This document shows positions 1 through 64,000 of a DNA stretch of 64,000 bases, one piece after another; position 1 is the stretch's first letter, and each line of letters begins with the position of its first letter. Below the pieces are notes generated by a model that worked only from the letters and a program-made list of their open reading frames with translations, searched no databases and had not been told where the DNA came from. The DNA lies in contig JANQND010000011.1 in assembly GCA_028279765.1 (NCBI GenBank), forward strand, positions 30,976 to 94,975, read 5' to 3'. The stretch is from Candidatus Nanoarchaeia archaeon. GTDB taxonomy: Archaea; Nanobdellota; Nanobdellia; Woesearchaeales; WJIZ01. The position numbers were made by a program, and so were the translations under genes.

Positions 1-268
1 TTTTATGGGATGTATGCAAAGAAATTCTCTGGCAGCAGTGCATTTATTTCGACGATTGCCGGAATTATAGCGGGCTTCTTGTACTTTCCTGACACGACTT
101 GGTCAACGAGTATTTTGGGCCTGATTGCTCCGCTTCCCTTTATGCAGGCAAATTTGCTGTGGTCTTTTGCTATTGCATTTGTAGTACCTTTAGTGCTTTC
201 CTTTGCCTTGCGCTTTGGAAAACCGTACTCTTTTGCAGCGCTGAAGAAGAAAGTAGTGGTGCTTTCTG

Positions 269-898
269 ATGAGTAAGCTTCATGCACAACTCTGGGAGGA
301 GAATAAGGGTTTAGTTCAGGCTTGCCTGAACCATCCTTTTGTTCAAGGCCTAAAAGATGGAAGTTTGGATCCGGAAGCATTCAAGCGTTATGTAGGACAG
401 GATGCATTTTTTTTGAAGGCTTTTTTTCGCGCTTATGCGCTTGCTGCAGCTAAATGTACTGATGAGAGCCATGCTACACTTTTTGTTACCTTGATGCAGG
501 GAGTTCTGGATGAGCTTGCATTGCATAAGGCTTACAGTAAGAAACTGGAAATTGATTTGGACTCTGTTAAGCCTTTCTCTGCTTGTCGTTCCTACATTGA
601 TTTTCTGATGCACACTTCTTATCAGTGCCCGCTGGGTGAGATTACTGCAGCAATGGTCCCCTGCATGAGACTGTATGCTTTTCTCGGCCAGGAGTTAAGT
701 AAAGGCTCTTATGCTGAAACATATAAAGAATGGATAGGGAACTATTCTTCTGAAGAGTTTGAGAAGTTAGCAGTGGAACTTGAGGACCTGCTTGATTCGG
801 TAGCTACTGATACTGCTGCGGCGCATGATGCTTATCGCTACGCGTTACAGTGTGAGCTGGATTTTTTTCAGGCACCGTTGGAGGTTAGAGATGCTTAA
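269..898 (+). CDS. tenA: TenA/thiaminase II family protein (aminopyrimidine aminohydrolase)
   Basis: 209-aa ORF; N-terminal region resembles the TenA/PqqC fold (HPFVQGL...FKRYVGQDAFFLKAFFRAYALAA). Adjacent to thiL and thiD. Confidence 0.7.
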   Translation: MSKLHAQLWEENKGLVQACLNHPFVQGLKDGSLDPEAFKRYVGQDAFFLKAFFRAYALAAAKCTDESHATLFVTLMQGVLDELALHKAYSKKLEIDLDSVKPFSACRSYIDFLMHTSYQCPLGEITAAMVPCMRLYAFLGQELSKGSYAETYKEWIGNYSSEEFEKLAVELEDLLDSVATDTAAAHDAYRYALQCELDFFQAPLEVRDA

Positions 899-1811
899 TT
901 CGGTTGGCGAGTTTGGACTGATCGATTTGATTTCGAAGAAGATCAAGTCTAAGGATGTAGTCGTAGGTATAGGTGATGATTGTGCAGTTGTTAAGCATAA
1001 GAAAGAGTTTCTACTCTATACGACGGATTGCCATGTTGAAGGTGTGCATTCCGACTTACGATGGTTTTCCTTTAAGCAGGTCGGCATGAAAGCGATCGAG
1101 GCGAATGCTTCTGATATTTATGCGATGGGTGGAATTGCACGGTTTGCTTTGGTTAGTTTGGTTCTTCCTAAATCTTTAGAGGTTTCTTCTGTTAAAGAAA
1201 TGTATAAAGGAATGCGTGTTTCTGGTAAAAAACATAGTGTTGAAATTATTGGAGGGAATATTACCTCAGGAAAACAGCTGAGCATTTCTGTTACGATGAT
1301 CGGTTCTTGCTCTAAACCTGTTTTACGCTCTACTGCTAAACCTGGCGATTTGATTTTCGTGAATGCTTCTCTGGGAAATGGGCATGCAGGCCTTCGATTA
1401 CTGCAGAAGAAGAAAAAGGGTTTTGATATCCTGAAGAAAGCGCACGTTTTGCCTAAAACTAAGTCTGTTGATTGCCCTGCGAGCTCCATGATTGATATTA
1501 GCGACGGCCTTGTTTCTGACCTTTCGCATATCTGCAAATCCAGCGGCTGCGGTGCGGTCTTGTTTTCTTCGAATATTCCTCTTTCTGAATCAGTGAAAGA
1601 GGCAGCTTTGCTGCTTGGTGAGGATCCTTTGTCCTATGCTCTTTTTGGTGGCGAAGAGTTTTGCATGTTGTATACGGTTTCTCCTAAGGATTTAGATTCT
1701 GCTGAAGGCTACTTAATTGGTGAGATTACTTCTAAGAAAGGTATTCGTCTGTATGATGAAGGAAAAGAGAAATTGATTAAGAAAAGAGGGTATGAGCATT
1801 TTAGGGAGTAG
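891..1811 (+). CDS. thiL: Thiamine-monophosphate kinase
   Basis: Start reassigned to the ATG at 891 (MLNSVGEFGLIDLI...GIGDDCAVV), a typical ThiL/AIR-synthase-like N-terminus. It overlaps the tenA stop by 8 nt. The ORF track's start at 825 would overlap tenA extensively. Confidence 0.75.
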   Translation: MLNSVGEFGLIDLISKKIKSKDVVVGIGDDCAVVKHKKEFLLYTTDCHVEGVHSDLRWFSFKQVGMKAIEANASDIYAMGGIARFALVSLVLPKSLEVSSVKEMYKGMRVSGKKHSVEIIGGNITSGKQLSISVTMIGSCSKPVLRSTAKPGDLIFVNASLGNGHAGLRLLQKKKKGFDILKKAHVLPKTKSVDCPASSMIDISDGLVSDLSHICKSSGCGAVLFSSNIPLSESVKEAALLLGEDPLSYALFGGEEFCMLYTVSPKDLDSAEGYLIGEITSKKGIRLYDEGKEKLIKKRGYEHFRE

Positions 1812-1923
1812 ATTTCTGATTTGTCGTAGTTCTATTCTCAAAATGCTTATAAATTGATTCTGGCTTCTCCCTTTCTATTGACAAGAAAGTAGAATATTGA
1901 TTAAGGTGAGCTAATTTCTTGAA

Positions 1924-2331
1924 GTGATTGCAATGCAGGAATACAACTTAGAAAGATTTATGGATGAGACTGAAAGCTTGTACGAGTCTGCTCCTGTCAA
2001 TTATCTTAAAATTCTGGATATCATTTACGATTTGCTTCATATTCGTAAGGAGATTATGGAGGCAGAAACCCTTGTATCTGAATACTCTGCTAAAGCTTAC
2101 CTTCTGCTTGATGAGGGAGAAGCGGGGAACGTGAACCCCCGATTAATGTTAGCGGGAGAGCAGAGAGAGAAGTCTCTGCATAATTGGTATGATGTTGAGA
2201 GAAAGGAATTATCCTTGGAAAAATCCCTCTTTGAAATAGGGGTTTCTGCGCCAAATGCATATGAAGGTGCTCTCAATTATGAGAAGGCAGTCGGTTATGT
2301 CAAACAGAAAATTCTTTTTGCTCTTGAGTGA
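1924..2331 (+). CDS. hypothetical protein
   Basis: 135-aa ORF with no recognisable motifs. Confidence 0.4.
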   Translation: MIAMQEYNLERFMDETESLYESAPVNYLKILDIIYDLLHIRKEIMEAETLVSEYSAKAYLLLDEGEAGNVNPRLMLAGEQREKSLHNWYDVERKELSLEKSLFEIGVSAPNAYEGALNYEKAVGYVKQKILFALE

Positions 2332-2545
2332 TTATTCATCACAACATTATTAAAGCATAACCTCTCAGAGTACCTATTATGGTCGATAAGGATTTTCAGG
2401 AATTCATTGATTATGCAATGGAGCAATATAAGGAATATGAGAAGCTTGACAAGGGAGACTTTTCTTTTCAGGAATTCTTGATGATTGTGCTAATCTGGAA
2501 AACCGAGGAAATCCTGGAGCGCTTAGAGACGCCAAAAAAATAAAT

Positions 2546-3328
2546 CTATTTCTGATAGAAATGATCTAACACATAATTTTGCGATCCTACCTTGAATCCA
2601 TTTTCGAGGGCATAATGCACGTACTCAACGGATTTCTTTACTGATTCTTTCATAGTGTTTCCTTTTGCCAGGTGCGCTGCAATTGCTGATGATAGTGTGC
2701 AGCCGGTTCCGTGGCCTTCTTTGTCCAGTTTTTTGTTTTGGATTTCAGTGAATTCTTCTCTATCGTAGAATAAGTCTGATACTTTATCTCCTTCTAAGTG
2801 CCCGCCTTTGAGCAAAACACTTTTGCAGCCTAATTTATGGATGTCAATTGCTGCTTTTTTCATCTCTTCTGGTGTTTTAATGTCGAATCCTACCAGCACT
2901 TCTGCTTCGGGAATGTTTGGTGTAACGATGTCAGCTAAAGGAAAAAGCTTTGTTTTGAGGGTTTCTATTGCTTCGTCTTCTAAGAGTTTTGCACCGCTTG
3001 CCGCAATCATAACCGGATCGAGAACGATATTTTTTAGGTTGTGTTTTTGTATGTTTTCAGCAACGCATGCAATGATTTCTTTGTTTGCCAGCATACCAAC
3101 TTTTACTGCATCCGCTCCAATATCAGTTACCACCGCTTCAACCTGTTTAGAAATGACTTCTAACTCCGTATTCTGTACTGCGGTTACTTCCTTGCTGTTT
3201 TGTGCGGTAATAGCAACAATTGCAGATGAACCCCATACTCCTAGTGACGCAAAGGTTTTCAGGTCTGCCTGAATGCCTGCCCCTCCCCCAGAATCCGATC
3301 CTGCAATCGTTAATGCCTTTGGTTTCAT
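2546..3328 (-). CDS. thiD: Hydroxymethylpyrimidine/phosphomethylpyrimidine kinase
   Basis: MKPKALTIAGSDSGGGAGIQADLKTF... is the canonical ThiD/PfkB-like N-terminus. Lies with tenA and thiL in a thiamine salvage cluster. Confidence 0.85.
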   Translation of the reverse strand: MKPKALTIAGSDSGGGAGIQADLKTFASLGVWGSSAIVAITAQNSKEVTAVQNTELEVISKQVEAVVTDIGADAVKVGMLANKEIIACVAENIQKHNLKNIVLDPVMIAASGAKLLEDEAIETLKTKLFPLADIVTPNIPEAEVLVGFDIKTPEEMKKAAIDIHKLGCKSVLLKGGHLEGDKVSDLFYDREEFTEIQNKKLDKEGHGTGCTLSSAIAAHLAKGNTMKESVKKSVEYVHYALENGFKVGSQNYVLDHFYQK

Positions 3329-3426
3329 GCATAGAATGAATGAGATGTGGTTTTTAAGAATTATGATTGAAAATTTAGTATTTATAAGCCGATACCTTTA
3401 TAAATCAATCTCAAATCCAAGAATGC

Positions 3427-3714
3427 ATGAAAAGAATTGGTACTTCACGACGCAAGACACGAGCTAAGTTTACAAAGCATTTTCGAAAAAAAGGCAAAAT
3501 TGGCCTTTCCCAGTATTTTCAAACTTTTAATGAGGGTGACAAAGTACAGCTTAGTGTTGAGCCTGCTGTTCAGAAGGGTATGTATCACCCACGATTTATG
3601 GGTAAGGCAGCAACTATTTTAGGTAAAGTAGGAACCTGCTATGAAGTATCTATTCAGGACCAACAGAAAAAGAAAACATTGATTGTTCATCCAGTACATT
3701 TGAAGAGGGTATAA
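3427..3714 (+). CDS. rpl21e: 50S ribosomal protein L21e
   Basis: 95-aa basic protein (SRRKTRAKFTKHFRKKG...GKVGTCYEV) of L21e type. Followed by rpoF, as in archaea. Confidence 0.85.
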   Translation: MKRIGTSRRKTRAKFTKHFRKKGKIGLSQYFQTFNEGDKVQLSVEPAVQKGMYHPRFMGKAATILGKVGTCYEVSIQDQQKKKTLIVHPVHLKRV

Positions 3715-3716
3715 GT

Positions 3717-4052
3717 ATGTCACAACCAGAACTTGTTAAAGAAACGCCTATGAGCCTTGCAGAGGTAAACCTGGAAGTTGCTAAAATTAAGAAAAGAGAC
3801 AAGGAGCTGAGCTTTCGAACCCAGCGAACCGACGAGTACCTACAGCATTTTGCTGTGAAAGATGCTCACAAGCTTGTTGAGACCCTCAAAAAGCTGGAAA
3901 TTCCACGATTAAAAGAGGAACATATTGCAAAGATTGTTGATTTGCTTCCTAAGACTGTTGATGATCTGAAAGGTGTTCTTCAGGGTTACACCGTTACCGT
4001 AACCAAGGATAACCTGAAGAAGATCGTTGATGAAGTTGTTAAGTTTGCTTAA
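3717..4052 (+). CDS. rpoF: DNA-directed RNA polymerase subunit F (Rpb4 homolog)
   Basis: 111-aa ORF immediately downstream of rpl21e, reproducing the conserved archaeal rpl21e-rpoF gene order. Its size and charged helical character fit RpoF. Confidence 0.6.
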   Translation: MSQPELVKETPMSLAEVNLEVAKIKKRDKELSFRTQRTDEYLQHFAVKDAHKLVETLKKLEIPRLKEEHIAKIVDLLPKTVDDLKGVLQGYTVTVTKDNLKKIVDEVVKFA

Positions 4053-4220
4053 TTCTTTATTTTGTTTACTTGTTTGTTGTAGAAAAAATAATACTACTGG
4101 CAGGTAAACCAATTTTTACTTCGTAAAAATCTCGGCTCCAAGTCTTCGCCGTTTACGCCAGTATTATTTTTTCTAGTTGAATGAAAAGATTGAAAGAAAT
4201 ATAAGATAAAAGAAAAAAAA

Positions 4221-4808
4221 TTAATCCTTAAGCGCTTTTTTTCTGCGGTTAAGGTTTGCTCTTCGGCTTGGTCGCAATTTCTCTGCACCTTTGCCTTTGT
4301 TGTTTCTCAATCCACGGCTTTTAAGGCCGGATGAAGTTAATCCTCTAAAGACTCTGTTCTTCTCTGAGCTGATCCAGTTGATGTTTTTATCCGCAACGAT
4401 GTGAGGATTGGTTCGATCAACTAAGATGATTTCAAACCAGAAGAATTTCCCGTCTTCAGCGACCTGATAAGAGTTAAGAACCTCGCAGTTAATGAATTTT
4501 CGTGCTGCACGCTCTTCAGCTACCTGCTGATAGCTTTTTTCAAGGTTTTTGATCTGTGAGCTTGCTCGCGGCCGTTTTCCCTTTACCCAGTCTCTTGGGT
4601 GCTGTCTTTTGGACCTGCTCAGGCGCTGCCTTACGATAATAAAGCCGGGCTTTGCCTTGTATCCAAGTGATCGCGCTCTATCGATTCTGGTCGGTTTTTC
4701 AATGCGAATCGTTACCGGATCTCTTCTCCAGGCAATTAATCGTTCTTTGTAGAATTCATTTTCCTTGGGTTTTTTCCAAGCATCTCTTACGTATTTGTAT
4801 AGTCCCAT
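4221..4808 (-). CDS. rpl15e: 50S ribosomal protein L15e
   Basis: [15 protein letters not shown]...FIIVRQRL is a canonical L15e. A T-rich terminator region lies between it and the convergent rpoF. Confidence 0.9.
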
Positions 4809-4924
4809 TTGGTCTAGCCTCCGTTGTTTACTATTGTTCCCAATTCAGGCAAGCTACGCCCACATCTTGGTATATCTAAGAATTAGCTATTGCTTTATAA
4901 AGATTAGGGTATATTCTCCTTTCT

Positions 4925-5077
4925 ATGACGAAGAAAATTGTTGCTCTTGTGCTGATCACGGTGTTAATTCTTAATTTATTGGGATTAGCGTTTGGGTATG
5001 TTAATAACTTGGCGTTTTGGGTTGTTTTGATTGTTATTGCTGCTATTTCTCATGTGATGTTTCCAATGAGAAAGTGA
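4925..5077 (+). CDS. small hydrophobic protein (about 50 aa, unannotated)
   Basis: ATG-initiated short ORF (MTKKIVALVLITVLILNLLGLAFGYVNNLAFWVVLIVIAAISHVMFPMRK) with two TM-like segments. Not in the ORF track because of its length. Confidence 0.3.
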   Translation: MTKKIVALVLITVLILNLLGLAFGYVNNLAFWVVLIVIAAISHVMFPMRK

Positions 5078-5154
5078 ATTGAGGGCTTTGCCTTTTCCGT
5101 TTTGCTAAAATTTATATGTTATAAGTTATTCTTTTGCTATTTTAAAGTACTAAA

Positions 5155-5898
5155 ATGGCAACAGTTGAAGATTTATATAACGCAGGTAAGAAAAGTAAGA
5201 AGTTTGATCAACTGATAAGAGCAGCAGCAGGTGTCGCTGATGGCGGAAAGGGCAATAAAACTGAATTCTTCAAATATTTGAACCGAGCAGCAAAGGACTT
5301 GATCAAAAAGGGCGGAACAACTTCTGGTTTGGTTGAAATAACTCGACTCTATTCTGAAATTAAACAGCTTGTGCCGAATAGCATATACTTCACTATCAAT
5401 AGAAAACTAGGTGGAGATTATCATCTTGAGGACAACACGTTGCAGCATAGCATTTCAGTGAAAACTGCACATATAATGCACATTGAAAGACAAAGACACT
5501 CAGAATATGGTGCGGAACCACACTCTTGCATTGATGTAATTTGTTTTGGTTACAAAATTGATGAAAGACACCAAGTTGACTTGTTTCGGCCTTGGATATT
5601 TGCTGATGGTACTGAAGAACTTGCTTCGCAGTATTTCCAGGGTATTTCTGTTAATGGCAGTGCACTCGGTGCTGCTTGGGATGGGGCATGCGAGCATGAG
5701 CACATGCGCCAGTTGCATAAGAATCCTGAACTGCTTCACTTCTCAATTCTCGCAAGTGGTAGGCCAATTTTCTTTCCAAATGGAAAATCTTTTCAGCTAG
5801 GAGATAAGGCAGCAAATAGGGGAATAATTAGAAACCATTTCTATGATTTAGCAAATTTAGTTGTAGATGCCTATAATAAAGAACTCTCTAATAACTAG
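5155..5898 (+). CDS. hypothetical protein
   Basis: 247-aa ORF with no recognisable motif. Confidence 0.45.
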   Translation: MATVEDLYNAGKKSKKFDQLIRAAAGVADGGKGNKTEFFKYLNRAAKDLIKKGGTTSGLVEITRLYSEIKQLVPNSIYFTINRKLGGDYHLEDNTLQHSISVKTAHIMHIERQRHSEYGAEPHSCIDVICFGYKIDERHQVDLFRPWIFADGTEELASQYFQGISVNGSALGAAWDGACEHEHMRQLHKNPELLHFSILASGRPIFFPNGKSFQLGDKAANRGIIRNHFYDLANLVVDAYNKELSNN

Positions 5899-5903
5899 AA
5901 ATC

Positions 5904-6506
5904 TTAAACACCACTCTCAGCCATTCGGGTTGGCGAGCGAAGCGTTCCTTCGATCCTTTTGATCTCTTCTCTGAGATGGTCGATGGTTCGCTGGTTTTCC
6001 TGCTGCTGAAGAAGGGTTCCGCATTCCGGACACTTAAACTCGAACTCAGTTGCCTGATCGAAATCCAATCTTGCACATGCTTTTGCGCAAATAAAGAAAA
6101 TGCCTTTGCTTGCCTCTTCTTTTCTGAGGCGCTCTTTGAGTCGCTCAAGCTGCATTTTTTTCATGTTTTCGATGAGCTCATTGATTCTTTTCTTATTGAA
6201 GGTCCAGTAGCTGATGTACCAGCCTTTTTGCCTGTCCTTCTTTCGAATATAGGTCGCAACATGATGAGTATGCAGTTTATAGAGCGTGTTTCTTACGGTC
6301 TGCATATCCAGCTTGAGTTTATCTGCGATGGTAAATTCAGAGACGTTTTTTTGATCTCCCAGAAAATTGATAATGGCAACGCCGACTTCTCCTGCTACTG
6401 CAAACACAGTATCTTCTACTTTTTTGTTTTCTTTCTTCTTTGGAGCTGCTTTTTTTGCTTTTGTAGCAGTTTTCTTGGTTTTTTTTGCCGCCATTGTCTT
6501 TTCCAA
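5904..6506 (-). CDS. tfe: Transcription factor E (TFE alpha) with lysine-rich N-terminal tail
   Basis: Winged-helix region followed by a zinc ribbon (CPECG...). The N-terminal about 30 aa are K/A/T-rich (KKTKKTATKAKKAAPKKKENKK). Confidence 0.7.
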   Translation of the reverse strand: MEKTMAAKKTKKTATKAKKAAPKKKENKKVEDTVFAVAGEVGVAIINFLGDQKNVSEFTIADKLKLDMQTVRNTLYKLHTHHVATYIRKKDRQKGWYISYWTFNKKRINELIENMKKMQLERLKERLRKEEASKGIFFICAKACARLDFDQATEFEFKCPECGTLLQQQENQRTIDHLREEIKRIEGTLRSPTRMAESGV

Positions 6507-6732
6507 TTATATGCGAGAGCAGTCTCTCAGGCTCCATTTATGATGAAACGCTAGTACTGCAGAACACATCATCTACCTGTTCTTTCGCTTTAACCTAATT
6601 TATGAGAATACTCTTATATAAATCTTTCGGTTTAAGTATACACTTTTGTGATATTTTTCCGTCGATAAATGAGTTTATATAGATTTAGTAACCATTATAA
6701 AGTAATGATACTAAGTTATATAATTTATATAA

Positions 6733-6999
6733 TCATTCAAGCCTCACCACATTAGTCGTAGGCAGCTTGATGCCGATCTTGCGAAGATTGACTAAGTCTT
6801 CTATCTGCTTTCGAGTAATCTTGAGGAATTCCTCATAATCTTTTGGCTTGAGCTTTCTGAGAAGGAAGTGGAAAGTATCAATATGGGTATTGTATACTCT
6901 TCCCATTATGGGATGTTTCTGCACACATTTCTTGCAGATGAAATGCGACCCAATGATTTCCAGCCAGGAATCTTCTCTCTTGCAGCTATCACAGTTCAT
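6733..6999 (-). CDS. small zinc-ribbon protein (CxxC...CxxC)
   Basis: MNCDSCK...FICKKCVQ. Overlaps the upstream GTPase gene by 4 nt on the same strand, so they are probably co-transcribed. Confidence 0.45.
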   Translation of the reverse strand: MNCDSCKREDSWLEIIGSHFICKKCVQKHPIMGRVYNTHIDTFHFLLRKLKPKDYEEFLKITRKQIEDLVNLRKIGIKLPTTNVVRLE

Positions 7000-7742
7000 T
7001 GTATTTCTCCCTTCTGCCAGTCTTTGATAATCATTCTTGCTGCTCTTTGAATATCAGCTTCCCCACCCTTTTTCAAGATATTCTTTTTGAGAGCGATCTG
7101 TTCAATGATTTCTTCCTGATCTTCCCTTTGGTCTTCCTGGTAGTGAGCCTCTATTTTTCCCGGAAATGATTCCATGAGCTCTAATACGATGAGATCGGGA
7201 TCTTTACATTTGGCATAATCAATGCTTCCGATAATCGTGTGCTTTGCCGTGTCTTTTTCTTTGTAGGGGATGACACCCGGAGTATCCAGAAACACTATTC
7301 TATTGTCTGCTCTCACTTTCTGAAGGCCTTTGGTATGGCCGCTTGAAGAGCTTGTTGAGGCCGAATGCTTTCCCTTCATGGCGTTTATTAATGAGCTCTT
7401 GCCTACATTCGGATATCCGAGAACCCCTACATTGGTTTTTTTGAACTGCGGATAGGCCCTGGTGGCTTCTATGAGAATCCTGTCTCTGAGCATGGTTGTT
7501 CCATGATGGTTCTTTGCCGAGATGAACACACAGGGTTTAAGTGTTTTCTTTTGCTTTTCAACGATTTCTTTGTCTACCAGATCACATTTTGTGAGGACAT
7601 AGATTAATGGTTTATTCGCTTTTTTTACTTTGTTTTCGATCTCTTTATTTCTGGTCTGCTCGATCATTCGTGCATCCAGAAGTAGTAGGAGCACATCAGC
7701 ATCTTCAATAACCTTGTTTACGACATTCCAAAAGTTTGGCAT
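6996..7742 (-). CDS. Circularly permuted ribosome-biogenesis GTPase (YlqF/RbgA/Nug1-like)
   Basis: The G4 motif (TKCDL) precedes the G1 P-loop (GYPNVGKSSLIN) and G3 (DTPG), which is the permuted order seen in YlqF-family GTPases. Confidence 0.7.
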   Translation of the reverse strand: MPNFWNVVNKVIEDADVLLLLLDARMIEQTRNKEIENKVKKANKPLIYVLTKCDLVDKEIVEKQKKTLKPCVFISAKNHHGTTMLRDRILIEATRAYPQFKKTNVGVLGYPNVGKSSLINAMKGKHSASTSSSSGHTKGLQKVRADNRIVFLDTPGVIPYKEKDTAKHTIIGSIDYAKCKDPDLIVLELMESFPGKIEAHYQEDQREDQEEIIEQIALKKNILKKGGEADIQRAARMIIKDWQKGEIQ

Positions 7743-7788
7743 AAGAGATCAAGTCCTTGGAGGCTATAAAAAGGTTTGTGAGAATCAA

Positions 7789-8232
7789 TCAAATACCATT
7801 ACCCTGGTTCTGCCAGATGTCCTCGAAGATTTCCCGCTCAAAGAATGCGAATCTTCCCTGGTGCTGCCTGTTCTCTAAGGAACTATCACCAAGCACGTGT
7901 TGGCGATGATGGGCAAGCTCATGGCTTATGGCATCGACACTGCACTCGTGCAACTCCAGAACACCATTCTCGTAATAATGCCCTATGAACTCTCTTTGAG
8001 GAGACTGTATTTTAATTACTCTCAGACCTTCGAGATATTCATCAGAGACACTGTCCAGTATTTGCAGGCATTCCTCTTCCTGAGTTGTATCATAAATTTT
8101 TAGTTCAATGGTTCGATATTTGGTTGGATCAACATAGGCACCAGTGATATCACTGACTTCAAATCGAATGACATAGGAGAATACCAGAAGAAAAACGATA
8201 ACTCCCGCTGTCGTCATAATGATTTTCTGCAT
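7789..8232 (-). CDS. membrane-anchored putative zinc metalloprotease (HExxH; DUF45/WLM-like)
   Basis: Start trimmed to MQKIIM, giving an N-terminal TM anchor, then an HELAHH motif. The track's upstream extension would translate through the GC-rich structured element, so it is rejected. Confidence 0.45.
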   Translation of the reverse strand: MQKIIMTTAGVIVFLLVFSYVIRFEVSDITGAYVDPTKYRTIELKIYDTTQEEECLQILDSVSDEYLEGLRVIKIQSPQREFIGHYYENGVLELHECSVDAISHELAHHRQHVLGDSSLENRQHQGRFAFFEREIFEDIWQNQGNGI

Positions 8233-8302
8233 ACTTACTTTTTGGGCATTAGGGTATAAATATGTTTTGGAATTGAGAACATAATTAACTATAGTAGTCT
8301 CT

Positions 8303-8436
8303 TTTGACGCCAGCAACTTTGACGGCTGACGGATTGCAAGGCAATCCTTGTCGGCTACCCCGGAGGGGCTGAATTTGCTAAGCAAATTCAACTTCGCATA
8401 GCGAAGTTCCCCCAGCCGACCAGCGTCACAGCTGGC
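8303..8436 (+). ncRNA. candidate structured ncRNA (element A of a two-member family)
   Basis: GC-rich island in an AT-rich intergenic region. It carries hairpins ggattgc-aag-gcaatcc, gaatttgc-taa-gcaaattc and cttcgc-ata-gcgaag, plus an enclosing helix gtcggct/agccgac. Shares CTACCCCGRAGG and TCCCCCAGCCGR motifs with 12307-12447. Strand is assumed. Confidence 0.45.
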
Positions 8437-8500
8437 TATTTTTATGTTAATTAGGACTGTAAGAACATACTTTTTTATAGTTTTCAACTATTTGTTACTT

Positions 8501-9118
8501 ATGGTGCAATCATTCAACGCTGAAGGAATACTCTTTTTCCCTTATGCACGGTTTATGAGAAAAGAGCTTGCCATCCCTCATCTGCAGATGAAGAATATTT
8601 CTCAACTTGACCCGAAAAAATTGAAAAAAGCCGGTATTAGGGCTGTTGTGTTTGATAAGGATAATACTCTGACTGAACCCTATGCTTTGATAGTACACCC
8701 CAGTATAAGAAAATCACTTGCTTCTTTTCGAAAAGAATTCGGCAAGAACCTTGCTATTCTCTCTAATTCTGCAGGATCAGCTGATGATAATGCCTTTCGG
8801 GATGCAAAGAACATTGAAAAATCGCTTGGCATCTCTGTCATCAGGCACAAAAAGAAAAAACCTTCCTGCATTGATGAGGTTGAGATGCATTTTGGGATAA
8901 AACGAGAGGAGATTGCCTGTATCGGTGATCGATTATTTACCGATACGGTGTTTGGGAACCGCTATGGCATGCTTACTATTTTGGTTGAACCGTTTACTCA
9001 TAAGAGAGATAATTGGTTTGCAAAGATGCTCGGTCTTTATGAAAGAAAATTACTCGAGAAATGGGAAAAGAAAGGAATGAGTCCTCTGGCGCATCCTGCT
9101 CAAGAAAAACTGGCTTAG
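8501..9118 (+). CDS. HAD-superfamily phosphatase, subfamily IIIA (YqeG/GEP4-like)
   Basis: Has the VVFDKDNTLT (DxDxT) motif and a downstream GDR..D motif. Start chosen at the internal ATG (MVQSFNAEG) to avoid overlapping the structured element. Confidence 0.65.
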   Translation: MVQSFNAEGILFFPYARFMRKELAIPHLQMKNISQLDPKKLKKAGIRAVVFDKDNTLTEPYALIVHPSIRKSLASFRKEFGKNLAILSNSAGSADDNAFRDAKNIEKSLGISVIRHKKKKPSCIDEVEMHFGIKREEIACIGDRLFTDTVFGNRYGMLTILVEPFTHKRDNWFAKMLGLYERKLLEKWEKKGMSPLAHPAQEKLA

Positions 9119-11040
9119 TTGCCTTCAAATTCTGCCCGTACAATATCGCGATCAATTCTTCGGATGCACTCAGACATTTTATCGCGCAGATCACCATCAG
9201 TTGTTGCCTTGATGATTTGCTTTTGCACATCAATGATTCTTCTGAATAACCGAATAATATCTCCTTCTAATAGGTTGCAGTACCCGAGCAACTCAATGAA
9301 CTGCTCCTCATTGGACCAGGCACTGATCATTGCGGTGAGCCGAAAGAGGCTTTTCTTGTTGATTTGACGATCAAGATAGCGATTAGGACAAATAATGCTT
9401 AGAATATGCCCATAGGTTGATTTGGCTCCTTTGGTCACGAATTTATCCATCCTGCGCTCTTCATACACAATTGCTGCAATGATACAGTTAATCTCTGTGA
9501 CAGAGAGTTTTTTGTACATCTGTGAATAAAAGAGTTCGCTGATGAGCAATTCTTCAAAATAGATATGGGTTGCGAAATCACCTTTTCCGGTGATGTGCTT
9601 TTCTTCATCGATATATCCCATCTTGGTCAGGTTTTTGACTTTATTGTTATAGGAGGCAACAATTCTTACTTGTTTATCCGACTTTGTTCGCAGAAAATAA
9701 TCAAAGTTACTCTTGAGAATCGTGTCGATCTCTTCTTCTGTGTGTGCCTTGATAAGGTTGAGAACCGTATTTACGGATAATCGAAATTGAGAGACAATCG
9801 GCTCAATGTCCTTATCGGTGAGTTTCTTTATTTTTTCAATGTCTGCCCGTCTTCGATCCACTAAGGCGATGACAGTTCCGTGCGTATCAATTCCTCTTCT
9901 TCCTGCTCTTCCTGCAAGCTGGAAATATTCTTTGGAATTGAGGTAGCGAAAGGAATACCCATCATATTTCTCTAATGAATCAAAACAGACGGTCTTTGCG
10001 GGCATATTGATCCCTACGGCAAAGGTTTCGGTTGCGTAGAGTACTGAGATGAGTCCTTTTTCAAAGAGCCGCTCTACAATCTCCTTGAGATTAGGGAGTA
10101 GTCCTGCGTGATGATAGGCAATTCCTTTGGTGAGGCACTCTCTGATCTTTCGATAGCTCTGCATTTGCCTCACTTCAGCATTGAGATGCTTATTGATGAT
10201 TTCGATGATTTCTTTTTTCTGCTGTTTTGAGCAGTAATCACGCATCTTAGCAAGCTCCTGGCTGTATTTCTCGCAGGATTTTCTGTTGAAGATAAAATAA
10301 ATGACCGGGACATTGTTTCCGATTTCCTTGATGAGGTCCTTGTGATTGGCAGGGTATTCTCTGGGCTGCTTTCTTCTTCCTCTGCTCCTGATGGAGTAGG
10401 TGGGAATGTCCTGGATATGGGTTAATTTCTCTACATCAGTAACCCCGAGGGTTTTCTCGAAGACTGAGTGCGTGAGGGGAACCGCTCGCTTGTCATGCGA
10501 GACCACATGCACGTTATGCCCTTTGATAGAGGAGATCCATTCAGCGAACTCTTCAGCATTGGGAATAGTAGCAGAGAGGCATAAGAACCGAATAGTAGTT
10601 GGAGAGAAAATAATGGATTCTTCCCAGACTGTTCCTCTTTCTCTATCAGAGATATAGTGAATTTCATCAAAGATAACATAGCTGAGATGCTCCATGATGT
10701 CATCGCGGCTCAACAGCATGTTTCGATAGATCTCAGTGGTCATGACTAAGAGCGGTGCATCGGGGTTGATAACAACATCACCAGTCATGATTCCTACATT
10801 TTCTTTGCCGTAATCATTGATGAAATCCTTGTACTTTTGATTTGAAAGCGCCTTGATAGGCGCCGTATAGATAACTCTTCTTTTGGATTCGAGAAATTTA
10901 TGAATAGTATAGTCGGCAGTAAGAGTTTTTCCTGTCCCGGTTGGTGCAGAGACAATGACCGAATCGTTGTTTTCGATATGATTGATGGACTGAACCTGAA
11001 ATTCGTCCAGTGTTAACCCTTTAAATTGCATGAATTTCAA
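9115..11040 (-). CDS. Ski2/Mtr4/HelY-like SF2 RNA helicase with C-terminal DSHCT domain
   Basis: Walker A APTGTGKT, a DEIH box and SAT. The C-terminus (LLEGDIIRLFRRIIDVQKQI...RRIDRDIV) resembles the DSHCT domain of Mtr4/Ski2/HelY. No arch/KOW insertion at 641 aa. Confidence 0.7.
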   Translation of the reverse strand: MKFMQFKGLTLDEFQVQSINHIENNDSVIVSAPTGTGKTLTADYTIHKFLESKRRVIYTAPIKALSNQKYKDFINDYGKENVGIMTGDVVINPDAPLLVMTTEIYRNMLLSRDDIMEHLSYVIFDEIHYISDRERGTVWEESIIFSPTTIRFLCLSATIPNAEEFAEWISSIKGHNVHVVSHDKRAVPLTHSVFEKTLGVTDVEKLTHIQDIPTYSIRSRGRRKQPREYPANHKDLIKEIGNNVPVIYFIFNRKSCEKYSQELAKMRDYCSKQQKKEIIEIINKHLNAEVRQMQSYRKIRECLTKGIAYHHAGLLPNLKEIVERLFEKGLISVLYATETFAVGINMPAKTVCFDSLEKYDGYSFRYLNSKEYFQLAGRAGRRGIDTHGTVIALVDRRRADIEKIKKLTDKDIEPIVSQFRLSVNTVLNLIKAHTEEEIDTILKSNFDYFLRTKSDKQVRIVASYNNKVKNLTKMGYIDEEKHITGKGDFATHIYFEELLISELFYSQMYKKLSVTEINCIIAAIVYEERRMDKFVTKGAKSTYGHILSIICPNRYLDRQINKKSLFRLTAMISAWSNEEQFIELLGYCNLLEGDIIRLFRRIIDVQKQIIKATTDGDLRDKMSECIRRIDRDIVRAEFEGN

Positions 11041-11064
11041 AGAAGTGAGGAGGTTTAAATAACT

Positions 11065-11205
11065 TTAGCTCCTGGCCTTGAGCTTTTTTCTTTGTTCATA
11101 GCAAGCAAAACAGAGTGTATGAACTGTCTTATTGTCATTCGTGTATAATCTACAGTCAGAAGCGCTATTAATGTGCTTTTTGCAAGATTCGCATTGATTG
11201 TACAT
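11065..11205 (-). CDS. small C4 zinc-ribbon protein (about 46 aa, unannotated)
   Basis: Manual translation gives MYNQCESCKKHINSASDCRLYTNDNKTVHTLCFACYEQRKKLKARS, with two CxxC pairs. Confidence 0.35.
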   Translation of the reverse strand: MYNQCESCKKHINSASDCRLYTNDNKTVHTLCFACYEQRKKLKARS

Positions 11206-11312
11206 GGTACACCTGCTGGTAATCTTTGCTTACTACTTTAGAGATGTTAATGTATAAATAATTTGCGAATGAATATAAACTGGAAGAAAAAGATAAGAAA
11301 AAAAGAAAAGGC

Positions 11313-11460
11313 TTAGGCTTTTCCAAGGATTCTGAATACTTTGGTTCCGCAGTCAGGACATACACCCTTTGCTGCCTTCATACCATTTTTCATGATCGTT
11401 TCCTCTGGATCTTTGATGGTTACTTGTTTTTTACATTTCATGCATCTTCCTTCTGGCATA
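11313..11460 (-). CDS. small zinc-ribbon protein (about 48 aa, unannotated)
   Basis: Manual translation gives MPEGRCMKCKKQVTIKDPEETIMKNGMKAAKGVCPDCGTKVFRILGKA, a CxxC...CxxC arrangement typical of small archaeal Zn-ribbon proteins. Confidence 0.45.
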
Positions 11461-11563
11461 GTATCACCTTTGATTGTTTTTACAGTATTTTCTCATATAG
11501 CCTATTTAGTTTATAAAACTTTGGGAAAAATATTCGCTGCTAAGGGCCTGATTTATAAAGAAA

Positions 11564-12253
11564 TCACTTCACAATCTTGAGAAGGTCTAAGATGTCATTG
11601 AGCTCATAATCGGCTTTTACGATCTTTTTTCCTTTTCTGTGGCCATATTTTGCAAAGCAGGTTTGCATTCCCATCTTTTTTGCGCCCATAATATCGCGCT
11701 CAGGCATATCCCCAACCATGAGGCAGTCTTCAGGCGGAAGCCTGAGTTTTTTGAGTGCGACTTCAAACGGCTTGGGAGATGGTTTTTTCTGCTTGGTATC
11801 ATCAAAGGTTACTACGGTATCAAAGAAATAATCAATCTTCATTGCACTGAGCCTCATCCAGGCCTGTATCTTTGGCGCGTCGCTGACAATCGCCAGAGTA
11901 ATTCCTTTCTCCTTGAGCTTTTGCAGGGTGGCGATAACATGAGGATACGGCTCAAGAAAGCCTACCCGTACTCTTCGATAGGCGTTGATCGCGTAGGCGA
12001 GAATCCGATAATCAATTGTTTTTGTCTCTTCCTGGAGAAATTTCTGAAAAATGGTCTGATGCTCCCAACCTAACTGATCATAGAGCTTGAAGAGTTTTCG
12101 CATTATTCTTTCCGCTTTCATGTCAAGCCCGGCATCTATCATCGCCGAGGCAGCAGCCTCGACACTGAGGCGTTTCATTTTGATGAAGTCAGTGAGTGTG
12201 TTGTCAAGATCAAAAATAATAGCCTTTATCATGATCTTTTCTGGACTTAACAC
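11564..12253 (-). CDS. HAD-superfamily hydrolase, subfamily IA (phosphoglycolate phosphatase-like)
   Basis: IIFDLDNTL motif I and a downstream VGD..D. The start may instead be the internal MIKAII at 12232. Confidence 0.7.
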   Translation of the reverse strand: MLSPEKIMIKAIIFDLDNTLTDFIKMKRLSVEAAASAMIDAGLDMKAERIMRKLFKLYDQLGWEHQTIFQKFLQEETKTIDYRILAYAINAYRRVRVGFLEPYPHVIATLQKLKEKGITLAIVSDAPKIQAWMRLSAMKIDYFFDTVVTFDDTKQKKPSPKPFEVALKKLRLPPEDCLMVGDMPERDIMGAKKMGMQTCFAKYGHRKGKKIVKADYELNDILDLLKIVK

Positions 12254-12306
12254 CTATATAAAATGTGTGGAGATGTTACATAGAGTTCTTACTTTTCTTT
12301 ATTGCC

Positions 12307-12447
12307 ATTTTGACGATGATGGAGGTAGACGCTCACGACGTTCGCTACCGACTACCCCGAAGGTCATGGAAAGCAACAGACTGATTGTCTCGCTTTCTAG
12401 GACTCCCAGAAATCCTTGATTTCTGTGAGGGGCATCCCCCAGCCGGT
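12307..12447 (+). ncRNA. candidate structured ncRNA (element B, homologous to 8303-8436)
   Basis: GC-rich island in an intergenic region. Shares TTGACG..TGAYGG, CTACCCCGAAGG and TCCCCCAGCCGG with element A and has a GGGG-cat-CCCCC hairpin. Compensatory base changes in the outer helix: accgact/agccggt here against gtcggct/agccgac in A. Confidence 0.4.
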
Positions 12448-12577
12448 CTACTCCATCGGCAAAATCATGTAAGGAACTGTGTAATGGATCAAAGATAGTT
12501 TCAAACTTTTAATTTTCAGTATCGAAATTAATCCCGCTTTAGAATACTTTATATAGAAACCTGCAACGAGAAGTCTC

Positions 12578-12916
12578 ATGAAACAAGTCATTATTGTTCG
12601 TTCAGACCTGAAACTCCCGAAGGGCAAAATGTCTGCACAAGTTGCTCACGCATCAACTGAGGCAGTGCTTCGGTCGCATAAAGATGATATTTCGGTATGG
12701 AGAAAGGGCGGGATGAAGAAAATTGTCCTGAAGGTTGCTAATCAAAAAGAACTGCTAAAATATAAGACTCTTGCAGAAGATCATGGCTTGGTTACTGCAC
12801 TTATTACTGATGCAGGCCACACGGTTGTTGAGCCGGGAACCATGACTTGTCTAGGCATCGGTCCAGATAAGGAAGAGAAGATTGATATGGTTACTGGTAA
12901 ACTCAAGATGGTGTAG
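12578..12916 (+). CDS. pth2: Peptidyl-tRNA hydrolase, archaeal type (Pth2)
   Basis: MKQVIIVRSDLKLPKGKMSAQVAHAS... is the canonical PTH2 fold signature. Size 112 aa. Confidence 0.9.
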   Translation: MKQVIIVRSDLKLPKGKMSAQVAHASTEAVLRSHKDDISVWRKGGMKKIVLKVANQKELLKYKTLAEDHGLVTALITDAGHTVVEPGTMTCLGIGPDKEEKIDMVTGKLKMV

Positions 12917-12970
12917 CGTATTTTTGACAATACTTTTTTAAATTGCTAACTGGTTCTTATGTACTTACAT

Positions 12971-13074
12971 GGGCTCTTAGCTCAGCCTGGTTAGAGCGAT
13001 CGCCTCTTACGCGACTGGTTATATACCAGTATGAAGAAAGCGATAGGTCGGGGGTTCGAATCCCCTAGGGCCCA
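12971..13074 (+). tRNA. tRNA-Lys(CUU) with about 29-nt intron in the anticodon arm
   Basis: Cloverleaf folded by hand. Acceptor GGGCTCT/AGGGCCC, D-stem GCTC/GAGC, anticodon stem ATCGC/GCGAT, loop CUCUUA(A/C), T-stem GGGGG-TTCGAAT-CCCCT, discriminator A. The intron (~cgcgactggttatataccagtatgaagaa) contains its own hairpin. No CCA is encoded. Confidence 0.75.
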
Positions 13075-13179
13075 CTTGTATTCTAAACTTTTACTCTTTT
13101 CACTTTTATTCTTTTCTTGACCACTATTGGCACACATTTGTCGAATAATTTATATATCTGATTAGGCCAAAGAATACGT

Positions 13180-13428
13180 ATGTGTCTTGCGATACCCGGG
13201 AAAGTCATTGAAATAACAGGAGATAAGGCTGTTGCTGATTTTGGGGGATTGAAACGAAAAGTCGATGTTTCCCTTATTGATCAATGCAAGGTAAGTGATT
13301 ACGTCTTAGTCCATGTTGGTTTTGCTATTCAAAAGATTGATGAGCCAACAGCAAGAGAAACCTATCGTCTTCTCTCGGAAATGGATAAGGAAGCAATGAA
13401 CGAAGAGCTGAGGGCAAATCATGAATGA
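13180..13428 (+). CDS. hypC: Hydrogenase maturation factor HypC/HupF
   Basis: MCLAIPGKV... N-terminus, with the essential Cys2 after Met. Size 82 aa. Confidence 0.85.
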   Translation: MCLAIPGKVIEITGDKAVADFGGLKRKVDVSLIDQCKVSDYVLVHVGFAIQKIDEPTARETYRLLSEMDKEAMNEELRANHE

Positions 13429-14434
13429 GTATGTACAGAAAATAGAGGATCTTGCAAAAGAGATGGGAGAGGTTCGCATTATGGAGGTGTGCGGGGGCCA
13501 TACGAATACTATTATGCGCTATGGCATCAGGGAAGTACTGCCCAGCAACATCAAACTGATATCCGGTCCCGGGTGCCCTGTGTGCGTTACTTCTCAATAT
13601 GATATTGATTGCATGATTGAGCTTGCGCTTTCTGGGGTGAAGGTTGCTACGTATGGTGATATGATTAATGTTCCGGGAACGAAGATGAGCTTAAAGGATG
13701 CTCAGGCGCAAGGGGCAGATGTGAAGATGATTTACTCTGCCGACCAGATCATTGATGAGAAAGATCGTGTGTTCTTTGCTGTTGGATTCGAGACTACTAC
13801 TCCTATGACTGCGCGGCTGCTTCAGCAGGGCATAACAGTTTTTTGCGCTCATAAACTTATTCCCCCTGCAATGAGAGTGCTTGTGCAGGAAATGAAAATT
13901 GATGGATTTATTGATCCGGGGCATGTCTCAACGATCATCGGGGAAGATATCTGGTCTGAGCTGGACATTCCCGCTCCTCAGGTTATCTCCGGATTCAAGC
14001 CTGAGCAACTGATTAAGGCAACGTATGTGCTGCTTGATCTCATCAAAAATAAAGAGAAAGAAGTAGTGAATGAATACCCTGAGGTGGTCTTTTCTAAGGG
14101 TAATCCTATAGCTACGAAAATTATTGAGGAGACCATGAAGGTGGTGGACTCCGAATGGAGGGGCATGGGTACTATCCCACAGTCCAGTCTTGCTCCTAAG
14201 GATCCAAAGCTTGATGCACGGATAGTGTATAAAGATATTCTGAAGAATGTCGTTAGTCAGGAAAATAAGGAGTGCAGGTGCGGTGAAATTGTTAGGGGAA
14301 TGATTGAGCCGAGAGACTGTAAGCTCTTTGGGCAGGGATGCACTCCTGAAAACCCTCAGGGCGCCTGCATGGTGAGCGAGTCAGAAGGAGCGTGCGCTAT
14401 TGCATTTAAGTATGGGAAGAGCCTTTCTGAATAG
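13421..14434 (+). CDS. hypD: Hydrogenase maturation factor HypD
   Basis: Conserved CGGHT and GPGCPVCV motifs with C-terminal Cys motifs. Overlaps hypC by 8 nt. Confidence 0.85.
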   Translation: MNEYVQKIEDLAKEMGEVRIMEVCGGHTNTIMRYGIREVLPSNIKLISGPGCPVCVTSQYDIDCMIELALSGVKVATYGDMINVPGTKMSLKDAQAQGADVKMIYSADQIIDEKDRVFFAVGFETTTPMTARLLQQGITVFCAHKLIPPAMRVLVQEMKIDGFIDPGHVSTIIGEDIWSELDIPAPQVISGFKPEQLIKATYVLLDLIKNKEKEVVNEYPEVVFSKGNPIATKIIEETMKVVDSEWRGMGTIPQSSLAPKDPKLDARIVYKDILKNVVSQENKECRCGEIVRGMIEPRDCKLFGQGCTPENPQGACMVSESEGACAIAFKYGKSLSE

Positions 14435-14463
14435 ATAGTAAGTTGATTGGGAACAGATAGTGA

Positions 14464-15504
14464 ATGGATATGAGTGAGAGCATGGCTTCGGAAAAAAAAT
14501 GTTTAACTGGGCAATGCCCTCCTTTGCAAAAGGAAGATGAGCAGGTAGTCAAGCTTAGCGAGGGTTCGGGAGGCAAGGAGATGCACCGGCTTATTGCTGA
14601 GGCAACATCCCACTTTAGTTCTGGAGACTGGAAGCATACTGATGAAGACTCCTCTTTGCTTGCGGTGAATCAGAATAACGTCTTGTTTACTACTGATTCT
14701 TATGTGGTCACTCCTCTTTTTTTCCCCGGAGGAGATATAGGGAAGCTTGCGTTTTGCGGTACGGTCAATGATCTTTCGGTGATGGGCGCAAAGCCACTTG
14801 GGATCTCTCTCGGGCTTATTATTGAGGAAGGATTTTCGAAGTCGGACCTCTTTGCGATACTCAAAACCATCGGGGAGCTTTCTAAGCAGGCCGGAATACC
14901 GATTGCTACTGGTGATACCAAGGTTATGGAGAGAGGATCGGTGGATAAACTTATTATCAATACGAGCGGGATTGGGGTTGCGCAGAATGTTCTCGATGAG
15001 CAGATAGAACCCGGGGACAAGATCATTGTTTCCGGGGGTATCGGCGAGCATGGCACTGCACTTCTTGCAAAACGCTTTGAGCTTGAATCTTCAGTTAAAA
15101 CCGACAGTAAACCACTCTGGGAAGAGATTAACAGTGTCGTACACCTGGTGAAGCAGGCAAAGGATATTACCAGGGGCGGGCTTGCCTCAGTGCTTAATGA
15201 GATTGCACAAAAAGAGAAGAAACAACTGACAATTATTGAAGAGTCTATTCCACTGCTTGGCGAGGTACGGGCATTGACAGAAATTCTGGGCATTGATGCG
15301 TATTCGCTTGCCTGCGAGGGAAGGTTTGTTTGTATTTGCTCTGCAAAACATGCAGATGCTGCTGTTGAAAAACTACGAGTGTTTAATACGATGGCCTGTG
15401 TCGTTGGGGAGGTTCAGGATGGCAGCGATGTTATTGTGCAGACACGATTCGGGAAAAAAATTCTGAGTATGCCCTCGGGCAATATCGTTCCGAGGATTTG
15501 TTAG
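14464..15504 (+). CDS. hypE: Hydrogenase maturation factor HypE (carbamoyl dehydratase)
   Basis: AIR-synthase/PurM-like fold ending in ...PRIC with a C-terminal Cys, as in HypE. Confidence 0.8.
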   Translation: MDMSESMASEKKCLTGQCPPLQKEDEQVVKLSEGSGGKEMHRLIAEATSHFSSGDWKHTDEDSSLLAVNQNNVLFTTDSYVVTPLFFPGGDIGKLAFCGTVNDLSVMGAKPLGISLGLIIEEGFSKSDLFAILKTIGELSKQAGIPIATGDTKVMERGSVDKLIINTSGIGVAQNVLDEQIEPGDKIIVSGGIGEHGTALLAKRFELESSVKTDSKPLWEEINSVVHLVKQAKDITRGGLASVLNEIAQKEKKQLTIIEESIPLLGEVRALTEILGIDAYSLACEGRFVCICSAKHADAAVEKLRVFNTMACVVGEVQDGSDVIVQTRFGKKILSMPSGNIVPRIC

Positions 15505-17645
15505 AAATTAGTTTTCAGATAATAAGCAATTTGTCCGAAACTAATTCCTCCGTCTCCGCTTGGAACCTGCTTATTAAGATATACTCCTTTGTCGATCATA
15601 TAGGAGGACATGATTGTGTTGTATGCACACCCTCCTGAGAAGACTATCGGTTTCTTTTGTTCTGAAGCTATTTCGTGCAATCCTTTTGCAAGATAGAGCT
15701 GAGCGGTAGCTGCAAGCCTTTTCCTGTCTTTTTCTTTGTTTTCGATGAGGTACCTGAATAGAGGGGTAGTGAGTAAAACGTTATTTTCAATGACCGGCTC
15801 CATATCATAGGGTATGGATGAATGCGCTTCCAGCAGCATAGCTGGCCTTCCTTCATAGGTTCTCTCATTGCAAAGTCCCAGCATGAATGCGGCAGCATCT
15901 AAGATTCTCCCGCAGCTACTGGTTAGAGGACAATTGAATTGCTCATTGAGCTGCTTTCTCATTATGGCTAGTTCTTTTTGCGTGAAATAGTTTCGCATGT
16001 GCTTACTGCATTCTTCAGGAGGGAGGAATTTTGACAAAATGGAGAAAAGCATTTTTGCTGGATATTTCGCTGCAGAGTCGCCCCCCAGCTGATAGTGCTG
16101 CTCAAGATGTCCCGTTCGCTTGTTATTGTAAAATACCTCTCCCCCCCATATTGTCTCATCCTCACCGTAGCCTAGTCCATCACAGACGATTGCTGCGAAA
16201 TCTGTTAGATTGTGCTCTTGTGCGACACTGCAGGCATGAGCTTTGTGGTGCTGCACTCTTATCAGCGGAATATTCCACTCTTCTGAGAGTTCCTGTGCAT
16301 ATATCGAGGTATTGTAGGCGGGATGCGCATCTGCAAGTATCACCTCTGGTTTGCACTGAGTAAATGCAAGGAACTTGCTTACCATTTTTTTATAGGAATT
16401 GAAGGTGTTTGCATCTGAGGTTGTCCCCATGTAGGGAGAGAATATTGCTTTCTTGTCTTTGAATAGGCAGAAGGTATTGCTTAATTCTGCTCCCAGAGCG
16501 AGTATCTGTTTATGACATGAGGTTTTTAGGGGGATTGACTGTGGGACAAATCCCCTGCTTCTTCTTATCAGGAGGTTTTTGTTTTGGATGATTTTTACCA
16601 GAGAATCATCAATGGGGTTTTCTATTGGCCTGGTGTGATTGAGAATATTTTGTACGTTCTGCTGGCTGCTTGCGGTGGTGATAGGTTGATCGGAGATATT
16701 TGAGGAGGTCATGACAATAGGCTCACCGATGTAATCAAAAAGAAGGTAGTGAAGAGCGGTATAAGGCAGCATGATCCCAATCGTATCAAGCTCGCTTATT
16801 TCTTTCAGGGATGCTTTCTTTTTGAGAATGAGGATGGGGCGCTGTACGGACTGGAGAATGTCTGCTTCTTTTTTCGATATGTGAGCTATTTTTTTTGCCA
16901 TATCGATGTCTCTGCACATAACGGCGAAGGGTTTATGCGGCCTTGCTGTTATTGCTCTGAGTTCCTTGATTGACTCTTTTTGAAGGCTGCAGGCCAAATG
17001 GAATCCTCCGATTCCTTTTATGGCTACTACTTTGCTATTCTTAATGAGTTTAACCGTTTGCTCTATGAGTTCCAGCTCATTTGCGCTTTTAACTTCTCTC
17101 CCTTCTCTGAATAACTGCAGTCTTGGACCGCAGTTGTGACAGGCAATGGTCTGTGCATGATACCTTCTGTCTTTGGGGTCAGTGTATTCCCTATGGCATT
17201 CCGGGCACATCTCAAAAGAATCCATCGTTATTGTTTTTCGATCGTAGGGGCTTTTTTTTGCGATAGAGAAGCGGGGGCCGCAGTTCGTGCAGGTAGTGAA
17301 GTAGTAGTTGTGCCTTCTGCTTGTACTATCCTTGAGTTCTTTTTGGCAATCTTTGCAGAGGAACAGATCAGGCGGGATCTCAGCAAATCCTTTTCCTTCA
17401 CTTTCTTTTATGGTAAAATCATTGAAGTGTTTTTCTGATGGTTTTACCTCGTATGACTCGATTTTTGCAAGTTCAGGAACACCCTTTAGAATTCGTACAA
17501 ACTTTTCTTTATCGTTTACCTCAACGATCACGCCTCCTCCAGTATTTTGAACATATCCTCTTAGTCCTGCTTTTTTGCAGGCATTATAGATATATGGCCT
17601 AAACCCCACTCCCTGAACGATGCCTTTGATGATAAAGGTGTACAT
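15501..17645 (-). CDS. hypF: Carbamoyltransferase HypF
   Basis: Acylphosphatase-like N-terminus (VQGVGFRPYIY), paired Zn-finger CxxC repeats, a YrdC-like domain and a Kae1-like domain. Size 714 aa. Confidence 0.85.
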   Translation of the reverse strand: MYTFIIKGIVQGVGFRPYIYNACKKAGLRGYVQNTGGGVIVEVNDKEKFVRILKGVPELAKIESYEVKPSEKHFNDFTIKESEGKGFAEIPPDLFLCKDCQKELKDSTSRRHNYYFTTCTNCGPRFSIAKKSPYDRKTITMDSFEMCPECHREYTDPKDRRYHAQTIACHNCGPRLQLFREGREVKSANELELIEQTVKLIKNSKVVAIKGIGGFHLACSLQKESIKELRAITARPHKPFAVMCRDIDMAKKIAHISKKEADILQSVQRPILILKKKASLKEISELDTIGIMLPYTALHYLLFDYIGEPIVMTSSNISDQPITTASSQQNVQNILNHTRPIENPIDDSLVKIIQNKNLLIRRSRGFVPQSIPLKTSCHKQILALGAELSNTFCLFKDKKAIFSPYMGTTSDANTFNSYKKMVSKFLAFTQCKPEVILADAHPAYNTSIYAQELSEEWNIPLIRVQHHKAHACSVAQEHNLTDFAAIVCDGLGYGEDETIWGGEVFYNNKRTGHLEQHYQLGGDSAAKYPAKMLFSILSKFLPPEECSKHMRNYFTQKELAIMRKQLNEQFNCPLTSSCGRILDAAAFMLGLCNERTYEGRPAMLLEAHSSIPYDMEPVIENNVLLTTPLFRYLIENKEKDRKRLAATAQLYLAKGLHEIASEQKKPIVFSGGCAYNTIMSSYMIDKGVYLNKQVPSGDGGISFGQIAYYLKTNF

Positions 17646-17823
17646 GCAATGTGCTAAGAGGTTTTCTCTTAAATAGATTTCTTAATCTCCCCTGTTTTCA
17701 TGCTAAACTTTTCATCACAATCTTTATATATGCGATCACTTCCAAAAAGAGAGAGGTGGGACCATCGATAAGAATGTATCTTCAAAATATCTTCTGATAG
17801 GAATTTTCGTTGGACTTCTTGCT

Positions 17824-18813
17824 TTGGTGTACTTTATTTTGCATCCTTTTCTGCAGGCAATCCTAGCTAGTTTTGTGTTAGCCTATGTTTTTTATCCCAT
17901 TTACACATTTTTTCGCAGAACTCTTCGCTCAAAGAATCTTGCCGCTCTTCTGGTAAGTGTCTTAGTTGTACTTGTATTTTCGCTTCCTATTGTCTTTGTT
18001 GCGAACTCGCTTAGCCAGGAGGCAAGAGTAAACTATGTCTTCATCAAGAAAATCCTTGCAACCGGCGACATCGTAGAGGGGGAGTGCGACCCGGAAAACC
18101 CTATCTGCAGGCTGGAGGGATTTCTCGGAGAGTATATTGCTGATCCTCAAATTAAATTCCAGCTCACCAGCGGCCTTACGCGCGTAACTGACTTCTTTGT
18201 TAATTTTGCAGGTGACATCATTTTTTCTATACCTTTGTTCATCCTGAACTTTTGTGTTATGGTCTTTATTATTTTTTATCTGCTTAAAGAAGGAGATGTG
18301 CTGGTGTACAGGCTTAAACGGCTTATCCCGCTCAAGCAAATCCACCGAACGAATATTTTTGATAAGCTCAAGGACGTGACTTTTGCGGTTATCTACGGGC
18401 ATATTACGGTTGTTGCAGGCCAGGCGGCAATTGGGGGGCTTGCCCTTTGGATATTCGGAGTGCGAAGCCCTTTCCTTTGGGCTATTGTGATGTTTTTCTT
18501 CGGGCTTATTCCTTTCCTTGGGACCGGGGTGGTATGGGTGCCTGCAGTTATCTTTAAAGCGATTAATCAGGAACCCGGTGCAGCAATCGGCCTGCTTATT
18601 GTTGGCCTGTTCATATCAACAGCAGATAATTTCATCAAACCTAAAATTATTTCCGGGAGAGCAGATGTTCATCCAGTATTGGTGTTGCTCGGTGTAATCG
18701 GAGGCTTGCTTGTTTTTGGGGGAATTGGTATTATCGTAGGCCCTGTTATTCTCTCCTTGTTCATTACTTTTATTGAAATCTATGAGGCGGAACATCTTGA
18801 AGCTAAAAGTTAA
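17824..18813 (+). CDS. AI-2E family transporter (PerM/UPF0118 permease)
   Basis: Multi-TM protein with a glycine-rich C-terminal TM region typical of this family. Confidence 0.6.
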   Translation: MVYFILHPFLQAILASFVLAYVFYPIYTFFRRTLRSKNLAALLVSVLVVLVFSLPIVFVANSLSQEARVNYVFIKKILATGDIVEGECDPENPICRLEGFLGEYIADPQIKFQLTSGLTRVTDFFVNFAGDIIFSIPLFILNFCVMVFIIFYLLKEGDVLVYRLKRLIPLKQIHRTNIFDKLKDVTFAVIYGHITVVAGQAAIGGLALWIFGVRSPFLWAIVMFFFGLIPFLGTGVVWVPAVIFKAINQEPGAAIGLLIVGLFISTADNFIKPKIISGRADVHPVLVLLGVIGGLLVFGGIGIIVGPVILSLFITFIEIYEAEHLEAKS

Positions 18814-20281
18814 GCGGCTGGGAATATCAACAGGAGGCCCGCTAGTGGCTATTATCAATGAGGAGGATGCGAAGGTTTTGGACCTTCATCCTCTGGACAG
18901 AATTAAGATAACTAAAGGAAAATCCATTGAAACAGTGGTTGTGGATATAGGAAAAAAAAGTGTTGTTCCGAAGGGAACTATTGGGGTCTTTGATGAGCTG
19001 ACTGCATCCCTTCCTCTAAAGGATCGCGATTCGGTAGCGATTAAAGTTGCCAAGAAACCGGTTTCTCTGGACTATATCAAAAAAAAGCTTGATGGCTATA
19101 GCCTGAGCAAGAAAGAAATTGACCAGATTGTATGGGATATTGTTCATAACAGATTAAGTGATGTGGAGCTGACGTTTTTCATCGCTGCATCCTACTGCAA
19201 CCCAAATAACATGGATGAGACCGTCTGGCTTACGCGGGCCATTGCTAATGAGGGGGATCGACTGCAGCTTAAGGAAAAAAAGATTATCGATAAGCATAGC
19301 ATAGGCGGTATTCCCGGAAATCGCACTACCCTGGTAGTTGTCCCGATCATGGCAGCTGCGGGCTACACGATGCCAAAGACCAGTAGCAGGGCGATTACTT
19401 CTCCTGCAGGCACTGCAGACACCATGGAGGTGCTTGCGAGTGTTGAATTCAGCCTCAAGAAAATGAGGGAGATTATTACTAAGGCTAAGGCCTGCATTGT
19501 ATGGGGTGGTGCCCTTAATCTTGCTCCTGCTGATGATAAGATCATTAATGTGGAGAAATCGTTGATGATTGATGCCGAGTCTCAATTGCTTGCATCTATT
19601 ATGGCAAAGAAGCACTCGGTTTCTTCTACTCATGTCATTATTGATATTCCGATTGGCCCTAATACCAAGATTACTGACCGCAAAAAGGCTGAGCACCTGA
19701 AATATAAGTTTAAACAACTGGGAACTAAATTGGGGATGAAGATAAGTGTGATACTCACTGACGGCAAAGAGCCTATCGGTAATGGAATCGGCCCTGCGCT
19801 TGAGGCGCGCGACGTATTGAAAATCCTGCGGCAGGATGATGATCGACCCCTTGATCTCGAAAAGAAATGCCTTGCGATGTGCACTCAGCTGTTTTCCCTG
19901 ATGGGAAAGAGGAACGGGCTTACGCTCTCAAAACAACTCCTGCAATCCGGAAAGGCGTATGAGAAGATGCAGCACATCATTAAGCTGCAGGGAGGAAATG
20001 CCCGAATAAAACCGGAAGAGATTCCTCTCGCGCGCTTTGAATATGATGTTATTGCAAGCAAGAGCGGGAAAATCAAATCCATCAACAACCTCTTTGTTGC
20101 GAAGATCGCGCGCATTGCCGGTGCTCCGCAAAATAAGGGTGCAGGGATTTACTTGTATAAGCATATTGGCGAAACCTTAAAAAAGGGAGAGCGTATTATG
20201 ACTGTCTATGCCGGAACCAAGAGCAAGATTGATTATGTCGAGCAGGTTCTGGAAGGGATGGATGATATTGTTGTGTATTGA
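18773..20281 (+). CDS. AMP phosphorylase / thymidine phosphorylase family (archaeal DeoA-like, about 500 aa)
   Basis: Has the N-terminal extension characteristic of archaeal AMP phosphorylase plus pyrimidine-nucleoside-phosphorylase core motifs (SIGGIPGNRTT...TSSRAITSPAGTADTME). Confidence 0.75.
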   Translation: MKSMRRNILKLKVKRLGISTGGPLVAIINEEDAKVLDLHPLDRIKITKGKSIETVVVDIGKKSVVPKGTIGVFDELTASLPLKDRDSVAIKVAKKPVSLDYIKKKLDGYSLSKKEIDQIVWDIVHNRLSDVELTFFIAASYCNPNNMDETVWLTRAIANEGDRLQLKEKKIIDKHSIGGIPGNRTTLVVVPIMAAAGYTMPKTSSRAITSPAGTADTMEVLASVEFSLKKMREIITKAKACIVWGGALNLAPADDKIINVEKSLMIDAESQLLASIMAKKHSVSSTHVIIDIPIGPNTKITDRKKAEHLKYKFKQLGTKLGMKISVILTDGKEPIGNGIGPALEARDVLKILRQDDDRPLDLEKKCLAMCTQLFSLMGKRNGLTLSKQLLQSGKAYEKMQHIIKLQGGNARIKPEEIPLARFEYDVIASKSGKIKSINNLFVAKIARIAGAPQNKGAGIYLYKHIGETLKKGERIMTVYAGTKSKIDYVEQVLEGMDDIVVY

Positions 20282-20290
20282 GGAACGAAC

Positions 20291-20503
20291 ATGCCAAGAC
20301 CAGGATCAATTATACCAAAGGCACCTGTTGCCAAGGTTATGCAAAATGCAGGAGCGAAACGCGTTTCCGATGATGCGACAGAGGCTATGGTGCAGTTTTT
20401 AATGGATTATTCTTTGACCGTGAGCGAGAGAGCAGTTCGCATTGCCCGGCACTCGGGCCGAAAGACCGTGAAGGCAGGCGATATTAAAGTTGCGGTGAAG
20501 TGA
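20291..20503 (+). CDS. Archaeal histone (HMf-type histone fold)
   Basis: 70 aa. PKAPVAKVMQNAGAKRVSDDA...RIARHSGRKTVKAGDIKVAV matches the archaeal histone consensus. Confidence 0.9.
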   Translation: MPRPGSIIPKAPVAKVMQNAGAKRVSDDATEAMVQFLMDYSLTVSERAVRIARHSGRKTVKAGDIKVAVK

Positions 20504-20551
20504 TTTCTTGGAATAGTTTTATAAAATAGTGTTTTGTTCTGAAATGTTTAT

Positions 20552-20646
20552 GGGCTGGTAGTTAAATCTGGAAGCTGGGAACAGTTGGATAATATAACGC
20601 GCCGCTGGCAGCGGTGAGGCTCCGGGTTCAAATCCCGGCCAGTCCA
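20552..20646 (+). tRNA. tRNA-Ala(GGC) with non-canonical intron (about 18-20 nt) in the D-loop
   Basis: Folded by hand. Acceptor GGGCTGG/CCAGTCC with a G3:U70 pair, the alanine identity element. U8-A9, D-stem GTTA/TAAC enclosing a 30-nt loop (normally 8-11), anticodon stem CGCCG/CGGTG, loop CUGGCAG, T-arm CCGGG-TTCAAAT-CCCGG, discriminator A. Confidence 0.65.
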
Positions 20647-20654
20647 TTTTTTTC

Positions 20655-21071
20655 TTAAAAATCAATCGCCATTTCTAATAACTGCTTTTTATACTTAACC
20701 ATGGCATCGAGAATGTCGTTTGATGAGATGATTCCCTGGAGCGCTCCGTTTTCAAGAACGATGACTCGTTTGATTCCTTTATCTCTCATTAATCCCATGG
20801 CTTTGGAACTATGATCTGTTGGCTTGACAGAAACAGGGTTTTTGTTCATAACCTCCCTGATAAATACTTTTTTTGGTGAGATTCCTTTGGCGATGACTTT
20901 GTTTATGATGTCTTTGTTTGAGACTACCCCGATAACCTTTTTATTTTCAATGGTATCGAAGACAACCACTAAGCCACGATTATATTTTCCCATCTCTTCG
21001 GCTGCTTTTTGTACCGTGTCTCCACCGAATACGGCAACGGTGTCTTTGTTCATGAGGTCTTTTACGTCCAT
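20655..21071 (-). CDS. CBS domain pair protein
   Basis: Two CBS repeats in a 138-aa protein. Confidence 0.75.
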   Translation of the reverse strand: MDVKDLMNKDTVAVFGGDTVQKAAEEMGKYNRGLVVVFDTIENKKVIGVVSNKDIINKVIAKGISPKKVFIREVMNKNPVSVKPTDHSSKAMGLMRDKGIKRVIVLENGALQGIISSNDILDAMVKYKKQLLEMAIDF

Positions 21072-21106
21072 GTTTTGATATCTGGTTTTAGTCTATTAAA
21101 AAGTTG

Positions 21107-21733
21107 TCATTTCCTATACACATGCAGATAATCAATCAACATCGGCAAATCAGTAAACTTCTCTCCTTTTTCGTATCGTTTTATTGCTTTTTTATCTTTG
21201 AGCGTGACTGTTTTTATGAATTGCAGTCCTTCGAAATTGGTACGTACTTTAGAAGTATCGTAGAGCAGGAACAATGTTCCTTGTTTTGATTCTTCTGCGA
21301 TCTTTTCTGCTATTTCATTGCAGCCGTTGATGAAGTTGAAGATGATATTGAAATCTTTGAAGCTTTTTTTTAGCTTCTTGTAGGGCTTTTCTTCCAGGAA
21401 ATTTCCTTGCACTATTTCTACTTTTAAAGAAAGGTTACTTAGCATTTCAATTGATGCTTTGTAAAATTCTTCCTCTGCCTCTATTCCATAGGCTTGCAGT
21501 CCATGTATTGACGCAAAAGCAAGCACTCTTCCATCACCTGATCCCATGTCGAGAAAAGACTGCCCTTTTTCTATGAGGCCTTCAGAGAATAATACTTTGA
21601 ATAACTCTTCCATATGACCCAGAGCAGTGGGCATATACAATCCTGCTGACGTATTTGTGTTTACTTCTCCTAGCCTTTCTCTTCGGTTGTTCTCGTATTG
21701 TTGATAGTAATTAATGATGGTCTGTGCGTCCAT
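21107..21733 (-). CDS. Class I SAM-dependent methyltransferase
   Basis: Motif I LDMGSGDGRV and a Rossmann-like arrangement. Confidence 0.6.
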   Translation of the reverse strand: MDAQTIINYYQQYENNRRERLGEVNTNTSAGLYMPTALGHMEELFKVLFSEGLIEKGQSFLDMGSGDGRVLAFASIHGLQAYGIEAEEEFYKASIEMLSNLSLKVEIVQGNFLEEKPYKKLKKSFKDFNIIFNFINGCNEIAEKIAEESKQGTLFLLYDTSKVRTNFEGLQFIKTVTLKDKKAIKRYEKGEKFTDLPMLIDYLHVYRK

Positions 21734-21826
21734 ATTGCTTCCATTTGAATTCAGGTTTATATTTTTTTTCTCTCTTCCTCTCTTACAATAGCAATACTTT
21801 TATAGCGTCTGTGTTTAACTTCTGCT

Positions 21827-22438
21827 ATGGGTAAAACAGAGACGTTTCTTGAAATCTTCCGAAAAGCACAGAAGAAATACGGTAAAAGCACCTATCGACT
21901 GGCAGGCGATGCCTGGCCAGAGCCTTGGCAGACCGTGATTACAACCATCATGTCTGCGCAGAGCCGAGACGAGACCACGATTCCTATTGCAGAAGATTTG
22001 TATAGAAAATATCCTACATTGGAGAGCCTGGCAAGTGCGAAGTATGATGATGTTCTTCTGGTCTTGAAAAGCATGAACTATAACCGAACCAAAACAAAGC
22101 ATGTGATTGAGGCAGCGCAGTTTATCTTGAGCGAGTTTAAGGGCAAAGTTCCCGAATCGATTGATGAGCTGGTGAAAATTCCGGGGGTTGGCAGGAAAAC
22201 AGCGAATTTAGTGGTCTCTGAGGTATTTCAGAAGCCTGGTATTTGTGTGGATACGCATGTGCATCGCATCTCTAATGTCTTTGGTTTTGTTGATACCAAA
22301 ACACCCGAACAAACAGAGTATGCGCTTCAGAAAATCGCACCAAAGCGATATTGGTCAAAAATAAACCGATTATTTGTTCTGTGGGGTAAAGACGTTGCGG
22401 GAAGGGATAAGGAGAAATTGCTTGCAGCACTGGAATAG
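21827..22438 (+). CDS. nth: Endonuclease III-like HhH-GPD DNA glycosylase (no Fe-S cysteine cluster)
   Basis: Helix-hairpin-helix IPGVGRKTANLV and a VDTHVHRI motif. The C-terminus lacks the four-Cys [4Fe-4S] motif. Confidence 0.65.
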   Translation: MGKTETFLEIFRKAQKKYGKSTYRLAGDAWPEPWQTVITTIMSAQSRDETTIPIAEDLYRKYPTLESLASAKYDDVLLVLKSMNYNRTKTKHVIEAAQFILSEFKGKVPESIDELVKIPGVGRKTANLVVSEVFQKPGICVDTHVHRISNVFGFVDTKTPEQTEYALQKIAPKRYWSKINRLFVLWGKDVAGRDKEKLLAALE

Positions 22439-22465
22439 TTTATGAGAAAGTCAAGCTGCGCTTGG

Positions 22466-22576
22466 CTAGTAGCTGTAAAATCCCTTATTTTTCTTTGCTT
22501 GCTGACATTCTCCGGATGAGACGACCCTCTTGTCAGCCCGTTACTTTATACGTATGGATTTTACCTGATGCTACTA
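22466..22576 (+). other. long imperfect hairpin / structured element in the nth-guaA intergenic region
   Basis: ctagtagc..taaaatcc pairs with ggatttta..gctactag, two 8-bp segments about 90 nt apart. They enclose an inner hairpin gctgaca(23 nt)tgtcagc. Confidence 0.35.
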
Positions 22577-22639
22577 GCAATACTTTCTCTTAACCTTGTG
22601 AAAAGTAACCTTTTTAAACCCTAGATTCATACCTTCTCT

Positions 22640-24175
22640 ATGCTGGTAGTGATTAATTTTGGGTCCCAACTTGCACATTTGATAGCAAGAAGGGTGCGCG
22701 AACTGGGTGTGTATTCTGAGATTGTTCCTTCTGATATTTCTGCTAAAAAGCTTGCATTAATGAGCCCATCAGGCATTATTCTCTCTGGCGGACCTTCTTC
22801 AGTCTATGAGAAGGGGGCACCTGCATTGGATGATGCTATCTTTGATCTGGGTATTCCTGTTTTAGGAATCTGCTATGGCTTGCAACTGATTGGGAAGCGG
22901 TTTGGTAAGGTAAAGAACCATGCTATCAAAGAATATGGCAAGGCTATGCTTGCGGTAAAGAAGACAGGGAAGCTTTTGAATACACTAGGTAAGGAAGAGC
23001 AGGTGTGGATGAGCCATGGTGATGCAATTACTTCCCTGGATAAAGATTTTCAGATTATCGGCTCTACTGACTCCTGCTCTGTTGCGGCAGTTGAGAACAC
23101 GAAGCAGAATATCTACGGTGTTCAGTTCCATCCGGAAGTCGTGCATACGAAAAAAGGAAAACAAATTCTTAAGAATTTCGTATTTGGGATCTGCAAGTCT
23201 AAAAAAGACTTCAATATTTCTGATCTAAAAGAAAAAATTATCACTGAAATACGAGAAGAAGTAGGTGATGAAGAAGTGCTGATGGCTACTTCCGGAGGAG
23301 TTGATTCTACTGTTGCTGCGGCTTTGCTGCATGAGGCTATCGGCGAGCGGTTACATTGCGTGTTTATTGACCATGGTTTGATTCGAAAGAACGAGAAAAA
23401 GGAAGTAGATACTGCCTATAAACGATATATGAAGTTTGAGCATTATCATTCCCTTGATGCTTCCTCAATTTTTTTGCAAAAGCTTAAGGGAGTAAGTGAT
23501 CCTGAACAAAAACGAAAAATCATTGGGCACACGTTTATCGAAGTATTTGAGAAGAAGGCACGAGAACTCAAGAACAAGCATCCAAATATCACGTTCTTAG
23601 GTCAGGGAACGATTTATCCTGATCGTATCGAGTCCGCCCAGCCCTCAAAGAATGCTTCAAAGATTAAATCTCATCATAATCTTACCCTGCCTGAGAAAAT
23701 GGATCTGAAGATCATTGAACCGCTGAAGGAATTTTATAAGGATAATGTCCGACAGATGGGTACATTGCTGAATATCCCTTCTTCTCTTCTTGATCGGCAC
23801 CCCTTTCCGGGACCTGGCCTTGCTATTCGGATCCTTGGAGAAATTACTCCGCGCAGAATTTCTATCCTGCAGGAAGCAGATGCAATCTTTATTCACGAAT
23901 TGAAGGATTCAGGATATTATGCGAAAACCTGGCAGGCGCTTGCTGCTTTGCTTCCGGTAAAGACCGTTGGAGTAATGGGAGATTCACGAACATATGAGTA
24001 TATGATTTCGCTTCGGGCGGTGACCTCTGTTGATGCGATGACTGCTGATTGGGCAAAACTTCCACATTCTCTTTTGGAAAAGATTTCTACCCGTATTGTT
24101 AACGAAGTGAAGGGCGTGAATCGCGTTGTGTATGATATCACTCAGAAGCCTCCTGGTACAATTGAGTATGAATAG
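22640..24175 (+). CDS. guaA: GMP synthase (glutamine-hydrolysing), fused GATase and ATP-PPase
   Basis: N-terminal class I GATase (GICYGLQL, HPE) fused to a PP-loop domain (SGGVDSTV) and C-terminal dimerisation domain. Size 511 aa. Confidence 0.9.
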   Translation: MLVVINFGSQLAHLIARRVRELGVYSEIVPSDISAKKLALMSPSGIILSGGPSSVYEKGAPALDDAIFDLGIPVLGICYGLQLIGKRFGKVKNHAIKEYGKAMLAVKKTGKLLNTLGKEEQVWMSHGDAITSLDKDFQIIGSTDSCSVAAVENTKQNIYGVQFHPEVVHTKKGKQILKNFVFGICKSKKDFNISDLKEKIITEIREEVGDEEVLMATSGGVDSTVAAALLHEAIGERLHCVFIDHGLIRKNEKKEVDTAYKRYMKFEHYHSLDASSIFLQKLKGVSDPEQKRKIIGHTFIEVFEKKARELKNKHPNITFLGQGTIYPDRIESAQPSKNASKIKSHHNLTLPEKMDLKIIEPLKEFYKDNVRQMGTLLNIPSSLLDRHPFPGPGLAIRILGEITPRRISILQEADAIFIHELKDSGYYAKTWQALAALLPVKTVGVMGDSRTYEYMISLRAVTSVDAMTADWAKLPHSLLEKISTRIVNEVKGVNRVVYDITQKPPGTIEYE

Positions 24176-24236
24176 TTCTTGTTGTCTCTACTTTTCAATA
24201 GTTAAATATATAAATCCCTATTTGAAATAGTCAGCG

Positions 24237-25124
24237 ATGGATCATTATCTGAAAAATGAGAAGACTATTCTAGAAGTAAAGGATTTGACCATTACCTATA
24301 AGGGAAACGGAAAGACCAGTTCTGATCAGCAAGCCCTTTATGACGTAGATTTAAGAATTCCAAAGAATAAAGTTACTGCTTTGATCGGCTCAAGTGGCTG
24401 TGGAAAGAGTACTCTTCTTAAATCCCTCAATCGGATGCTCGAGGTTAATGCGGTCTTTGAGAAAAAGGGAGAGATACTCTATCATGGTCGTGAGATTTAC
24501 GATCCAATGACTGATGTAGTAGAGCTTAGAAGGTCAGTAGGAATGGTTTTTCAAAAACCGACTCCCTTTCCTAAAAATATCTATGAAAATGTTGCTTATG
24601 GATTAAGAATCCAAGAAGGAAAGTACAAAGACTCAAATTTCATCACTACTTCCTACGATCACCTTACTCGTTATAGACGTAAGAAGAAAAATTTTCCTAG
24701 AACTGAGTTGGATCAAATAGTAGAAAGCTCTCTTCAACAAGCCGGACTCTTGAATGAAGTTAAAGATCGGCTATTTGAATCTGGTTTAGACCTTTCTGGT
24801 GGGCAGCACCAGCGTCTGTGTATTGCACGGGCGATTGCGGTCAAGCCAGAAGTTCTTCTTATGGATGAGCCTTGTTCAGCACTGGATCCTACTTCGACAG
24901 CTAAGATTGAAGAATTGATTGAAAAGCTGAAGAAAAAGTATACTATCGTAATTGTAACACATAATATGGAGCAGGCTATGCGAGTTTCTGATTATACAGC
25001 ATTTCTTAATAAGGAAGACAACGGTAAAGGAGCAGAGCTCATTGAAGTTGGCCCAACAGAAAAAATTTTTTCGAATCCAAATAAAAAAGAAACAGAAAAC
25101 TATATCACTGGCAAATTCGGCTAG
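24237..25124 (+). CDS. pstB: Phosphate ABC transporter ATP-binding protein PstB-like (orphan, with about 35-aa insertion)
   Basis: Walker [10 protein letters not shown] and LNRM, signature LSGGQHQRL, Walker B LLMDEP, and [17 protein letters not shown] of PstB type. No pstS, pstC or pstA nearby. Confidence 0.7.
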
Positions 25125-25164
25125 CACAAAAAGCTTTTATACTCACTTCTTTTAGCAACTATTC

Positions 25165-26394
25165 ATGGCCTTTGCACGACCGAAAGGAACAGAGGATTTT
25201 TACCCATCTCAGATGGCTATTCGATCCCGTATTTTTGATTCGCTTAGAAATACGTCTCAAAAGTATGGATACAGAGAGGTATCTACTCCTGCTTTCGAGA
25301 GCTTGGGGCTGCTTTCGAAAAAAGAAGGTGAGGAGATTAAAGAGCAGATTTTTACCTTAGAAAAACGCTCAAAGGAAGAGTTTGGCCTACGTTTCGATTT
25401 GACTGTTCCTTTGACCCGCATGTTCATGGAACAGCAGAAATCACTCTCAAAACCTGTTCGCTGGTTTGCACTGGATCGCATGTGGCGTTATGAGCGGCCG
25501 CAGAAGGGCCGGATGCGCGAATTCTATCAGCTTAGTGTTGAGCTATTTGGAGCAGACTCCCTTACTGCGGATGCAGAGATTGTCTCACTTGCCCTGGACT
25601 GCCTCATTGATCTTGGACTGACAGAGAAGGATATTGTTTTGAAACTGAATGATCGAAAATTGCTGCAGGCGCTCTTATTGGATATTATTCCTAAGGGAAA
25701 ATTAGAGGCAGTTATTCGGCTGATTGATAAGCGAGCAAAGATTCCAGCAGAGGTTTTTGCGGATGAATTAAAGAAGGAAGGAATTGATAAGGTTTCTGAG
25801 ATTGAATCTCTTTTAGACTCTGATTTGAGCTCGATTGATTCTTCAAAGAAAGAAGTTCGGGATGCTTTAGCGTCCATTACTACATTACTTGAGCTTCTCG
25901 GAGATAAGAAAAAATATGTTGAATTTGATCTGTCCACCGCTCGCGGCCTTTCATACTATACCGGAATTGTGTTTGAGGTGTTTGATCGCACAGGCAAGTA
26001 TCGCTCTATTCTTGGCGGTGGAAGGTATGATAATTTAGTGGAAATGTTTGGAGGACAACCCACTCCTGCGACTGGGTTTGGGATTGGGTATTCAACGCTC
26101 TCTCTTCTTTTAGAAGATAAAGGATTGATCTCTGCTGATGAGGCTGGTCCGGATTATTTTATTGGAGCATTGTCTGAAGGTCAGGCCAGTATTGCCCTGA
26201 AGCTTGCTACCAAGCTACGCAAAAAATCTACCGTCGAGGTAGATGTGATGGGAAGAAATGTAGGCAATCAACTCAAGTATGCAAACAAGATTAAGGCGCG
26301 CAAAGTTATTATCATTGGTGAAGATGAGGCAAAGTCTGGTTCTGCTGTAGTAAAAGATCTAGAGACAGGAAAAGAAGAAAAGATTTCTCTTTAA
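25165..26394 (+). CDS. hisS: Histidine--tRNA ligase
   Basis: Class II aaRS motifs with a HisRS-type N-terminus (RPKGTEDFYP) and a C-terminal anticodon-binding domain. Confidence 0.85.
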   Translation: MAFARPKGTEDFYPSQMAIRSRIFDSLRNTSQKYGYREVSTPAFESLGLLSKKEGEEIKEQIFTLEKRSKEEFGLRFDLTVPLTRMFMEQQKSLSKPVRWFALDRMWRYERPQKGRMREFYQLSVELFGADSLTADAEIVSLALDCLIDLGLTEKDIVLKLNDRKLLQALLLDIIPKGKLEAVIRLIDKRAKIPAEVFADELKKEGIDKVSEIESLLDSDLSSIDSSKKEVRDALASITTLLELLGDKKKYVEFDLSTARGLSYYTGIVFEVFDRTGKYRSILGGGRYDNLVEMFGGQPTPATGFGIGYSTLSLLLEDKGLISADEAGPDYFIGALSEGQASIALKLATKLRKKSTVEVDVMGRNVGNQLKYANKIKARKVIIIGEDEAKSGSAVVKDLETGKEEKISL

Positions 26395-26397
26395 TAA

Positions 26398-27282
26398 TTA
26401 AATTTTTGTTAACTGAATGATTTCATCTCCTATGTAGAACGAATTCTCTGCCTGGCTGACCATGCCACCACTTCTCTCAACTAAAGGAGGATGCTCTCTG
26501 AGAACATTAAGCTGCTTGAATTGCTTTAAGGCATAGTTGATTTGTGCTTCTGAGCGCTTGTCTGAGAGCCAGCGCTTGGTGAAGGGAAGGTTTTCGAATC
26601 CGTCGATTTCTTTTTGAATATCCCGCACGAACCCGGTTCTTACAGATTTTTTGCCGACCATTTCAAAGACATTAGGCTCGCCTTGTTCTTGGATGAGACC
26701 AACGCCTGTGCTTGCGAACGGCTCAACAGCAATAAAGCCTTCTTCGAGAACATCGTCTCCTTTTGTGTCATAATTTGGAATAGTTGGTGCGGTATGAATC
26801 CCGTAATGTGCTAGTCCATGGCCAGAGAGATTTCTTACGGGTTGAAATCCTAGGTTTGTTGTGGCATCCTCAATTGCTTTTCCTATTCTTGAAATTTTGA
26901 TGCCTTTTTCCAGGACCTCTGTTGCTGCTTTGAGCGCTTCCTCGCTTGCTTTGAGAAGGTCACTGTAGTTTCCTGAAAGATCAACAGAGCAGGCATTATC
27001 TCCTATGTATCCGTCTACATGGACTCCAACATCAAGACAGCAGATCTGGTCTTCGAAGATGATGGGATCATCTTTTATGGCGCAATAATGCGCAGCAATT
27101 TCATTGCAGCTAATTTGTGGTGGAAAAGCGGGCTTTGCTCCTAATTCTTCTATTTTGTTTTCTATTTTTTGAGTAACATCGAGCATGCCAGCTCCTTTTT
27201 TAATGAGGTCTTTTCCGTATAAAAGAACTTCTTTTGCGATCTTTCCTGCATGCTTATAGTTTTGGAGTACTTCTTCGTCCAT
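26398..27282 (-). CDS. map: Methionine aminopeptidase, type 2 (archaeal)
   Basis: Pita-bread fold with metal ligands (D..D..H..E..E pattern) and a MetAP2-type insertion. Size 294 aa. Confidence 0.85.
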   Translation of the reverse strand: MDEEVLQNYKHAGKIAKEVLLYGKDLIKKGAGMLDVTQKIENKIEELGAKPAFPPQISCNEIAAHYCAIKDDPIIFEDQICCLDVGVHVDGYIGDNACSVDLSGNYSDLLKASEEALKAATEVLEKGIKISRIGKAIEDATTNLGFQPVRNLSGHGLAHYGIHTAPTIPNYDTKGDDVLEEGFIAVEPFASTGVGLIQEQGEPNVFEMVGKKSVRTGFVRDIQKEIDGFENLPFTKRWLSDKRSEAQINYALKQFKQLNVLREHPPLVERSGGMVSQAENSFYIGDEIIQLTKI

Positions 27283-27303
27283 ATTTTGCTAGATTTTACT
27301 GAT

Positions 27304-27945
27304 TTATTTAAAGGTTGTTGAAAGAGATTGTTCTAACTCTATTTCCTTTTCCCAATTGCTGTCAGGGAATCGTTTTCGTTTTTCTTCTAATAACTTTAGA
27401 TAATATTCAAACTTTTCTTTAGTGAATCTCGGATGATGTTTTATGCTGATTCTTGTTGATCCTATTGTTCCGTCTTTTTCTCTGATTGATTTTTTGACTG
27501 TTTCATGGATGGGATAGGTAAAGTGTATTCCTTTTTTGTTTTGAAAGAGTTTGCAAATTCCTCTGCTGAAGAGTTTTTTTTCTTTAGAGTATGTTTCTTG
27601 AATGAATCGATAGCCAAGGTGTTTTGTATTTTTTGTTAGATTTCGTATTGTTTCGAAATCTTTCTCATCAATAGACTCATCAGGGTCTAGCCATAATATC
27701 CAGTCTTTGGTTGCTTTTTGTACGGACTGATTTCTTGCTTTTGAAAAATCATCTTCCCATCTTTCTGTAAATATTTTTTTGGTGAATTTTTTTGCAATGC
27801 TTATCGTGTTATCTGTTGATCCGGTATCTATGATGATGATTTCATCGGCTAATGGCTGGTGATGTTGTAGAAATTTCTCTAGATGCTGTTCTTCATTCTT
27901 TGTGATTATGCAAAGAGAGATGGACATAAAGAAAGCAATACTCAA
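27304..27945 (-). CDS. Glycosyltransferase family 2
   Basis: CIITKNEE...IIIIDTGSTDNT...LWLDPDE, the DxD-type GT-A fold. Confidence 0.7.
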   Translation of the reverse strand: MSIAFFMSISLCIITKNEEQHLEKFLQHHQPLADEIIIIDTGSTDNTISIAKKFTKKIFTERWEDDFSKARNQSVQKATKDWILWLDPDESIDEKDFETIRNLTKNTKHLGYRFIQETYSKEKKLFSRGICKLFQNKKGIHFTYPIHETVKKSIREKDGTIGSTRISIKHHPRFTKEKFEYYLKLLEEKRKRFPDSNWEKEIELEQSLSTTFK

Positions 27946-27963
27946 GAACTAATATAATGCTTT

Positions 27964-29865
27964 CTACTTCAACCGAACCGTATCTAAATTCCTCGGCGCA
28001 GCGGTCTCAATTCTATTTTGCTTGTGAATCGAAGATGCTAAATCAGAACACCGTGAACTCTCGCCGTGGACAATAAGAACTCTTTTCGGTCGCGGATTGC
28101 ATTTATGCACGAAGCTCATCAACTGGTTTCTTCCGGAGTGGCCGGTTAATCCATCAATCGTATGAATTTCTAATTTTACTTTAAGCATATCGGGCTTGGT
28201 TGCCGTACCCATATTGATGTCGCGCTCTCCGCGCTGTATTCGCCTTCCCATAGATCCTTCTCCCTGATAGGATACAAAGGTCATGGTATTCTTTGGATTG
28301 TCTGCAAGATGCTTGAAGTACTCGACAGATGGACCGCCAACAAGCATACCGGAGGTTGCTAAAATTACGCAAGGTCCGGTTTCTTCAATGACTTCCATTC
28401 GCTCTTTTTGCGATCCGATTCGCTTGAACATGGGGTGCAAAAATGGATTATGGTCCTTGTGGAATATGAGTTTTCGAATAGAACTGTTGAGATATTCCGG
28501 ATACGCGGTATGAATTGCAGTAATATCCCATACCATTCCATCAATGATGACAGGAATTTCCTTAATAACATTCGTTCGCACCATCTCTTCGATTACCATC
28601 ATGACTTCCTGCGCTCTTCCTACACCCAGAACCGGGATAAGCACTTTTCCTCCCCTATTAAGAGTGGTACTGATGATATCTTTGATTTGAGCTTCGCACT
28701 CTTTTCTGGTCGGAAGAATATTGTCTCTGCCTCCATATGTCGATTCGATCATTAAGGTTTCTAACCGTGGGAACTCGGAGACCGCAGGCTCTAAGAGCGC
28801 AGTTCTTCCGTATTTCATGTCTGCACCGTAGAGAAGATTATGGAGCCCGTTTCCAATATGAATATGGACCATTGCACTTCCTAAGATATGTCCAGAGTTG
28901 TAGAAGGTGATTCTCATATCCGGCGTAATATCGGTTACTTCATTATAGTCAAGAGTGATGGTTTGCCTTACCGTATTCTTTACTTCTTCAGAAGTATAGA
29001 TGGGTTCTCTTCCTTCATTTCTCATGATTTTAATGAGGTCCAATTGCAGAAGAGACATGACATCTCTTGTAGGAGTGGTACAATAGATCGGTCCACTGTA
29101 TCCGAATTTCACTAAGTAGGGAATTAATGCTGAATGATCAAGATGTGCGTGGCTCACAATGACTGCATCTAATTCGCCTACCTTAAACTCAGGTGCTTCC
29201 AAGTATGGATATGCTTCAGGATTATCAGGAGTAAGCGATGGATCCATTCCGCAATCGAGGAGCACTCGTGATTCCGGGGTATGTAACAGGAAGCATGATC
29301 TTCCAACCTGTCTTCCTGCGCCAAGATAGGTTAATCGTACCCATTCATGCTTTTTCTCCCTCATCCATCCATCGTAGACTCGATGGCCTACTTTATCGAG
29401 GAATTTTCTTCTCCAGTCAGAGTTTTGGTAGAGAACGGAGCGGATGTTCTCGATTAATTTTGATCTAATTGCAGGCTTTCTTCGAATGGTTGGCACCCAC
29501 CTGGTTTTTTCTTTGATTTCTCTAAGCAGAGCTCCCTGCTTTCCGATGGCAAGGCCAGGCTTTTCTGCTTCAATGACCACCATGCTTCTTTGTGGGTCAA
29601 AGATAACCTGATCAATGCCAGCCTCATCAGTGAGAATTCTGCGAATTTCTTTTTCTGCTTCTTCCTGATCGATGGTTATGGATGGATCCGGCCGCAGCTC
29701 GATTCTTTTCTTGACTTTATCGACACACTGCCTAATCAATCCATTGTTATTTAGAAAGAAGTCTTGGTCTTTCGTATATAATACAATATTTGCTCCCTCA
29801 TAGCCTGCTGCTGAGATTTTATCATTAGGCAGGTCCTTGAGGATTTCCTTTATAATGTCAGCCAT
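27964..29865 (-). CDS. aCPSF1/FttA: KH-domain beta-CASP metallo-beta-lactamase ribonuclease (transcription termination factor)
   Basis: N-terminal tandem KH (GKQGALLREIK), MBL motif HAHLDHSALIPY, and beta-CASP motifs. Size 633 aa, typical of aCPSF1. Confidence 0.9.
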   Translation of the reverse strand: MADIIKEILKDLPNDKISAAGYEGANIVLYTKDQDFFLNNNGLIRQCVDKVKKRIELRPDPSITIDQEEAEKEIRRILTDEAGIDQVIFDPQRSMVVIEAEKPGLAIGKQGALLREIKEKTRWVPTIRRKPAIRSKLIENIRSVLYQNSDWRRKFLDKVGHRVYDGWMREKKHEWVRLTYLGAGRQVGRSCFLLHTPESRVLLDCGMDPSLTPDNPEAYPYLEAPEFKVGELDAVIVSHAHLDHSALIPYLVKFGYSGPIYCTTPTRDVMSLLQLDLIKIMRNEGREPIYTSEEVKNTVRQTITLDYNEVTDITPDMRITFYNSGHILGSAMVHIHIGNGLHNLLYGADMKYGRTALLEPAVSEFPRLETLMIESTYGGRDNILPTRKECEAQIKDIISTTLNRGGKVLIPVLGVGRAQEVMMVIEEMVRTNVIKEIPVIIDGMVWDITAIHTAYPEYLNSSIRKLIFHKDHNPFLHPMFKRIGSQKERMEVIEETGPCVILATSGMLVGGPSVEYFKHLADNPKNTMTFVSYQGEGSMGRRIQRGERDINMGTATKPDMLKVKLEIHTIDGLTGHSGRNQLMSFVHKCNPRPKRVLIVHGESSRCSDLASSIHKQNRIETAAPRNLDTVRLK

Positions 29866-29911
29866 TCTGTAACAACTATATGTCTGTTTTCTGTAGAGAG
29901 AACTCTATACT

Positions 29912-30550
29912 TTATTCAATCTTATAGGCAAGTTCCTGCGTTGGCAGGTTATTTACGCCCTCTTTGGTTATTACTGCAATATCGACTCCGTTACCTGAGG
30001 CAACGTCTCGCTGTACTGCAGAGTTAATTGCTTTCTTTGCTACATCCACTGCAAGGTCTGTAGTCATCTCATTCTGGCATAACGCTTCCAGAACTCCATA
30101 GGCCATAACGCTTCCAGAGCCTGAAGATACGAAATCATCGCACTCCATGACGGAACCATCTGCGCCTACATCATAAATATGAAATCCGTACTCATCAACA
30201 CCGGCAACCAGAAAATGGCTTACTCCCGGAATAGTACTGAATTTTCTGATATTGCCATAAACAAGTGATCCTAATAGGTGAACAACTTCCTTTACTGTTG
30301 ATGTTCTGCCTGATCTAATGTCTTTAAGGCTGATTTCTGCCTTGAGAATATTTGCCATTAGCTGAATATCAGAGACCGTACCTGCAGTGGTAACGGAAAT
30401 ATTTGGCGTGATTTGCAGAATCTTGGTTACTTTCTTATGTGCGACTAAATATCCTGCTGTTGCCCGTTTGTCTGCTGCTAATACTACACCGTCTTTGCAT
30501 TTAATAGCAAGCGTTGTAGTTCCTGTTTTTACTATGTTTTCTTGTGCCAT
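29912..30550 (-). CDS. psmB: Proteasome subunit beta
   Basis: Propeptide followed by the catalytic TGTTT N-terminus (MAQENIVK/TGTTTLAIKCKDGVVLAADKR). Confidence 0.9.
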   Translation of the reverse strand: MAQENIVKTGTTTLAIKCKDGVVLAADKRATAGYLVAHKKVTKILQITPNISVTTAGTVSDIQLMANILKAEISLKDIRSGRTSTVKEVVHLLGSLVYGNIRKFSTIPGVSHFLVAGVDEYGFHIYDVGADGSVMECDDFVSSGSGSVMAYGVLEALCQNEMTTDLAVDVAKKAINSAVQRDVASGNGVDIAVITKEGVNNLPTQELAYKIE

Positions 30551-30711
30551 CTATGATCCCACGTTAAAAATTCTTTTTTAAGAATTGATAGTAGCTGGAT
30601 AGTGCGCAGGTAGTATATAAATATTATGGTTTGGATGGTGCTATTCAAATATAACGGTCGCTATGTTACTGACCAAAATTTATTTATATTTGTATTCCAT
30701 TAGCCAGAGAC

Positions 30712-31053
30712 ATGATTTACCCTATATACATAATAGGATGCGCAATTATTTTCATTAGTCTTTACATTAAATGGTTTCGAGAGACCCAAATTATTATAGA
30801 TTATGCTAGACAAAAATATGCTAAAGAATCAGGAGAATTACCCAGGTATGCCTCACTACTGCCTAGCTTGTCATTTAGATACTCAAAGCCCCAAAACAAT
30901 TGGAGAGAGTTACTTAGAAAGCACCCTCAGGATGAGAGGCTACGCAGTGTTAATAGGATTATCCTCAAGTATGGATTGATTAGCTTCTTGGTTTACATCT
31001 TGTTTACTGCTTTTGTGTTTGGTATCGGCTTTCTCTTCTCCACACACATTTGA
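30712..31053 (+). CDS. small membrane protein, hypothetical
   Basis: Two TM segments flank a basic loop. Confidence 0.4.
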   Translation: MIYPIYIIGCAIIFISLYIKWFRETQIIIDYARQKYAKESGELPRYASLLPSLSFRYSKPQNNWRELLRKHPQDERLRSVNRIILKYGLISFLVYILFTAFVFGIGFLFSTHI

Positions 31054-31074
31054 CTTTTGAGGGCAATCTCTCCT

Positions 31075-31443
31075 CTAATCCTTACACTCCTGGCACGTGC
31101 CCCTCACTTCAATTTGAAATGAGGAAATCGTTCCGGGGATCTTACTTTTAAGAAAATCAATGGAGTCTACATCAAAATGAATTACTTGGCCTGTTTTCTC
31201 ACAAATATAATGACAATGGCTTTTCTTGTTATTCGAATAAATAGTGCGCCGATCACACAGATAGGAATGAATGCTGCTTTGCTTTTTTAGATGATTGAGG
31301 TATCGATAAATCGTTGCAATACCAATAGAGGAGTCTTTCTTTTTTACTTTTTCGAGGAGCGATTCAGCAGTAAAGAAATCGGTCAGCTTGTCTATTTCTT
31401 TTTGAATGAGTTCTTTTTGTTTTGTATTTCGTGATTTTTTCAT
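31075..31443 (-). CDS. Fur-family metalloregulator (likely Zur)
   Basis: RNTKQKELI...IATIYRYL wHTH, with HxH and CxxC metal sites (HCHYIC, CQEC). Divergent from the COG0523 GTPase and near znuABC. Confidence 0.75.
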   Translation of the reverse strand: MKKSRNTKQKELIQKEIDKLTDFFTAESLLEKVKKKDSSIGIATIYRYLNHLKKQSSIHSYLCDRRTIYSNNKKSHCHYICEKTGQVIHFDVDSIDFLKSKIPGTISSFQIEVRGTCQECKD

Positions 31444-31518
31444 GGTCTTATTGACATACTCCTTACTGATACTGAAAATCGCTAAGTATTATAAATATTG
31501 CCTATTTACGCTTAAAAC

Positions 31519-32493
31519 ATGAAGAAAATACCTATCACATTAATCACTGGATTTTTAGGTGCGGGGAAAAGTACTTTTGTGAACAGAATTCTTAAAGAAA
31601 GACCTGATATTAAGTTTGGGCTTATCCTTAATGAGTTTGGCGATGTTAAATTAGAAAGCCAGATTGTTGAAGCAAAGGAGGATGAAATAGTTGAGCTTGA
31701 AAATGGGTGCATGTGCTGTGTTGGTCGCTCTGATATTGTTGACAGCGTAGTAAATATTCTTAGAGCTCAACCTCAGTTAGATCATATTATTATAGAAGCA
31801 TCGGGCCTCTCCGATCCTGTTCCGATTGCGCAAACCTTAATGACTATGCCAAGATCAACTGAATTTGACCTGAAGGTTAATCTTGAGACCATTATTTGCA
31901 TTGTTGATGCCCTTAATTTCAGTTTTGCTGAGCAAGATTTCATTATAACAACAAAACAGCTAGAGTTTGCCAGCTTTATTGTTTTTACGAAAACCAAGGA
32001 AGCAGGCATTGAACAAACCGAAAAGGTCCGAGCGCAGATTCAGGCATTAGCTGGCAGAGTGTCATTTCATGATTATGAGGCACTTGACCTTGATGATCTT
32101 CTGGACTGCTCTACTGTCGATCATTCTGATATTGCAGCGCTTGAGATCGAACATGGTCATCATGGAAAAGACACCAAGCATAAACATCATCATGTACATG
32201 AGCATGTAACCAAACTCTTCTACAAGTCAAAAAAACCTCTTGATTATAAGAAATTTTTAGATTTTCTCCAAAGCTTCCCGCAAGAAATCATTCGCGCAAA
32301 AGGTATCGTGCATTTCCCCGGCAAGCACTCTGAACTAAAAGTAGTAGTGCAGTGCGTGGGATCACGAAGGGATGGCATTTTGCAGAACTGGAAGGAAGGC
32401 GAAGAAAAACAGAATGCCATTGTTTTTTTGGGCAAGGAATTTGATAAGCAGGCAGTGGAAGATGCGCTGAAAGCGTGTGAGGAACAGAGCTAA
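31519..32493 (+). CDS. COG0523/CobW-family G3E GTPase (zinc metallochaperone ZigA/YciC-like)
   Basis: P-loop GFLGAGKST, CxCC motif GCMCCV, and a His-rich stretch [18 protein letters not shown]. Confidence 0.85.
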
Positions 32494-32622
32494 TTTCTTA
32501 CTGAAAATCTCTAGCGAGGTTTTCAATTCCAAAAATTTGCTTAGACAGCTAATGAACAAATTTTTGTTATTGATAATGAGCATCAATAACACTTATATAA
32601 TTAGGTTCTCCTAACTGACTCA

Positions 32623-34863
32623 GTGGTTGAGGCACTAACAGTATCTGAGACAGAAATCGAGGGCATTCCTTCTCTTATTGATGATCTTTCACAGACAATA
32701 GACAAGAAATCTTCGGATAGAGCCAGTTTGCGAAAGTCACCAATCTCTCATAAGAAGGAGAAGACAAAAAAGAAGAAAGGAAAAAAGAAAAAAACAGTTG
32801 AAAAAGCTGAAGAATTAAAGGAACCTACGAAGGAGTCAAAAAAAGAGAAGTCCAGAAAAAATACAAAGAACAAAAAAAAGAAATCAGAAAAAAAATCCTC
32901 CTCTGAAAAGGATTCATCAGATGAAGGATCAGAAAATTCAAACCATATTAGCATAACCTATACCAGGGAGAAGCAACTAGCTGCGTATAGGTCATCTACT
33001 TCTGAAGTACACTCGAACGAAAGCCAGCATCAATTTTACCGCACTTCCAAAGAAACACATCTGGGACTACTCACAGAGACGGATCATGTACTTATTGATT
33101 ATGTGTCGGGAGACAAACAACTGTCTATGCAGTACGATCGAATTGAGCAAGTTAGTCAAAAAACGAGCACCAGTAATTATGAGTCATTAGATCAGGCGAT
33201 TCATATTGATGCTGCAACTCGTGAAACCAAAACCATAGAGGAAAAAACGGTTAGATACCAGTCTGTAGACCAATCCACAGAAGCAATTACGATAGCTCAC
33301 AGTCAGGATAGTTCTCTTGAATCAACAGTGGTGGAGTATTCGTCATCACAGTCAGTTTCAGTTGTTAGCACAGACATAGCAACTCACACTGATCAGGGAG
33401 AATCTCACCTCTACCAGCAGCAGAATCAACAGAGTGAAAATGTGCAGGCAAGTGATGCTGCACCATATTCAGGCTCTTCATCTCAGGCTTCTGCAAACGA
33501 ACAAGTACATGCGGAGACTACTACTGCTCCGACACAAGATCTTTCTCTTGAGCAGGCTGCCGCTGCTTATACAGCTTCCGACTCTTCTGCTTTGTCCAGT
33601 TCTGATCCTTTGGTTCTTGCTACTGAAGAACCTGCAGCATCTCACTATCAGGCTGGTGCAGAGAGCACCACTACCGCTGCTCCTACTCAAGACTTTACCC
33701 TTGAGCAAGCCGCTATTGCCTATACAAACTCCGATACTATTGATATTGCTAGTTTTGATTCTGCTTTACAGGTTACTGAACAACAGATAGAAACTCAGTA
33801 CCAAGCTAATACAGAGGGCACTACTATCACTGCCCCTTCACAGGACCTAACGCTTGAGCAGGCTGCCACTGCTTATACAAACTCCGCTACTTTTGATCTT
33901 GCTAATTTTGATTCAGCTTTGGAGGCTACTGAACATTTACGAGATTCAAATCAAGGAGTGCAGGTCTCGCAAGAATTGGAACAGATTACTCAAAAGGAGG
34001 CGGTCCAATATCAAACAGGACAAACCAGTCAACAAGCTGAAACTCAGACAGTTGTACAAGATTCTCAGCAACAAAATGAAAGATATAGCAGTGGCAGTAA
34101 CAATCTTGAGCAAATAACAGTAGCTCCTTCTGGTGATAAGGAAATCCAATCAGTTCAGAATAAAACTGCATCAGCCAACGTAGAGGTGCAAAAGGAGAGT
34201 AATTACCGGTCAAGCGAGGCAGCTTCCAATGCCAGTGAAACAACACCTGTATATCGAGATTCTCAGTCACAGACTACAGCCGCCCAAAGTAGCTATAGGG
34301 AATCTTCTTCGTCCATTGATCAGGTGACAGGATCAACACCGTATACTCGGGAATCATCAGGAAGTCCAGAATCAGGATACAAGTCTCAATCAAGTAGCTA
34401 TACTCAAACTGAAACCTCGACTTCTTCATCAACTGTTGAAGTAGTGACCAGTATAGATGAAGTCACTGATAAAGCTCAAGACAACTATTCAGCTGAACCC
34501 TCTCTTGGAGAGCATGGCCATAACGGTCAAGATGATGGCCCGATGTATAATGGGGGAGAAGGGGATCATCCATATGATGGCGGTTGTGGGTGTGGTGCTT
34601 GCGCGACAGCTGGCTCTTCTCCTGTTGTATCCATGACGGAAGAGGGCGAAAAAGCGTATACTTCAGCGACAGAATTTAGCAATACTTCTCATAATTCAGA
34701 TAACGGGCAACCTGACTCGGGAGGAGATTATTCAGCTGATGCCCTGGCGGATATATTTAATATAGATATTGGGGCAAATGTTGATGATGCCAAAAAAGAC
34801 GCAGATCTTTGTGGCTGTGGTTGCGGAACGGAAGTTTACAAATCCTTAGAACCAATGCAGTAA
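32623..34863 (+). CDS. large intrinsically disordered K-rich/acidic Ser-Thr-Gln-rich repeat protein with C-terminal CGCG motifs
   Basis: 746-aa ORF from an apparent GTG start about 25 nt after a TATA-like box. Lys-rich N-terminal region, three imperfect 48-aa tandem repeats (TTAPTQDLSLEQAAAAYT...), C-terminal GGCGCGAC and CGCGCGTE. No signal peptide seen. Confidence 0.55.
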   Translation: MVEALTVSETEIEGIPSLIDDLSQTIDKKSSDRASLRKSPISHKKEKTKKKKGKKKKTVEKAEELKEPTKESKKEKSRKNTKNKKKKSEKKSSSEKDSSDEGSENSNHISITYTREKQLAAYRSSTSEVHSNESQHQFYRTSKETHLGLLTETDHVLIDYVSGDKQLSMQYDRIEQVSQKTSTSNYESLDQAIHIDAATRETKTIEEKTVRYQSVDQSTEAITIAHSQDSSLESTVVEYSSSQSVSVVSTDIATHTDQGESHLYQQQNQQSENVQASDAAPYSGSSSQASANEQVHAETTTAPTQDLSLEQAAAAYTASDSSALSSSDPLVLATEEPAASHYQAGAESTTTAAPTQDFTLEQAAIAYTNSDTIDIASFDSALQVTEQQIETQYQANTEGTTITAPSQDLTLEQAATAYTNSATFDLANFDSALEATEHLRDSNQGVQVSQELEQITQKEAVQYQTGQTSQQAETQTVVQDSQQQNERYSSGSNNLEQITVAPSGDKEIQSVQNKTASANVEVQKESNYRSSEAASNASETTPVYRDSQSQTTAAQSSYRESSSSIDQVTGSTPYTRESSGSPESGYKSQSSSYTQTETSTSSSTVEVVTSIDEVTDKAQDNYSAEPSLGEHGHNGQDDGPMYNGGEGDHPYDGGCGCGACATAGSSPVVSMTEEGEKAYTSATEFSNTSHNSDNGQPDSGGDYSADALADIFNIDIGANVDDAKKDADLCGCGCGTEVYKSLEPMQ
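33520..33960 (+). repeat. three imperfect tandem repeats of about 145 nt within the coding sequence
   Basis: Repeated units begin actactgctccgacacaagatctttctcttgagcaggctgcc, actaccgctgctcctactcaagactttacccttgagcaagccgct, and actatcactgccccttcacaggacctaacgcttgagcaggctgcc. Confidence 0.7.
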
Positions 34864-34930
34864 GTAGTATGAGCTTATTGATAATGACAATCAACAAGCT
34901 TATTAAATAGCTATTTGTTTCTTTCTAAAA

Positions 34931-35959
34931 ATGATAATTGATCTAGAGCATAGTGCTAAACTAGTTGAAGATAAGCTTACTGGGGTAAGTAGTATTGACG
35001 AGGTGACAACTAACGCAGCACAGATAATTCTAACTTTGGCGCCCGATAAAGACAGAACAAATACAATTGATGAAACATTTGAACCAGCTACAAATTTGTT
35101 GAATATTCAGGAGGCATTAAATGCAATAGGATTCACTTTCGCAAAAGAGGTATCACCTTATCTCAGCTCGAACTCAGATAACGATAATGCTAAGAAAATT
35201 AATTACTGGTTCCAGCAAATTGGTCCTGTATTAAAAACAACAACAGACCAGATAAAAAAAGCCGGAAATGGATTTTGCAACCAGTCGATGATTCTTGAAG
35301 ATTTTGTCTCCGTTCAGGAAAAACCAAAAATATTGACAGAACAAGGGATGACGAGATATGCTGCAGAGCATTGGGACCATTATGTGGCAGATGGAACAAC
35401 ATCCACCATCAAGATATCACTTGATAAAAGGAAAGGTAAAGAGCCCAAGTTGGCTGATTTGGCTAATCGAGATGCGATATATCAGCAAAGATTTTTTGAA
35501 TGGAGTGAACAGAAAAATTGCTTAGATAGAGGACTGGAGGATGTTTCTTCTCATTGCCATGCTTCAGATCTAAAGTTAACACCCCCGACGCAGAAAAATA
35601 GCATGTATGAACTCATGGACACTGAACTTGCTCACTTACGTGATGCAGCCTATGTGGCTGCTCCACATGGCAGTTTAATACTTGCACAGTACGACAATGC
35701 GTGTACTAATGGAGCAGTCAACGGAACTACTCAATCCGAAAGACAAGCAGCAGGAATTGGCTCTTCACTAGTTGCAGATAGGATGTTTGCCTTGTCAGGA
35801 TTTTTTGGGACCCTTAGCGGCGGATTAACTGATCAGGCAAAAGCTGCTAAAACAGGTCTAATGAAAATCTCTCATTATATGGCTGCTATGGGTACTTACA
35901 TGACTGCATCACTTGATGCTATGGGACCTGTTATCAAATCAGTACCATTTGGGGAGTAA
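34931..35959 (+). CDS. hypothetical protein (342 aa)
   Basis: No recognisable motifs. Co-directional with and immediately downstream of the disordered repeat protein. Confidence 0.45.
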   Translation: MIIDLEHSAKLVEDKLTGVSSIDEVTTNAAQIILTLAPDKDRTNTIDETFEPATNLLNIQEALNAIGFTFAKEVSPYLSSNSDNDNAKKINYWFQQIGPVLKTTTDQIKKAGNGFCNQSMILEDFVSVQEKPKILTEQGMTRYAAEHWDHYVADGTTSTIKISLDKRKGKEPKLADLANRDAIYQQRFFEWSEQKNCLDRGLEDVSSHCHASDLKLTPPTQKNSMYELMDTELAHLRDAAYVAAPHGSLILAQYDNACTNGAVNGTTQSERQAAGIGSSLVADRMFALSGFFGTLSGGLTDQAKAAKTGLMKISHYMAAMGTYMTASLDAMGPVIKSVPFGE

Positions 35960-36094
35960 TTGGTATTACAAACGATAATTCTTTTGCACTTTTTATCCGC
36001 ATTCTTTGTGGAGCAACCTTTGCAAAGGAGGCAATCATTTCAGATTTCTTATTTGACCACAGGTTTAATGGGTATGCCAAAAACATCAAACTTA

Positions 36095-36115
36095 ATTCTT
36101 ATTGAGAGTAAGAAT
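36095..36115. promoter_or_regulatory. 7-7-7 palindrome ATTCTTA-n7-TAAGAAT upstream of znuA (candidate Zur operator)
   Basis: Perfect 7-bp inverted arms abutting a TATA-like atatatttaaat box, about 70 nt upstream of the znuA start. Confidence 0.35.
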
Positions 36116-36184
36116 CAGTAATATATTTAAATGCTGTTGATTTCATTCGTCCCTAAGACTGAATACTATTCAGGGGGTTTTACA

Positions 36185-37309
36185 ATGAAAAAAACAATAC
36201 TATTACTATTTACCTTGGTTGCTCTCTTTCTTTTTGGATGCAGCCAAGCAACCGTTACTCAGGCGCCTGAGAAACAGGGAGATAAGCTTACGGTTGTTAC
36301 CACGTTATTTCCTTTGTACGAATTTGCCAGGGAAATCGGCGGCGATAATGTTGACGTAACGCTGCTTTTGCCACCGGGTGTTGAGCCTCATTCTTTTGAG
36401 CCAAAACCAAGTGATATTAAGAAAATTGAAAATGCTGATGCTTTCTTGTATATTGGCGAGATTATGGAGCCCTGGGCTCATGATATTCTTGAAGGGTTAA
36501 GCAATAAAGATCTTCAGGTTGTTGATGCCAGTAGCTTAGTGACACTTCTGGAAAGCAATCATGATGATCACGATGAACATGGACATGAAGAACATGGTGA
36601 TGAACATGATCACGCGGAAGACCATGCAGAGGAACACCATGATGAAGAACACGGTCATGATCATAAAGAAGAAGATCTTATGCACGATGAACACGATCAT
36701 GAAGATGAACATGGAGATGAAGGTCATATGCATGATGAGCACGAAGAAGAGGGGCACGATCATCACAACCACGGAGCATTTGATCCGCACATCTGGCTTG
36801 ACCTAGAAAAGGATCAGAAGATAGTTGCAGAAATTGCCAAAGTGTTTAGTTTGCTGGATAATGCGAATGCAGATGTGTATCAGACTAATGCAAATGCATA
36901 TATTGCAAAATTGATAGCTCTTGATGAGCGATACAAAACAGAATTGGCCTCTTGCAGCCATGATGAATTCCTTGTTGGAGGACACAATTTCTTTGGATAT
37001 ATTGAGCATCGGTACAACATTGAAGGAATTCCTGCTATCGAGAATCTTGCACCAAAAACCGAACCTACGCCAAAAAGGATCCAGGAGATTACAGATATTG
37101 CAAATGAGCACGGAATTAAGCATATTCTCACTGAGGTGCTCGTGAGCAAACAAATGGCAGAGGCAATCGCCTCAGAGTCAGGAGCAGAGGTTCTCGTATT
37201 CCATCCGGCACCAAATCTACCTAAAGCAGATTTGGATCGGGGTGTTACTTTTCTTTCGGTAATGGAGGAAAACCTTGAAACCCTGAAGACGGCACTGGAG
37301 TGCAGTTAG
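36185..37309 (+). CDS. znuA: Zinc ABC transporter substrate-binding lipoprotein ZnuA-like
   Basis: Signal peptide with lipobox-like LFGC, TroA-like SBP, and a long His/Asp/Glu-rich loop characteristic of ZnuA. Start trimmed to MKKTILLL. Confidence 0.85.
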   Translation: MKKTILLLFTLVALFLFGCSQATVTQAPEKQGDKLTVVTTLFPLYEFAREIGGDNVDVTLLLPPGVEPHSFEPKPSDIKKIENADAFLYIGEIMEPWAHDILEGLSNKDLQVVDASSLVTLLESNHDDHDEHGHEEHGDEHDHAEDHAEEHHDEEHGHDHKEEDLMHDEHDHEDEHGDEGHMHDEHEEEGHDHHNHGAFDPHIWLDLEKDQKIVAEIAKVFSLLDNANADVYQTNANAYIAKLIALDERYKTELASCSHDEFLVGGHNFFGYIEHRYNIEGIPAIENLAPKTEPTPKRIQEITDIANEHGIKHILTEVLVSKQMAEAIASESGAEVLVFHPAPNLPKADLDRGVTFLSVMEENLETLKTALECS

Positions 37310-38089
37310 ATGGACAGTCTTGTCGACATTAGGAACCTAAGTTTTCATTTCGGAAGCACGACTGTGCTTTCCAATATTAGTTTTTCCATCAACAAAGGAG
37401 ACTTTGTGGGATTAATAGGCCCTAATGGTTCGGGCAAGACAACGCTGATCAAACTGCTGCTTGGATTATACAAGATCCAAAAAGGAATAATCAGGATTAA
37501 TGGAAAAGAGATTTCTCATTTTTCTGATTGGGGAACCATTGGTTATGTGCCTCAAAAGGTTACGAACTTTTCAGATACCTTTCCAGCTACTGTTCAGGAG
37601 ATAGTCCTGACAGGTTGCCTTTCGAATAAGAAATTTCCTAGAAGATATACTTCTGAGGATCGCAAGACAACACTTGATGCTTTAAAGAAAGTTGAAATGC
37701 AAGGATTCCTCAACAGACGAATCGGGGAGCTTTCGGGAGGACAGCAGCAGCGGGTTTTCATTGCCCGAGCTTTGGTAACCAGGCCTGATCTCTTAATTCT
37801 TGATGAACCCACGACTGGTGTAGATCAAGTGACACAGAACAAGTTTTATGATATGCTTGGTGCATTGAACAAAGAGGGAATCAGCATAGTTCTTGTTTCT
37901 CATGATCTCGGGAGAATTACGCGACATGTTACCAAAGTTGCCAGCCTCAATAAAAAACTTGATTTTTACGGAACTCATGAAGAATTTTGCAGCCACCCGG
38001 ATCATGATGCAGATCATCACTGCTTAACTATCAAGCATGGGTCTGATTGTAAAGAACCCCACTGCGCAAAGGAGTCACCAAGATGCTAG
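37310..38089 (+). CDS. znuC: Zinc ABC transporter ATP-binding protein ZnuC-like
   Basis: Walker A GPNGSGKTT, signature LSGGQQQRV, Walker B LLILDEP. The C-terminus is Cys/His-rich (HPDHDADHHC...CKEPHC). Confidence 0.85.
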   Translation: MDSLVDIRNLSFHFGSTTVLSNISFSINKGDFVGLIGPNGSGKTTLIKLLLGLYKIQKGIIRINGKEISHFSDWGTIGYVPQKVTNFSDTFPATVQEIVLTGCLSNKKFPRRYTSEDRKTTLDALKKVEMQGFLNRRIGELSGGQQQRVFIARALVTRPDLLILDEPTTGVDQVTQNKFYDMLGALNKEGISIVLVSHDLGRITRHVTKVASLNKKLDFYGTHEEFCSHPDHDADHHCLTIKHGSDCKEPHCAKESPRC

Positions 38090-38922
38090 AATTATTTCAG
38101 TATGCGTTTATGCAAAAGGCTTTCATAACAGGAATCGTGATTGCCATAGCTTGCTCATTGCTCGGAGTATTTTTAGTTCTTCGAAGATATGCGCTGATGG
38201 GCGATGGTATTGCGCATATTGCATTTGGGGGTGTAGCAACCGGTTTGCTGTTCAACCTCACCCCGTTTTTAGGAGCCCTGCTCTTCTCACTTGTTGGGTC
38301 ACTTGGCATTCTTAAAATTAAAGAAAAAACCAATTTGTATGGGGACTCTGCAATAGGGATCGTCAGCCATGCAGGTTTAGGCATAGGAATATTTATTTTG
38401 TCTGTTGCCAATGGCTTTAATGTAGATATACTCAGCTATCTTTTTGGAAGCATTCTTGCTATACGGCAAAGTGAGATGATTCTATCTATTATTCTTGCCA
38501 TTATTGTCATTGGAGTTATCTATCTCTTTTATAATGAATTATTCTCCATGACCTTTGATGAGAACTCGTCCAAAACGTTTGGAATAAAGACAAGTCTTCT
38601 CAACACTCTCCTGATACTCCTCACTGCACTTACTATTGTGAGTTCCATGAGAGTGGTTGGCCTAATGCTTGCCTCATCGCTTATCATACTACCGGCATCT
38701 TCGGCGCTACAGCTGAAGTTAAGCTTCAGAAATACATTGATTGCATCAGTAGGCATTGCCGTATTGAGTGTGGTTCTGGGATTGTGTTTAGCTTATTGGT
38801 TTGATTTTGCGGTATCAGGAACGATTGTCCTGCTTAATGCAGTGTTTTTTCTTTTCATACAGATTGTTAAAATGAGTTTTAGACTGTATTCAGGCGTTCT
38901 TTCAGTATCCAATAATGATTAA
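38083..38922 (+). CDS. znuB: Zinc ABC transporter permease ZnuB-like
   Basis: Polytopic ABC-3 family permease. Overlaps znuC. Confidence 0.8.
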   Translation: MLELFQYAFMQKAFITGIVIAIACSLLGVFLVLRRYALMGDGIAHIAFGGVATGLLFNLTPFLGALLFSLVGSLGILKIKEKTNLYGDSAIGIVSHAGLGIGIFILSVANGFNVDILSYLFGSILAIRQSEMILSIILAIIVIGVIYLFYNELFSMTFDENSSKTFGIKTSLLNTLLILLTALTIVSSMRVVGLMLASSLIILPASSALQLKLSFRNTLIASVGIAVLSVVLGLCLAYWFDFAVSGTIVLLNAVFFLFIQIVKMSFRLYSGVLSVSNND

Positions 38923-39005
38923 TATCGACCTATTTCAAAGTAAATTCGCAAGTTTTATATACTAGACCGACTAATCAGTCTAATATCAACTAAAACGGTG
39001 ATACT

Positions 39006-39815
39006 ATGGCTAAAAAAGTAATTCTGATTACCGGAGCTTCATCCGGAATGGGTTTAGAAACAACAAAGGATTTGGTTAAACAAGGATATACTGTCTATGG
39101 CGGTGCAAGGCATACCGACAAGATAGAGAAAGCAGGTGCCCACTCCCTTAAAATGAATATGGCAGACTATGCTTCTTTAGAAAAAGGTGTTAACCAGATA
39201 ATTAAAGAGCAAGGAAAGATTGATGTGCTATGGAATAATGCTGGATTTGGATTGTATGGGGCTGTAGAAGATACTCCTATTGATACTGCGAAATATCAGT
39301 TCGAAGTGAACCTCTTTGGATTGGCTCGTTTAACCCAACTAGTAACTCCGCATATGCGAAAGAAAAAATCAGGATTAATTATCAATACTTCTTCTATGGG
39401 CGGAAAGATTTACTTCCCATTAGGTGCATGGTACCATGCAACGAAGCATGCCTTAGAGGGTTTCTCAGATTGCCTGCGCTTAGAACTCAAACAATTTGGA
39501 ATTAAAGTAGTAATTCTTGAACCTGGGGCAATTGATACTAATTTCGGTGAAGTATTTATGGAACATTTCAACAAGCTTCCCAAGAATAGTGCTTACAAGT
39601 CTTTGATGGATGGATACAGAAACATGGATATGTCCAGTATGAAAGCATCCCCCTCGTCACTTATATCTGAAACTATTCAGAAAATTATAAGCAGTGATAA
39701 ACCTAAAAGAAGGTATCTTGTAGGAAGCATGGCAAAACCAACCGTATACATGCGAAAATGGTTGGGTGATGCCTATCTGGACAATATGATGCTTAAGATG
39801 GTAAAACCAAAATGA
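39006..39815 (+). CDS. Short-chain dehydrogenase/reductase (SDR)
   Basis: TGASSGMG cofactor motif, NNAG, and a YxxxK active site. Confidence 0.85.
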   Translation: MAKKVILITGASSGMGLETTKDLVKQGYTVYGGARHTDKIEKAGAHSLKMNMADYASLEKGVNQIIKEQGKIDVLWNNAGFGLYGAVEDTPIDTAKYQFEVNLFGLARLTQLVTPHMRKKKSGLIINTSSMGGKIYFPLGAWYHATKHALEGFSDCLRLELKQFGIKVVILEPGAIDTNFGEVFMEHFNKLPKNSAYKSLMDGYRNMDMSSMKASPSSLISETIQKIISSDKPKRRYLVGSMAKPTVYMRKWLGDAYLDNMMLKMVKPK

Positions 39816-40693
39816 TAGGAAAATACATCTCTGATCTAATGGTTAAACCTGGTAAATCTCCTGTCTTTGATAACCCAAGAGACTATGGATTAGAATATGA
39901 AGACGTGGTCTTCAAAAGCAGTGATGGTATAGAGCTCTCCGGTTGGCTTGTCAAAGGAGGCAAGGACAAAGTCATCATTCAGTCACACTTTGGCGTGCAA
40001 TGCTCTAGAAGTGGATACACTCAGGAAGGCAAAGGAATGATGAAGAATGCGTTATGGAATAGCAACATTCATTTCCTAGAACAAGCAAAATATCTCGTCA
40101 ATGCAGGATACTCAGTTCTGATGTATGATTTGCGTAGTCATGGAAAAAGTGGCCAAGCAAAAACTCCATGGGTTACTTGGGGTAAAGATGAACGCAAAGA
40201 CGTGGCTGCAGCTGTTCACTTTATATCAAACCATAAAGAATTAAGAGACGCATCAATAGGTCTATTGAGTTTTTGTATGGGTGCAGGCTCAACCACTTTT
40301 GCGTATGGAATGGAAAAGGAACTTAAGGCCAACAAAAAAGTTAAAGCGCTCATTGCCGTGCAGCCCTTAACGTACGATTATTTTGTTAAAGCTATGGAAC
40401 TGCCTCAGTTTGTAATAAATGCTGGAAATAAGTACAACAAGCAGAAGCGAAATGTTGATCTTACTGGTGAATCGTTCTTACCGTATGTTAAGGATGTTTC
40501 TGTACCTACACTATTAATACAAAATAAAAACGATCCGATGACTAACCTTGATATGGTCAAGCAGTATTTCAGTGATTTACCTAGTGAAAAGGAAATGCTG
40601 TGGCTTGATATTGAGAAAAAGCGGGGAGCTGCTTATGCTTGGGTTGGTAAACATCCTGAAAAAATAATTGGATGGTTTAACAAATATCTTTAG
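39812..40693 (+). CDS. alpha/beta-hydrolase fold protein
   Basis: Size and a nucleophile-elbow-like LSFCMGAGS. Overlaps the SDR gene by 4 nt. Confidence 0.5.
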   Translation: MIGKYISDLMVKPGKSPVFDNPRDYGLEYEDVVFKSSDGIELSGWLVKGGKDKVIIQSHFGVQCSRSGYTQEGKGMMKNALWNSNIHFLEQAKYLVNAGYSVLMYDLRSHGKSGQAKTPWVTWGKDERKDVAAAVHFISNHKELRDASIGLLSFCMGAGSTTFAYGMEKELKANKKVKALIAVQPLTYDYFVKAMELPQFVINAGNKYNKQKRNVDLTGESFLPYVKDVSVPTLLIQNKNDPMTNLDMVKQYFSDLPSEKEMLWLDIEKKRGAAYAWVGKHPEKIIGWFNKYL

Positions 40694-40735
40694 ATTTCGG
40701 ACAAGTTTTTATAGTATGAGACTGCAAGTGTCAAT

Positions 40736-41281
40736 ATGGACAAGAAAGAGAAGATAATCAATACGGCAATCAAGCTATTTGTAGCGCAGGGGTTTGAAAA
40801 TACCCCTACGTCTCAAATTTCTAAAGAGGCCGGAGTAGCTACCGGCACTATGTTTCATCACTTTAAGACGAAGGAAGACCTCATTAATGCATCTTATATT
40901 TTTGCTAAGAGAAGTATGCTGGAGGCAGTCACTAAAGATTTCAGTGATGATGATCCTGTTAGGGAATCAACGAAGAAGATATGGTGTAGCTTACTCAAAT
41001 GGGGAGTGAAAAATAAATTGTTGAGTGATTTTATTCAAAAGTTCTACAATTCTGTTTATATCAGCAAGATAGCTCGTAGTGAGGTCGAGAAAGGATTTGA
41101 GCGAATTGGCATGGTGTTTGTTAAGGGAGTGAAAGATAAGACGTTCAAACAACTCCCTGTTGACCTGCTCGGAGAGTTGACTATGGGAAACTACTATGTT
41201 TTTGTAAATAAATACTCTACGATAGATGCTAAAATATTGCAAAAAAGTTTTGAGGTCCTCTGGGATATGCTCAAGAAATAG
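40736..41281 (+). CDS. TetR-family transcriptional regulator
   Basis: N-terminal HTH INTAIKLFVAQGFENTPTSQISKEAGVATGTMFHHF. Confidence 0.8.
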   Translation: MDKKEKIINTAIKLFVAQGFENTPTSQISKEAGVATGTMFHHFKTKEDLINASYIFAKRSMLEAVTKDFSDDDPVRESTKKIWCSLLKWGVKNKLLSDFIQKFYNSVYISKIARSEVEKGFERIGMVFVKGVKDKTFKQLPVDLLGELTMGNYYVFVNKYSTIDAKILQKSFEVLWDMLKK

Positions 41282-41328
41282 TTAACAATCTCTATTGAAC
41301 AATTGTAAAAAATATGCGGAGGAAAAAA

Positions 41329-41718
41329 ATGAATGAGAGAAATGTAGTTGGATGGTTTGAGATAGTAGTCTCTGATATAGAACGAGCGGTGAAGTTTTAT
41401 AACGAATTGTTTGGCTTTAGTATGGAAGCGGTAGATTTTGGTGAAGCAAAGATGGCAATGTTCCCTGCTGATTTTGAGAAAGATCTTCCAGGGGCAGCAG
41501 GCGCGCTTTTTTTGGATACACAGAGAAAGCCTAGCAGTGACGGAACGTTGGTTTATTTTACCTCTCCTTCAGGTGATTGTGCAAACGAACAAAAAAAAGC
41601 TCAAGAGCTCGGAGCGAAGATAATCACGGAAAAATACGAGATTCCTGAGGGTCACGGATTTATGATACTGATTGAAGACTCCGAGGGGAATACTATTGCT
41701 ATTCATTCAAGAGAATGA
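41329..41718 (+). CDS. VOC/glyoxalase-bleomycin resistance family protein
   Basis: About 130 aa with a beta-alpha-beta-beta-beta module (VGWFEIVVSDIERAVKFY). The start could be the ATG at 41314. Confidence 0.7.
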   Translation: MNERNVVGWFEIVVSDIERAVKFYNELFGFSMEAVDFGEAKMAMFPADFEKDLPGAAGALFLDTQRKPSSDGTLVYFTSPSGDCANEQKKAQELGAKIITEKYEIPEGHGFMILIEDSEGNTIAIHSRE

Positions 41719-41960
41719 GTGATGAGAAAAGAGCGCCGACGCCCGGAATTTCACGACTGGTTACGCTCGGTCGACACGCAATGAGGGTTTCGCTTGGCTC
41801 AAGCCCTCTGCTTTATGTCCTGCGCACCTGCTCTTTTGAACCGGGATATCCTTTCGGAAACTGGCTACCTTGACCTTTAATGCAAAGGCACTCAAGGCCA
41901 GCGCAATACCAGGTTATGCGACATCGGCATAGTCTTTACGAAATAAATCATTTTTATAAG
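41719..41960. ncRNA. GC-rich non-coding island, candidate structured RNA (identity unresolved; RNase P RNA or SRP RNA are possibilities)
   Basis: About 240-nt intergenic segment at roughly 52% GC in a 40% GC context with no ORF. The minus strand has GAAATTCCGGGCGTC, matching the RNase P CR-I GAAAGUCCGGGCUCC at 12/15, but it sits at the 3' end in that orientation. Confidence 0.3.
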
Positions 41961-42007
41961 GTTATTGGTTTTTGGGCAGCTAGTATTCTCTCTACAATTC
42001 TTGGCTA

Positions 42008-43219
42008 TTACCTATTTGTTAGCCGCGCCTGAAAGTAGGGGGCAGGGACACGATTTTTGAAATCCTTTGCCCACTCATTCGTTTCAATTATTGATCTCAG
42101 AAAAGGAAGAGAAACATTTTTTCCCTTGGCATAATTGAAAAAGCCAATCGTGTCCTTTGGAAGGCAGGATCCGCCATAGGCGACGGGGAGTCCTCCTTCA
42201 CCCCCCTTGGTTCCATACTCTGGGTTCCGATATGCTTCAGCTGTTTTTATAATCGTATTTTTAACAAGTAAGGAATTAATGTTGAGATGATTATTGAATG
42301 TGTCAACTTCTTTTGCGAATGCCAAGCTTAACAATTCCAGATATGCTCCTGACCAGTGCTTTGAATCTCCTTTGCCGTATTGAATGTTCAGCCCTACGTC
42401 TTGCAGAGCAGTATTATACATGGAGTTAGAGCATAGTTTATTCTCAGGTATCTCTTGCAGATTCAGGGTAAAGGAGTCTGTCTGGCTCGTGAATAATGTT
42501 CGTTTCAGTTCTAGAAATGAAACTTGCGCACCTTTTCTCACTTTTAGAGGAGATCCATTCACTAACACTGCTACTTCTGCTATCTCATTAAAAGCAGAAA
42601 TCTTGAATGCATTAGCAATATTATGCCAATACTTGATGGACTCAGCAGTTCGATAATCCACAGCTAAGAACTCTGCACCAAAGGAAGAGTATAGATTAAA
42701 AAGAGCATCTTTTGTCCTCTGATCTCGTGTGCCTACTACAGTAACTTGAGGGTTTGCAAAATCCGCTTCTGCGCTTGCAGCTCTCATGAATTCGGGATTC
42801 ATGCACAGGCCCAAGTCTTGACCGATCTTCCTTGCAGAGCTCTGCTCGAGAAGCCTTTCTATTGATTCTGTAGTTCCCGGAGGAACAGTGCTTCTGATTG
42901 CAACGATCGGATAGCCCTGCGGGCTTTCTTTTAACTCCTTGCCAATTTGAGTAACAGTATCCTGCAAGTAGTCAAGATTTATTCTTCCTTCTAAGCCTTT
43001 TGGTGAAGTAGGTGTAGGGACCGATACCAGAATGAGATTATGGTCATCTGAGAGATACCTCTGTTTTGCATCCTGAACATGGTACTCTTCATTAGCTAAT
43101 ATGCTCAAAACACTATCATCTGTATCAGCGAAGGTAACAGAGAGCCCTTTTTGTGCAAATACTTTTCCTGTTGCAGATCCGACAACGCCGGAGCCTATGA
43201 TTGCAATGTTATGATCCAT
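42008..43219 (-). CDS. Nucleotide-sugar dehydrogenase family (UDP-glucose/GDP-mannose 6-dehydrogenase-like), atypical architecture
   Basis: N-terminal Rossmann fold IGSGVVGS and catalytic-Cys motif GGSCLPKD. The Cys lies unusually close to the C-terminus (about residue 352 of 403). Confidence 0.55.
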   Translation of the reverse strand: MDHNIAIIGSGVVGSATGKVFAQKGLSVTFADTDDSVLSILANEEYHVQDAKQRYLSDDHNLILVSVPTPTSPKGLEGRINLDYLQDTVTQIGKELKESPQGYPIVAIRSTVPPGTTESIERLLEQSSARKIGQDLGLCMNPEFMRAASAEADFANPQVTVVGTRDQRTKDALFNLYSSFGAEFLAVDYRTAESIKYWHNIANAFKISAFNEIAEVAVLVNGSPLKVRKGAQVSFLELKRTLFTSQTDSFTLNLQEIPENKLCSNSMYNTALQDVGLNIQYGKGDSKHWSGAYLELLSLAFAKEVDTFNNHLNINSLLVKNTIIKTAEAYRNPEYGTKGGEGGLPVAYGGSCLPKDTIGFFNYAKGKNVSLPFLRSIIETNEWAKDFKNRVPAPYFQARLTNR

Positions 43220-43417
43220 TATTAATCATCTAGCACACAGAGAAACCATTTTTCCTTTAAAACAGTTAGCAATTTTATCATTTTGGAATGGCAACTTTCT
43301 TCTCTGTTTTTCTTTATATAAATCGCCGTAAATCTTTATAACCTCAAAATTTCTTTAAGGATTGTTTATCCCATTAACACAAACCTTTATATACCGATTA
43401 GCATTAAATTATTTCAG

Positions 43418-44980
43418 ATGTCAGGAGAAGTCCATGATGAGTGCGGTGTTGCTGCGGTCTATTTTAAGCAAAACGGCTCATCAGAAAACAAGGCCTTATT
43501 CTATCTATACAAATTGCTACTCAACCTGCAAAACCGCGGGCAGCTTAGTGCAGGGGTTTCAACTTTTAACCGGCAGCGCAGGCAGATTCTTCAAACGTAT
43601 CGCGACATTGGGACCGTCAATGAGGTCTTTAAGACCAGCAAGAAAGAGAAGAGCATGGCTATTTTCAATAAGTATTCGGGCAATAAAGGAATTGGCCATG
43701 TCCGGTACGCAACGTTCGGAAAAAATGAGCGATCGTACGCGCAGCCTTTTGAGCGCCATCACGGCCGCTTATGGAAATGGTTCTCGTATTGCTTCAACGG
43801 AAACCTGGTCAATTATGTTTCTCTGAGAGAAGAGCTGGAAAAGAAGAAGGAATATCACTTTATTCTGGAAAACGATACCGAAATGATCATGCATTATATC
43901 TCTCGCGAGCTTGCCGGAAATAAAAAGCCATCTTTGCGAACGGTCTTTTCTAACCTGGCAAAGAAATTTGAGGGATCGTATAACATGGCTTTTGCGAACG
44001 CTATGGGAGAGATCGCGGTTACCCGTGACCCACTCGGCTTTAGACCACTTTGTTATGTCATTGAGGATGGCAATATGCTTGCAGCATCCGAATCAAACGC
44101 ACTGGTTAACGCAGGATTCGAGAATTTCAAAGACCTTGAACCCGGCAAGATGATCCATGTGGAAGATGGCGAAGTCAGCGTAAAGCGATATGCTAAATCT
44201 GAGAAAAAAGCGTTTTGTATGTTTGAATATGTGTATTTCTCTAATGTGTCTTCTATTATGAATGGCAAATCGGTTTATATCACCCGAACAAACTTGGGAA
44301 AAGAGCTTGCTAAACTGGAAACCCAGAAGATTGACGATGATTGCATCGTGGTCCCTGTACCTGACAGCGCAAAGGCTGCCGGCGATTCCTTTGCCTATGA
44401 GCTGGGCATTCCTTCCCGCGAGGGCTTAATCCGAAACCGATATGTTGGTCGGACTTTTATTGAGGGTACGAGCAGAAAGGACAAAATTCAAAATAAGTTT
44501 ACGATTGTGAAAGAAGTTCTTAAAGGAAAACGGGTTTTCCTTGTTGACGACAGTATTGTTCGCGGAACAACGACTGACCAGCTGGTGCGCAGCCTGAAGG
44601 AAGAAGGCGGTGCTAAGGAAGTGCACGTGCGTGTAAGCTGCCCTCCTATCATGGGCCCTTGCTTCTACGGGATTGATATGAGTACGTTGCATGAGCTTCT
44701 TGCACCACGATTTATCAAAGAGCCTCAGGATGCAGTTCCCGAAAATGAGGCTGACAATCTTGCAAAACATATCGGTGCTGACACGATTATCTACCAAACG
44801 ATTTCTGGTTTGGTTCGCAGTATCGGCATTCCACGAAAAGATTTATGCATGGCCTGCCTGGACAGAAAGTATCCTACCCCGCTTGGAAAGTCTTTATTTA
44901 AAATTGGGCTTGAGAATTATCAGAGCGGCAAGCATGAAGAAGGACGTGCGTATGAGCGCGCGGTGCAGTGTGGGTGTTAG
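43418..44980 (+). CDS. purF: Amidophosphoribosyltransferase-like class II glutamine amidotransferase (PurF family)
   Basis: Propeptide then Ntn Cys (MSGEVHDE/CGVAAVYF), PRTase motif VFLVDDSIVRGTT, and C-terminal Cys residues. Confidence 0.7.
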   Translation: MSGEVHDECGVAAVYFKQNGSSENKALFYLYKLLLNLQNRGQLSAGVSTFNRQRRQILQTYRDIGTVNEVFKTSKKEKSMAIFNKYSGNKGIGHVRYATFGKNERSYAQPFERHHGRLWKWFSYCFNGNLVNYVSLREELEKKKEYHFILENDTEMIMHYISRELAGNKKPSLRTVFSNLAKKFEGSYNMAFANAMGEIAVTRDPLGFRPLCYVIEDGNMLAASESNALVNAGFENFKDLEPGKMIHVEDGEVSVKRYAKSEKKAFCMFEYVYFSNVSSIMNGKSVYITRTNLGKELAKLETQKIDDDCIVVPVPDSAKAAGDSFAYELGIPSREGLIRNRYVGRTFIEGTSRKDKIQNKFTIVKEVLKGKRVFLVDDSIVRGTTTDQLVRSLKEEGGAKEVHVRVSCPPIMGPCFYGIDMSTLHELLAPRFIKEPQDAVPENEADNLAKHIGADTIIYQTISGLVRSIGIPRKDLCMACLDRKYPTPLGKSLFKIGLENYQSGKHEEGRAYERAVQCGC

Positions 44981-45083
44981 TTCTCTATTGTTTCTTCCAC
45001 CAATAGTAACATTTATATAGCCTGAACCAAAACCTACACAGAAGAGAGAGAAAGACGGTGCGCTTTTCTCTGGGTTTAATAGA

Positions 45084-45440
45084 ATGGTGAAACCCAAACC
45101 AAGTTCACGTGAAAAAAAACGTTATGTGGTCTTTGCGCTGGCATCTAAGGAGACGTTCAGTTACGAGGTCGTAAAGCATGCGCTGCAGAAGAACCTTTTG
45201 CGCTATATCGGTGAATTCGGCTACGAGAAAGCTCAGTTATATGTGATAAAAAATACCTATTCTCCTCAACAAAAAAAAGGAATACTGCGCGTGACGAATA
45301 AGTCTCTGTCGCAGGTTAAAGAGTCATTTTCCATGCTCAAGGATATTCAGGGAAAAAAAGCAAGCCTTAACATCCTGGGTATTAGCGGAATACTCAAAAA
45401 AGCAAAATATAAGTTTTTGACAAATAAACAAAAGAAATAA
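45084..45440 (+). CDS. RNase P protein subunit Pop5 (Rnp2)
   Basis: REKKRYVVFAL...GILRV...ILGISGILKKAK matches the Pop5 consensus. First gene of the exosome superoperon. Confidence 0.7.
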   Translation: MVKPKPSSREKKRYVVFALASKETFSYEVVKHALQKNLLRYIGEFGYEKAQLYVIKNTYSPQQKKGILRVTNKSLSQVKESFSMLKDIQGKKASLNILGISGILKKAKYKFLTNKQKK

Positions 45441-45468
45441 TCACGTTTACAGACGAGGTGGATACACT

Positions 45469-46206
45469 ATGCAACCAATGCAGCATCAAATGATGGGTTA
45501 TGATCGAGCGATAACCATGTTTTCTCCGGATGGGAGATTACTACAGGTAGAATATGCAAAAAAGACCGTACGGCAGGGCAGTACCGCAATAGGAATGGCT
45601 TGCTCTGACGGAGTTATTGTCGTAACAGACAAGCGAATCGTAGACAGCTTAATTGTTTCTGATTCTGTGGAAAAAATATTTCAGATTGATGAGCATATTA
45701 GCGCAACTGCGTCAGGCATTCTCTCTGATGCACGCGTTCTCATTGAGCGGGCGCAGGTGAAGGCGCAGCAGAATCGCATCACATTCGGATCCCCTATTGA
45801 TACCCTGAGCATTGTGAAAGATATTTGCTCCCTGAAACAAATTTGCACACAGTCTGGAGGCCTTCGGCCATTTGGTGTGTCTGTTCTGGTAGCGGGTATT
45901 GATAACGAAACTCCGCGCTTATATCAGACCGACCCTACGGGAATTTATTTTGAGTATAGGGCATCTGCTCTTGGAGAAGGTGGCGAAGAAGCCGAAGAAA
46001 TTCTCAAGAAGGAATACAAGCCTGAGCTTACCATGGATGAGGGGCTTGCGATTTCTGTTAGCGCTCTGAAAAAAGTATTAGGTGAGAAATTTAGCCTTGA
46101 TCGTGTAGATGCAGCGTATGTCTCCGTGAAGAATAAGGTATTTACCCGCTATACACGAGAAGAAATTGAAGCGGTATCCAGCGGAAAGAAAAAGAAGAAG
46201 AAATAG
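45469..46206 (+). CDS. psmA: Proteasome subunit alpha
   Basis: GYDRAITMFSPDGRLLQVEYA is the canonical alpha-subunit N-terminus. Confidence 0.9.
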   Translation: MQPMQHQMMGYDRAITMFSPDGRLLQVEYAKKTVRQGSTAIGMACSDGVIVVTDKRIVDSLIVSDSVEKIFQIDEHISATASGILSDARVLIERAQVKAQQNRITFGSPIDTLSIVKDICSLKQICTQSGGLRPFGVSVLVAGIDNETPRLYQTDPTGIYFEYRASALGEGGEEAEEILKKEYKPELTMDEGLAISVSALKKVLGEKFSLDRVDAAYVSVKNKVFTRYTREEIEAVSSGKKKKKK

Positions 46207-46256
46207 AGAATAAAGAGACGATAAATAAGTATGATTAAATTCTAAGGTGAAAAACA

Positions 46257-46988
46257 ATGAGTGAAATAGTAGTAAAGGAAAAGGAGATTGTCATTCCTGG
46301 CCAGCTACTGGCAAAAGGAATGGACACGTTTCCGGCATCCGGCTCCTACCGTGAAAAAGAAGATATTTTTTCAGGAAGAGTTGGTGTGGTATATATCGAC
46401 GGACGGGCAATCAAAGTTATTCCCCTCTCTGGCGCCTACATGCCAAAAGTTGGTGATGTTATCATTGCAAAAGTGATTGATATCACGATGAGCGGATGGA
46501 GAGTTGAGACTAATAGTGCCTACTCTGCAATGCTTCCCCTCAAGGATGCAACTTCTGAATATATTCAGCGGGGAGCAGATTTGTCCAGTTATTATGCGAT
46601 CGGCGATCATGTGGTCTGTAAGATCACGAATGTTACCAGCCAAAAACTGGTTGATGTTGCCATGCGCGATCCCGGACTCAAGAAATTATCTGGCGGGAGA
46701 ATTTTTAGTGTGAACACTAACAAGGTTCCCCGGATTATCGGCAAGAAAGGGTCTATGGTGAGCATGATAAAACAAGCAACTGGCTGCAGAATCGTTGTAG
46801 GACAGAACGGATTAGTATGGATCCAGGGAGAGACAGACAATGAGTTTATTGCTGTTGACACGATCAAGAAAATCGAGAAGGAATCCCATATTTCGGGACT
46901 TACGAATCGCATTAAAGAGTATCTTGAAGAGAGAACTCAAAAGAAGTTAGAAGGAGTTGAAGAGAATGAGCTACACACAAAGGCATGA
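46257..46988 (+). CDS. rrp4: Exosome complex RNA-binding protein Rrp4 (S1 + KH)
   Basis: N-terminal domain, S1 domain and KH domain (IIGKKGSMVSMI). Lies in the conserved position. Confidence 0.85.
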   Translation: MSEIVVKEKEIVIPGQLLAKGMDTFPASGSYREKEDIFSGRVGVVYIDGRAIKVIPLSGAYMPKVGDVIIAKVIDITMSGWRVETNSAYSAMLPLKDATSEYIQRGADLSSYYAIGDHVVCKITNVTSQKLVDVAMRDPGLKKLSGGRIFSVNTNKVPRIIGKKGSMVSMIKQATGCRIVVGQNGLVWIQGETDNEFIAVDTIKKIEKESHISGLTNRIKEYLEERTQKKLEGVEENELHTKA

Positions 46989-47673
46989 TGGCAGAGCACC
47001 GGATGAGCTTCGGGCAATGGAAGCAAAGGTTGGTGTGATCAAGAACGCAGACGGTTCTGCATTTTTCAAAATCGGCAATACCTCTGCATACGCAGCAGTG
47101 TATGGGCCCCGGAACCTGTATCCGAAGTTTTTGCAGAACCCGGACAAGGGAATTTTACGTTGCTCTTATAATATGCTGCCGTTCTCCGGTTCAGGAGAGC
47201 GAATCAGGCCAGGACAAAACAGGCGCGCAAAGGAAATCTCGATGGTTACCGAGAAAAGCTTGCTCTCTGTTCTGAACCTGGATGAGTATCCGAATGCAGT
47301 AGTTGATGTATTTATTGAACTGCCACAGACAGAGGCAGGCTCACGATGCGCAGGCATCTGCGCTGCATCCATGGCACTTGCTGATGCAGGGCTTTTGATG
47401 AAGGATTTAGTGAGTGCAGTCTCTGTTGGGCGAGTAGGTGATATGCTGGTGGTTGACCTTGATTATGCTGAAGAGGCGTATGAGGATGGACCCGTTGCGG
47501 ACATCCCCGTTGCTATGACGCATAACAGCTCAGAGGTTACGCTACTGCAAATGGATGGCGAGATCTCAAAGGATATGCTGATGAAAGCAGTTGAGATGGG
47601 AAAAGCAGCCTGCGAAAAAATCTATGAAGTTCAAAAAGAAGCACTGAAGAAGAAGTATGAAGGAGCTGAGTAA
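46957..47673 (+). CDS. rrp41: Exosome complex exonuclease Rrp41 (RNase PH-like)
   Basis: RNase PH domain (RHDGRAPDELR, GSAFFKIGNT). The start may be the internal Met at 46966. Confidence 0.85.
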   Translation: MKRMSYTQRHDGRAPDELRAMEAKVGVIKNADGSAFFKIGNTSAYAAVYGPRNLYPKFLQNPDKGILRCSYNMLPFSGSGERIRPGQNRRAKEISMVTEKSLLSVLNLDEYPNAVVDVFIELPQTEAGSRCAGICAASMALADAGLLMKDLVSAVSVGRVGDMLVVDLDYAEEAYEDGPVADIPVAMTHNSSEVTLLQMDGEISKDMLMKAVEMGKAACEKIYEVQKEALKKKYEGAE

Positions 47674-47674
47674 A

Positions 47675-48445
47675 ATGAGTGAATTAAAATCATATCTCGT
47701 TGACCTTTTGAAAAAAGGAAAGCGACTGGATGGCAGAAACATTCTTGATGTTCGAGCCCCTTTTACTATTGAATATGGCGTTTCCAGCACTGCAGAAGGC
47801 TCTGCCCAGGTTACCCTGGGAGACACTGTTGTTATGGCAGGTGTCAAAGTTGAAGTAGGAACACCATATCCTGACCAGCCGGATCAGGGATCCATCATGG
47901 TTGGGGCTGAACTTATTCCGCTTTCAAGCCCTCGTTTCGAGGCCGGACCCCCAACTATTGAGGCAATTGAGCTTGCCCGTGTTGTTGATCGTGGTATCAG
48001 GGAGAGTAAAGCTATAGATTTCAAGAAACTGTGCATCGAGGTTGGTGAAAAAGCCTGGATTATTATCATTGATATTGTAGTGATGAACGATGACGGCGGC
48101 TTGTTTGATGCTTCTTCGCTTGCGGTACTTGCTGCACTCAAGGACATGAAGTTCCCTGAGTATGCTGATGGCAAGATTGAGTATAAGAAGAAGACCGACA
48201 AGGGAATGGAGCTTGAGAAAGAGCCTATCGCGGTTACTGTCTTCAAGGTAGGGCCGCACCTGATTGTTGACCCAACCCGGGAAGAAGAAGAGGTTGCAGA
48301 TGCCCGCCTGACTATTACGACTACTGTCGACGGCACTATTTGCGCACTTCAGAAAGGTGGCGACTATCCGCTTCTTGAAGAGGAAATTTCTCAGATGATT
48401 GATATTGCTATCGAGAAAGCAAAAGTTCTGAGGGAGGCACTATAA
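47675..48445 (+). CDS. rrp42: Exosome complex subunit Rrp42 (inactive RNase PH-like)
   Basis: RNase PH-like fold. Start placed at MSELKSY directly after the rrp41 stop. The track's start at 47657 overlaps rrp41. Confidence 0.8.
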
Positions 48446-48446
48446 A

Positions 48447-48677
48447 ATGGATGCTACGTACACGAAGTATGAAGAAGCGCGAATTATTGGCTCCCGGGCA
48501 CTGCAAATCAGCATGGGCGCCCCTTTTCTGGTTAAACTAAAAGATGCTGACCTTGAGAAGATCAAGTATAACCCTGTTGAGATTGCGAAACTGGAGTTTA
48601 CTGAGGATGCCATACCGATCACGGTAAAGGCTCCTCAGCCTCGCTCTAAAAACGTTTCTGAAGAAGACGAGAAATAA
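48447..48677 (+). CDS. rpoK: DNA-directed RNA polymerase subunit K (Rpb6/omega homolog)
   Basis: [21 protein letters not shown] is a conserved RpoK/Rpb6 motif. Confidence 0.8.
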
Positions 48678-48967
48678 TGAATATCATTACTGCTGAAAAG
48701 CTCGAGAAATACTTTTCTGTAACCGGAAAAGCAATCGAGCTTGCAAAGCAGTCTGGTAATCGAACCTCGTTAGTCTCTGAGCGCTCTGATTTTTTGGATA
48801 TGATTTCCCGCTATTTTTCTGATGCAAAGCACTTTCAGTCTCAGGGAGATATGGTGAATGCGTTTGCCTGCTTAAACTATGCGCACGGCTGGCTCGATGC
48901 CGGTGCGCGCCTCGGGATTTTTGATGTGCACGATGATTCTTTGTTTACGGTTGATGGGAAAGAGTGA
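48677..48967 (+). CDS. conserved hypothetical protein in exosome superoperon
   Basis: 96-aa ORF translationally coupled to rpoK. No motif identified. Confidence 0.4.
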   Translation: MNIITAEKLEKYFSVTGKAIELAKQSGNRTSLVSERSDFLDMISRYFSDAKHFQSQGDMVNAFACLNYAHGWLDAGARLGIFDVHDDSLFTVDGKE

Positions 48968-48970
48968 GGC

Positions 48971-49447
48971 TTACACTTGCTTATCAGTTACCCTAGCTTC
49001 TAACCCATATACCTTGGCTATTTTTTCTAGATGCTCTAGAGAAGGAGTAAGCCCATCATATTGACCTGATTTACCATACCCGATTATAACATTTGACTCA
49101 AACATAATAAGACCAGCACCAACGATGTGAATTTCTCGAGAATCTTCAATGTTTTTGATTAGTTTATCTCCATAGAATTGTTCGTTATCAAATATATTGA
49201 AGGGCAATCCATGTCCCAAATTAACATGGTTTAACAGTATTGAATCTGCAATATATAGCACGTATATGTCTTCTTGCTTTGGTTGAATTATTTGAGCCTG
49301 AATCATTTTACGCTCATCACTAATAGCCTTATCGGAATAGTGTTCTAAATATTGACAGCTTGAATCGTTCCCAATAAAAATCCCACTGCGTTCAATCCCC
49401 TCCATACTTGTGCTAATACATTTTCCTTTATTAAAATACCTAAACAA
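48971..49447 (-). CDS. hypothetical protein
   Basis: 158-aa ORF with no motif assigned. Confidence 0.35.
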   Translation of the reverse strand: MFRYFNKGKCISTSMEGIERSGIFIGNDSSCQYLEHYSDKAISDERKMIQAQIIQPKQEDIYVLYIADSILLNHVNLGHGLPFNIFDNEQFYGDKLIKNIEDSREIHIVGAGLIMFESNVIIGYGKSGQYDGLTPSLEHLEKIAKVYGLEARVTDKQV

Positions 49448-49515
49448 AGAAGAATTCCGCAGTACGGACTTCTTCCCATACCTTTAAATACCTCTTCTCC
49501 AGAAAATAGGTTGGG

Positions 49516-49965
49516 GTGAAGAGAGCTACCAATAAAAGGGGTGAATATTATAGTAGCTACGCGTATAACTATGGATGGCTCCTGCTTTTCTTTATTGGTG
49601 TTCTGATTGTTCTGTTTTATTTCGGTCTGTTAAAGTATGGTCTGTATGGAGGGAAGCACTGCAACCTACCACAGGGATTCTTATGCAAGGATCCTTATGC
49701 GGATCCTTCGAAGATATCTTTTTCTATTAAGAATCATAAATTAGTTCCGATTCAGATTACGTCTATTTCCCTTCTGGACGGAACCTGCGATAGAGTACAA
49801 AAATTTGATATCCCAGTGCGAATGGAAAATCGGGCAGAGCAGCAATTTACGTTTACCTGTGATGAATTTGCTCCGGTCACTCATGGAAGGGTTGTAATTG
49901 AATTTGAGAATGTGCATAATGGCCTTACCTATAAGGAGGAAGGAAAGATACGGTTTTTAACCTAG
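49516..49965 (+). CDS. membrane-anchored hypothetical protein
   Basis: N-terminal TM (WLLLFFIGVLIVLFYFGLL) then a soluble domain with 4 Cys. Confidence 0.4.
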   Translation: MKRATNKRGEYYSSYAYNYGWLLLFFIGVLIVLFYFGLLKYGLYGGKHCNLPQGFLCKDPYADPSKISFSIKNHKLVPIQITSISLLDGTCDRVQKFDIPVRMENRAEQQFTFTCDEFAPVTHGRVVIEFENVHNGLTYKEEGKIRFLT

Positions 49966-49970
49966 AAGAA

Positions 49971-50309
49971 TTACTTTTTGGATTTTCTTTTGGTCTGTTT
50001 AGCAACTTTTTTGAGGAGCCTGATTTCCTGCAGTTCTTCATCGCGTATTTTTTGTAGCGTCTTGCTTTCTTTAATGTGCTCTTGGATTAGCTCCTTAAGC
50101 TCTTCAGTAAGTACCCGGTTATTATCAGCGATAAGAAGCAGAGCAACAATGATTACCCACATCATGCCGGTTTCGATAAGTGCAAAGAGGATCATGCCCT
50201 GTCCAGTAATATATACATTGAGAAAGTAGAACACTGCTAAGGTGAGTAACATACCTATTATGATAGCTCCTTTTTCCTCTTTTTTTAACCTCTTTACAGA
50301 CCCAAACAT
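49971..50309 (-). CDS. small membrane protein with C-terminal charged helix
   Basis: Two TM segments then a K/E-rich helix. Confidence 0.4.
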   Translation of the reverse strand: MFGSVKRLKKEEKGAIIIGMLLTLAVFYFLNVYITGQGMILFALIETGMMWVIIVALLLIADNNRVLTEELKELIQEHIKESKTLQKIRDEELQEIRLLKKVAKQTKRKSKK

Positions 50310-50380
50310 TGAGTTTGTTTTTGTCTGAAAGGTATTTAAATATTTGGGTTTTTTAGAGATGCTGAGTAACGGGACTTACA

Positions 50381-51121
50381 TTATTTCTTATTTACTAAAT
50401 AAGAGGATAGACTCTTCTTTGATTTTGCTAATCCCCATAAGTAATCAAACATCTTCTTGCCTCCGGCTGCTATTGACCTGCTCTCTATTAACACAACATA
50501 AAGGGGGTTCGACCAAATGAACTGCGCGGTTTTATTCCCATATACCCAGGTAGTAATTTCAGGAAGAAGTCTCTTATCAATAAAACGTAACTTTTCGGTT
50601 CTCGCAATCTTAAACCTTTGCTCATTTGAGCACAATAATCTTCCGCTAATCTTTTTCTCTTCAACTTTCTTTATCCACTGCAAACTGAATACTTCTAACT
50701 CCTCAAAATATTTCTGTGCCTCTCCCATCAAAATATAATCCTTTCCCTCTCTAATGATATCATTCATCACTGCTCGCATTCCTTCTTTTCCCTTAAATAG
50801 CTCTACTTTTGCGCCTTCCTCTTTTTTCTCTATAAGCTTCCTTAAGTCAGGTATAATCCTACTAACCTCTTCCATCCTCTCTTGCAAGATTTCTGGAATC
50901 CTGTCAGGAGTTGTTGGTGCGAAATATCTAATATTTTTCTGGATCGCCTCGCTCACCAGCCCTTTATCATGCAAGCTGGCCAAAAATCTGTAAATTGTCG
51001 TCCTTGCGACTCCTAGTTTCTTAGAGATTGTAGTTGCTTTAGATGCCCCTTCCCTAAGCAAGAGCAAGTAAATATTAATCTCCTCATCCTCCAGCCCTAT
51101 CCGTTTTAATTCAGATCTCAT
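50381..51121 (-). CDS. TrmB-family transcriptional regulator
   Basis: N-terminal wHTH (YLLLLREGASKATTISKKLGVARTTIYRFLASLHDKGLV) and a C-terminal effector domain. Confidence 0.7.
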   Translation of the reverse strand: MRSELKRIGLEDEEINIYLLLLREGASKATTISKKLGVARTTIYRFLASLHDKGLVSEAIQKNIRYFAPTTPDRIPEILQERMEEVSRIIPDLRKLIEKKEEGAKVELFKGKEGMRAVMNDIIREGKDYILMGEAQKYFEELEVFSLQWIKKVEEKKISGRLLCSNEQRFKIARTEKLRFIDKRLLPEITTWVYGNKTAQFIWSNPLYVVLIESRSIAAGGKKMFDYLWGLAKSKKSLSSYLVNKK

Positions 51122-51185
51122 TGTTGTCCATATAGGACTACTTTACTTTATATACTTTTTGTTTTTCCTTCTATAGGGATAACAA

Positions 51186-52130
51186 ATGGTGCAATCAGCT
51201 CAAATCAGCTATGATTCTGAAAGTGTCAGAAAGGCAGCGGAGCAAGCAGGGTTCACTATTGAATTTAATCCTTTAGTTAGCGCCCCTCTACTCCTTAGGG
51301 ATACCGCTGTTGATAGAGTATACTTCCATTTATCTGGGGGAAGAGGCCAAGAAGCTCTAGGAATAGGAAGAGGGGCAGGGAGGTCTACAATGTATTCTCT
51401 ACTGACGCGATCTTCGAGAGAGCAATGGAATCGGGATCATAGAGATGCCTGGACTTTGCTTAGAAAGAATGAAGCTGTGATGGAATTTATAGACTATTAT
51501 GTTTGTGCGAATGGAAAAGAGCGGATTACAGCAGGAACATTCCCCGAGAGATCAGCATATCCTGATGTGATTCCTAGAACTTTAGTAGAGCATCCATCTT
51601 TTCATGGGGAAGGCTTGGACGCGCTTTTTGGAGGGAATTACGGCCAAGCAACTGGCCTTGATGACTATGCAAATCCGATATTGCATCAACTGTCGCAAGA
51701 GGATAAAATGATGCTAGCACTGCGTGACTATCGTTGGGAAAATTTTTCGAATACTCAGCGCGAAATTTATTGGATGGATGGGATGTTATTTACGGGAATG
51801 ACGACTATGCTAGGTGTTCTTGTTTGTGGCGCTTTACCTACTGCAACAATTTGTGCAGTCTATGAAAGTATACAGGGGAGTCCCGCTCTTCCCGGTAACC
51901 CTCCTCTTCCTGAATGGATAGCACATGTTGCTGGAGTTGGAACAGTGATTGGAGCAACGATCGGACTTGCATATGGGATTAAGGACGTTCTCAGTGCTAG
52001 CAAAGATGAAGAAGCAGAAGATCTATCATTGGATACTCTTTTATTCAATGAGAACGTTATCAGATATCTGGAGTCTGTTCCAAAATTGAGTAAGATAGGT
52101 CAGCTATTAGTGACTAAGCTAAGGAATTGA
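51186..52130 (+). CDS. hypothetical protein with C-terminal TM segments
   Basis: 314 aa with hydrophobic stretches near residues 200-260. Confidence 0.4.
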   Translation: MVQSAQISYDSESVRKAAEQAGFTIEFNPLVSAPLLLRDTAVDRVYFHLSGGRGQEALGIGRGAGRSTMYSLLTRSSREQWNRDHRDAWTLLRKNEAVMEFIDYYVCANGKERITAGTFPERSAYPDVIPRTLVEHPSFHGEGLDALFGGNYGQATGLDDYANPILHQLSQEDKMMLALRDYRWENFSNTQREIYWMDGMLFTGMTTMLGVLVCGALPTATICAVYESIQGSPALPGNPPLPEWIAHVAGVGTVIGATIGLAYGIKDVLSASKDEEAEDLSLDTLLFNENVIRYLESVPKLSKIGQLLVTKLRN

Positions 52131-52982
52131 ATTCTTACCAAAACATTGCCTCATCGCAAGTACCTTATGCGCGAGTTTAGCCAGACTAAACGCCTCCGCA
52201 TCATCGTTTTCTTTTGGTGCAAACTCAACAATGTCTGCGCTGATAACTTCTTTTTCCTTAAAGATAACCTTGAGCATAGCAATGACCTGCAGCCAGTGAA
52301 ACCCTCCCGGCTCCGGCGTTCCGGTATTGCGAACAAATGAGGGATCGAAGACATCTACATCAATGGAGAGATAGACTTTGGTTTTGAGTCTTTTGAGCTT
52401 TTCTTTCAATATACTTTCATCGTATTCGTATGCTTTAATCATGTCAATGCGATCGTTTTCTTCAATCATTTCTTTTTCATCGCGATCCATAGACCGAATT
52501 CCTATCTGAAGAACCTGGTGATTCTCAACTGCACGCATACTTACGCAGCGATGATTATTCGATGATCCATTCCAGGAATGAAAATAATCTGCATGCGCAT
52601 CAAGGATAATAACAGAGCAATCCTCCTCGATACCCTGCAATAATCCAATAGTAGTGGAATGATCTCCACCTAATGAGAGAGTGAATCGTTTTCCAATCTT
52701 TTTTCTTTCTGAATCTATTTTTTTTATTGCATCCTGCGGCTTCTCATTCGTAACATCTAGGAGAGGCAACGTATGTATCCCCTCCATAAACGGCTCGCAA
52801 TCAAACTCATCATCATAATACTCCAAATGCTTGGAGGCTTTGATAATTTCCTGCGCTCCCTTTGCTGCACCCTTGCCGAAGGTTACTTCTCCTTCGTTTG
52901 CAATAGGAAAAATGATTGCTTCTGAATCAGGTTTACTGTACTCTTCTGGTAGGTTCATGAAATTCATCTTGACCATTCTCAT
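52119..52982 (-). CDS. speB: Agmatinase/arginase-family ureohydrolase
   Basis: Mn-binding motifs GGDHS, DAHADY and SIDVDVFDP. Confidence 0.8.
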   Translation of the reverse strand: MRMVKMNFMNLPEEYSKPDSEAIIFPIANEGEVTFGKGAAKGAQEIIKASKHLEYYDDEFDCEPFMEGIHTLPLLDVTNEKPQDAIKKIDSERKKIGKRFTLSLGGDHSTTIGLLQGIEEDCSVIILDAHADYFHSWNGSSNNHRCVSMRAVENHQVLQIGIRSMDRDEKEMIEENDRIDMIKAYEYDESILKEKLKRLKTKVYLSIDVDVFDPSFVRNTGTPEPGGFHWLQVIAMLKVIFKEKEVISADIVEFAPKENDDAEAFSLAKLAHKVLAMRQCFGKNSIP

Positions 52983-54017
52983 TCACTCTACGATCTTAGT
53001 CTCTAACTTATCTAGATCACAAAAATCTGTCGTAAAATTATAGGCGCCAGCATTAAGAAAGGTGATAGTATCTCCTATCTTGGGGTCTTTCAAGTAAACA
53101 CGGTAGCGAAACAGATCCATGGAACAGGGTGTTATTCCTTTGATGACATAGGGCTCTCCCTCGTCTTTAGATACTTCTCCTTTTACCAGTAGCTTAACGG
53201 GTACGACCACTGCATCAAGGTCTGAATTGTACACCGATGCGTTCACGATGATGGTGTTCTCGTGTATGCCGATAATTGTTGATTCGAGGGTTACTGCAGG
53301 GGCTGCGACAAACCTGCCAGGCTCAAGGATGAGCTTTACGTTATGCGATGCGAGCCACTGCTTAAATTCTGTAATTTTCCTGTAGATCCCATCCAGCACT
53401 TTCATGTTCGTGTTGGCATAAGAAGAAGGAAGGCCCCCCCCTATGTTTACAACATCGATTTTTTCAAGCAAGTCTTTGGGCAGGATTCCTGAGAGTTCAT
53501 GGGAGAGATTCCACTCACTCATATTTTGTGTTTTGCGATGAAAATGAACGCCAAGAGAGGTAATGTTCTTGATTTGATGCAGCTGCTCAATTCTTTTTTG
53601 CACTACTGCTGCTTTCATTCCAAATACATAGTACCGCTCTGTTCTGAGGGTGTTTTCTTTGAGTTGCAGCCGAAGGAAAAGCTCAATGGGTATGTCGTTT
53701 TTCCCGATATAAGCAATCAATGTGTCCAGGTCAGTTTCATTATCGACAATGAATGAGCGAATCCCTTTTTCTATCAGCTGTTTGATTGCTTTCTCGTCCC
53801 ATCCCTGCGCAAGAAAAATGACCCGTCCCATATCCTGTACATGCTTAAGCTCATTGAAAAAATGTACGCTAAACCTGCTGTCTGTTTCTTTTTCGAGAAT
53901 CCTGGTAATATCCTGGTTGGTCTTGGAACTATAGGATATTTCATCGGCAAGTTCTCTTACTACGTTGTACTGTTGCAGTGCTTTACTCTTTGATAGGATA
54001 AACTTAGCTTTTTGCAT
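52983..54017 (-). CDS. PLP-dependent fold-III decarboxylase (Orn/Arg/DAP decarboxylase family)
   Basis: PLP-Lys motif YSSKTN, GVHFH..TQ (cf. GxHxHxGSQ), NIGGGLP, EPGR, and a C-terminal Cys-x-x-D. Substrate not assignable from sequence alone. Confidence 0.65.
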   Translation of the reverse strand: MQKAKFILSKSKALQQYNVVRELADEISYSSKTNQDITRILEKETDSRFSVHFFNELKHVQDMGRVIFLAQGWDEKAIKQLIEKGIRSFIVDNETDLDTLIAYIGKNDIPIELFLRLQLKENTLRTERYYVFGMKAAVVQKRIEQLHQIKNITSLGVHFHRKTQNMSEWNLSHELSGILPKDLLEKIDVVNIGGGLPSSYANTNMKVLDGIYRKITEFKQWLASHNVKLILEPGRFVAAPAVTLESTIIGIHENTIIVNASVYNSDLDAVVVPVKLLVKGEVSKDEGEPYVIKGITPCSMDLFRYRVYLKDPKIGDTITFLNAGAYNFTTDFCDLDKLETKIVE

Positions 54018-55011
54018 GTTGATTCACGTGTTCTTGCAGTGTTCCTTTTTTCTTTTCTGAATCTGCTCTTTCTTTTTTGAGCAAACCTTCAGATTCCAGC
54101 TCTTCGAGGGCTTTAATCATCGCCAGCGGGAACATGATCGTTACATCACCGATAACGGTTGCGACATCACTCTCATCTTTTACTTTCCCCCACGATTTTG
54201 CCTCTTCGGTGGTCGCCCCGGACATGCTTCCTGAAGTCTTGTGTGCTGTGGTCATATAGACTGCGTATTCTGCACCGCCGTTGAGCAAGGTTGCAAGGAT
54301 AGCATGGTGCTTGGAGATGCTTCCCCCCAGTGCGATCACTCCTTTTTTCTCATCAAAGGTTGTTGAGAGTAATATATTTCCAAAGTCAGCAACCACATCA
54401 ATGATGAAGTCCGGATGCTTTTGCTGGAATAGATAAAGATGGAACCCGATTGCTCCATCAGTGATCGCAGGACAATAGATAGGAATGCCATTTTTTGCTG
54501 CCTGATAGAGTATGGAGTTTTCATCTTCAAGGAGCAAGCCAATTTCCCTGAGCAACTCTGATACTGCCCATCGCTTCTTCTTTTGATAGAGTCTGTCGAG
54601 AACCGGCATGAGCCAGTCTTCAAAATTCATATAACTCTCATTGTTGACCAGGATATTCCCTACCCTGTTTACTCCCTGCTCATGCAACTCGACATCGTCG
54701 CTATCAAACCTTCCTACTTTGAACTGCTCGCCAGTTGCCTTCATGATGTCTTCCTCGAGGCCTCCTGCAGTGGTTACGATGACATCAGCGATACCAAGGC
54801 TTGCCATCTGAGCAAAGAACCCGCGCAAGCCGGAAGTCACCATGTTTGAGGTAAAGGTGAGAAATATCTTTGCAGAGTCTTTTTTCATCTTGACGATAAC
54901 ATCAGCAGCTTTTGCCAGCTCGATACTTTGATACCCTAAAGAAGCATAACTATTGAGAAGATCTTCCACCTTCATGCCCTTTTTCCATAAAAAATCGTTT
55001 ACTATTTGCAT
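54004..55011 (-). CDS. dys: Deoxyhypusine synthase
   Basis: DHS-family Rossmann motifs (TSNMVTSGLR, TTAGGLEED, GGSISKHH). Confidence 0.8.
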   Translation of the reverse strand: MQIVNDFLWKKGMKVEDLLNSYASLGYQSIELAKAADVIVKMKKDSAKIFLTFTSNMVTSGLRGFFAQMASLGIADVIVTTAGGLEEDIMKATGEQFKVGRFDSDDVELHEQGVNRVGNILVNNESYMNFEDWLMPVLDRLYQKKKRWAVSELLREIGLLLEDENSILYQAAKNGIPIYCPAITDGAIGFHLYLFQQKHPDFIIDVVADFGNILLSTTFDEKKGVIALGGSISKHHAILATLLNGGAEYAVYMTTAHKTSGSMSGATTEEAKSWGKVKDESDVATVIGDVTIMFPLAMIKALEELESEGLLKKERADSEKKKGTLQEHVNQHAKS

Positions 55012-55176
55012 ACTATCACCTAGAATACTGTTGTCTAAAGAGAAATCTACCTACCTGAATGGCTTACAGAATCAAAACACCCGCTTGGGAACTGAGGTAG
55101 CATAGAAGGTCAAAACACCGGCTTCTTTAAAAAAATTGCGATATATTTATATAGGAAAAGGTTCAGGGAGTACTTT

Positions 55177-55395
55177 ATGAAGAAAAATGTGGCTTTTTGG
55201 CTACTAATATCTGTTTTACTAGCCTATGGTTGCTCAGAGTCCGGACAGAATCAGGTAAGCGGCAGTGCCACCAGTGATCTTCAGGAAACCGCCTGCAATG
55301 CTGCTCATAGAAACGGTGAGTGCAGCAGGCTAGGCAGTCTGAAACTGGCCTCTGTTGAGGTGTGCTGTAGCGAATACGGTAAGTGTTGCCCATGA
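55177..55395 (+). CDS. small secreted Cys-rich lipoprotein
   Basis: Signal peptide with lipobox LAYGC, then 7 Cys in 50 residues. Overlaps the start of the downstream beta-helix gene. Confidence 0.5.
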   Translation: MKKNVAFWLLISVLLAYGCSESGQNQVSGSATSDLQETACNAAHRNGECSRLGSLKLASVEVCCSEYGKCCP

Positions 55396-57383
55396 AAAAA
55401 ATAATCTTGCTCCTCAGTCTTTCTTTGCTGTTATCTACAGTTGTTTATGCAGAAAAAATCTTTCCGAATTGTCCCGTAGAATCAGATGAGGAAATGGAGA
55501 TCCAGCAGATCATTGGCCAGGGTTTGTTTGATTACCTAAAAAATCCAGAGGAGAGTTCCATTACTCAGGACGAGCTTAAAGATGTGATTGATTTCTATTT
55601 CGGATCAGACTCGTGCTATAATAAGGGATCAAGGACCAAGGCTGATTATATCGCAATTCTCAACAAGATAAGAAAAGTAGGCTTTCTGAATTTTCAGCAG
55701 GGTACTACCTGTGCCCTCAAGAATACTGTTGTTCCTAATGGCACCTGGCATAGAGAATTTATTTGTATTGATGGCCTCATGCATCCAGACTGCACCAATG
55801 AGAGTGCCAGCTGCCCGGCCGGAACATTGTGCAATGCAACTTCCGGGCGATGCTATCAGGAAGAATCCTATCTTTATTCCTGCGCAAATTCGACCATTGA
55901 GCCTAACTATTATATCCTGCAAAATGATGTGCAAGCTAACGAGAGTACGTGTTTTACTTTAGGAGCTGATCATACGGTACTTGACCTAAACGGGTTCACG
56001 ATTCATACTGAAGAGGGAGCTCATGCAGTGCAAGTTAATGCACAAAAAGTTACTATCAAAAATGGAGGCATCAGCGGTTTTTCCTCGGCAATTTCCGTTC
56101 AGGGATCTCAGAATGTTGTTGATGGAGTTACTGTAGAGCAGTCATCTAACGGGCTCGCAGTTGACATTAACGGAAATTTCAATATGGTCTCCTCAGTTAC
56201 TGCAGAGCAGGGAAGCGGTGTACGGGTAACTGGCAACAGAAATGCCATCAGTGGCCTTGTGGCCAGCGGTAATAAGATAATCGGGAATAATAACTGGATT
56301 AAGGATAGTACTATTGATGGAAAAAACATTGCGGGAAGCAAAGGGATATATCTTACAGGTACGGGAAACAATGTGACTGACAATACTATCTCTAAGCACA
56401 AAGCTGCAGGTATTCATGTTTTCAGCAGCTCTAAAGGTTATATTAAGGATAATATCTTTTCTTCTAATTATGACGGGATTTATCTGCAGAACTCTGAACA
56501 TACGATAGTTACTGACAACACCATTGGATCAAGCTCAAGCAAGGCAATTTATTTGAGGAGTACTAAATCGGCAGCAGTGAATCGTAATACCATTAACGGT
56601 GGTGTACACAGTATTCGACTCTCGCACTCTGATAGCAACGCGATGAAGCATAATACTATCATTGGTAGCAGCTATGGCCCTTACCTGTATAGATCTGATA
56701 GCAACAGGGTCTACTACAATGATATTACGAATGTGAAAAACTATGGAACGTATGTGAAGTATAGCTATAGGAACTACTTGTTCGCGAACGATATTATCAA
56801 TAGCAAGAAAGAAGGTATTTATTTGTCCAGGTCTCATAAAAATACTCTTAGTTCAAATGATGTGGAAAATTCAAAGAGTTATGGTATCAGGCTTTCCTCA
56901 AGCGATAGCAATAAAATGAGGTATAATGATGTCATTAAGGCTAAGAAGTCGGGATACCGGCTCTATGATAGTGATAAGAACTTACTTTGGAGAAATGATG
57001 CAGTAGAAGGAAATTCGTATGGGTTCTATATTTATAACAGTGACAAAAATAAACTTTCCTTTGATATAGCAAAGCGAAACAAAGGAAGAGGATTTTATCT
57101 CTCCAGCAGCAGCAGCAGCTCGTATAAAGTTTCTAAATATAATGACCTGAATAGGATAAGATCGTATGACAATAAGTATTATGGAATCTTCTTGCGTTAC
57201 CACAAGTACACCAAATTGCGGAACACTGTCTCCTGCGGCAATAAGGTTGCCGATCTGGCATGTGCACATAAGCCCTCGACCTTTAGCGACAACACTGCTG
57301 AGAAGTCCAGTAGTGCATATGGTGGCTGCAAAAAATCCGTAAGCAAATGTTCTGATGTAGAATATTTCTATGGAAGAAATTAA
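55383..57383 (+). CDS. secreted right-handed parallel beta-helix repeat protein with Cys-rich N-terminal domain
   Basis: Signal peptide, a conserved 150-aa 8-Cys domain (FPNCP...SCPAGTLCNATSGRCY), and more than 12 PbH1-like repeats (N.I..N...GI.L..S..N.I..N). Confidence 0.65.
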   Translation: MLPMKKIILLLSLSLLLSTVVYAEKIFPNCPVESDEEMEIQQIIGQGLFDYLKNPEESSITQDELKDVIDFYFGSDSCYNKGSRTKADYIAILNKIRKVGFLNFQQGTTCALKNTVVPNGTWHREFICIDGLMHPDCTNESASCPAGTLCNATSGRCYQEESYLYSCANSTIEPNYYILQNDVQANESTCFTLGADHTVLDLNGFTIHTEEGAHAVQVNAQKVTIKNGGISGFSSAISVQGSQNVVDGVTVEQSSNGLAVDINGNFNMVSSVTAEQGSGVRVTGNRNAISGLVASGNKIIGNNNWIKDSTIDGKNIAGSKGIYLTGTGNNVTDNTISKHKAAGIHVFSSSKGYIKDNIFSSNYDGIYLQNSEHTIVTDNTIGSSSSKAIYLRSTKSAAVNRNTINGGVHSIRLSHSDSNAMKHNTIIGSSYGPYLYRSDSNRVYYNDITNVKNYGTYVKYSYRNYLFANDIINSKKEGIYLSRSHKNTLSSNDVENSKSYGIRLSSSDSNKMRYNDVIKAKKSGYRLYDSDKNLLWRNDAVEGNSYGFYIYNSDKNKLSFDIAKRNKGRGFYLSSSSSSSYKVSKYNDLNRIRSYDNKYYGIFLRYHKYTKLRNTVSCGNKVADLACAHKPSTFSDNTAEKSSSAYGGCKKSVSKCSDVEYFYGRN

Positions 57384-57403
57384 TTCGAGGTGCAAGAACT
57401 TAA

Positions 57404-59644
57404 ATGAGAAAGATAATACTGACCATGCTTCTTTGTTGCCTGTTTTCTGTTAGCGTGAGTGCTGCAAAAATATTCCCTAACTGCCCCACCGAATCCGATG
57501 AAGATGGAGAGGTACAGCAAATCATTGGCAGAGGGCTGTTTGAGTTTCTTAAGAATCCTGAGCAGAGCAAGGTAACTGCTGATGAACTCAAGGATGTTAT
57601 CGAGTTTTATTTTGCGCTTGATTCGTGCTATACTAAAGGGATGCGTACGAATTTACACTATATTGATATTCTTAATAAAATATCAAATATAGGCTATATT
57701 CAGGTGCAGCCGGGAAATGATTGTACGCTTAATACGACTACTATTCAAAATGGAAGCTGGTATGAAGAGTTCTATTGTATTGATGGCCTGCTTCATGCTG
57801 ACTGCACTGATACAAATGCTGAATGTCCGCAGGGAACACTGTGTAATGCGACATCTGGCAGGTGTTATGGAGATGAGCTCATTAATGGATCAGTCTCCCC
57901 ACCTTCTCTTGACCTACCGCCGGGATTGATCTCTTGGTGGACCTTTGATGACCTTGAGGGAGATACCGTTAAAGATGAGGCTGGAAACTACAATGGAACA
58001 TTACATGAGGGCTCAAGCCCTGCAGGTTCTGGTGAGGGTCCTCAACAAGTAACAGGAGTAAAAGGTATGGCATTAAACTTTGATGGTATCAATGATCATA
58101 TTAAAGTAGGAGCAATAGATGAGCTGACCACCTATAATTTTACAATTGCTGCCTGGGTGAAAGGGGAGGGAACCATTGTTGACATTGGGCGAGGTGCTCC
58201 TCATGCAGCTTACGGTATAAAAAAAGATCACCGCGTGCGAGCATATGCAAAGTACCCTCTCAAAAATTATAACGAAAAATATTCTTACGCTCCAGAGGAA
58301 TGGAACTTCATTGTAGCTTCCTTTTGGGGTCCGATTGAGTGGGACCAGTTTAACTTTAACAAGTATATTGCATTATACCATAATCGAGATAGTAAACCAA
58401 TTCGTTCCCATACTGCATTGAAGCATACTTCTGCAAAATTCCTCTCTATTGGATTGTCATGGTATCATTACTATAATGATTATTTCAGCGGTATTATCGA
58501 TGAAGTGATGATTTTTGATCGTGTATTGACGGAATCTGAAAAGGATTCATTATATGATGCAGTAGCTGATATTCCAAATAATGGGGTATGCGGAAATAAA
58601 AAAGATCCTAGTGAATTTGACTGTGGGCCTCTCGTATTACTCGAAAGCTGTTCAGAGGACCCCTTAGATCAGCAAGGTATGCAATATATCTTGCAAAACG
58701 ATGTCACCACAGCAACTGGAAACTGCTTTACGGTTACTGCAGATGATATTTATTTGAACCTCAACTCCAAAACTATTACTGCTCAAGCACCCAGCAGCAA
58801 TGGTATCAATCTTCAAGCTCAGAATGCTACTGTTCGAGATGGAACTCTTGTCCTGGCAGGCATAACGATTGATTCAAGTAGTTCAAAAAACACTATTGAA
58901 GATCTGGATATTCAGATGGATGGAGAAGAGGGAATTGTAGTCAAAGGAGATGATAATTTTCTTCGGTCAAACACTATTGATGGTGCAGAAAAGGCTATTC
59001 ACGTAGTTTCATCAGGGGGAAATTTTGTTGAAACGAATACCATAACCGACTCTACCCTTGGAATCTATTTACACAATGCAAGCAATAATCAATTATCCTC
59101 AAATAATGTTCGAAACAGCGAAGATGATGGAATTCTCCTCTCAAAAAGTTTGAATAATACTTTAATAGCAAACCGTGTGTACGACAGTATAGGGGAGGGA
59201 ATTGTTCTGCTCGATAAAAGCTCCTTCAATCAGATCCGCTACAGTATAACACAAGGAAACCATTATGGGATTGCCATCATATCCAGCGGTAATAATACCT
59301 TCACGCAAAACAATGCACATAGGAATCGAGATTCTGGATTCTATAGTACTAGCGGGCACAATAATAGGTTTAACGCAGACAGAGCAAATGAAAATGAGGT
59401 AAATGGATGGACTATTCGGCTATCAAATGATAACAGTTTCAGTGGAATACAAGCATATAATAACGTAAACTATGGTATCCGATTCAATCTGCATGCTAGA
59501 AATAATATTACGAACAGTGTAGCCTGTGGAAACTCGGCATTTGATATACATTGTAAGCATGGCGTGCTCGGAGAAAGTACTTCTGGAAATAGGGCTGACA
59601 GTGCTGTCGGATGTACTTCGCTAACCGTTCAGAGTTGTTCATAA
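57404..59644 (+). CDS. secreted LamG-like + parallel beta-helix repeat protein (paralog of upstream gene)
   Basis: The same N-terminal Cys-rich domain (about 60% identical to its neighbour), a concanavalin/LamG_3-like segment (WWTFDD...GVKGMALNFDG...NFTIAAWVK), and PbH1 repeats. Confidence 0.65.
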   Translation: MRKIILTMLLCCLFSVSVSAAKIFPNCPTESDEDGEVQQIIGRGLFEFLKNPEQSKVTADELKDVIEFYFALDSCYTKGMRTNLHYIDILNKISNIGYIQVQPGNDCTLNTTTIQNGSWYEEFYCIDGLLHADCTDTNAECPQGTLCNATSGRCYGDELINGSVSPPSLDLPPGLISWWTFDDLEGDTVKDEAGNYNGTLHEGSSPAGSGEGPQQVTGVKGMALNFDGINDHIKVGAIDELTTYNFTIAAWVKGEGTIVDIGRGAPHAAYGIKKDHRVRAYAKYPLKNYNEKYSYAPEEWNFIVASFWGPIEWDQFNFNKYIALYHNRDSKPIRSHTALKHTSAKFLSIGLSWYHYYNDYFSGIIDEVMIFDRVLTESEKDSLYDAVADIPNNGVCGNKKDPSEFDCGPLVLLESCSEDPLDQQGMQYILQNDVTTATGNCFTVTADDIYLNLNSKTITAQAPSSNGINLQAQNATVRDGTLVLAGITIDSSSSKNTIEDLDIQMDGEEGIVVKGDDNFLRSNTIDGAEKAIHVVSSGGNFVETNTITDSTLGIYLHNASNNQLSSNNVRNSEDDGILLSKSLNNTLIANRVYDSIGEGIVLLDKSSFNQIRYSITQGNHYGIAIISSGNNTFTQNNAHRNRDSGFYSTSGHNNRFNADRANENEVNGWTIRLSNDNSFSGIQAYNNVNYGIRFNLHARNNITNSVACGNSAFDIHCKHGVLGESTSGNRADSAVGCTSLTVQSCS

Positions 59645-59678
59645 GCAAGAAAAGGAGCAAACATTCGTTTGAAAGGAA

Positions 59679-60167
59679 TTATCTCTTTTTCCCACTGTAT
59701 TTTTCTTTAATGCGTCTAAGAACTGAATCAGGAACTAAATCCTGTAACCCTCCTCCTAATGACGCCACTTCCTTGACTACAGAGGAACTTAGATAGCAGT
59801 ATTTTCCCCTGGTCATGATAAATACGGTTTCAATACTGGAGTCTAATTTTCGGTTCATGAGCGCTGCCTGAAACTCAAAATCAAAATCAGATACTGCTCT
59901 TAGCCCTCTAATAAGAGCCTGAGACTTTTTTTCTTTTACGAAATCTACGAGAAGTCCGGAAAAATGATCAACTTCCACTTTGAGATGCTTGGTTGCTTCT
60001 TTGACCATCTCTTTTCTTTCTTCAACAGAAAAAAGATAGTTCTTCTCTTGATTCTCTCCGACAGCGATGATTACCTTATCGAATATTTTTAATGCTCGTT
60101 CGATAATATCTACGTGACCCATCGTAATAGGATCAAAACTTCCTGGGTATACACCTACTTTCTCCAT
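59679..60167 (-). CDS. coaD: Phosphopantetheine adenylyltransferase, bacterial type
   Basis: GVYPGSFDPITMGH with a nucleotidyltransferase H/TxGH motif. Size 162 aa, typical of bacterial CoaD. Confidence 0.85.
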   Translation of the reverse strand: MEKVGVYPGSFDPITMGHVDIIERALKIFDKVIIAVGENQEKNYLFSVEERKEMVKEATKHLKVEVDHFSGLLVDFVKEKKSQALIRGLRAVSDFDFEFQAALMNRKLDSSIETVFIMTRGKYCYLSSSVVKEVASLGGGLQDLVPDSVLRRIKEKYSGKKR

Positions 60168-60202
60168 AGGCCTAAAGAATGATTTATTGGTTATAATGGT
60201 TA

Positions 60203-60790
60203 CTATTTTTCTGCGGATCTTTTCTTGCTAAGTGTTTCTATGAGCTTTTGAACATTATTCTTGAGTTCTTCTTTCGTTCCTGAATTATCAATAATATAGT
60301 CCGCAGAGCTTATTTTTTCATCTTGTGGAAGCTGCGATTTGATGATCGTGCGAATTTCTTGCTCAGAATATTTTCCTTTTTGTAATAATCGTTTAACCTG
60401 TTCTTGCTCATCACAGGTGATGAGAACCAGTATGTCGTGTATGTTCCACCCTGCTTCAATCGCAAGCGCAGCCTCAATGACAATGTCTGATTGCTTATTC
60501 ACTGTTTTTTTTTTAATCTCCTCAAGAATTAGTGGATGAACGAGCGCATTCAATTCTTTTAATTTCTGTGCATCATAAAATACAATTTCTTTTAGCTTTT
60601 TGCGGTCAATTTCATTATTGGTAAGGATATTTTTATCAAATAGATTGACGACTTTTTGCTTTACTTCTTCAGTTAAATAGAGTTCATGTCCCACGTAATC
60701 GGCATTGATATAATCGAACCCCTGATCAGAAAACACTTCTGCAGCGCAGGATTTTCCGCATCCTATCGATCCTGTAATGGCTATGATCAT
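60203..60790 (-). CDS. coaE: Dephospho-CoA kinase, bacterial type
   Basis: IAITGSIGCGKS P-loop and overall CoaE layout. Size 195 aa. Confidence 0.8.
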   Translation of the reverse strand: MIIAITGSIGCGKSCAAEVFSDQGFDYINADYVGHELYLTEEVKQKVVNLFDKNILTNNEIDRKKLKEIVFYDAQKLKELNALVHPLILEEIKKKTVNKQSDIVIEAALAIEAGWNIHDILVLITCDEQEQVKRLLQKGKYSEQEIRTIIKSQLPQDEKISSADYIIDNSGTKEELKNNVQKLIETLSKKRSAEK

Positions 60791-60841
60791 GGATCCTCTA
60801 GAAGAAAAGAGATGTTAAATAACTTATGTTTCCTAGCGATT

Positions 60842-61159
60842 CTATGAACTTTTCTTTTCAAATTTTTCTCTGATGAGAAAGAACATCGTTACGATATTAG
60901 TAAAGAGGAGCATCATAATAGCGATGGATTGCACTCCTAATGCAGATGCAGACCCATCCTCTTTCACGGCAAAACCGGAAATGCCCTGTATTCCCAGGCT
61001 TCCTGAGTAGCCTGCGATTACAAATAAGAATAAGCCCACCCAGAATACGCCAACAATAACAAACGGCCTGATATTTCTGTTCATAGGCGAACACTGACCT
61101 GAGAGGTATTTAAATTTTATGGAACCTTGAGATGAACACTGGACATTAAAAGGCAACAA
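60842..61159 (-). CDS. small membrane protein, hypothetical
   Basis: Hydrophobic 105-aa ORF. Confidence 0.35.
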   Translation of the reverse strand: MLPFNVQCSSQGSIKFKYLSGQCSPMNRNIRPFVIVGVFWVGLFLFVIAGYSGSLGIQGISGFAVKEDGSASALGVQSIAIMMLLFTNIVTMFFLIREKFEKKSS

Positions 61160-61628
61160 CTTTTCCTTCTCTTACTGAATACGATTTATTATCATCTAAC
61201 TTTAAATAAAGTGTCTCTGTATTTGTATAATCGTTACTTTGATCCCTTATAAAATCGAGTGTAACTTCGTCATTTTTTGGCTCTTGCACATAGATGAAAA
61301 AGGAGTCTTTGCTTTTCTCTAATCTCTTAAAATCCTTAACAACTCCTTTCTTACTTCCCCAATACTTTACTTCTATTGGTATTTCTAGTGAGTCATTACT
61401 ATCTTCATCTGGATCATCAACAACAAGATCAAACCCTTTGAAACCACCTTCGCTTCCCATACGAACTGAAAATGTATTCCAGAACTTTTCATCTACCTTA
61501 TTGAGGATGAAGTATAGGTCGGCATGAATATAAGACTCGAACCCGTATTCATCTAAGTCACTAAGTATCCTCTCGAAGAGAATCTTAACACCTTTTTTGA
61601 TATAGTCTTTAAGTTCTTCTGACTTCAT
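61146..61628 (-). CDS. hypothetical protein
   Basis: 160 aa with no motif. Confidence 0.4.
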   Translation of the reverse strand: MKSEELKDYIKKGVKILFERILSDLDEYGFESYIHADLYFILNKVDEKFWNTFSVRMGSEGGFKGFDLVVDDPDEDSNDSLEIPIEVKYWGSKKGVVKDFKRLEKSKDSFFIYVQEPKNDEVTLDFIRDQSNDYTNTETLYLKLDDNKSYSVREGKVVAF

Positions 61629-61763
61629 AAAGCTCTAGATTTTTTCTTCTTTTTAAAAATTATGAAAGAGAAATGCAACCTTTCAATCGTTTACTCTACA
61701 GCTTATGGAACCTGGTAACTGAGAAAAAAAAGAACAGAGAAAAAAACTGTAATACACTCTACT

Positions 61764-61920
61764 TTACTTCATCATCCTCTTCATCTTCTTTTTCTGTATC
61801 ACCCTCGGATGCTTCTTCTGCTCCTTTAGAGAATGCAGCCTCAGCAGGGGACATTTCATCATCATCAACCTGGTCATCAGGGTCTTCTGTTATTCTATCT
61901 TCATAGTCTTCGTCAGACAT
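61764..61920 (-). CDS. small highly acidic protein (about 51 aa, unannotated)
   Basis: Manual translation gives MSDEDYEDRITEDPDDQVDDDEMSPAEAAFSKGAEEASEGDTEKEDEEDDEV. Confidence 0.35.
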
Positions 61921-61985
61921 AGTACCACCTAGTTCATTTCCTCATCAGGTTATTTATATAGTTTACGCAGAGAGATATAGCGGGT

Positions 61986-63968
61986 TTATTCCATAGGTGT
62001 CTCGCTCCAGAGTGTCCAGTCATTACTGGGTGCGTACGCTCCGAAGATGAAATAGGGTGATTGTCCCTGCCCGAAATAACTGTGCTGCATCTGGCTCCAG
62101 CGATCCTGAGGACCGCCCCCGCCTCCTCCACCGCCGGCACCATAAATAGGTGATCCAAGAAATCTCCAGGTTTTCATGAGGCCATGAAAGTCTGAGAGGT
62201 CGGTAGACGCATCCGCCCCCGGCTCGATAGTGATGGCATCCTCATAGCCATGCTTTTTCATAATATGCAAAAACTCTTTGAGGGGTGCGTTTCCCTCTCC
62301 GGGAGAGAGATGATCATCCTGATACCCGAAATTATCCACCAGATGCACATTGCCGACCATTTTTTCTTTTGCTAAGTCCTCTATTTGGTTAAGGTACCAG
62401 TTTTTGAATTCCTGCTCATTTTCTTCTTCACTTGCGCCCGGCTTAGGCTGAAAATATTTCCTCCAGAGATTGAGATGGCCGGTATCGATCGTTGCCCTGA
62501 TATGCGTTTCTGCCAGCTTCTTTGCTTCTTCTTTGTTCAGATCAGAGCGATAGAAAGGGTTTTCCTGCTTTCTTACTGATAGCTCCCCTGTTGCAGGATC
62601 CTTGTCAAAAACTGATTCTCCCTGATACGTTGTTCCTAATTCCATTTCAGGCTCAGTCAAATAGTCCACCATCCGATCCCTTGCACGCTGAATGATCCAT
62701 TTGAGTTCTGCAGGGTGGCCTCCAAATCGCTCCGGAAAGATGTGCTCGATGGAGACGAAGATGGGCTTTTCTGGATTGTCTGACTTGTTCATGGCATGCA
62801 GGCCGGATTCTGCATAATGCCTGATGGAGTATCGGTCAACGTACTTGAGCGGCTCGACGATATGCCGTTTGTTTTCTGCGGTATCAAATGCCTGCTGCTC
62901 CTGCGAGGCTGATGACTGCCTTGCGAACTCTAATTGCTTCTGCTCTGCACGGATAGCATCATTTATTGCTTCCAGGGGCGAGAGTGTCTCTGATGGAATC
63001 ATTCCTTGAGTTGCAATGGTAATATTAAATTGCTTTTCACGCATGAGCTTCCATTTCTCTTCTTCAGGCATGTTCTTGTCTAACTCTTCATAAAAATTTT
63101 TTGCCTCATGCAGCTTGTTGAGATTATCCAGGTGAATATCGGTACTCAGCCCGTACTGCAGTGCCCATCCCCTGGAGTGGCCTTCCTGTGTTTCCAGTGT
63201 TGCCTGCAGGAATGCCTCGGTTTGGGTCGTCGTGTCATAAAAATCAAGCTGCGCGTTAGATCCGTCTTCTCTTTGCAGGTTTCGCAGCTTATAGTAATTC
63301 TTCTCATCTGCTTCCTGCTTGAAATCTTCATAGCTCATGTACCTGATTTCGAACCTGCCTGAATCGCGATTATATTGCGGAACCCTTCCCTTGTTTGGGT
63401 CGAATGGGTCGTCAATGAGGTTTCCCCGATAATCAATGTAATCTCCTTTTCTTACGGTATGGCCGTTTTCGTCGACGTACTGCGATTTTCCTCCTGCCCT
63501 TTTCCAGAACTCGTCATTTGTTTCATCGTACCTGTTCCAGACCGGAAACGCTACCAGGCGATCCTTTTCCACGGTTCCCATTGCCTGGCCGGTTCGATCG
63601 TCAACCAGATAGAACTTTGCATCTTTATCTTCTGTCAGGCGCTGCTTGAACATGATCCTGCCGTCCTGCCCCTCTGAGAGGTTATGCCCGTTTGTTGGAT
63701 CGAGGTACATGTCCGTAAGCGGCCGTAAGAATTCTCCAGTATGAATCACTACGCTCCCTCCGCCTGCAACATCGGCAGCAAAGTCAATTGCCCGCTCGAC
63801 TTCGTGCTGTGCCTGGCGTGCCCTGTTCATGTCAAATTTGATCATATCTGACCCCTGCTCGATCGCGCCGGTCATGCCCATCATCTGGTAGGCGGCATGA
63901 GTAGTGTACTCCACTTCATTGATCTCTGCCATTTCCCGTAGCGCCTGCCGCTGATCTCTTCCGTACAT
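61986..63968 (-). CDS. large hypothetical protein with C-terminal xylose-isomerase-like TIM-barrel domain and poly-Gly tract (N-terminus may lie beyond window)
   Basis: C-terminal region has motifs IDTGHLN and HLVDNFGYQDD...EP resembling sugar-phosphate isomerase/AP-endonuclease-2 TIM barrels, plus GAGGGGGGGGP. This region is more GC-rich than the rest of the window. Confidence 0.5.
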   Translation of the reverse strand: MYGRDQRQALREMAEINEVEYTTHAAYQMMGMTGAIEQGSDMIKFDMNRARQAQHEVERAIDFAADVAGGGSVVIHTGEFLRPLTDMYLDPTNGHNLSEGQDGRIMFKQRLTEDKDAKFYLVDDRTGQAMGTVEKDRLVAFPVWNRYDETNDEFWKRAGGKSQYVDENGHTVRKGDYIDYRGNLIDDPFDPNKGRVPQYNRDSGRFEIRYMSYEDFKQEADEKNYYKLRNLQREDGSNAQLDFYDTTTQTEAFLQATLETQEGHSRGWALQYGLSTDIHLDNLNKLHEAKNFYEELDKNMPEEEKWKLMREKQFNITIATQGMIPSETLSPLEAINDAIRAEQKQLEFARQSSASQEQQAFDTAENKRHIVEPLKYVDRYSIRHYAESGLHAMNKSDNPEKPIFVSIEHIFPERFGGHPAELKWIIQRARDRMVDYLTEPEMELGTTYQGESVFDKDPATGELSVRKQENPFYRSDLNKEEAKKLAETHIRATIDTGHLNLWRKYFQPKPGASEEENEQEFKNWYLNQIEDLAKEKMVGNVHLVDNFGYQDDHLSPGEGNAPLKEFLHIMKKHGYEDAITIEPGADASTDLSDFHGLMKTWRFLGSPIYGAGGGGGGGGPQDRWSQMQHSYFGQGQSPYFIFGAYAPSNDWTLWSETPME

Positions 63969-64000
63969 TCCGGGTGTTTGCGCCTGCCGGTTCCCGGAGA

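What the first reader, a model, noticed from the sequence alone, without database searches (positions are those of the whole stretch)
32623..35959. Unusual disordered K-rich/acidic tandem-repeat protein with C-terminal CGCG motifs plus an unknown partner, embedded in the zinc-homeostasis locus
A Zur-like Fur regulator and a COG0523 zinc metallochaperone are separated from znuABC by two co-directional genes with no recognisable domains. The 746-aa product has a poly-Lys N-terminal region (KKKKGKKKK...). It then has a long Ser/Thr/Gln/Asp/Glu-rich body with three 48-aa tandem repeats. It ends with two closely spaced Cys clusters, DGGCGCGAC and DLCGCGCGTE, that look like metal-binding knuckles. 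It has no signal peptide and appears to start at GTG. Its position inside a putative Zur regulon suggests a zinc-responsive function such as metal storage or buffering. It could equally be a chromatin or RNA-binding disordered protein. I know of no characterised family with this composition.
Basis: partly seen in the sequence, partly recalled or inferred. Interest (0 to 1): 0.6.

Follow-up and report, generated by a model that had tools for sequence, protein, structure and literature searches.

The report
Zinc-starvation gene pair in an archaeon
Two genes with no known relatives, one encoding a long floppy acidic protein that ends in two cysteine knuckles and the other a helical protein with a Cys/His loop, each sit behind their own copy of the zinc-repressor binding site of an uncultured archaeon, so they are very probably switched on by zinc starvation and may handle zinc, though what they do is untested.

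Summary
ORF746 (32623-34863) and ORF342 (34931-35959) lie between a Fur-family regulator plus a COG0523 GTPase and znuABC.

ORF746:
- Lys-rich patch near the N-terminus, net charge -58, Ser/Thr/Gln-rich and predicted disordered.
- Three repeats of about 51 aa (not 48).
- Only six Cys, in CGCGAC and CGCGCG.

New evidence: a 23-nt palindrome, TTATTGA-N8-ATCANTAA, occurs four times in the 64-kb window. All four are in this locus. Each abuts a TATA-like box. Three of them end 33 nt before the start codon of cobW, ORF746 or ORF342, which fits leaderless promoters; the fourth precedes znuA.

The same box lies next to 45-61% identical Fur homologues in 34 metagenome loci. The gene on the other side is a ZIP or Znu zinc importer in 29 of 31 readable cases, so it is a Zur box.

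ORF342 has only two detectable relatives among about 15 billion proteins. One of them keeps the box, has HHHHHHH where ORF342 has SSHCHAS, and follows a gene ending in CCPGC.

Best reading: a rare gene pair, apparently restricted to Woesearchaeota-like archaea, recruited into the Zur regulon. It probably handles metal alongside COG0523. The regulation is well supported; the biochemistry is inference. Neither protein matches any known family, and the structure models are unusable.

The parts
31075..31443 (-). Fur-family regulator (122 aa), inferred Zur
   Evidence: Pfam FUR 8.5e-19. 45-61% identical homologues lie next to the same box and zinc importers in 34 metagenome loci.
31463..31485 (.). 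Zur box 1 (TTACTGATACTGAAAATCGCTAA) in the zur/cobW divergent promoter. It ends 33 nt before the cobW ATG and lies 19 nt from the zur ATG.
   Evidence: 24.7 bits.
31519..32493 (+). COG0523 G3E GTPase with GCMCC motif and His-rich linker
   Evidence: cobW 9e-44, CobW_C 2e-18. Partial match to ZigA, 1.6e-40, below the curated cutoff.
32567..32589 (.). Zur box 2 (TTATTGATAATGAGCATCAATAA), perfect palindrome arms
   Evidence: 29.0 bits, the best in the window.
32593..32600 (+). TATA-like box TTATATAA, centred about 26 nt before the GTG at 32623. Predicts a leaderless mRNA.
   Evidence: Read directly. The same spacing occurs in related loci.
32623..34863 (+). ORF746: acidic (net -58), Ser/Thr/Gln-rich, predicted disordered protein
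   Evidence: Intact in an independent Logan assembly.
32749..32916 (+). Lys-rich patch of ORF746 (about aa 43-98)
33493..33957 (+). Three repeats of about 51 aa (aa 291-445), core APTQDLTLEQAAxAYTNS
   Evidence: TRF period 153, alignment, dN/dS 0.18-0.49 between copies.
34585..34602 (+). Cys cluster 1, CGCGAC (C655, C657, C660), preceded by GEHGH and GDHPYD
34810..34824 (+). Cys cluster 2, CGCGC (C730, C732, C734), 12 aa from the C-terminus
   Evidence: The upstream gene fragment in L003 ends with the analogous ...CCPGC...YK....
34875..34897 (.). Zur box 3 (TTATTGATAATGACAATCAACAA), followed by TATA-like TTATTAAATA at 34900-34909. It ends 33 nt before the ATG.
   Evidence: 27.7 bits. Homologous box in L003 at 80-102.
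34931..35959 (+). ORF342: soluble protein predicted to be all-alpha, founder of a three-member family
35519..35560 (+). Cys/His loop of ORF342 (C197 ... S-S-H-C-H-A). It aligns with HHHHHHH of P0007, after the shared CLxRG anchor.
36099..36121 (.). Zur box 4 (TTATTGAGAGTAAGAATCAGTAA), abutting an AT-rich TATA-like stretch upstream of znuA
   Evidence: 24.6 bits.
36185..37309 (+). ZnuA substrate-binding lipoprotein with a long His/Asp/Glu loop. The likely true start is MKKTILL...LFGC, as in the Logan gene call of 374 aa.
   Evidence: Pfam ZnuA 1.3e-71.
37310..38089 (+). ZnuC ATPase
   Evidence: ABC_tran.
38083..38922 (+). ZnuB permease
   Evidence: ABC-3.

Best explanation
ORF746 and ORF342 are real protein-coding genes. 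They form a rare gene pair, apparently restricted to Woesearchaeota-type archaea, that has been recruited into the zinc-uptake-regulator (Zur) regulon.

Regulation:
- Each gene has its own promoter. A 23-bp Zur box abuts the TATA box and ends 33 nt before the start codon, which predicts leaderless mRNAs.
- With zinc bound, Zur would sit over the BRE/TATA region and block TBP/TFB.
- When zinc runs short, cobW, ORF746, ORF342 and znuABC would be derepressed together.

Proteins:
- Both are cytoplasmic.
- ORF746 is a polyanionic disordered chain with a Lys-rich patch, Tyr-punctuated S/T/Q repeats and two C-terminal Cys3 knuckles.
- ORF342 is helical, with a Cys/His loop.

Most likely role: they bind zinc through these sites and work with the neighbouring COG0523 GTPase to capture, hold or hand over scarce zinc. 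This resembles the disordered CxxCGC-bearing extension of HypB and the His/Cys tail of SlyD, which serve the related G3E GTPase domain in nickel delivery.

My estimates: shown by computation are real genes (about 0.95) and Zur-box control (about 0.85). Inferred are metal binding (about 0.5) and cooperation with COG0523 in hand-off (about 0.25). The overall confidence of 0.45 refers to 'Zur-controlled and metal-binding' taken together.
For: Operator:
- The box occurs four times in the window, all in this locus and all in promoters. 0 of 100 shuffles reached that count.
- The PWM scores are 24.6-29.0 bits, against 10.8 for the next best site.
- In a metagenome scan, 36 of about 120 box-bearing loci encode a 45-61% identical Fur homologue. 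In 34 of them the box touches or lies within 120 nt of that gene's start.
- The divergent gene is ZIP in 21, ZnuA in 7 and ZnuC in 1 of the 31 readable cases.
- The distance from the end of the box to the start codon peaks at 31-33 nt in those loci. It is 33 nt for cobW, ORF746 and ORF342.

Conservation of the pair:
- The homologue P0007 (29% identity, E 2.6e-22) is preceded by TTATTGATAATCAAAATCAATAA (24.4 bits, next best 5.1).
- Upstream of that box is a gene fragment ending CCPGCLDGTGHMDTYKVETLDKAA*.
- P0007 has HHHHHHH aligned to the SSHCHAS of ORF342.

Coding evidence:
- The ORF746 repeats have dN/dS of 0.18-0.49.
- A second assembly has the ORF intact.
- The N-termini of ORF342 and P0007 align from residue 1.

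Other:
- The Cys clustering is non-random.
- Neither protein has a membrane-helix-like segment.
- Precedent for a Cys3 CxxCGC site in a disordered region of a G3E GTPase, binding Ni(II) and Zn(II) and cooperating with SlyD: PMC12284835.
Against: - There are no expression or metal-binding data.
- Only three ORF342-family members were found among about 15 billion proteins. No full-length ORF746 homologue was found.
- The third member (L004, Woesearchaeota) is followed by an unknown gene and FEN1, not by zinc genes. Its upstream side is missing.
- Related Zur loci have zur next to znuA or a ZIP gene and lack cobW and both ORFs. The pair is therefore dispensable for zinc uptake.
- The Cys motifs differ from HypB's. 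They are C-terminal and in reversed order, and cannot use the N-terminal amine.
- Six Cys in 746 residues is a small capacity for a buffer.
- The AF2 models are uninformative, with pLDDT of 34.6 and 40.0.
- Making a zinc-binding sink during starvation is not obviously useful.
Confidence: 0.45

Rival explanations
1. The pair is Zur-regulated but does not handle metal. ORF746 would use its Lys-rich patch and disordered acidic body to bind ribosomes, RNA or DNA during zinc starvation. Possible roles are stabilising or hibernating zinc-depleted ribosomes, or replacing a zinc-dependent factor. ORF342 would be its partner.
For: - The Lys-rich segment has 26 K+R in 56 aa.
- ORF746 has a disordered, eukaryote-like low-complexity body.
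- Zur regulons commonly include zinc-sparing ribosomal paralogues, and a COG0523-like ribosome-hibernation recruiter exists as NCBIfam model NF047431 (weak match to it).
Against: - All Cys of ORF746 are concentrated in two terminal knuckles.
- The L003 upstream gene keeps a Cys cluster at the same place.
- The ORF342 family has a Cys/His or poly-His loop.
- A net charge of -58 disfavours nucleic-acid binding overall.
Confidence: 0.2
2. The pair is a host-interaction or surface-acting factor of a DPANN-type symbiont. Zinc starvation would serve only as the cue, as with Fur- or Zur-controlled virulence factors in bacteria. The amphipathic Gly/Ala-rich C-terminal helices of ORF342 would act on membranes.
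For: - One family member is annotated as Candidatus Woesearchaeota.
- The family is tiny and fast-evolving.
- The conserved C-terminal part of ORF342 is rich in small and hydrophobic residues.
- There is precedent for Zur control of a toxin in UPEC (PMC5916954, title and abstract seen).
Against: - Neither protein has a signal peptide or membrane helix.
- No secretion genes lie nearby.
- The window encodes purine and histidyl-tRNA functions and hydrogenase maturation, so an obligate symbiont is not established.
Confidence: 0.1
3. The pair is a metallothionein-like zinc store made when zinc is plentiful, with Zur acting as an activator at these two promoters.
For: - The C-terminus has Cys clusters.
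- From my own knowledge: Zur activates a metallothionein gene in a marine cyanobacterium and an efflux gene in Xanthomonas (the latter is PMC2490734, listed).
Against: - The box position relative to the TATA box and the start codon is identical at ORF746, ORF342 and cobW, and matches the zinc importers in related loci. The direction of control should therefore be the same, namely repression.
- Cys content is only 0.8%.
Confidence: 0.05
4. ORF746 and/or ORF342 are spurious or decaying open reading frames.
For: There are almost no homologues, no domains and low-confidence structure models.
Against: - A stop-free frame of 746 codons in DNA of about 40% GC.
- Purifying selection between the repeats.
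- A homologue at 29% identity, E 2.6e-22.
- Dedicated promoters with a conserved operator.
- The ORF is intact in a second assembly.
Confidence: 0.02

Closest known systems
Zur regulons of bacteria (znuABC, COG0523 proteins such as ZigA/ZagA/YciC, ZinT, zinc-independent paralogues)
   Same: A Fur-family repressor, a palindromic AT-rich operator overlapping the core promoter, and co-regulated high-affinity uptake genes and a COG0523 GTPase, with lineage-specific accessory genes carrying their own box.
   Different: The host is an archaeon. The box abuts a TATA box in promoters that appear leaderless. The two accessory proteins have no counterpart in any described Zur regulon. In 2009 archaeal genomes were reported to lack Fur/Zur (PMC2770081).
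HypB disordered N-terminal extension (CxxCGC) with SlyD in nickel delivery
   Same: A three-Cys motif containing CGC sits inside an intrinsically disordered region, next to His/Asp/Glu ancillary ligands. It is associated with a G3E-family GTPase, and a second His/Cys-bearing partner is present (PMC12284835).
   Different: Here the motif is on a separate 746-aa polypeptide. It is C-terminal and in reversed order (CGCxxC, CxCxC), so it cannot use the N-terminal amine. The context is zinc, not nickel. There is no sequence homology.
Metallothioneins (SmtA/BmtA type)
   Same: CxC-type cysteine motifs and a link to zinc homeostasis.
   Different: Metallothioneins are small and 15-30% Cys, and are usually induced by metal excess. 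ORF746 is 746 aa and 0.8% Cys, and is predicted to be induced by starvation.
Prion-like low-complexity domains (FUS-type S/G/Y/Q regions)
   Same: 29 Tyr are spread along an S/T/Q-rich sequence poor in hydrophobic residues. 24 of the 29 are followed by S/T/Q/R/K.
   Different: This is a resemblance in composition only. ORF746 is strongly acidic and poor in Gly outside the C-terminus. No assembly behaviour was tested.

Membership tests
Zur regulon of this archaeal clade | Promoter carries the operator that precedes zinc importers and the zur gene in related genomes | tested here: met
   Boxes at 32567-89 and 34875-97 score 29.0 and 27.7 bits. The same box lies next to a ZIP or Znu gene in 29 of 31 related loci.
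Zur regulon of this archaeal clade | Operator position relative to the core promoter matches the bona fide targets | tested here: met
   The end of the box is 33 nt from the start codon for cobW, ORF746 and ORF342. The mode is 31-33 nt in relatives.
Zur regulon of this archaeal clade | Operator conserved upstream of orthologues | tested here: met
   L003 has the box at 80-102, upstream of P0007. This rests on a single case, because the L004 upstream region is missing.
Zur regulon of this archaeal clade | Zinc-dependent Zur binding and zinc-responsive transcription | not testable with these tools
   Needs EMSA or footprinting and RNA measurements.
Metallothionein | Small protein with high Cys content (about 15-30%) forming metal-thiolate clusters | tested here: not met
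   746 aa with 6 Cys, or 0.8%.
HypB-type CxxCGC high-affinity site | CxxCGC at the extreme N-terminus, using the amino terminus plus three thiolates | tested here: not met
   The motifs are CGCGAC (aa 655-660) and CGCGC (aa 730-734), near the C-terminus. The definition is taken from PMC12284835.
Any curated protein family (Pfam, NCBIfam, PHROGs, PADLOC, PDB sequences) | Significant profile match | tested here: not met
   The PDB hits to the A1 profile are His-tags.
COG0523 (neighbouring gene 31519-32493) | G3E P-loop domain, CxCC motif, CobW_C domain, His-rich stretch | tested here: met
   cobW 9e-44, CobW_C 2e-18. GCMCC and [18 protein letters not shown] are visible.
Fur family, Zur subtype (gene 31075-31443) | Fur domain, and a regulon made of zinc uptake genes | tested here: met
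   Pfam FUR 8.5e-19. No NCBIfam equivalog reaches its cutoff. Zinc specificity is inferred from the ZIP and Znu targets.
Secreted or membrane proteins | Signal peptide or transmembrane helix | tested here: not met
   The maximum 19-residue Kyte-Doolittle mean is 0.87 for ORF746 and 1.07 for ORF342.

The most novel reading that the evidence does not exclude
ORF746 is a new kind of prokaryotic metal-allocation organiser. It would be a zinc-starvation-induced, Tyr-punctuated polyampholyte scaffold. Its C-terminal Cys3 knuckles would form zinc-bridged ('zinc clasp'-like) contacts with the Cys/His loop of ORF342 and with COG0523. Assembly or condensation of the complex would then itself report and distribute scarce zinc.
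Probability: 0.08. Interest if true: 0.8.

Novelty: new variant of a known kind. Interest (0 to 1): 0.5.

Why it matters
Zinc homeostasis in archaea is barely charted. A 2009 survey found no Fur/Zur in archaeal genomes (PMC2770081).

This locus gives three things:
- A defined archaeal Zur operator, recurring in dozens of environmental genomes with a fixed leaderless-promoter geometry.
- Two previously unseen proteins that this operator places in the zinc-starvation response, next to a COG0523 metallochaperone whose clients are unknown.
- If the Cys knuckles and the Cys/His loop bind zinc, a stand-alone disordered accessory factor for a G3E GTPase. That would make COG0523 function testable in a minimal system.

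The very narrow distribution limits the general importance.

Tried and rejected
Searches that found nothing useful:
- Word-indexed searches of 5.8 billion protein clusters with ORF342, with ORF746 and with the three-sequence profile A1 found only the query itself or P0007. For ORF746 only the 8000 candidates sharing most words were scored, so its 'no homologue' result is weak.
- The GTDB genome scan with COG0523 returned only an irrelevant clostridial hit, so the source genome is not in that collection.
- Exact-sequence look-ups of ORF342 and of the window version of ORF746 found no record.
- The viral contig scan with A1 found nothing.
- The 24-aa fragment from L003 is not in the protein collection.
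- Literature searches for the run and assembly accessions, and for disordered proteins in Zur regulons, found nothing relevant.

Structure:
- The AF2 models of ORF342 (three-sequence alignment, pLDDT 34.6) and ORF746 (single sequence, pLDDT 40.0) are too poor, so I ran no fold searches.

Ideas rejected:
- Homology between ORF746 and ORF342. Only a short shared SIDEVT peptide was found, at E 0.7.
- Phage or defence origin.
- ORF746-like proteins in the 120 box-bearing loci.

Error corrected: my first box pattern had the wrong spacer (N9) and found only chance hits. The N8 pattern is correct.
Full report
**1. What is there**

The window is archaeal chromosome. An aCPSF1-type KH/beta-CASP nuclease (27964-29865), a proteasome beta subunit (29912-30550), deoxyhypusine synthase and other housekeeping genes surround the locus.

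The locus reads as follows:
- a Fur-family gene at 31075-31443(-)
- a COG0523 GTPase at 31519-32493(+)
- ORF746 at 32623-34863(+)
- ORF342 at 34931-35959(+)
- znuA, znuC and znuB at 36185-38922

GC content is uniform across the region. Nothing nearby suggests a mobile element.

**2. The observation checks out**

ORF746 starts at a GTG, the first possible start after the upstream stop. It has these features:
- A Lys-rich patch at aa 45-100, with 26 K+R.
- A net charge of -58, with 34% S+T+Q against 15.6 +/- 4% for the other long ORFs, and 14.6% hydrophobic residues against 30.2 +/- 4.6%.
- Three repeats of about 51 aa at aa 291-445. The nucleotide period is 153, so the unit is not 48 aa.
- Exactly six Cys, as CGCGAC (655-660) and CGCGC (730-734). 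Two such triplets arose in 10 of 200,000 random placements.
- 29 Tyr spread along the chain, often 25-27 residues apart. 24 of the 29 are followed by S/T/Q/R/K (binomial p of about 9e-6).

Single-sequence AF2 predicts mostly coil. It shows helices at 15-34 and 427-489 only, which is weak evidence.

Neither protein has a segment hydrophobic enough for a signal peptide or a membrane helix.

Neither matches Pfam, NCBIfam, PHROGs, PADLOC or PDB sequences.

**3. They are real genes**

- The three ORF746 repeats have diverged at synonymous sites (pS 0.46-0.53) while keeping the peptide core. dN/dS is 0.36-0.49 overall and 0.18-0.31 in the first 25 codons.
- An independent Logan assembly (SRR20820735) carries the same locus. 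It has one difference in 22 kb, S110N in ORF746.
- ORF342 has a homologue at 29% identity, E 2.6e-22, that aligns from residue 1. It also has a C-terminal fragment homologue.

**4. The key new result: a shared operator**

Reading the intergenic DNA shows a 23-nt palindrome, TTATTGA-N8-ATCANTAA, upstream of cobW, ORF746, ORF342 and znuA.
- With up to two mismatches it occurs four times in 64 kb, only at these sites. 0 of 100 shuffles reached that count.
- A PWM gives 24.6-29.0 bits for the four sites and 10.8 for the next best.
- Each box is followed within 0-3 nt by a TATA-like element.
- For cobW, ORF746 and ORF342 the box ends exactly 33 nt before the start codon. That places the TATA centre about 26 nt upstream of the start codon. 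This is the geometry of a leaderless archaeal promoter, and it supports the GTG start.
- znuA instead has a Shine-Dalgarno-like GGGGG before the internal start MKKTILL (36185), which carries a lipobox.

**5. The box is a Zur box**

- 36 of them encode a 45-61% identical homologue of the window's Fur-family protein. In 34 of these the box touches or lies within 120 nt upstream of that gene.
- The gene on the other side of the box was readable in 31 loci. It is a ZIP zinc transporter in 21 (Pfam Zip, E of about 1e-40 to 1e-45), ZnuA in 7 and ZnuC in 1. In the other 2 it is a small His-rich membrane protein.
- The distance from the box to the start codon peaks at 31-33 nt.

The regulator is therefore a Zur, and the box is its operator. 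Binding over the BRE/TATA region should block pre-initiation complex formation. That step follows from general knowledge of archaeal repressors and was not tested here.

In 2009 archaeal genomes were reported to lack Fur/Zur (PMC2770081).

**6. Relatives and synteny**

The ORF342 family has three members among about 15 billion proteins.

P0007 lies on a 1.1-kb Logan contig (L003, 26.5% GC).
- It is preceded by TTATTGATAATCAAAATCAATAA plus an AT-rich TATA-like stretch. The box scores 24.4 bits, with the next best site at 5.1.
- Upstream of that is the end of a gene reading ...CCPGCLDGTGHMDTYKVETLDKAA*.
- This is three Cys within five residues about 20 aa from the C-terminus, then a YK. It resembles the ORF746 ending ...DLCGCGCGTEVYKSLEPMQ*.
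- By my rough estimate, chance would give such a cluster in a 24-aa fragment about 1 time in 1,000 to 10,000.
- P0007 has HHHHHHH where ORF342 has SSHCHAS, five residues after the shared CLxRG anchor. C258 is invariant in all three sequences.

P0008 is annotated as Candidatus Woesearchaeota.
- It is truncated at a contig start.
- It is followed by an unknown Q-rich gene and FEN1, with no box downstream.

In the 45-61% identical Zur loci, zur sits directly beside znuA or a ZIP gene. None of them carries cobW, an ORF342-like gene or an ORF746-like gene. So cobW-ORF746-ORF342 is a lineage-specific block between zur and znuABC, and each gene has acquired its own box.

**7. Mechanism**

Shown by computation:
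- Both are real genes.
- Both are under Zur-box control.
- The Cys cluster at the end of the upstream gene is conserved in the one case available.
- ORF342 and its homologue have a Cys/His or poly-His loop.

Inferred:
- Both proteins bind zinc, and they cooperate with the COG0523 GTPase.
- The closest working analogy is nickel delivery in E. coli. There a disordered extension of the G3E GTPase HypB carries a CxxCGC site that binds Ni(II) and Zn(II). The His/Cys-rich tail of SlyD feeds it (PMC12284835).
- Membership in that family fails. The motifs here are C-terminal and in reversed order, and there is no homology.
- Metallothionein membership also fails, because Cys is only 0.8% of the protein.

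A role in hand-off or allocation fits induction by starvation better than bulk storage does.

Rival readings are:
- A non-metal role on ribosomes or nucleic acids, through the Lys-rich patch.
- A symbiont host-interaction factor that uses zinc starvation as a cue.
- A zinc store activated by Zur at high zinc, which the identical promoter geometry argues against.
- Spurious ORFs, which are effectively excluded.

**8. Limits**

- There are no expression, binding or structural data.
- The AF2 models are unusable.
- ORF746 was not searched exhaustively.
- The source genome could not be retrieved.
- The phylum of the window itself is not established. Only one family member is annotated, as Woesearchaeota.

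**9. Verdict**

- The zinc-regulon interpretation is strongly supported at the level of regulation. It is plausible but unproven at the level of biochemistry.
- This is a new, very narrowly distributed protein pair in a known kind of regulatory system.
- A by-product is a well-supported archaeal Zur operator.
- Interest is moderate, at 0.5.

Noticed in passing
L005-L124 (for example L012 2488-5803, L072 451-1600): A conserved archaeal-type Zur module. A Fur homologue of about 120 aa is transcribed divergently from a ZIP or ZnuA gene. The 23-nt box lies between them, 31-33 nt before the transporter's start codon. It was seen in more than 30 environmental contigs with GC of 25-48%.
   Followed up: partly
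L094 833-1190 and L120 696-1120: Small His-rich membrane proteins (107 and 131 aa) with no Pfam match sit directly under the Zur box, where ZIP or ZnuA sits in other loci. They may be unknown zinc-uptake or zinc-binding components.
   Followed up: partly
L014, L034, L043, L046, L061, L095, L118, L122: The same palindrome lies 11-76 nt upstream of much more distant Fur-family genes (25-32% identity). One of these contigs has 66% GC. The box type is therefore shared beyond this clade.
   Followed up: no
window 32950-32952 (ORF746 codon 110): The only difference between the window and the independent Logan contig over 22,241 bases is a non-synonymous change in ORF746: Ser in the window and the NCBI protein, Asn in the Logan assembly.
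   Followed up: yes
window 26398-27282 (-): An M24 (methionine-aminopeptidase-type) peptidase lies 4 kb from the COG0523 gene. From my own knowledge, eukaryotic COG0523 (ZNG1) metallates METAP1. There is no Zur box here, so this is probably coincidence.
   Followed up: no
window 13421-17645: A [NiFe]-hydrogenase maturation cluster: hypD, a hypE-like AIR-synthase-family gene, and hypF on the opposite strand. The organism therefore has hydrogenase metabolism. No hypB was examined.
   Followed up: no
window 12971-13074 and 20578-20646: Rfam finds a 104-nt tRNA, probably intron-containing, that ARAGORN misses. ARAGORN finds a tRNA-Ala(GGC) that did not appear in the Rfam gathering-threshold list.
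   Followed up: no
window 9115-11040 (-): A Ski2/Mtr4-like DEAD-box helicase with a DSHCT (NUC185) C-terminal domain. From my own knowledge this domain is best known from eukaryotic exosome helicases.
   Followed up: no
window 55383-59644: Two adjacent large NosD/right-handed beta-helix proteins (666 and 746 aa). The second also has a Laminin_G_3 domain. They are probably surface proteins.
   Followed up: no
window 30712-31053 (+): A 113-aa ORF with two hydrophobic stretches and no Pfam match lies between the proteasome beta gene and zur. It has no Zur box.
   Followed up: no
L004 542-1978: In the Woesearchaeota contig the ORF342 homologue is followed by a 478-aa protein with a long Gln/Pro/Ala-rich low-complexity centre and no domain on record.
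   Followed up: no

What the first reader, a model, noticed from the sequence alone, without database searches (positions are those of the whole stretch)
41719..41960. Third unexplained GC-rich non-coding island, possibly the RNase P or SRP RNA gene
This 240-nt ORF-free segment is about 52% GC in a 40% GC genome. It lies between a VOC-family gene and a convergent dehydrogenase gene and is rich in internal complementarity. The minus strand carries GAAATTCCGGGCGTC, close to the universally conserved RNase P RNA CR-I/P4 sequence GAAAGUCCGGGCUCC. In that orientation, however, it sits at the 3' end, so the assignment is not clean. The window does encode the RNase P protein Pop5 and other RNA-processing proteins, so a catalytic or structural RNA gene nearby is plausible.
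Basis: partly seen in the sequence, partly recalled or inferred. Interest (0 to 1): 0.5.

Follow-up and report, generated by a model that had tools for sequence, protein, structure and literature searches.

The report
Serine tRNA gene with two introns
The GC-rich "island" is not RNase P or SRP RNA: it is a serine tRNA gene on the minus strand, split by two introns that hide it from standard tRNA finders, a known kind of gene in these tiny DPANN archaea.

Summary
Window 41734-41928 (minus strand) is a 195-nt tRNA-Ser(UGA) gene with two introns. A 24-nt intron sits at the canonical 37/38 site with a textbook bulge-helix-bulge (BHB) motif. An 87-nt intron sits in the T-loop at 59/60 with a relaxed BHB. 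Removing both in silico gives an 84-nt class II tRNA, which ARAGORN calls tRNA-Ser(tga). It is 90% identical to an intron-less relative. A covariance model built only from intron-less relatives has its best window hit here (44.8 bits, E 1e-9).

An archaeal TATA box lies about 31 nt upstream, and a T-run follows the discriminator base. In related Woesearchaeota-like contigs an intron-less tRNA-Ser(UGA) occupies the matching spot next to purF. Excluding this window's own sequence, 12 of 68 related genes carry an intron at the same T-loop site.

No Rfam family, including RNase P and SRP RNA, matches. The "CR-I-like" motif is the 3' end of intron 2 plus the T-stem and acceptor strand.

This is a new member of a known kind, so interest is modest. 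One side lead: the core of the T-loop intron is a conserved hairpin-plus-tail module. In other genomes it also lies next to tRNA genes, in three loci between duplicated tRNA ends.

The parts
41951..41959 (-). TATA-box-like promoter element TTATAAAAA, about 31 nt upstream of the first tRNA base
   Evidence: Read directly from the sequence. The two other tRNA genes in the window have TTTAAAT or TTTATAAAA about 34 nt upstream, and related tRNA-Ser genes show the same layout. Function is inferred, not shown.
41891..41928 (-). Exon 1 (tRNA positions 1-37): acceptor 5' strand GCCGAUG, D-arm, anticodon stem 5' strand, and loop CUUGAG containing anticodon UGA
   Evidence: In-silico splicing followed by ARAGORN; covariance-model alignment; homology to the tRNAs in L009 and L011.
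41867..41890 (-). Intron 1, 24 nt, at the canonical 37/38 position, with a strict hBHBh' motif: central helix CUUG/CAAG, bulges AG|U and GU|A, outer helix GCCUUU/AAAGGU
   Evidence: Read directly from the sequence. The covariance model places a 25-nt insertion in the anticodon loop. 28 of the other 68 related genes have an intron at this site.
41835..41866 (-). Exon 2: anticodon stem 3' strand, long variable arm UUUCCGAAAGGAUAU, T-stem 5' strand CCCGG, and T-loop UUCAAA (to position 59)
41748..41834 (-). Intron 2, 87 nt, in the T-loop at 59/60. The central helix is UUCA/UGAA and the 3' bulge is AU|U. The 5' splice site lies in a 5x2 internal loop, which makes this a relaxed BHB.
   Evidence: Twelve related genes have an intron at the same site, 21-128 nt long, all ending [UC]G[AG]A-A[GU]|U.
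41755..41817 (-). Conserved module 'E' inside intron 2: a hairpin (5-bp covarying stem, UU/AA, tandem GA/GA, 2 bp, short loop) followed by the tail UUGCGUG..ACCGAGCGUAACCAGU
   Evidence: nhmmer finds homologues in L035 and L023 (6e-07 and 8e-05 with the window intron alone as query; the 1e-19 to 1e-16 come from a profile built from those same sequences). Hairpin-only copies occur in L107, L061, L087 and L106. Six of nine pairs show compensatory changes across 7 sequences. Function is unknown.
41734..41747 (-). Exon 3: U60, T-stem 3' strand CCGGG, acceptor 3' strand CGUCGGC, and discriminator G73. No CCA is encoded.
41724..41733 (-). T-rich tract CUCUUUUCUC directly after the discriminator, a likely archaeal terminator
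   Evidence: Read directly from the sequence. The scan flags a terminator-like site here, and relatives have T-runs at the same place. Function is inferred.

Best explanation
Window 41734-41928 (minus strand) encodes a class II transfer RNA, tRNA-Ser with anticodon UGA, in three exons separated by two protein-spliced archaeal introns.

The inferred maturation pathway is as follows. Transcription starts about 25-30 nt downstream of the TATA box at 41959-41951 and stops at the T-run at 41733-41724. RNase P and RNase Z trim the ends. The tRNA splicing endonuclease EndA cuts at the two BHB motifs: the strict one at 37/38 and the relaxed one at 59/60. RtcB-type ligase joins the exons, and CCA is added.

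The product is an 84-nt tRNA with a 7-bp acceptor stem, a 3-bp D-stem, anticodon loop CUUGAGA, a long variable arm, T-loop UUCAAAU and discriminator G73.

Shown here: the exon/intron anatomy, the homology, the BHB geometry, and the recurrence of both intron sites in relatives. Inferred from established archaeal tRNA biology: transcription, cleavage and ligation.
For: 1. Removing 41890-41867 and 41834-41748 gives an 84-mer that ARAGORN calls a full-length tRNA-Ser(tga). Removing only one intron, or neither, gives no tRNA-Ser call; only ARAGORN's intron mode calls the intron-2-removed construct, as a spurious tRNA-Tyr(gta).

2. The spliced sequence is 90.5% identical to a naturally intron-less relative.

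3. Covariance model R1 was built only from 27 intron-less tRNA-Ser(UGA) genes. Its best hit in the window is 41823-41922(-), at 44.8 bits and E 1.4e-9. The alignment has a 25-nt insertion exactly in the anticodon loop and breaks down exactly after UUCAAA.

4. nhmmer with the element hits tRNA genes in L009, L010 and L011, which Rfam scores at 54.6-54.9 bits. They lie just upstream of purF and are divergently oriented, the same relative position as in the window.

5. Intron 1 forms a perfect helix-bulge-helix-bulge-helix motif with symmetric cut sites (sequence).

6. Intron 2 keeps the T-stem, the 3-nt 3' bulge and the 4-bp central helix. Twelve other genes have an intron at the same site. The central helix is conserved or compensated: UUCA/UGAA, UUCG/CGAA, UUCA/UGGA.

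7. Splicing at the predicted sites restores exactly the motifs that are invariant in relatives, CUUGAGA and UUCRAAU.

8. The promoter and terminator are correctly placed.

9. The other two tRNA genes in the window also carry introns, one of them in the D-loop.

10. The literature lists 59/60 as a known non-canonical intron site (PMC4090602). It also reports many disrupted tRNA genes in DPANN lineages (its dataset included a Woesearchaeota genome) and suspects more undetected ones (PMC5829648).
Against: There are no expression or splicing data. The 5' splice site of intron 2 lies in a 5x2 internal loop rather than a clean 3-nt bulge, so cleavage needs an endonuclease with relaxed specificity, and this organism's EndA was not examined. 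Only 64 kb of the genome is visible, so I cannot show that this is the only tRNA-Ser(UGA) gene. A close relative (L102, whose acceptor stem differs by 1 nt) lacks the T-loop intron, so that intron is not ancient or obligatory.
Confidence: 0.9

Rival explanations
1. It is a dead tRNA-Ser pseudogene, broken by two insertions and neither spliced nor used.
For: Intron 2's BHB is relaxed on the 5' side. tRNA-Ser loci in relatives carry many fragments and direct repeats, so decay products exist in this lineage. The close relative L102 lacks the T-loop insertion.
Against: Both insertions sit exactly where excision restores the invariant loop sequences. All 23 cloverleaf pairs are intact after splicing. 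Intron 1 has a perfect BHB. The T-loop site recurs in 12 other genes with the central helix kept. Promoter and terminator are intact. The gene occupies the syntenic tRNA-Ser position next to purF, and no second tRNA-Ser(UGA) is found in the window.
Confidence: 0.06
2. It is an RNase P RNA, an SRP RNA, or another free-standing structured non-coding RNA of about 200 nt.
For: The segment is GC-rich. Its 5' and 3' ends pair, it has its own promoter and terminator, and it matches the quoted CR-I string at 12 of 15 positions.
Against: No Rfam family matches, even at E<=10. The paired ends are a tRNA acceptor stem. The motif is explained by the intron end plus the T-stem. Homologues are ordinary 84-nt tRNAs.
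Confidence: 0.01
3. It is a degraded protein-coding remnant.
For: Short ORFs of 44-52 aa overlap it.
Against: These ORFs have no Pfam hit. Conservation with relatives follows RNA pairing, with compensatory changes, and not a reading frame. In L035 the homologous intron-core module lies after a stop codon.
Confidence: 0.01

Closest known systems
Multiple-intron tRNA genes of Thermoproteales and other archaea (Sugahara et al. 2007, 2008; reviewed in PMC4090602 and PMC4033280)
   Same: One canonical 37/38 intron plus a non-canonical one. Both are defined by BHB or relaxed BHB motifs. 59/60 is a listed site. Such genes are missed by standard tRNA finders.
   Different: The host is a DPANN (Woesearchaeota-like) archaeon, not a crenarchaeon. 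The T-loop intron is long (87 nt), and its core is a conserved module that also occurs outside introns.
Disrupted tRNA genes of DPANN archaea and their broad-specificity splicing endonucleases (ARMAN epsilon2 EndA, PMC3239211; alpha4 EndAs with the L3 loop, PMC5829648)
   Same: The same superphylum. [quoted passage not shown]
   Different: This gene and the recurrent 59/60 intron of tRNA-Ser(UGA) were not found described in the papers I read. This organism's EndA type was not determined here.
tRNA intron gain by integration of mobile elements at tRNA ends (Caldiarchaeum model, PMC3293823)
   Same: Relatives show direct repeats of tRNA-Ser termini flanking short inserts. One such insert (L023) carries the same module as this window's intron 2, and its repeat starts at position 60, the intron's 3' splice site.
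   Different: No integrase, recombinase or terminal repeat is present in this window. The inserts in relatives are only 60-180 nt. The link is an inference.
Archaeal RNase P RNA, CR-I/P4 region
   Same: There is a short string resemblance (GAAAUUCCGGGC against GAAAGUCCGGGC).
   Different: There is no covariance-model match. The motif is at the 3' end, there is no CR-V partner, and the sequence is fully accounted for as intron end plus T-stem.

Membership tests
tRNA, class II (tRNA-Ser) | Cloverleaf: 7-bp acceptor stem, D-arm, 5-bp anticodon stem with a 7-nt loop, 5-bp T-stem with loop UUCRANY | tested here: met
   After in-silico removal of the two introns, ARAGORN draws a complete cloverleaf. 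Covariance model R1 aligns the exons.
tRNA, class II (tRNA-Ser) | Long variable arm, a serine anticodon and discriminator G73 | tested here: met
   Variable arm UUUCCGAAAGGAUAU, anticodon UGA in loop CUUGAGA, and G at 41734. The same features are present in 27 intron-less relatives.
tRNA, class II (tRNA-Ser) | Homology to bona fide tRNA-Ser genes | tested here: met
   nhmmer hits to tRNAs in L009 and L011, which Rfam RF00005 scores at about 55 bits. The spliced sequence is 90.5% identical to an intron-less relative.
tRNA, class II (tRNA-Ser) | Expressed, spliced and aminoacylated with serine | not testable with these tools
   No transcriptome or biochemistry is available.
Archaeal BHB (endonuclease-spliced) intron | Intron 1: helix, 3-nt bulge, 4-bp helix, 3-nt bulge, helix, with cuts after the second bulge base | tested here: met
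   The anticodon stem, then bulge GU|A, helix CUUG/CAAG, bulge AG|U, and a 6-bp outer helix (sequence).
Archaeal BHB (endonuclease-spliced) intron | Intron 2: the same motif at the T-loop | tested here: inconclusive
   The T-stem, 3' bulge AU|U and central helix UUCA/UGAA are present. The 5' site is in a 5x2 internal loop, giving a relaxed form. Relatives with an intron at this site mostly show a 3-nt 5' bulge.
Archaeal BHB (endonuclease-spliced) intron | Cleavage by EndA and ligation by RtcB | not testable with these tools
   Inferred from established archaeal tRNA splicing.
Archaeal RNase P RNA (RF00373) | Match to the covariance model; CR-I and CR-V forming P4; P1-P3 upstream of CR-I | tested here: not met
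   There is no hit at the gathering score in the window, and none at E<=10 in 41400-42300. The motif is at the 3' end and no sequence follows it.
Archaeal SRP RNA (RF01857) | Match to the covariance model; helices 5, 6 and 8 | tested here: not met
   No hit.

The most novel reading that the evidence does not exclude
The 87-nt T-loop intron may be more than a spacer. Its 63-nt core (41755-41817) is a conserved hairpin-plus-tail RNA or DNA module. In other DPANN genomes the module lies outside introns, next to tRNA genes, and in three loci it sits between direct repeats of tRNA 5' or 3' ends. In L023 the repeat starts at position 60, which is this intron's 3' splice site.

The most novel reading not excluded is that the module marks a family of very small tRNA-targeting insertion elements that create T-loop introns. 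These could equally be the conserved arm of larger integrative elements. A related possibility is that the excised intron yields a stable functional small RNA.

One more observation bears on this. Relatives L009, L010 and L011 hold a complete tRNA-Ser(UGA) nested between the 5' part (positions 1-47) and the 3' part of a second tRNA-Ser(UGA). The nested gene is flanked by 16-18-bp complementary arms whose sequences differ between loci. This could mean a tRNA gene carried inside a tRNA intron.
Probability: 0.2. Interest if true: 0.6.

Novelty: new member of a known kind. Interest (0 to 1): 0.3.

Why it matters
In practice, the locus is an example of a tRNA gene that both ARAGORN and the Rfam tRNA model miss. 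Genome annotations of DPANN archaea will therefore under-count tRNAs and may wrongly infer missing decoding capacity. The finding also removes a false lead for the missing RNase P or SRP RNA.

In evolutionary terms, the same T-loop 59/60 site is occupied by unrelated introns of 21-128 nt in 13 of 69 distinct tRNA-Ser(UGA) genes, counting this window's own. Other loci show duplicated tRNA ends around short inserts. Together these give a compact data set for testing whether archaeal non-canonical introns arise from insertions at tRNA integration hot spots.

Tried and rejected
- **Rfam scans.** A gathering-threshold scan of the whole window and a permissive scan (E<=10) of 41400-42300 found nothing in the element.
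- **ARAGORN on the window.** It misses the gene.
- **Pfam on the three short overlapping ORFs.** No hits, so the coding-remnant idea was dropped.
- **Exact look-up of the VOC protein.** It is not on record.
- **Look-up of the dehydrogenase.** It returned only an identical Logan contig, which gives no comparative information.
- **Genome-contig scan with the dehydrogenase.** The protein search showed the dehydrogenase has no close homologue. Synteny was finally obtained through purF.
- **Repeat search for the element within the window.** None found.
- **Viral-contig scans.** One scan used the tRNA pattern. One used the 16-mer ACCGAGCGTAACCAGT from the intron module. Both gave only chance matches in coding sequence.
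- **Search for direct repeats of the tRNA-Ser termini in the window, as a sign of an integrated element.** None found.
- **K-turn or C/D-box reading of the intron hairpin.** I considered this, but the non-bulged strand has two extra A residues and there are no C/D boxes, so I did not adopt it.
- **BHB at the outer junctions of the nested tRNAs in L009 and L011, and the T-arm of the outer L011 gene.** I tried to define both and could not resolve either.

Full report
**Observation**

The segment 41719-41960 lies between a glyoxalase/VOC gene (41329-41718, +) and a convergent UDP-glucose/GDP-mannose dehydrogenase-family gene (43219-42008, -). It contains only short ORFs without Pfam matches. Its GC content is 49.2%, not 52%. 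The core at 41734-41928 is 54.9% GC, in a window that averages 41.6% and whose other ORF-free gaps are mostly 25-40%. The quoted 15-mer is on the minus strand at 41752-41738. Folding favours the minus strand: z is -1.77 against -0.56, and -2.57 for the trimmed 198-nt RNA.

**Known RNA families**

Rfam 15 finds only one tRNA in the whole window, at 12971-13074. It finds nothing in this segment even at E<=10. RNase P RNA and SRP RNA are therefore not supported.

**Anatomy on the minus strand**

A TATA-like TTATAAAAA (41959-41951) lies about 31 nt upstream of G41928. From there GCCGAUG pairs with CGUCGGC near 41741-41735. A G and the T-rich CUCUUUUCUC follow. The two other tRNA genes in the window have TATA-like elements about 34 nt upstream.

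**Finding relatives**

The flanking dehydrogenase has no close homologue anywhere. The next gene, purF, placed the organism among Woesearchaeota/Nanoarchaeota-like DPANN archaea, with the best named hits at 74-76% identity.

Contigs carrying those purF genes were fetched. nhmmer with the element hit L009, L010 and L011 immediately upstream of purF on the opposite strand. Rfam calls those hits tRNA at 54.6-54.9 bits. They are 84-nt class II tRNAs with anticodon loop CUUGAGA, that is, tRNA-Ser(UGA).

**Parsing the window element**

By alignment to these tRNAs, the window sequence reads as follows:

| Part | Coordinates (minus strand) | Length | Notes |
|---|---|---|---|
| Exon 1 | 41928-41891 | 38 nt | acceptor 5' strand, D-arm, anticodon loop to position 37 |
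| Intron 1 | 41890-41867 | 24 nt | canonical 37/38 site |
| Exon 2 | 41866-41835 | 32 nt | variable arm, T-stem 5' strand, T-loop to position 59 |
| Intron 2 | 41834-41748 | 87 nt | T-loop 59/60 site |
| Exon 3 | 41747-41734 | 14 nt | T-stem and acceptor 3' strands, G73 |

Removing both introns gives an 84-mer that ARAGORN identifies as a complete tRNA-Ser(tga). With only one intron removed, or neither, no tRNA-Ser is called. ARAGORN's intron mode calls the intron-2-removed construct only as a spurious tRNA-Tyr(gta). The spliced sequence is 90.5% identical to an intron-less relative.

**Intron motifs**

Intron 1 forms a textbook hBHBh' motif. In order, it has the anticodon stem, bulge GU|A, 4-bp helix CUUG/CAAG, bulge AG|U and a 6-bp outer helix.

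Intron 2 keeps the T-stem, a 3-nt 3' bulge AU|U and a 4-bp central helix UUCA/UGAA. Its 5' site lies in a 5x2 internal loop, so this is a relaxed BHB. Cutting at these sites restores CUUGAGA and UUCAAAU, which are invariant in relatives.

**Independent test**

A metagenome scan with a pattern spanning the D-loop to the anticodon returned 116 stretches. From them, and from the purF-derived loci, I extracted 69 distinct tRNA-Ser(UGA) genes.

A covariance model (R1) was built only from 27 naturally intron-less genes. Its best hit in the window is 41823-41922(-), at 44.8 bits and E 1.4e-9. The alignment has a 25-nt insertion in the anticodon loop and collapses right after UUCAAA. No other tRNA-Ser(UGA) exists in the window. 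Intact relatives score about 102 bits.

**Recurrence in relatives**

| Class | Distinct genes (of 69) |
|---|---|
| Intron-less | 32 |
| 37/38 intron only | 19 |
| T-loop 59/60 intron (9 of them also with a 37/38 intron) | 13, including this window's sequence |
| Other forms | 5 |

The T-loop introns are 21-128 nt long and mostly unrelated in sequence. All end with [UC]G[AG]A-A[GU]|U, so the central helix is kept or compensated: UUCA/UGAA, UUCG/CGAA, UUCA/UGGA. This is the pattern expected of functional endonuclease-spliced introns.

In many relatives the junction reads UGAAAG|UCCGGGC. This explains why the string resembles RNase P CR-I.

**Comparison with the literature**

59/60 is among the listed non-canonical archaeal intron sites (PMC4090602). 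DPANN lineages are reported to have L3-loop EndAs associated with increased tRNA gene disruption, and further undetected disrupted tRNA genes are suspected in some DPANN and Asgard genomes; that study's dataset included a Woesearchaeota genome (PMC5829648). The finding is therefore a new member of a known kind.

**Mechanism**

The exon/intron structure, the homology and the BHB geometry are shown here. Transcription from the TATA box, end trimming by RNase P and RNase Z, EndA cleavage, RtcB ligation and CCA addition are inferred from established archaeal tRNA biology.

The main rival is a dead pseudogene. It is unlikely for five reasons:
- the exons are intact;
- the splice sites are exact;
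- the gene is in the syntenic position;
- the promoter and terminator are intact;
- the intron site recurs in relatives.

I give it about 6%.

**Side lead: a conserved module in intron 2**

The core of intron 2 (41755-41817) has homologues in L035 and L023. nhmmer with the window intron alone gives 6e-07 and 8e-05. The 1e-19 to 1e-16 values come from a profile built from these same sequences. Hairpin-only copies occur in L107, L061, L087 and L106.

Six of the hairpin's nine pairs show compensatory changes across seven sequences. None of these copies is inside an intron. In L035 the copy lies in the gap between an ORF and the tRNA-Ser gene, and in L107 it lies just upstream of the tRNA.

In three loci the module is flanked by duplicated tRNA ends:
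- L023: between the tRNA-Ser 3' end and a direct repeat of positions 60-73;
- L061: between repeats of another tRNA's 3' end;
- L093: a tail-only copy (E 0.012) flanked by repeats of the tRNA-Ser 5' end.

[quoted passage not shown] This resembles integration scars and fits the mobile-element model of intron gain (PMC3293823). The window itself has no such repeats and no recombinase, so this remains a hypothesis.

**Side lead: nested tRNA genes**

In L009, L010 and L011 a complete tRNA-Ser(UGA) lies between the 5' part (positions 1-47) and the 3' part of a second tRNA-Ser(UGA). The inner gene is flanked by 16-18-bp complementary arms whose sequences differ between loci. In L011 the outer acceptor strands (GCCGUGG/CCACGGC) match each other and differ from the inner pair. 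I could not resolve how, or whether, the outer gene is spliced.

**Verdict**

This is a tRNA-Ser(UGA) gene with two introns (confidence 0.9). It is neither RNase P RNA nor SRP RNA. As a known kind of feature it has modest interest (0.3). It also serves as a small caution for annotating tRNAs in DPANN genomes, and it offers a lead on how T-loop introns originate.

Noticed in passing
window 20552-20646 (+): A tRNA-Ala(GGC) with G3:U70 and an insertion of about 17-22 nt in the D-loop, which is a non-canonical intron. The Rfam tRNA model misses it at the gathering score, and ARAGORN reports only a truncated 20578-20646. Any D-loop deletion of 17-30 nt gives a full-length tRNA-Ala. The exact splice sites were not determined.
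   Followed up: partly
window 12971-13074 (+): A tRNA with a 31-nt intron in the anticodon loop. All three tRNA genes in this 64-kb window therefore carry introns.
   Followed up: no
window 42008-43219 (-): A 403-aa UDPG_MGDP_dh-family protein with no close homologue among 5.8 billion proteins. The next best hit is 41% identical over 53% of the query, and homologues are about 300 aa long. The gene sits between tRNA-Ser and purF, which are adjacent in relatives, so it looks like a lineage-specific insertion.
   Followed up: partly
window 41755-41817 (-); L035 811-873; L023 170-229; hairpin-only copies in L107, L061, L087, L106; tail-only copy in L093 2431-2461: A conserved hairpin-plus-tail module (covarying 5-bp stem, tandem GA/GA, tail ACCGAGCGUAACCAGU). 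It is found inside this window's T-loop intron. Elsewhere it lies near tRNA genes, and in three loci it sits between direct repeats of tRNA termini. Its function is unknown.
   Followed up: partly
L009 5579-5865 (-), L010 (same arrangement), L011 about 9475-9712 (-): A complete intron-less tRNA-Ser(UGA) is nested between the 5' part (positions 1-47) and the 3' part of a second tRNA-Ser(UGA). It is flanked by 16-18-bp complementary arms that differ in sequence between loci. In L011 the outer acceptor strands match each other and differ from the inner pair. This may be a tRNA gene inside a tRNA intron. The splicing motif was not resolved.
   Followed up: partly
L020, L023, L035, L040, L066, L069, L084, L090, L106, L111, L115 (downstream of each tRNA-Ser gene): Direct repeats of the tRNA-Ser 3' end, most starting near T-loop positions 57-61, lie 60-180 nt downstream of the gene. 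L090 has three tandem copies 90 nt apart. They resemble att-site scars of integrated elements, and most repeat boundaries lie close to the 59/60 intron site.
   Followed up: partly
L017, L108, L086, L094, L093, L031, L049, L051 (T-loop intron 3' junctions): The junction reads UGAAAG|UCCGGGC or UGAAAG|UCCCAG. The first form contains the literal RNase P CR-I string GAAAGUCCGGGC by coincidence. This is a trap for motif-based RNase P searches in these genomes.
   Followed up: yes
window 43418-48661; L011 10001-15268: Pop5 belongs to a conserved block of purF, Pop5, proteasome alpha, Rrp4, Rrp41, Rrp42 and RpoK. Its presence says nothing about a nearby RNase P RNA gene.
   Followed up: partly

What the first reader, a model, noticed from the sequence alone, without database searches (positions are those of the whole stretch)
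55177..59644. Three-gene module: Cys-rich lipoprotein followed by two paralogous secreted beta-helix proteins sharing a novel Cys-rich N-terminal domain
The 666-aa and 746-aa proteins both begin with a signal peptide and a 150-aa domain with 8 identically spaced Cys. The consensus reads KIFPNCP.ESDE..E.QQIIG.GLF.FLKNPE...T.DELKDVI.FYF..DSCY.KG.RT......ILNKI...G......G..C.L.......NG.W..EF.CIDGL.H.DCT.....CP.GTLCNATSGRCY. Each continues into long arrays of parallel beta-helix (PbH1) repeats. The second also carries a LamG/concanavalin-like insert. A 72-aa Cys-rich lipoprotein gene overlaps the start of the first. If this is a DPANN-type archaeon, tandemly duplicated secreted beta-helix proteins with a lectin-like domain are good candidates for host-attachment or cell-surface interaction factors. 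The shared N-terminal module does not match a domain I recognise.
Basis: partly seen in the sequence, partly recalled or inferred. Interest (0 to 1): 0.65.

Follow-up and report, generated by a model that had tools for sequence, protein, structure and literature searches.

The report
Archaeal surface anchor-and-handle gene module
In a tiny DPANN (Woesearchaeota-type) archaeon, a small membrane-tethered cysteine "knob" protein is co-inherited with secreted sugar-binding/adhesin-like proteins that all start with the same undescribed "handle" domain; this is probably a new way for these cells to mount interchangeable surface proteins.

Summary
Three intact co-directional ORFs encode:
- a 72-aa lipobox protein (L);
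- two secreted paralogs (A, B) sharing a 138-aa, 8-Cys N-terminal domain (62% identity, no gaps) ahead of NosD-type beta-helices (24-27% identity). B also has a LamG domain.

The window is from a Woesearchaeota-type DPANN archaeon. The N-domain has no Pfam, NCBIfam, PDB-sequence or PDB-fold relative, although its AF2 model is confident (pLDDT 87).

The new result is that L and the N-domain form a conserved pair.
- Starting from the N-domain, 8 of 11 loci carry a small gene directly upstream, usually overlapping.
- That gene encodes a membrane anchor, a low-complexity tether and a 36-aa C-terminal 6-Cys knob.
- Starting from the knob, 6 of 9 assessable metagenome loci have an N-domain gene directly downstream.
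- The anchor type varies (lipobox, TM helix or type-IV-pilin-like) while the knob stays.
- Passengers vary (beta-helix, LamG, Ig-like, FG-GAP, TIG).
- N-domain proteins have no anchor of their own.

Best reading, inferred and not shown: the knob docks the N-domain "handle" and so displays interchangeable adhesin-like modules on the cell surface. Binding is untested.

The parts
55146..55153 (+). TTTATATA, an archaeal TATA-box-like element about 27 nt upstream of the L start codon. It is the putative single promoter of the L-A-B operon, giving a leaderless or short-leader transcript.
   Evidence: Read directly from the sequence. Its function is inferred from the usual archaeal promoter geometry. 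The sigma-70 scan is not applicable to archaea.
55177..55395 (+). Gene L, the anchor-tether-knob protein (72 aa). Signal peptide and lipobox occupy residues 1-19 (Cys19 at 55231-55233). A short Ser/Gly/Gln tether covers residues 20-33.
   Evidence: ORF; hydrophobic region at residues 4-20, and a PROSITE-like lipobox match 'LLISVLLAYGC'; family alignment.
55276..55392 (+). C-terminal 6-Cys knob of L (residues 34-72: DLQETACNAAHRNGECSRLGSLKLASVEVCCSEYGKCCP). Framework is C-x8-C-x13-CC-x5-CC, at the extreme C-terminus.
   Evidence: the alignment of 8 knobs has invariant C7, A10, C16, C30, C31, C37 and C38; the knob HMM hits only these ORFs; no PDB, NCBIfam or Pfam family.
55383..57383 (+). Gene A, a secreted handle + beta-helix protein (666 aa from GTG 55383, 663 aa from ATG 55392). 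The GTG lies at the position inside the knob's Lys-Cys-Cys codons where homologous loci have their ATG.
   Evidence: embedded start codon. NosD 134 bits, Beta_helix 129 bits; no hydrophobic segment apart from the signal peptide.
55452..55865 (+). N-terminal 'handle' domain of A (138 aa, 8 Cys). It has a three-helix half followed by a small disulfide-rich beta half.
   Evidence: AF2 pLDDT 87.1, pTM 0.76; no fold relative; family of 12 representatives.
55884..57383 (+). Passenger of A: a right-handed parallel beta-helix (PbH1/NosD-type repeats) with a C-terminal 4-Cys cap.
   Evidence: closest solved sequence is AlgG 4nk8, E 5e-7..
57387..57392 (+). GAGGTG, a Shine-Dalgarno-like motif 11 nt upstream of the B start codon. 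There is no room for a separate promoter in the 20-nt A-B gap.
   Evidence: Read; inference.
57404..59644 (+). Gene B, a secreted handle + LamG + beta-helix protein (746 aa).
57464..57877 (+). N-terminal 'handle' domain of B (138 aa, 8 Cys at the same spacing as in A).
   Evidence: identity is 77% at codon positions 1+2 and 41% at position 3, which indicates protein-level constraint rather than recent gene conversion.
58082..58540 (+). LamG / concanavalin-A-like lectin domain of B (residues 227-379).
   Evidence: Laminin_G_3, E 3.4e-10, 40.7 bits against 27.6. PDB 4qvs, E 7e-7; best passenger match is the LamG of P0005. AF2 did not model this region.
58766..59554 (+). Beta-helix of B (residues about 455-717), followed by a C-terminal Cys cap running to 59641.
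   Evidence: pLDDT 82-96. Foldseek matches to GH87 glucanase, AlgG/AlgE, NosD, tailspike depolymerases, pectate lyase and the PfbA adhesin, E 2e-5 to 4e-3.

Best explanation
L-A-B is one operon encoding a two-part cell-surface display module of a Woesearchaeota-type (DPANN) archaeon.

1. L is exported and lipid-anchored through its lipobox cysteine.
2. L holds a 36-aa, three-disulfide 'knob' on a short flexible tether outside the membrane.
3. A and B are Sec-secreted proteins with no anchor of their own.
4. Their conserved N-terminal 'handle' domain (a three-helix part plus a disulfide-rich beta part, four disulfides) binds the knob non-covalently.
5. This retains the variable C-terminal passengers on the cell surface. 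The passengers are a glycan-binding or glycan-processing beta-helix in A, and LamG plus beta-helix in B.
6. There they mediate adhesion to, or processing of, the polysaccharide or glycoprotein surface of a partner cell or substrate.

Overlapping stop and start codons couple translation of the anchor and the first passenger. One anchor gene serves both paralogs.

In relatives the same knob is mounted on a TM helix or on a type-IV-pilin-like protein. Handles there carry other adhesin-type passengers.

Shown here: the gene pairing, the domain architectures, the absence of other anchors, and the novelty of both domains. Inferred: lipidation, disulfides, knob-handle binding and the adhesive role.
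For: (1) Conserved adjacency, starting from the handle.
- In 8 of 11 loci encoding handle proteins, a small gene ending in the knob lies immediately 5'. The loci are the window, L002, L003, L007, L008, L011, L012 and L013.
- Spacings are -4, -4, about +2 (after correcting an A9 frameshift), -13, -22, +19, -10 and +3 nt.

(2) Reciprocal test, starting from the knob motif in JGI metagenomes.
- 12 loci were found, 10 of them non-redundant.
- The knob is always at the extreme C-terminus of a small anchored protein.
- The handle HMM hits the overlapping downstream ORF in L014 (two tandem handle genes, like the window), L016/17, L018, L020, L024 and L025.
- L015 and L023 give weak hits. Only L021/22 lacks a handle.

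(3) The anchor is replaced non-homologously while the tether and knob persist.
- Lipobox Cys at position 18-19 in all five complete lipobox-type partners of the first set; the knob-first loci L014, L016, L018, L020, L021, L024 and L025 also show lipobox-like ...GC ends by eye.
- A 22-25-aa TM helix in L012, L013, L015, L019 and L023.
- A class-III-signal pilin-like protein in L016, L020 and L025 (knob HMM E about 1e-14).

(4) None of the 12 handle proteins has a hydrophobic segment other than its signal peptide.

(5) The handle is always directly behind the signal peptide, and the passengers vary: beta-helix, LamG, Ig-like He_PIG/Kre9, FG-GAP, IPT/TIG, Hint, and short Cys-rich tails.

(6) In the window, the handle is 62% identical between A and B, against 24-27% for the passengers. 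Third codon positions are near saturation (41%), which fits constraint from a shared partner.

(7) The start codon of the handle gene lies inside the knob's terminal Lys-Cys-Cys codons in distant members, so the pair is inherited as a unit.

(8) Lipobox proteins and the AliA lipidation enzyme family are reported as present in DPANN (PMC12462473).

(9) The passenger folds match polysaccharide-active beta-helices and adhesins. LamG proteins are proposed DPANN host-interaction factors linked to type IV pili loci (PMC5498576).
Against: - No direct test of binding was possible.
- Co-divergence of knob and handle is not demonstrable. r = 0.37 is driven by one pair, and r = -0.08 among the six lipobox-type pairs.
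- Three handle loci lack an adjacent knob gene: L004, L009/10, and L005/6. In L005/6 the contig is cut behind a tandem beta-helix gene.
- One knob locus lacks a handle (L021/22).
- The window lipobox (A-Y-G-C) does not fit the strict [LVI][ASTVI][GAS]C pattern.
- Lipidation, disulfide formation and expression are all untested.
- Adjacency and translational coupling would also fit a chaperone, inhibitor or assembly-factor role.
Confidence: 0.55

Rival explanations
1. Pilus-associated variant. The handle docks mainly onto the knob of type-IV-pilin-like proteins, so the passengers are tip or lateral adhesins of a pilus-like fibre. The lipoprotein L would be an assembly intermediate or a membrane-proximal docking alternative.
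For: - Pilin-like genes with a class III signal ('KAQISMEFF', 'AQYSMEF') lie directly upstream of the knob/handle genes in L002, L007, L009/10, L016, L020 and L025.
- In three of these loci the pilin-like protein itself ends in the knob.
- Published work links DPANN LamG proteins to type IV pili loci (PMC5498576).
- TafC is a LamG-tipped fimbrial subunit (PMC11821415).
Against: - The window has no pilin-like homolog within 64 kb.
- Many loci have only the lipobox or TM anchor.
- The Pfam Class_IIIsignal hit is sub-threshold (16 bits against 23.7).
- This is a variant of the main explanation rather than an exclusive alternative.
Confidence: 0.15
2. L is a dedicated maturation or control factor, not an anchor. 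It could be a membrane-tethered chaperone, a folding or disulfide helper, or an inhibitor that binds the Cys-rich handle only transiently during or after secretion.
For: - Tight translational coupling and strict adjacency are typical of chaperone/cognate pairs too.
- Both partners are Cys-rich.
Against: - The knob has no CxxC or thioredoxin-like motif and no family match.
- A variable-length disordered tether, and interchangeable lipid, TM or pilin mounts, are what one expects of a display stalk rather than a catalyst.
- Handle proteins would then have no means of staying on the cell.
Confidence: 0.15
3. The genes are merely co-transcribed and functionally independent. L would be a small disulfide-rich surface peptide with its own activity, for example a toxin-like or antimicrobial peptide with a penaeidin/conotoxin-like Cys framework. 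A and B would be freely secreted glycan-active proteins.
For: - Recurrent weak Pfam hits of L-family members to Penaeidin (12-14 bits) and Conotoxin (17 bits). These share the CC-x5-CC framework.
Against: - All of these hits are below the cut-offs (25 bits).
- Adjacency is conserved over family members with only about 25-30% handle identity, and in both search directions.
- The start codon is embedded in the KCC codons.
- L is membrane-tethered rather than released.
Confidence: 0.07
4. A metal-handling pair analogous to NosL/NosD. L would be a Cys-rich lipoprotein metallochaperone that delivers Cu or Zn to NosD-like beta-helix proteins.
For: - A and B hit Pfam NosD, 'periplasmic copper-binding protein'.
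- NosL is a lipoprotein partner of NosD (established knowledge; the NosDFYL structure 7osf appears among the fold hits).
- P0012 has a MopE-type metal-binding motif.
Against: - The conserved partner of the knob is the handle, not the beta-helix. Many handle proteins have no NosD-like region.
- TIGR04247 NosD scores are 63 and 33 bits against a cut-off of 300.
- No nosZ/F/Y genes are nearby.
- Even Cys counts in extracellular domains point to disulfides.
Confidence: 0.03

Closest known systems
Cohesin-dockerin display (cellulosome scaffoldins anchored to the cell surface)
   Same: The logic is the same. A small conserved docking module sits at one end of many different secreted, carbohydrate-active proteins. 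It pairs with a complementary module on a surface-anchored, linker-rich protein, so the passengers are interchangeable.
GPIHBP1-lipoprotein lipase (a lipid-anchored, small Cys-rich domain with a disordered tether that captures a secreted enzyme)
   Same: A lipid-anchored, small disulfide-rich domain on a disordered tether holds a secreted protein on the cell surface (analogy taken from the abstracts of PMC9457329 and PMC3339605).
   Different: GPIHBP1 is eukaryotic, GPI-anchored and has an Ly6/three-finger fold. It is unrelated in sequence. This is a conceptual analogy only.
NosD / NosL and other right-handed beta-helix proteins (AlgG/AlgE epimerases, GH87 glucanase, pectate lyases, phage tailspike depolymerases, PfbA adhesin)
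   Same: The passengers of A and B are bona fide NosD/Beta_helix Pfam members. Their fold matches these proteins.
   Different: Identity is 10-16%. Scores are far below the NosD and AlgG equivalog cut-offs. No catalytic motif was identified, and there is no nos or alg gene context. The N-terminal handle and the partner knob are absent from all of these proteins.
DPANN LamG-domain surface proteins and haloarchaeal TafC (LamG-tipped Tat-fimbriae subunit)
   Same: These are secreted LamG-bearing archaeal surface proteins. They are proposed to mediate adhesion or host contact and are sometimes linked to pilus loci (PMC5498576; PMC11821415). B, P0005 and P0006 weakly hit the TafC model through its LamG region.
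   Different: The TafC score is 35 bits against a cut-off of 410. TafC is Tat-secreted and assembles by donor-strand exchange. No knob/handle pair has been described for these proteins.
Archaeal lipobox lipoproteins (AliA/AliB pathway)
   Same: L has a Sec-type signal peptide ending in a lipobox-like ...GC. Lipoproteins and AliA are reported as present in DPANN (PMC12462473).
   Different: Known archaeal lipoproteins are mostly substrate-binding proteins or enzymes. L is a 53-aa mature peptide whose only folded part is a 36-aa Cys knob. Lipidation in Woesearchaeota is unproven.
Penaeidin / conotoxin-type cysteine frameworks
   Same: The Cys framework is similar (C...C...CC-x5-CC). Sub-threshold Pfam hits recur in several L homologs.
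   Different: The scores are about half the gathering cut-off. Those are soluble animal peptides, so the resemblance is most likely convergent.

Membership tests
Pfam Beta_helix (PF13229) / NosD (PF05048) right-handed parallel beta-helix | HMM score above the gathering cut-off, with repeated PbH1 coils | tested here: met
   A: NosD 134.3 bits and Beta_helix 129.4 bits. B: 75.2 and 78.1 bits. Cut-offs are 23.6 and 25.9. TIGR03804 repeats match in 7 and 4 stretches. The AF2 beta-helix has pLDDT 82-96, and the fold matches.
NosD proper (nitrous-oxide reductase maturation, TIGR04247) | Score at or above 300 bits and a nosZ/nosFYL gene context | tested here: not met
   63.4 bits (A) and 32.9 bits (B). 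The neighbours are deoxyhypusine synthase, a decarboxylase, agmatinase, CoaD and CoaE. There are no nos genes.
AlgG mannuronan C5-epimerase (NF038177) | Equivalog score at or above 700 bits | tested here: not met
   21.6 bits. The PDB AlgG hit has E 5e-7 over repeats only.
Laminin_G_3 / concanavalin-A-like lectin (PF13385) | HMM score above the gathering cut-off | tested here: met
   B residues 227-379 score 40.7 bits against 27.6. PDB 4qvs has E 7e-7.
Laminin_G_3 / concanavalin-A-like lectin (PF13385) | Beta-sandwich jelly-roll fold | tested here: inconclusive
   The AF2 model of this region has pLDDT about 25 because the alignment is shallow.
Lipobox lipoprotein | N-terminal signal peptide whose hydrophobic region ends in a lipobox with an invariant Cys at +1 | tested here: met
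   All 5 complete lipobox-type homologs match {DERK}6-[LIVMFWSTAG]2-[LIVMFYSTAGCQ]-[AGS]-C (a PROSITE-type pattern recalled from memory), with Cys at position 18-19. The strict [LVI][ASTVI][GAS]C pattern is met in only 2 of 5 and not in the window copy (AYGC).
Lipobox lipoprotein | Actual lipid modification of Cys+1 and signal-peptide cleavage | not testable with these tools
   This needs biochemistry. The literature only says that lipoproteins and AliA are predicted in DPANN (PMC12462473).
Penaeidin (PF05927) / Conotoxin (PF02950), for the knob | HMM score above the gathering cut-off (25 bits) | tested here: not met
   12.2-14.2 bits for Penaeidin and 17.1 bits for Conotoxin.
Granulin (PF00396), for the Cys-rich half of the handle | HMM score at or above 20.9 bits | tested here: not met
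   13.3 and 14.9 bits, covering only 21 residues.
Cohesin / dockerin | Sequence or fold membership of either module | tested here: not met
Archaeal type IV pilin-like proteins (class III signal peptide), for the neighbours and knob carriers in related loci | Class III signal peptide motif at the N-terminus | tested here: inconclusive
   Pfam Class_IIIsignal scores 16 bits against 23.7. The motif 'K(A/S)Q(I/Y)SMEF' followed by a hydrophobic stretch is seen by eye in L002, L007, L009, L016, L020 and L025. The proteins are mutually homologous, E 1e-11 to 1e-93.
Proposed knob-handle pair (defined here) | The knob (C-x8-C-x13/14-CC-x5-CC) lies at the extreme C-terminus of a small anchored protein. 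The handle lies directly after the signal peptide of the next gene. The two genes overlap or are no more than 20 nt apart. | tested here: met
   Window. Family-wide: 8 of 11 handle-first loci, and 6 of 9 knob-first loci with enough downstream sequence, plus 2 weak cases.

The most novel reading that the evidence does not exclude
The knob and the handle are the two halves of a previously undescribed archaeal docking system, a DPANN counterpart of cohesin-dockerin. Cells would use it to mount interchangeable adhesin or glycan-binding modules on a lipid anchor, a TM helix or a type-IV-pilin-like stalk. This would give a molecular handle on how Woesearchaeota-type episymbionts attach to partner cells.
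Probability: 0.45. Interest if true: 0.8.

Novelty: new variant of a known kind. Interest (0 to 1): 0.6.

Why it matters
DPANN archaea are thought to live attached to other cells, but for uncultured groups such as Woesearchaeota the attachment machinery is essentially unknown.

This locus defines two uncharacterised, disulfide-rich domain families that are inherited as a pair. Their architecture points to a modular surface-display system:
- one membrane- or pilin-mounted knob;
- many secreted proteins with a common handle and different adhesin-type heads.

If docking is confirmed, it would be a new archaeal protein-anchoring principle alongside C-terminal TM helices, archaeosortase/PGF-CTERM, lipoboxes and pilin-type signals. 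It would also give a simple sequence signature for finding the surface adhesins of these organisms in metagenomes. The pair could serve as a small orthogonal binding pair for engineering.

The hypothesis can be tested directly with structure prediction of the complex and with two small recombinant proteins.

Tried and rejected
- The word-indexed protein search with the handle found nothing, as a single sequence and as a 12-sequence profile. It did not even return the query proteins, so that index is blind to this family. The exhaustive HMMER search was needed.
- Pattern-based scans of GTDB genomes and JGI metagenomes with handle motifs found no relatives.
- The AFDB50 fold library was unavailable.
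- A mirror-tree / Mantel test of knob versus handle divergence was uninformative. r = 0.37 and p about 0.05, driven by the L012/L013 pair, with r = -0.08 without them.
- The full-length AF2 model of B failed for the LamG region.
- The sigma-70 promoter/terminator scan is not meaningful for an archaeon, and its counts equalled the shuffles.
- Rejected: Granulin, Penaeidin, Conotoxin and vWC/knottin resemblances. All are sub-threshold.
- Rejected: NosD/NosL and AlgG membership.
- Rejected: recent gene conversion as the reason for the high A/B handle identity. Third-position identity is only 41%.
- Rejected: domain shuffling of the handle onto unrelated passengers. The beta-helices of A and B are each other's best match.
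- P0010's apparent L-handle fusion is best explained by a frameshift at an A9 homopolymer.

Full report
**1. The observation**

Three intact, co-directional ORFs lie where the finding says.
- L: 55177-55395, 72 aa.
- A: 55383 (GTG) or 55392 (ATG) to 57383.
- B: 57404-59644, 746 aa.

L's TGA overlaps A's ATG (ATGA). The A-B gap is 20 nt and contains GAGGTG. A TTTATATA element sits about 27 nt upstream of L's ATG. No room for another promoter exists inside the cluster, so I read L-A-B as one operon. This is an inference.

BLASTP of A against B gives 62% identity over the first 158 residues with no gap (E 5e-68). The rest is only 24-27% identical. The eight cysteines are at identical positions in both proteins.

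Pfam puts NosD and Beta_helix in both proteins and Laminin_G_3 in B residues 227-379, all above the gathering cut-offs. NCBIfam finds parallel-beta-helix repeats. The description is therefore correct and far beyond chance.

**2. The organism**

The window encodes proteasome alpha and beta subunits, exosome Rrp4/41/42 and an aCPSF1/FttA. It also has a 104-nt tRNA match that implies an intron.

The aCPSF1 protein is 79-83% identical to proteins that NCBI names Candidatus Woesearchaeota or Nanoarchaeota archaeon. The contig is also present in a Logan assembly of SRR20820735.

**3. The N-terminal domain (the 'handle')**

No match was found at the sequence level.
- Pfam: only a sub-threshold Granulin hit over 21 residues.
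- NCBIfam: none.
- PDB sequences: none with the two-sequence profile. The 12-sequence profile gave only weak hits, the best being a GH20 beta-N-acetylhexosaminidase at E 0.005 and 20 bits, which the fold searches did not support.

An exhaustive HMMER search of 1.84 billion cluster representatives with the A/B profile found only 12 proteins at E ≤ 1e-3. Two are A and B themselves. All are singleton clusters, and one is annotated Candidatus Woesearchaeota.

In every member the domain follows the signal peptide directly. What follows the domain differs: beta-helix, LamG, a Hint domain, or short Cys-rich or repeat tails.

With the 12-sequence alignment AF2 gives a confident model (pLDDT 87.1, pTM 0.76). 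It has three helices followed by six short strands in the Cys-rich half. The fold has no solved relative.
- Foldseek against the PDB has a best E of 0.5.
- AFDB50 was unavailable.

Most relatives have 10 Cys in this domain. A and B share the loss of one pair (NGTC has become NGT/SW), which therefore predates their duplication.

**4. The small lipoprotein is the conserved partner of the handle**

This is the main new result.

*Starting from the handle.* I fetched the contigs that encode the family members.
- The gene directly upstream of P0003, P0009, P0005 and P0007 is a small protein. It has a signal peptide ending in a lipobox-type Cys, a low-complexity tether of 10-65 residues, and the same C-terminal 36-aa module as L: [DE]FQxxACxxAxxxxxCxRLxxLGxxTxExCCxExxKCC.
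- P0010 looks like a fusion of the two proteins. The join is at an A9 homopolymer, and the +1 frame reads ...KKKCCEELKVCC*, so it is the same two-gene layout with a frameshift.
- The two most distant members, P0011 and P0012 (about 25-27% handle identity), are also preceded by a small knob protein. There the lipobox is replaced by an N-terminal TM helix and a Gly/Ser-rich or acidic tether.
- In total, 8 of 11 handle loci have the knob gene immediately 5', with spacings from -22 to +19 nt.
- The exceptions are L004; L009/10, whose handle lacks the Cys-rich half; and L005/6, where the upstream gene is another beta-helix protein and the contig ends. L005/6 is therefore a possible A-B-like tandem.

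*Starting from the knob.* I scanned JGI metagenomes with the motif CC[SKE][EK][LY][GSQ]KCC. This returned 12 loci, 10 of them non-redundant.
- In all of them the knob is at the extreme C-terminus of a small protein with a lipobox or a TM helix.
- A handle HMM hits the overlapping downstream ORF in L014, L016/17, L018, L020, L024 and L025. L014 has two handle genes in tandem, as in the window.
- L015 and L023 have weak, helical-half-only similarity.
- The L019 contig ends too early to tell.
- Only L021/22 has unrelated downstream genes.

*A third anchor type.* In L016, L020 and L025 a third kind of knob carrier lies just upstream. It is a protein with a class-III-signal-like N-terminus (KAQISMEFF...) ending in the knob (knob HMM E about 1e-14). 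It is homologous to the pilin-like genes that precede the module in L002, L007 and L009/10.

*The gene junction.* In six of the new loci the ATG of the handle gene lies inside the knob's terminal Lys-Cys-Cys codons (AAATGCTGC). At that position the window has AAGTGTTGC, which contains the GTG at 55383. The pair is thus inherited as a unit.

**5. Further facts that bear on mechanism**

- None of the 12 handle proteins has any hydrophobic segment beyond its signal peptide, so none has its own anchor.
- Cys counts are almost always even in both partners, which fits intramolecular disulfides.
- The passengers across the enlarged family are all adhesion or surface modules: NosD-type beta-helix, LamG, He_PIG and Kre9 Ig-like, FG-GAP, IPT/TIG and Hint.
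- B's beta-helix is modelled confidently. It matches GH87 glucanase, AlgG/AlgE, NosD, tailspike depolymerases, pectate lyase and the PfbA adhesin at 10-16% identity. This is a glycan-binding or glycan-processing fold. No catalytic motif was identified.
- A and B are true tandem paralogs. Their beta-helices are each other's best match, E 2e-20.
- Their handle is kept by protein-level selection. Identity is 77% at codon positions 1+2 and 41% at position 3.

**6. Most likely mechanism**

L is a membrane anchor (lipidated Cys19, inferred) that carries a tethered three-disulfide knob. The handle of A and B binds the knob and retains the glycan-binding passengers on the cell surface. Translational coupling matches production of the anchor and the first passenger.

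The non-homologous swapping of the anchor (lipid, TM helix, pilin-like stalk) with retention of tether and knob is the strongest argument that the small protein's role is to hold the knob at the surface. The strict pairing, and the lack of any other anchor on the handle proteins, argue that the handle is what the knob holds.

Shown: the pairing, the architectures and the lack of known relatives. Inferred: lipidation, disulfides, binding and the adhesive role.

I could not model the complex, and a co-divergence test was uninformative. I put about 0.9 on functional coupling of the two genes and about 0.55 on physical docking or anchoring.

Rivals, with evidence and refutation tests given in the structured fields:
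- pilus-tip display, which is a variant of the main explanation;
- a chaperone or inhibitor role for L;
- independent functions, with L as a toxin-like peptide;
- a NosL/NosD-like metal pair.

**7. Comparison with what is known**

The passengers are ordinary members of Pfam Beta_helix/NosD and Laminin_G_3. They are not NosD or AlgG orthologs, because their scores are far below the equivalog cut-offs and the gene context is absent.

Functionally the module resembles two systems, without any homology.
- Cohesin-dockerin display.
- The GPIHBP1-LPL pair, in which a lipid-anchored small Cys-rich domain on a tether captures a secreted protein.

Relevant published background:
- Lipobox proteins and AliA are reported in DPANN (PMC12462473).
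- LamG proteins are abundant in DPANN, sometimes linked to type IV pili loci, and proposed to mediate host contact (PMC5498576).
- TafC is a LamG-tipped archaeal fimbrial subunit (PMC11821415).

My literature searches found no description of the knob, the handle or their pairing. The library is incomplete, so this is not proof of novelty.

**8. Verdict**

The handle and the knob are two uncharacterised domain families that form a conserved gene pair in Woesearchaeota-type archaea and relatives.

I rate it a new variant of a known kind: non-covalent surface display on an anchored partner. Interest is 0.6. The most novel reading, a DPANN docking system for interchangeable adhesins, has a probability of about 0.45.

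Two caveats apply.
- The window-type handle subfamily is rare: 12 representatives, from a lineage with thousands of sampled aCPSF1 sequences.
- The knob-first scan shows that the wider superfamily is larger than the two-sequence profile could see. Its true size and taxonomic range are unknown.

Noticed in passing
L016:3285-3821, L020:3067-3663, L025:545-1234; also L002:532-1287, L007:1552-2301, L009:528-1262: Type-IV-pilin-like proteins (class III signal 'KAQISMEFF' / 'AQYSMEF') lie directly upstream of the knob/handle genes. In three loci they end in the same Cys knob. In the other three they end in a longer Cys-containing extension with only insignificant knob similarity. A second, shorter pilin-like gene precedes them in L002, L007 and L009.
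   Followed up: partly
window 55381-55395 and the homologous junctions in L014, L016, L018, L020, L024, L025, L007 and L008: The start codon of the handle gene is embedded in the terminal Lys-Cys-Cys codons of the knob gene (AAATGCTGC reads as M-L-L/R). The window has GTG at that position (55383) plus an in-frame ATG 9 nt downstream (55392). Which start is used is unknown.
   Followed up: partly
L003:813-3239 (P0010): The apparent fusion of the knob protein and the handle protein is caused by a frameshift at an A9 homopolymer. The same protein carries a Hint/intein-like domain (PT-HINT) and a Cys-rich C-terminal tail after its beta-helix.
   Followed up: partly
L002 (P0003 and its own knob gene L002:1332-1655): A third handle protein (234 aa, 40% handle identity to A) with its own knob lipoprotein and pilin-like genes comes from the same sample (SRR20820735), on an 89-kb NCBI contig with similar GC (42.5%). 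It may belong to the same genome as the window, which would give that organism two modules.
   Followed up: no
window 12971-13074 (+): Rfam finds a full-length tRNA match spanning 104 nt, which implies an intron. ARAGORN did not call it and reports only tRNA-Ala(GGC) at 20578-20646.
   Followed up: no
window 32623-34863 (+): A 746-aa low-complexity protein rich in Lys/Ser/Thr/Gln. It has repeated 'TAPTQD(L/F)(S/T)LEQAA.AYT.SD' units and C-terminal CGCGAC / CGCGCG motifs. There is no obvious signal peptide and its function is unknown.
   Followed up: no
window 59679-60167 (-) and 60203-60790 (-): CoaD-like (CTP_transf_like) and CoaE (PF01121) genes lie convergent with gene B. By my reading of the sequence ([22 protein letters not shown]...) these are bacterial-type enzymes in an archaeal genome, suggesting horizontal acquisition.
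   Followed up: no
window 52119-55011 (-): Divergent from L lies an operon of deoxyhypusine synthase (PF01916), an Orn/Arg decarboxylase (PF02784) and an arginase/agmatinase-family protein (PF00491). This is a compact polyamine/hypusine cluster.
   Followed up: no
window 13421-17645: [NiFe]-hydrogenase maturation genes are present in this small-genome archaeon: HypD (13421-14434, E 1.5e-116) and HypF (15501-17645), with a 346-aa ORF between them.
   Followed up: no
window 61986-63968 (-): A 660-aa protein with a xylose-isomerase-like TIM-barrel hit only near its C-terminal part and a run of nine Gly (GAGGGGGGGGGP). The local GC rises to 49.5% against about 41% elsewhere.
   Followed up: no
window 57230-57383 and 59500-59641; L005:2-646: The beta-helix passengers of A and B, and of the gene upstream of P0004, end in a similar 4-Cys cap (…CGN…D…C…H… then two more Cys). 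It may be a conserved C-terminal capping motif of this beta-helix subfamily.
   Followed up: no
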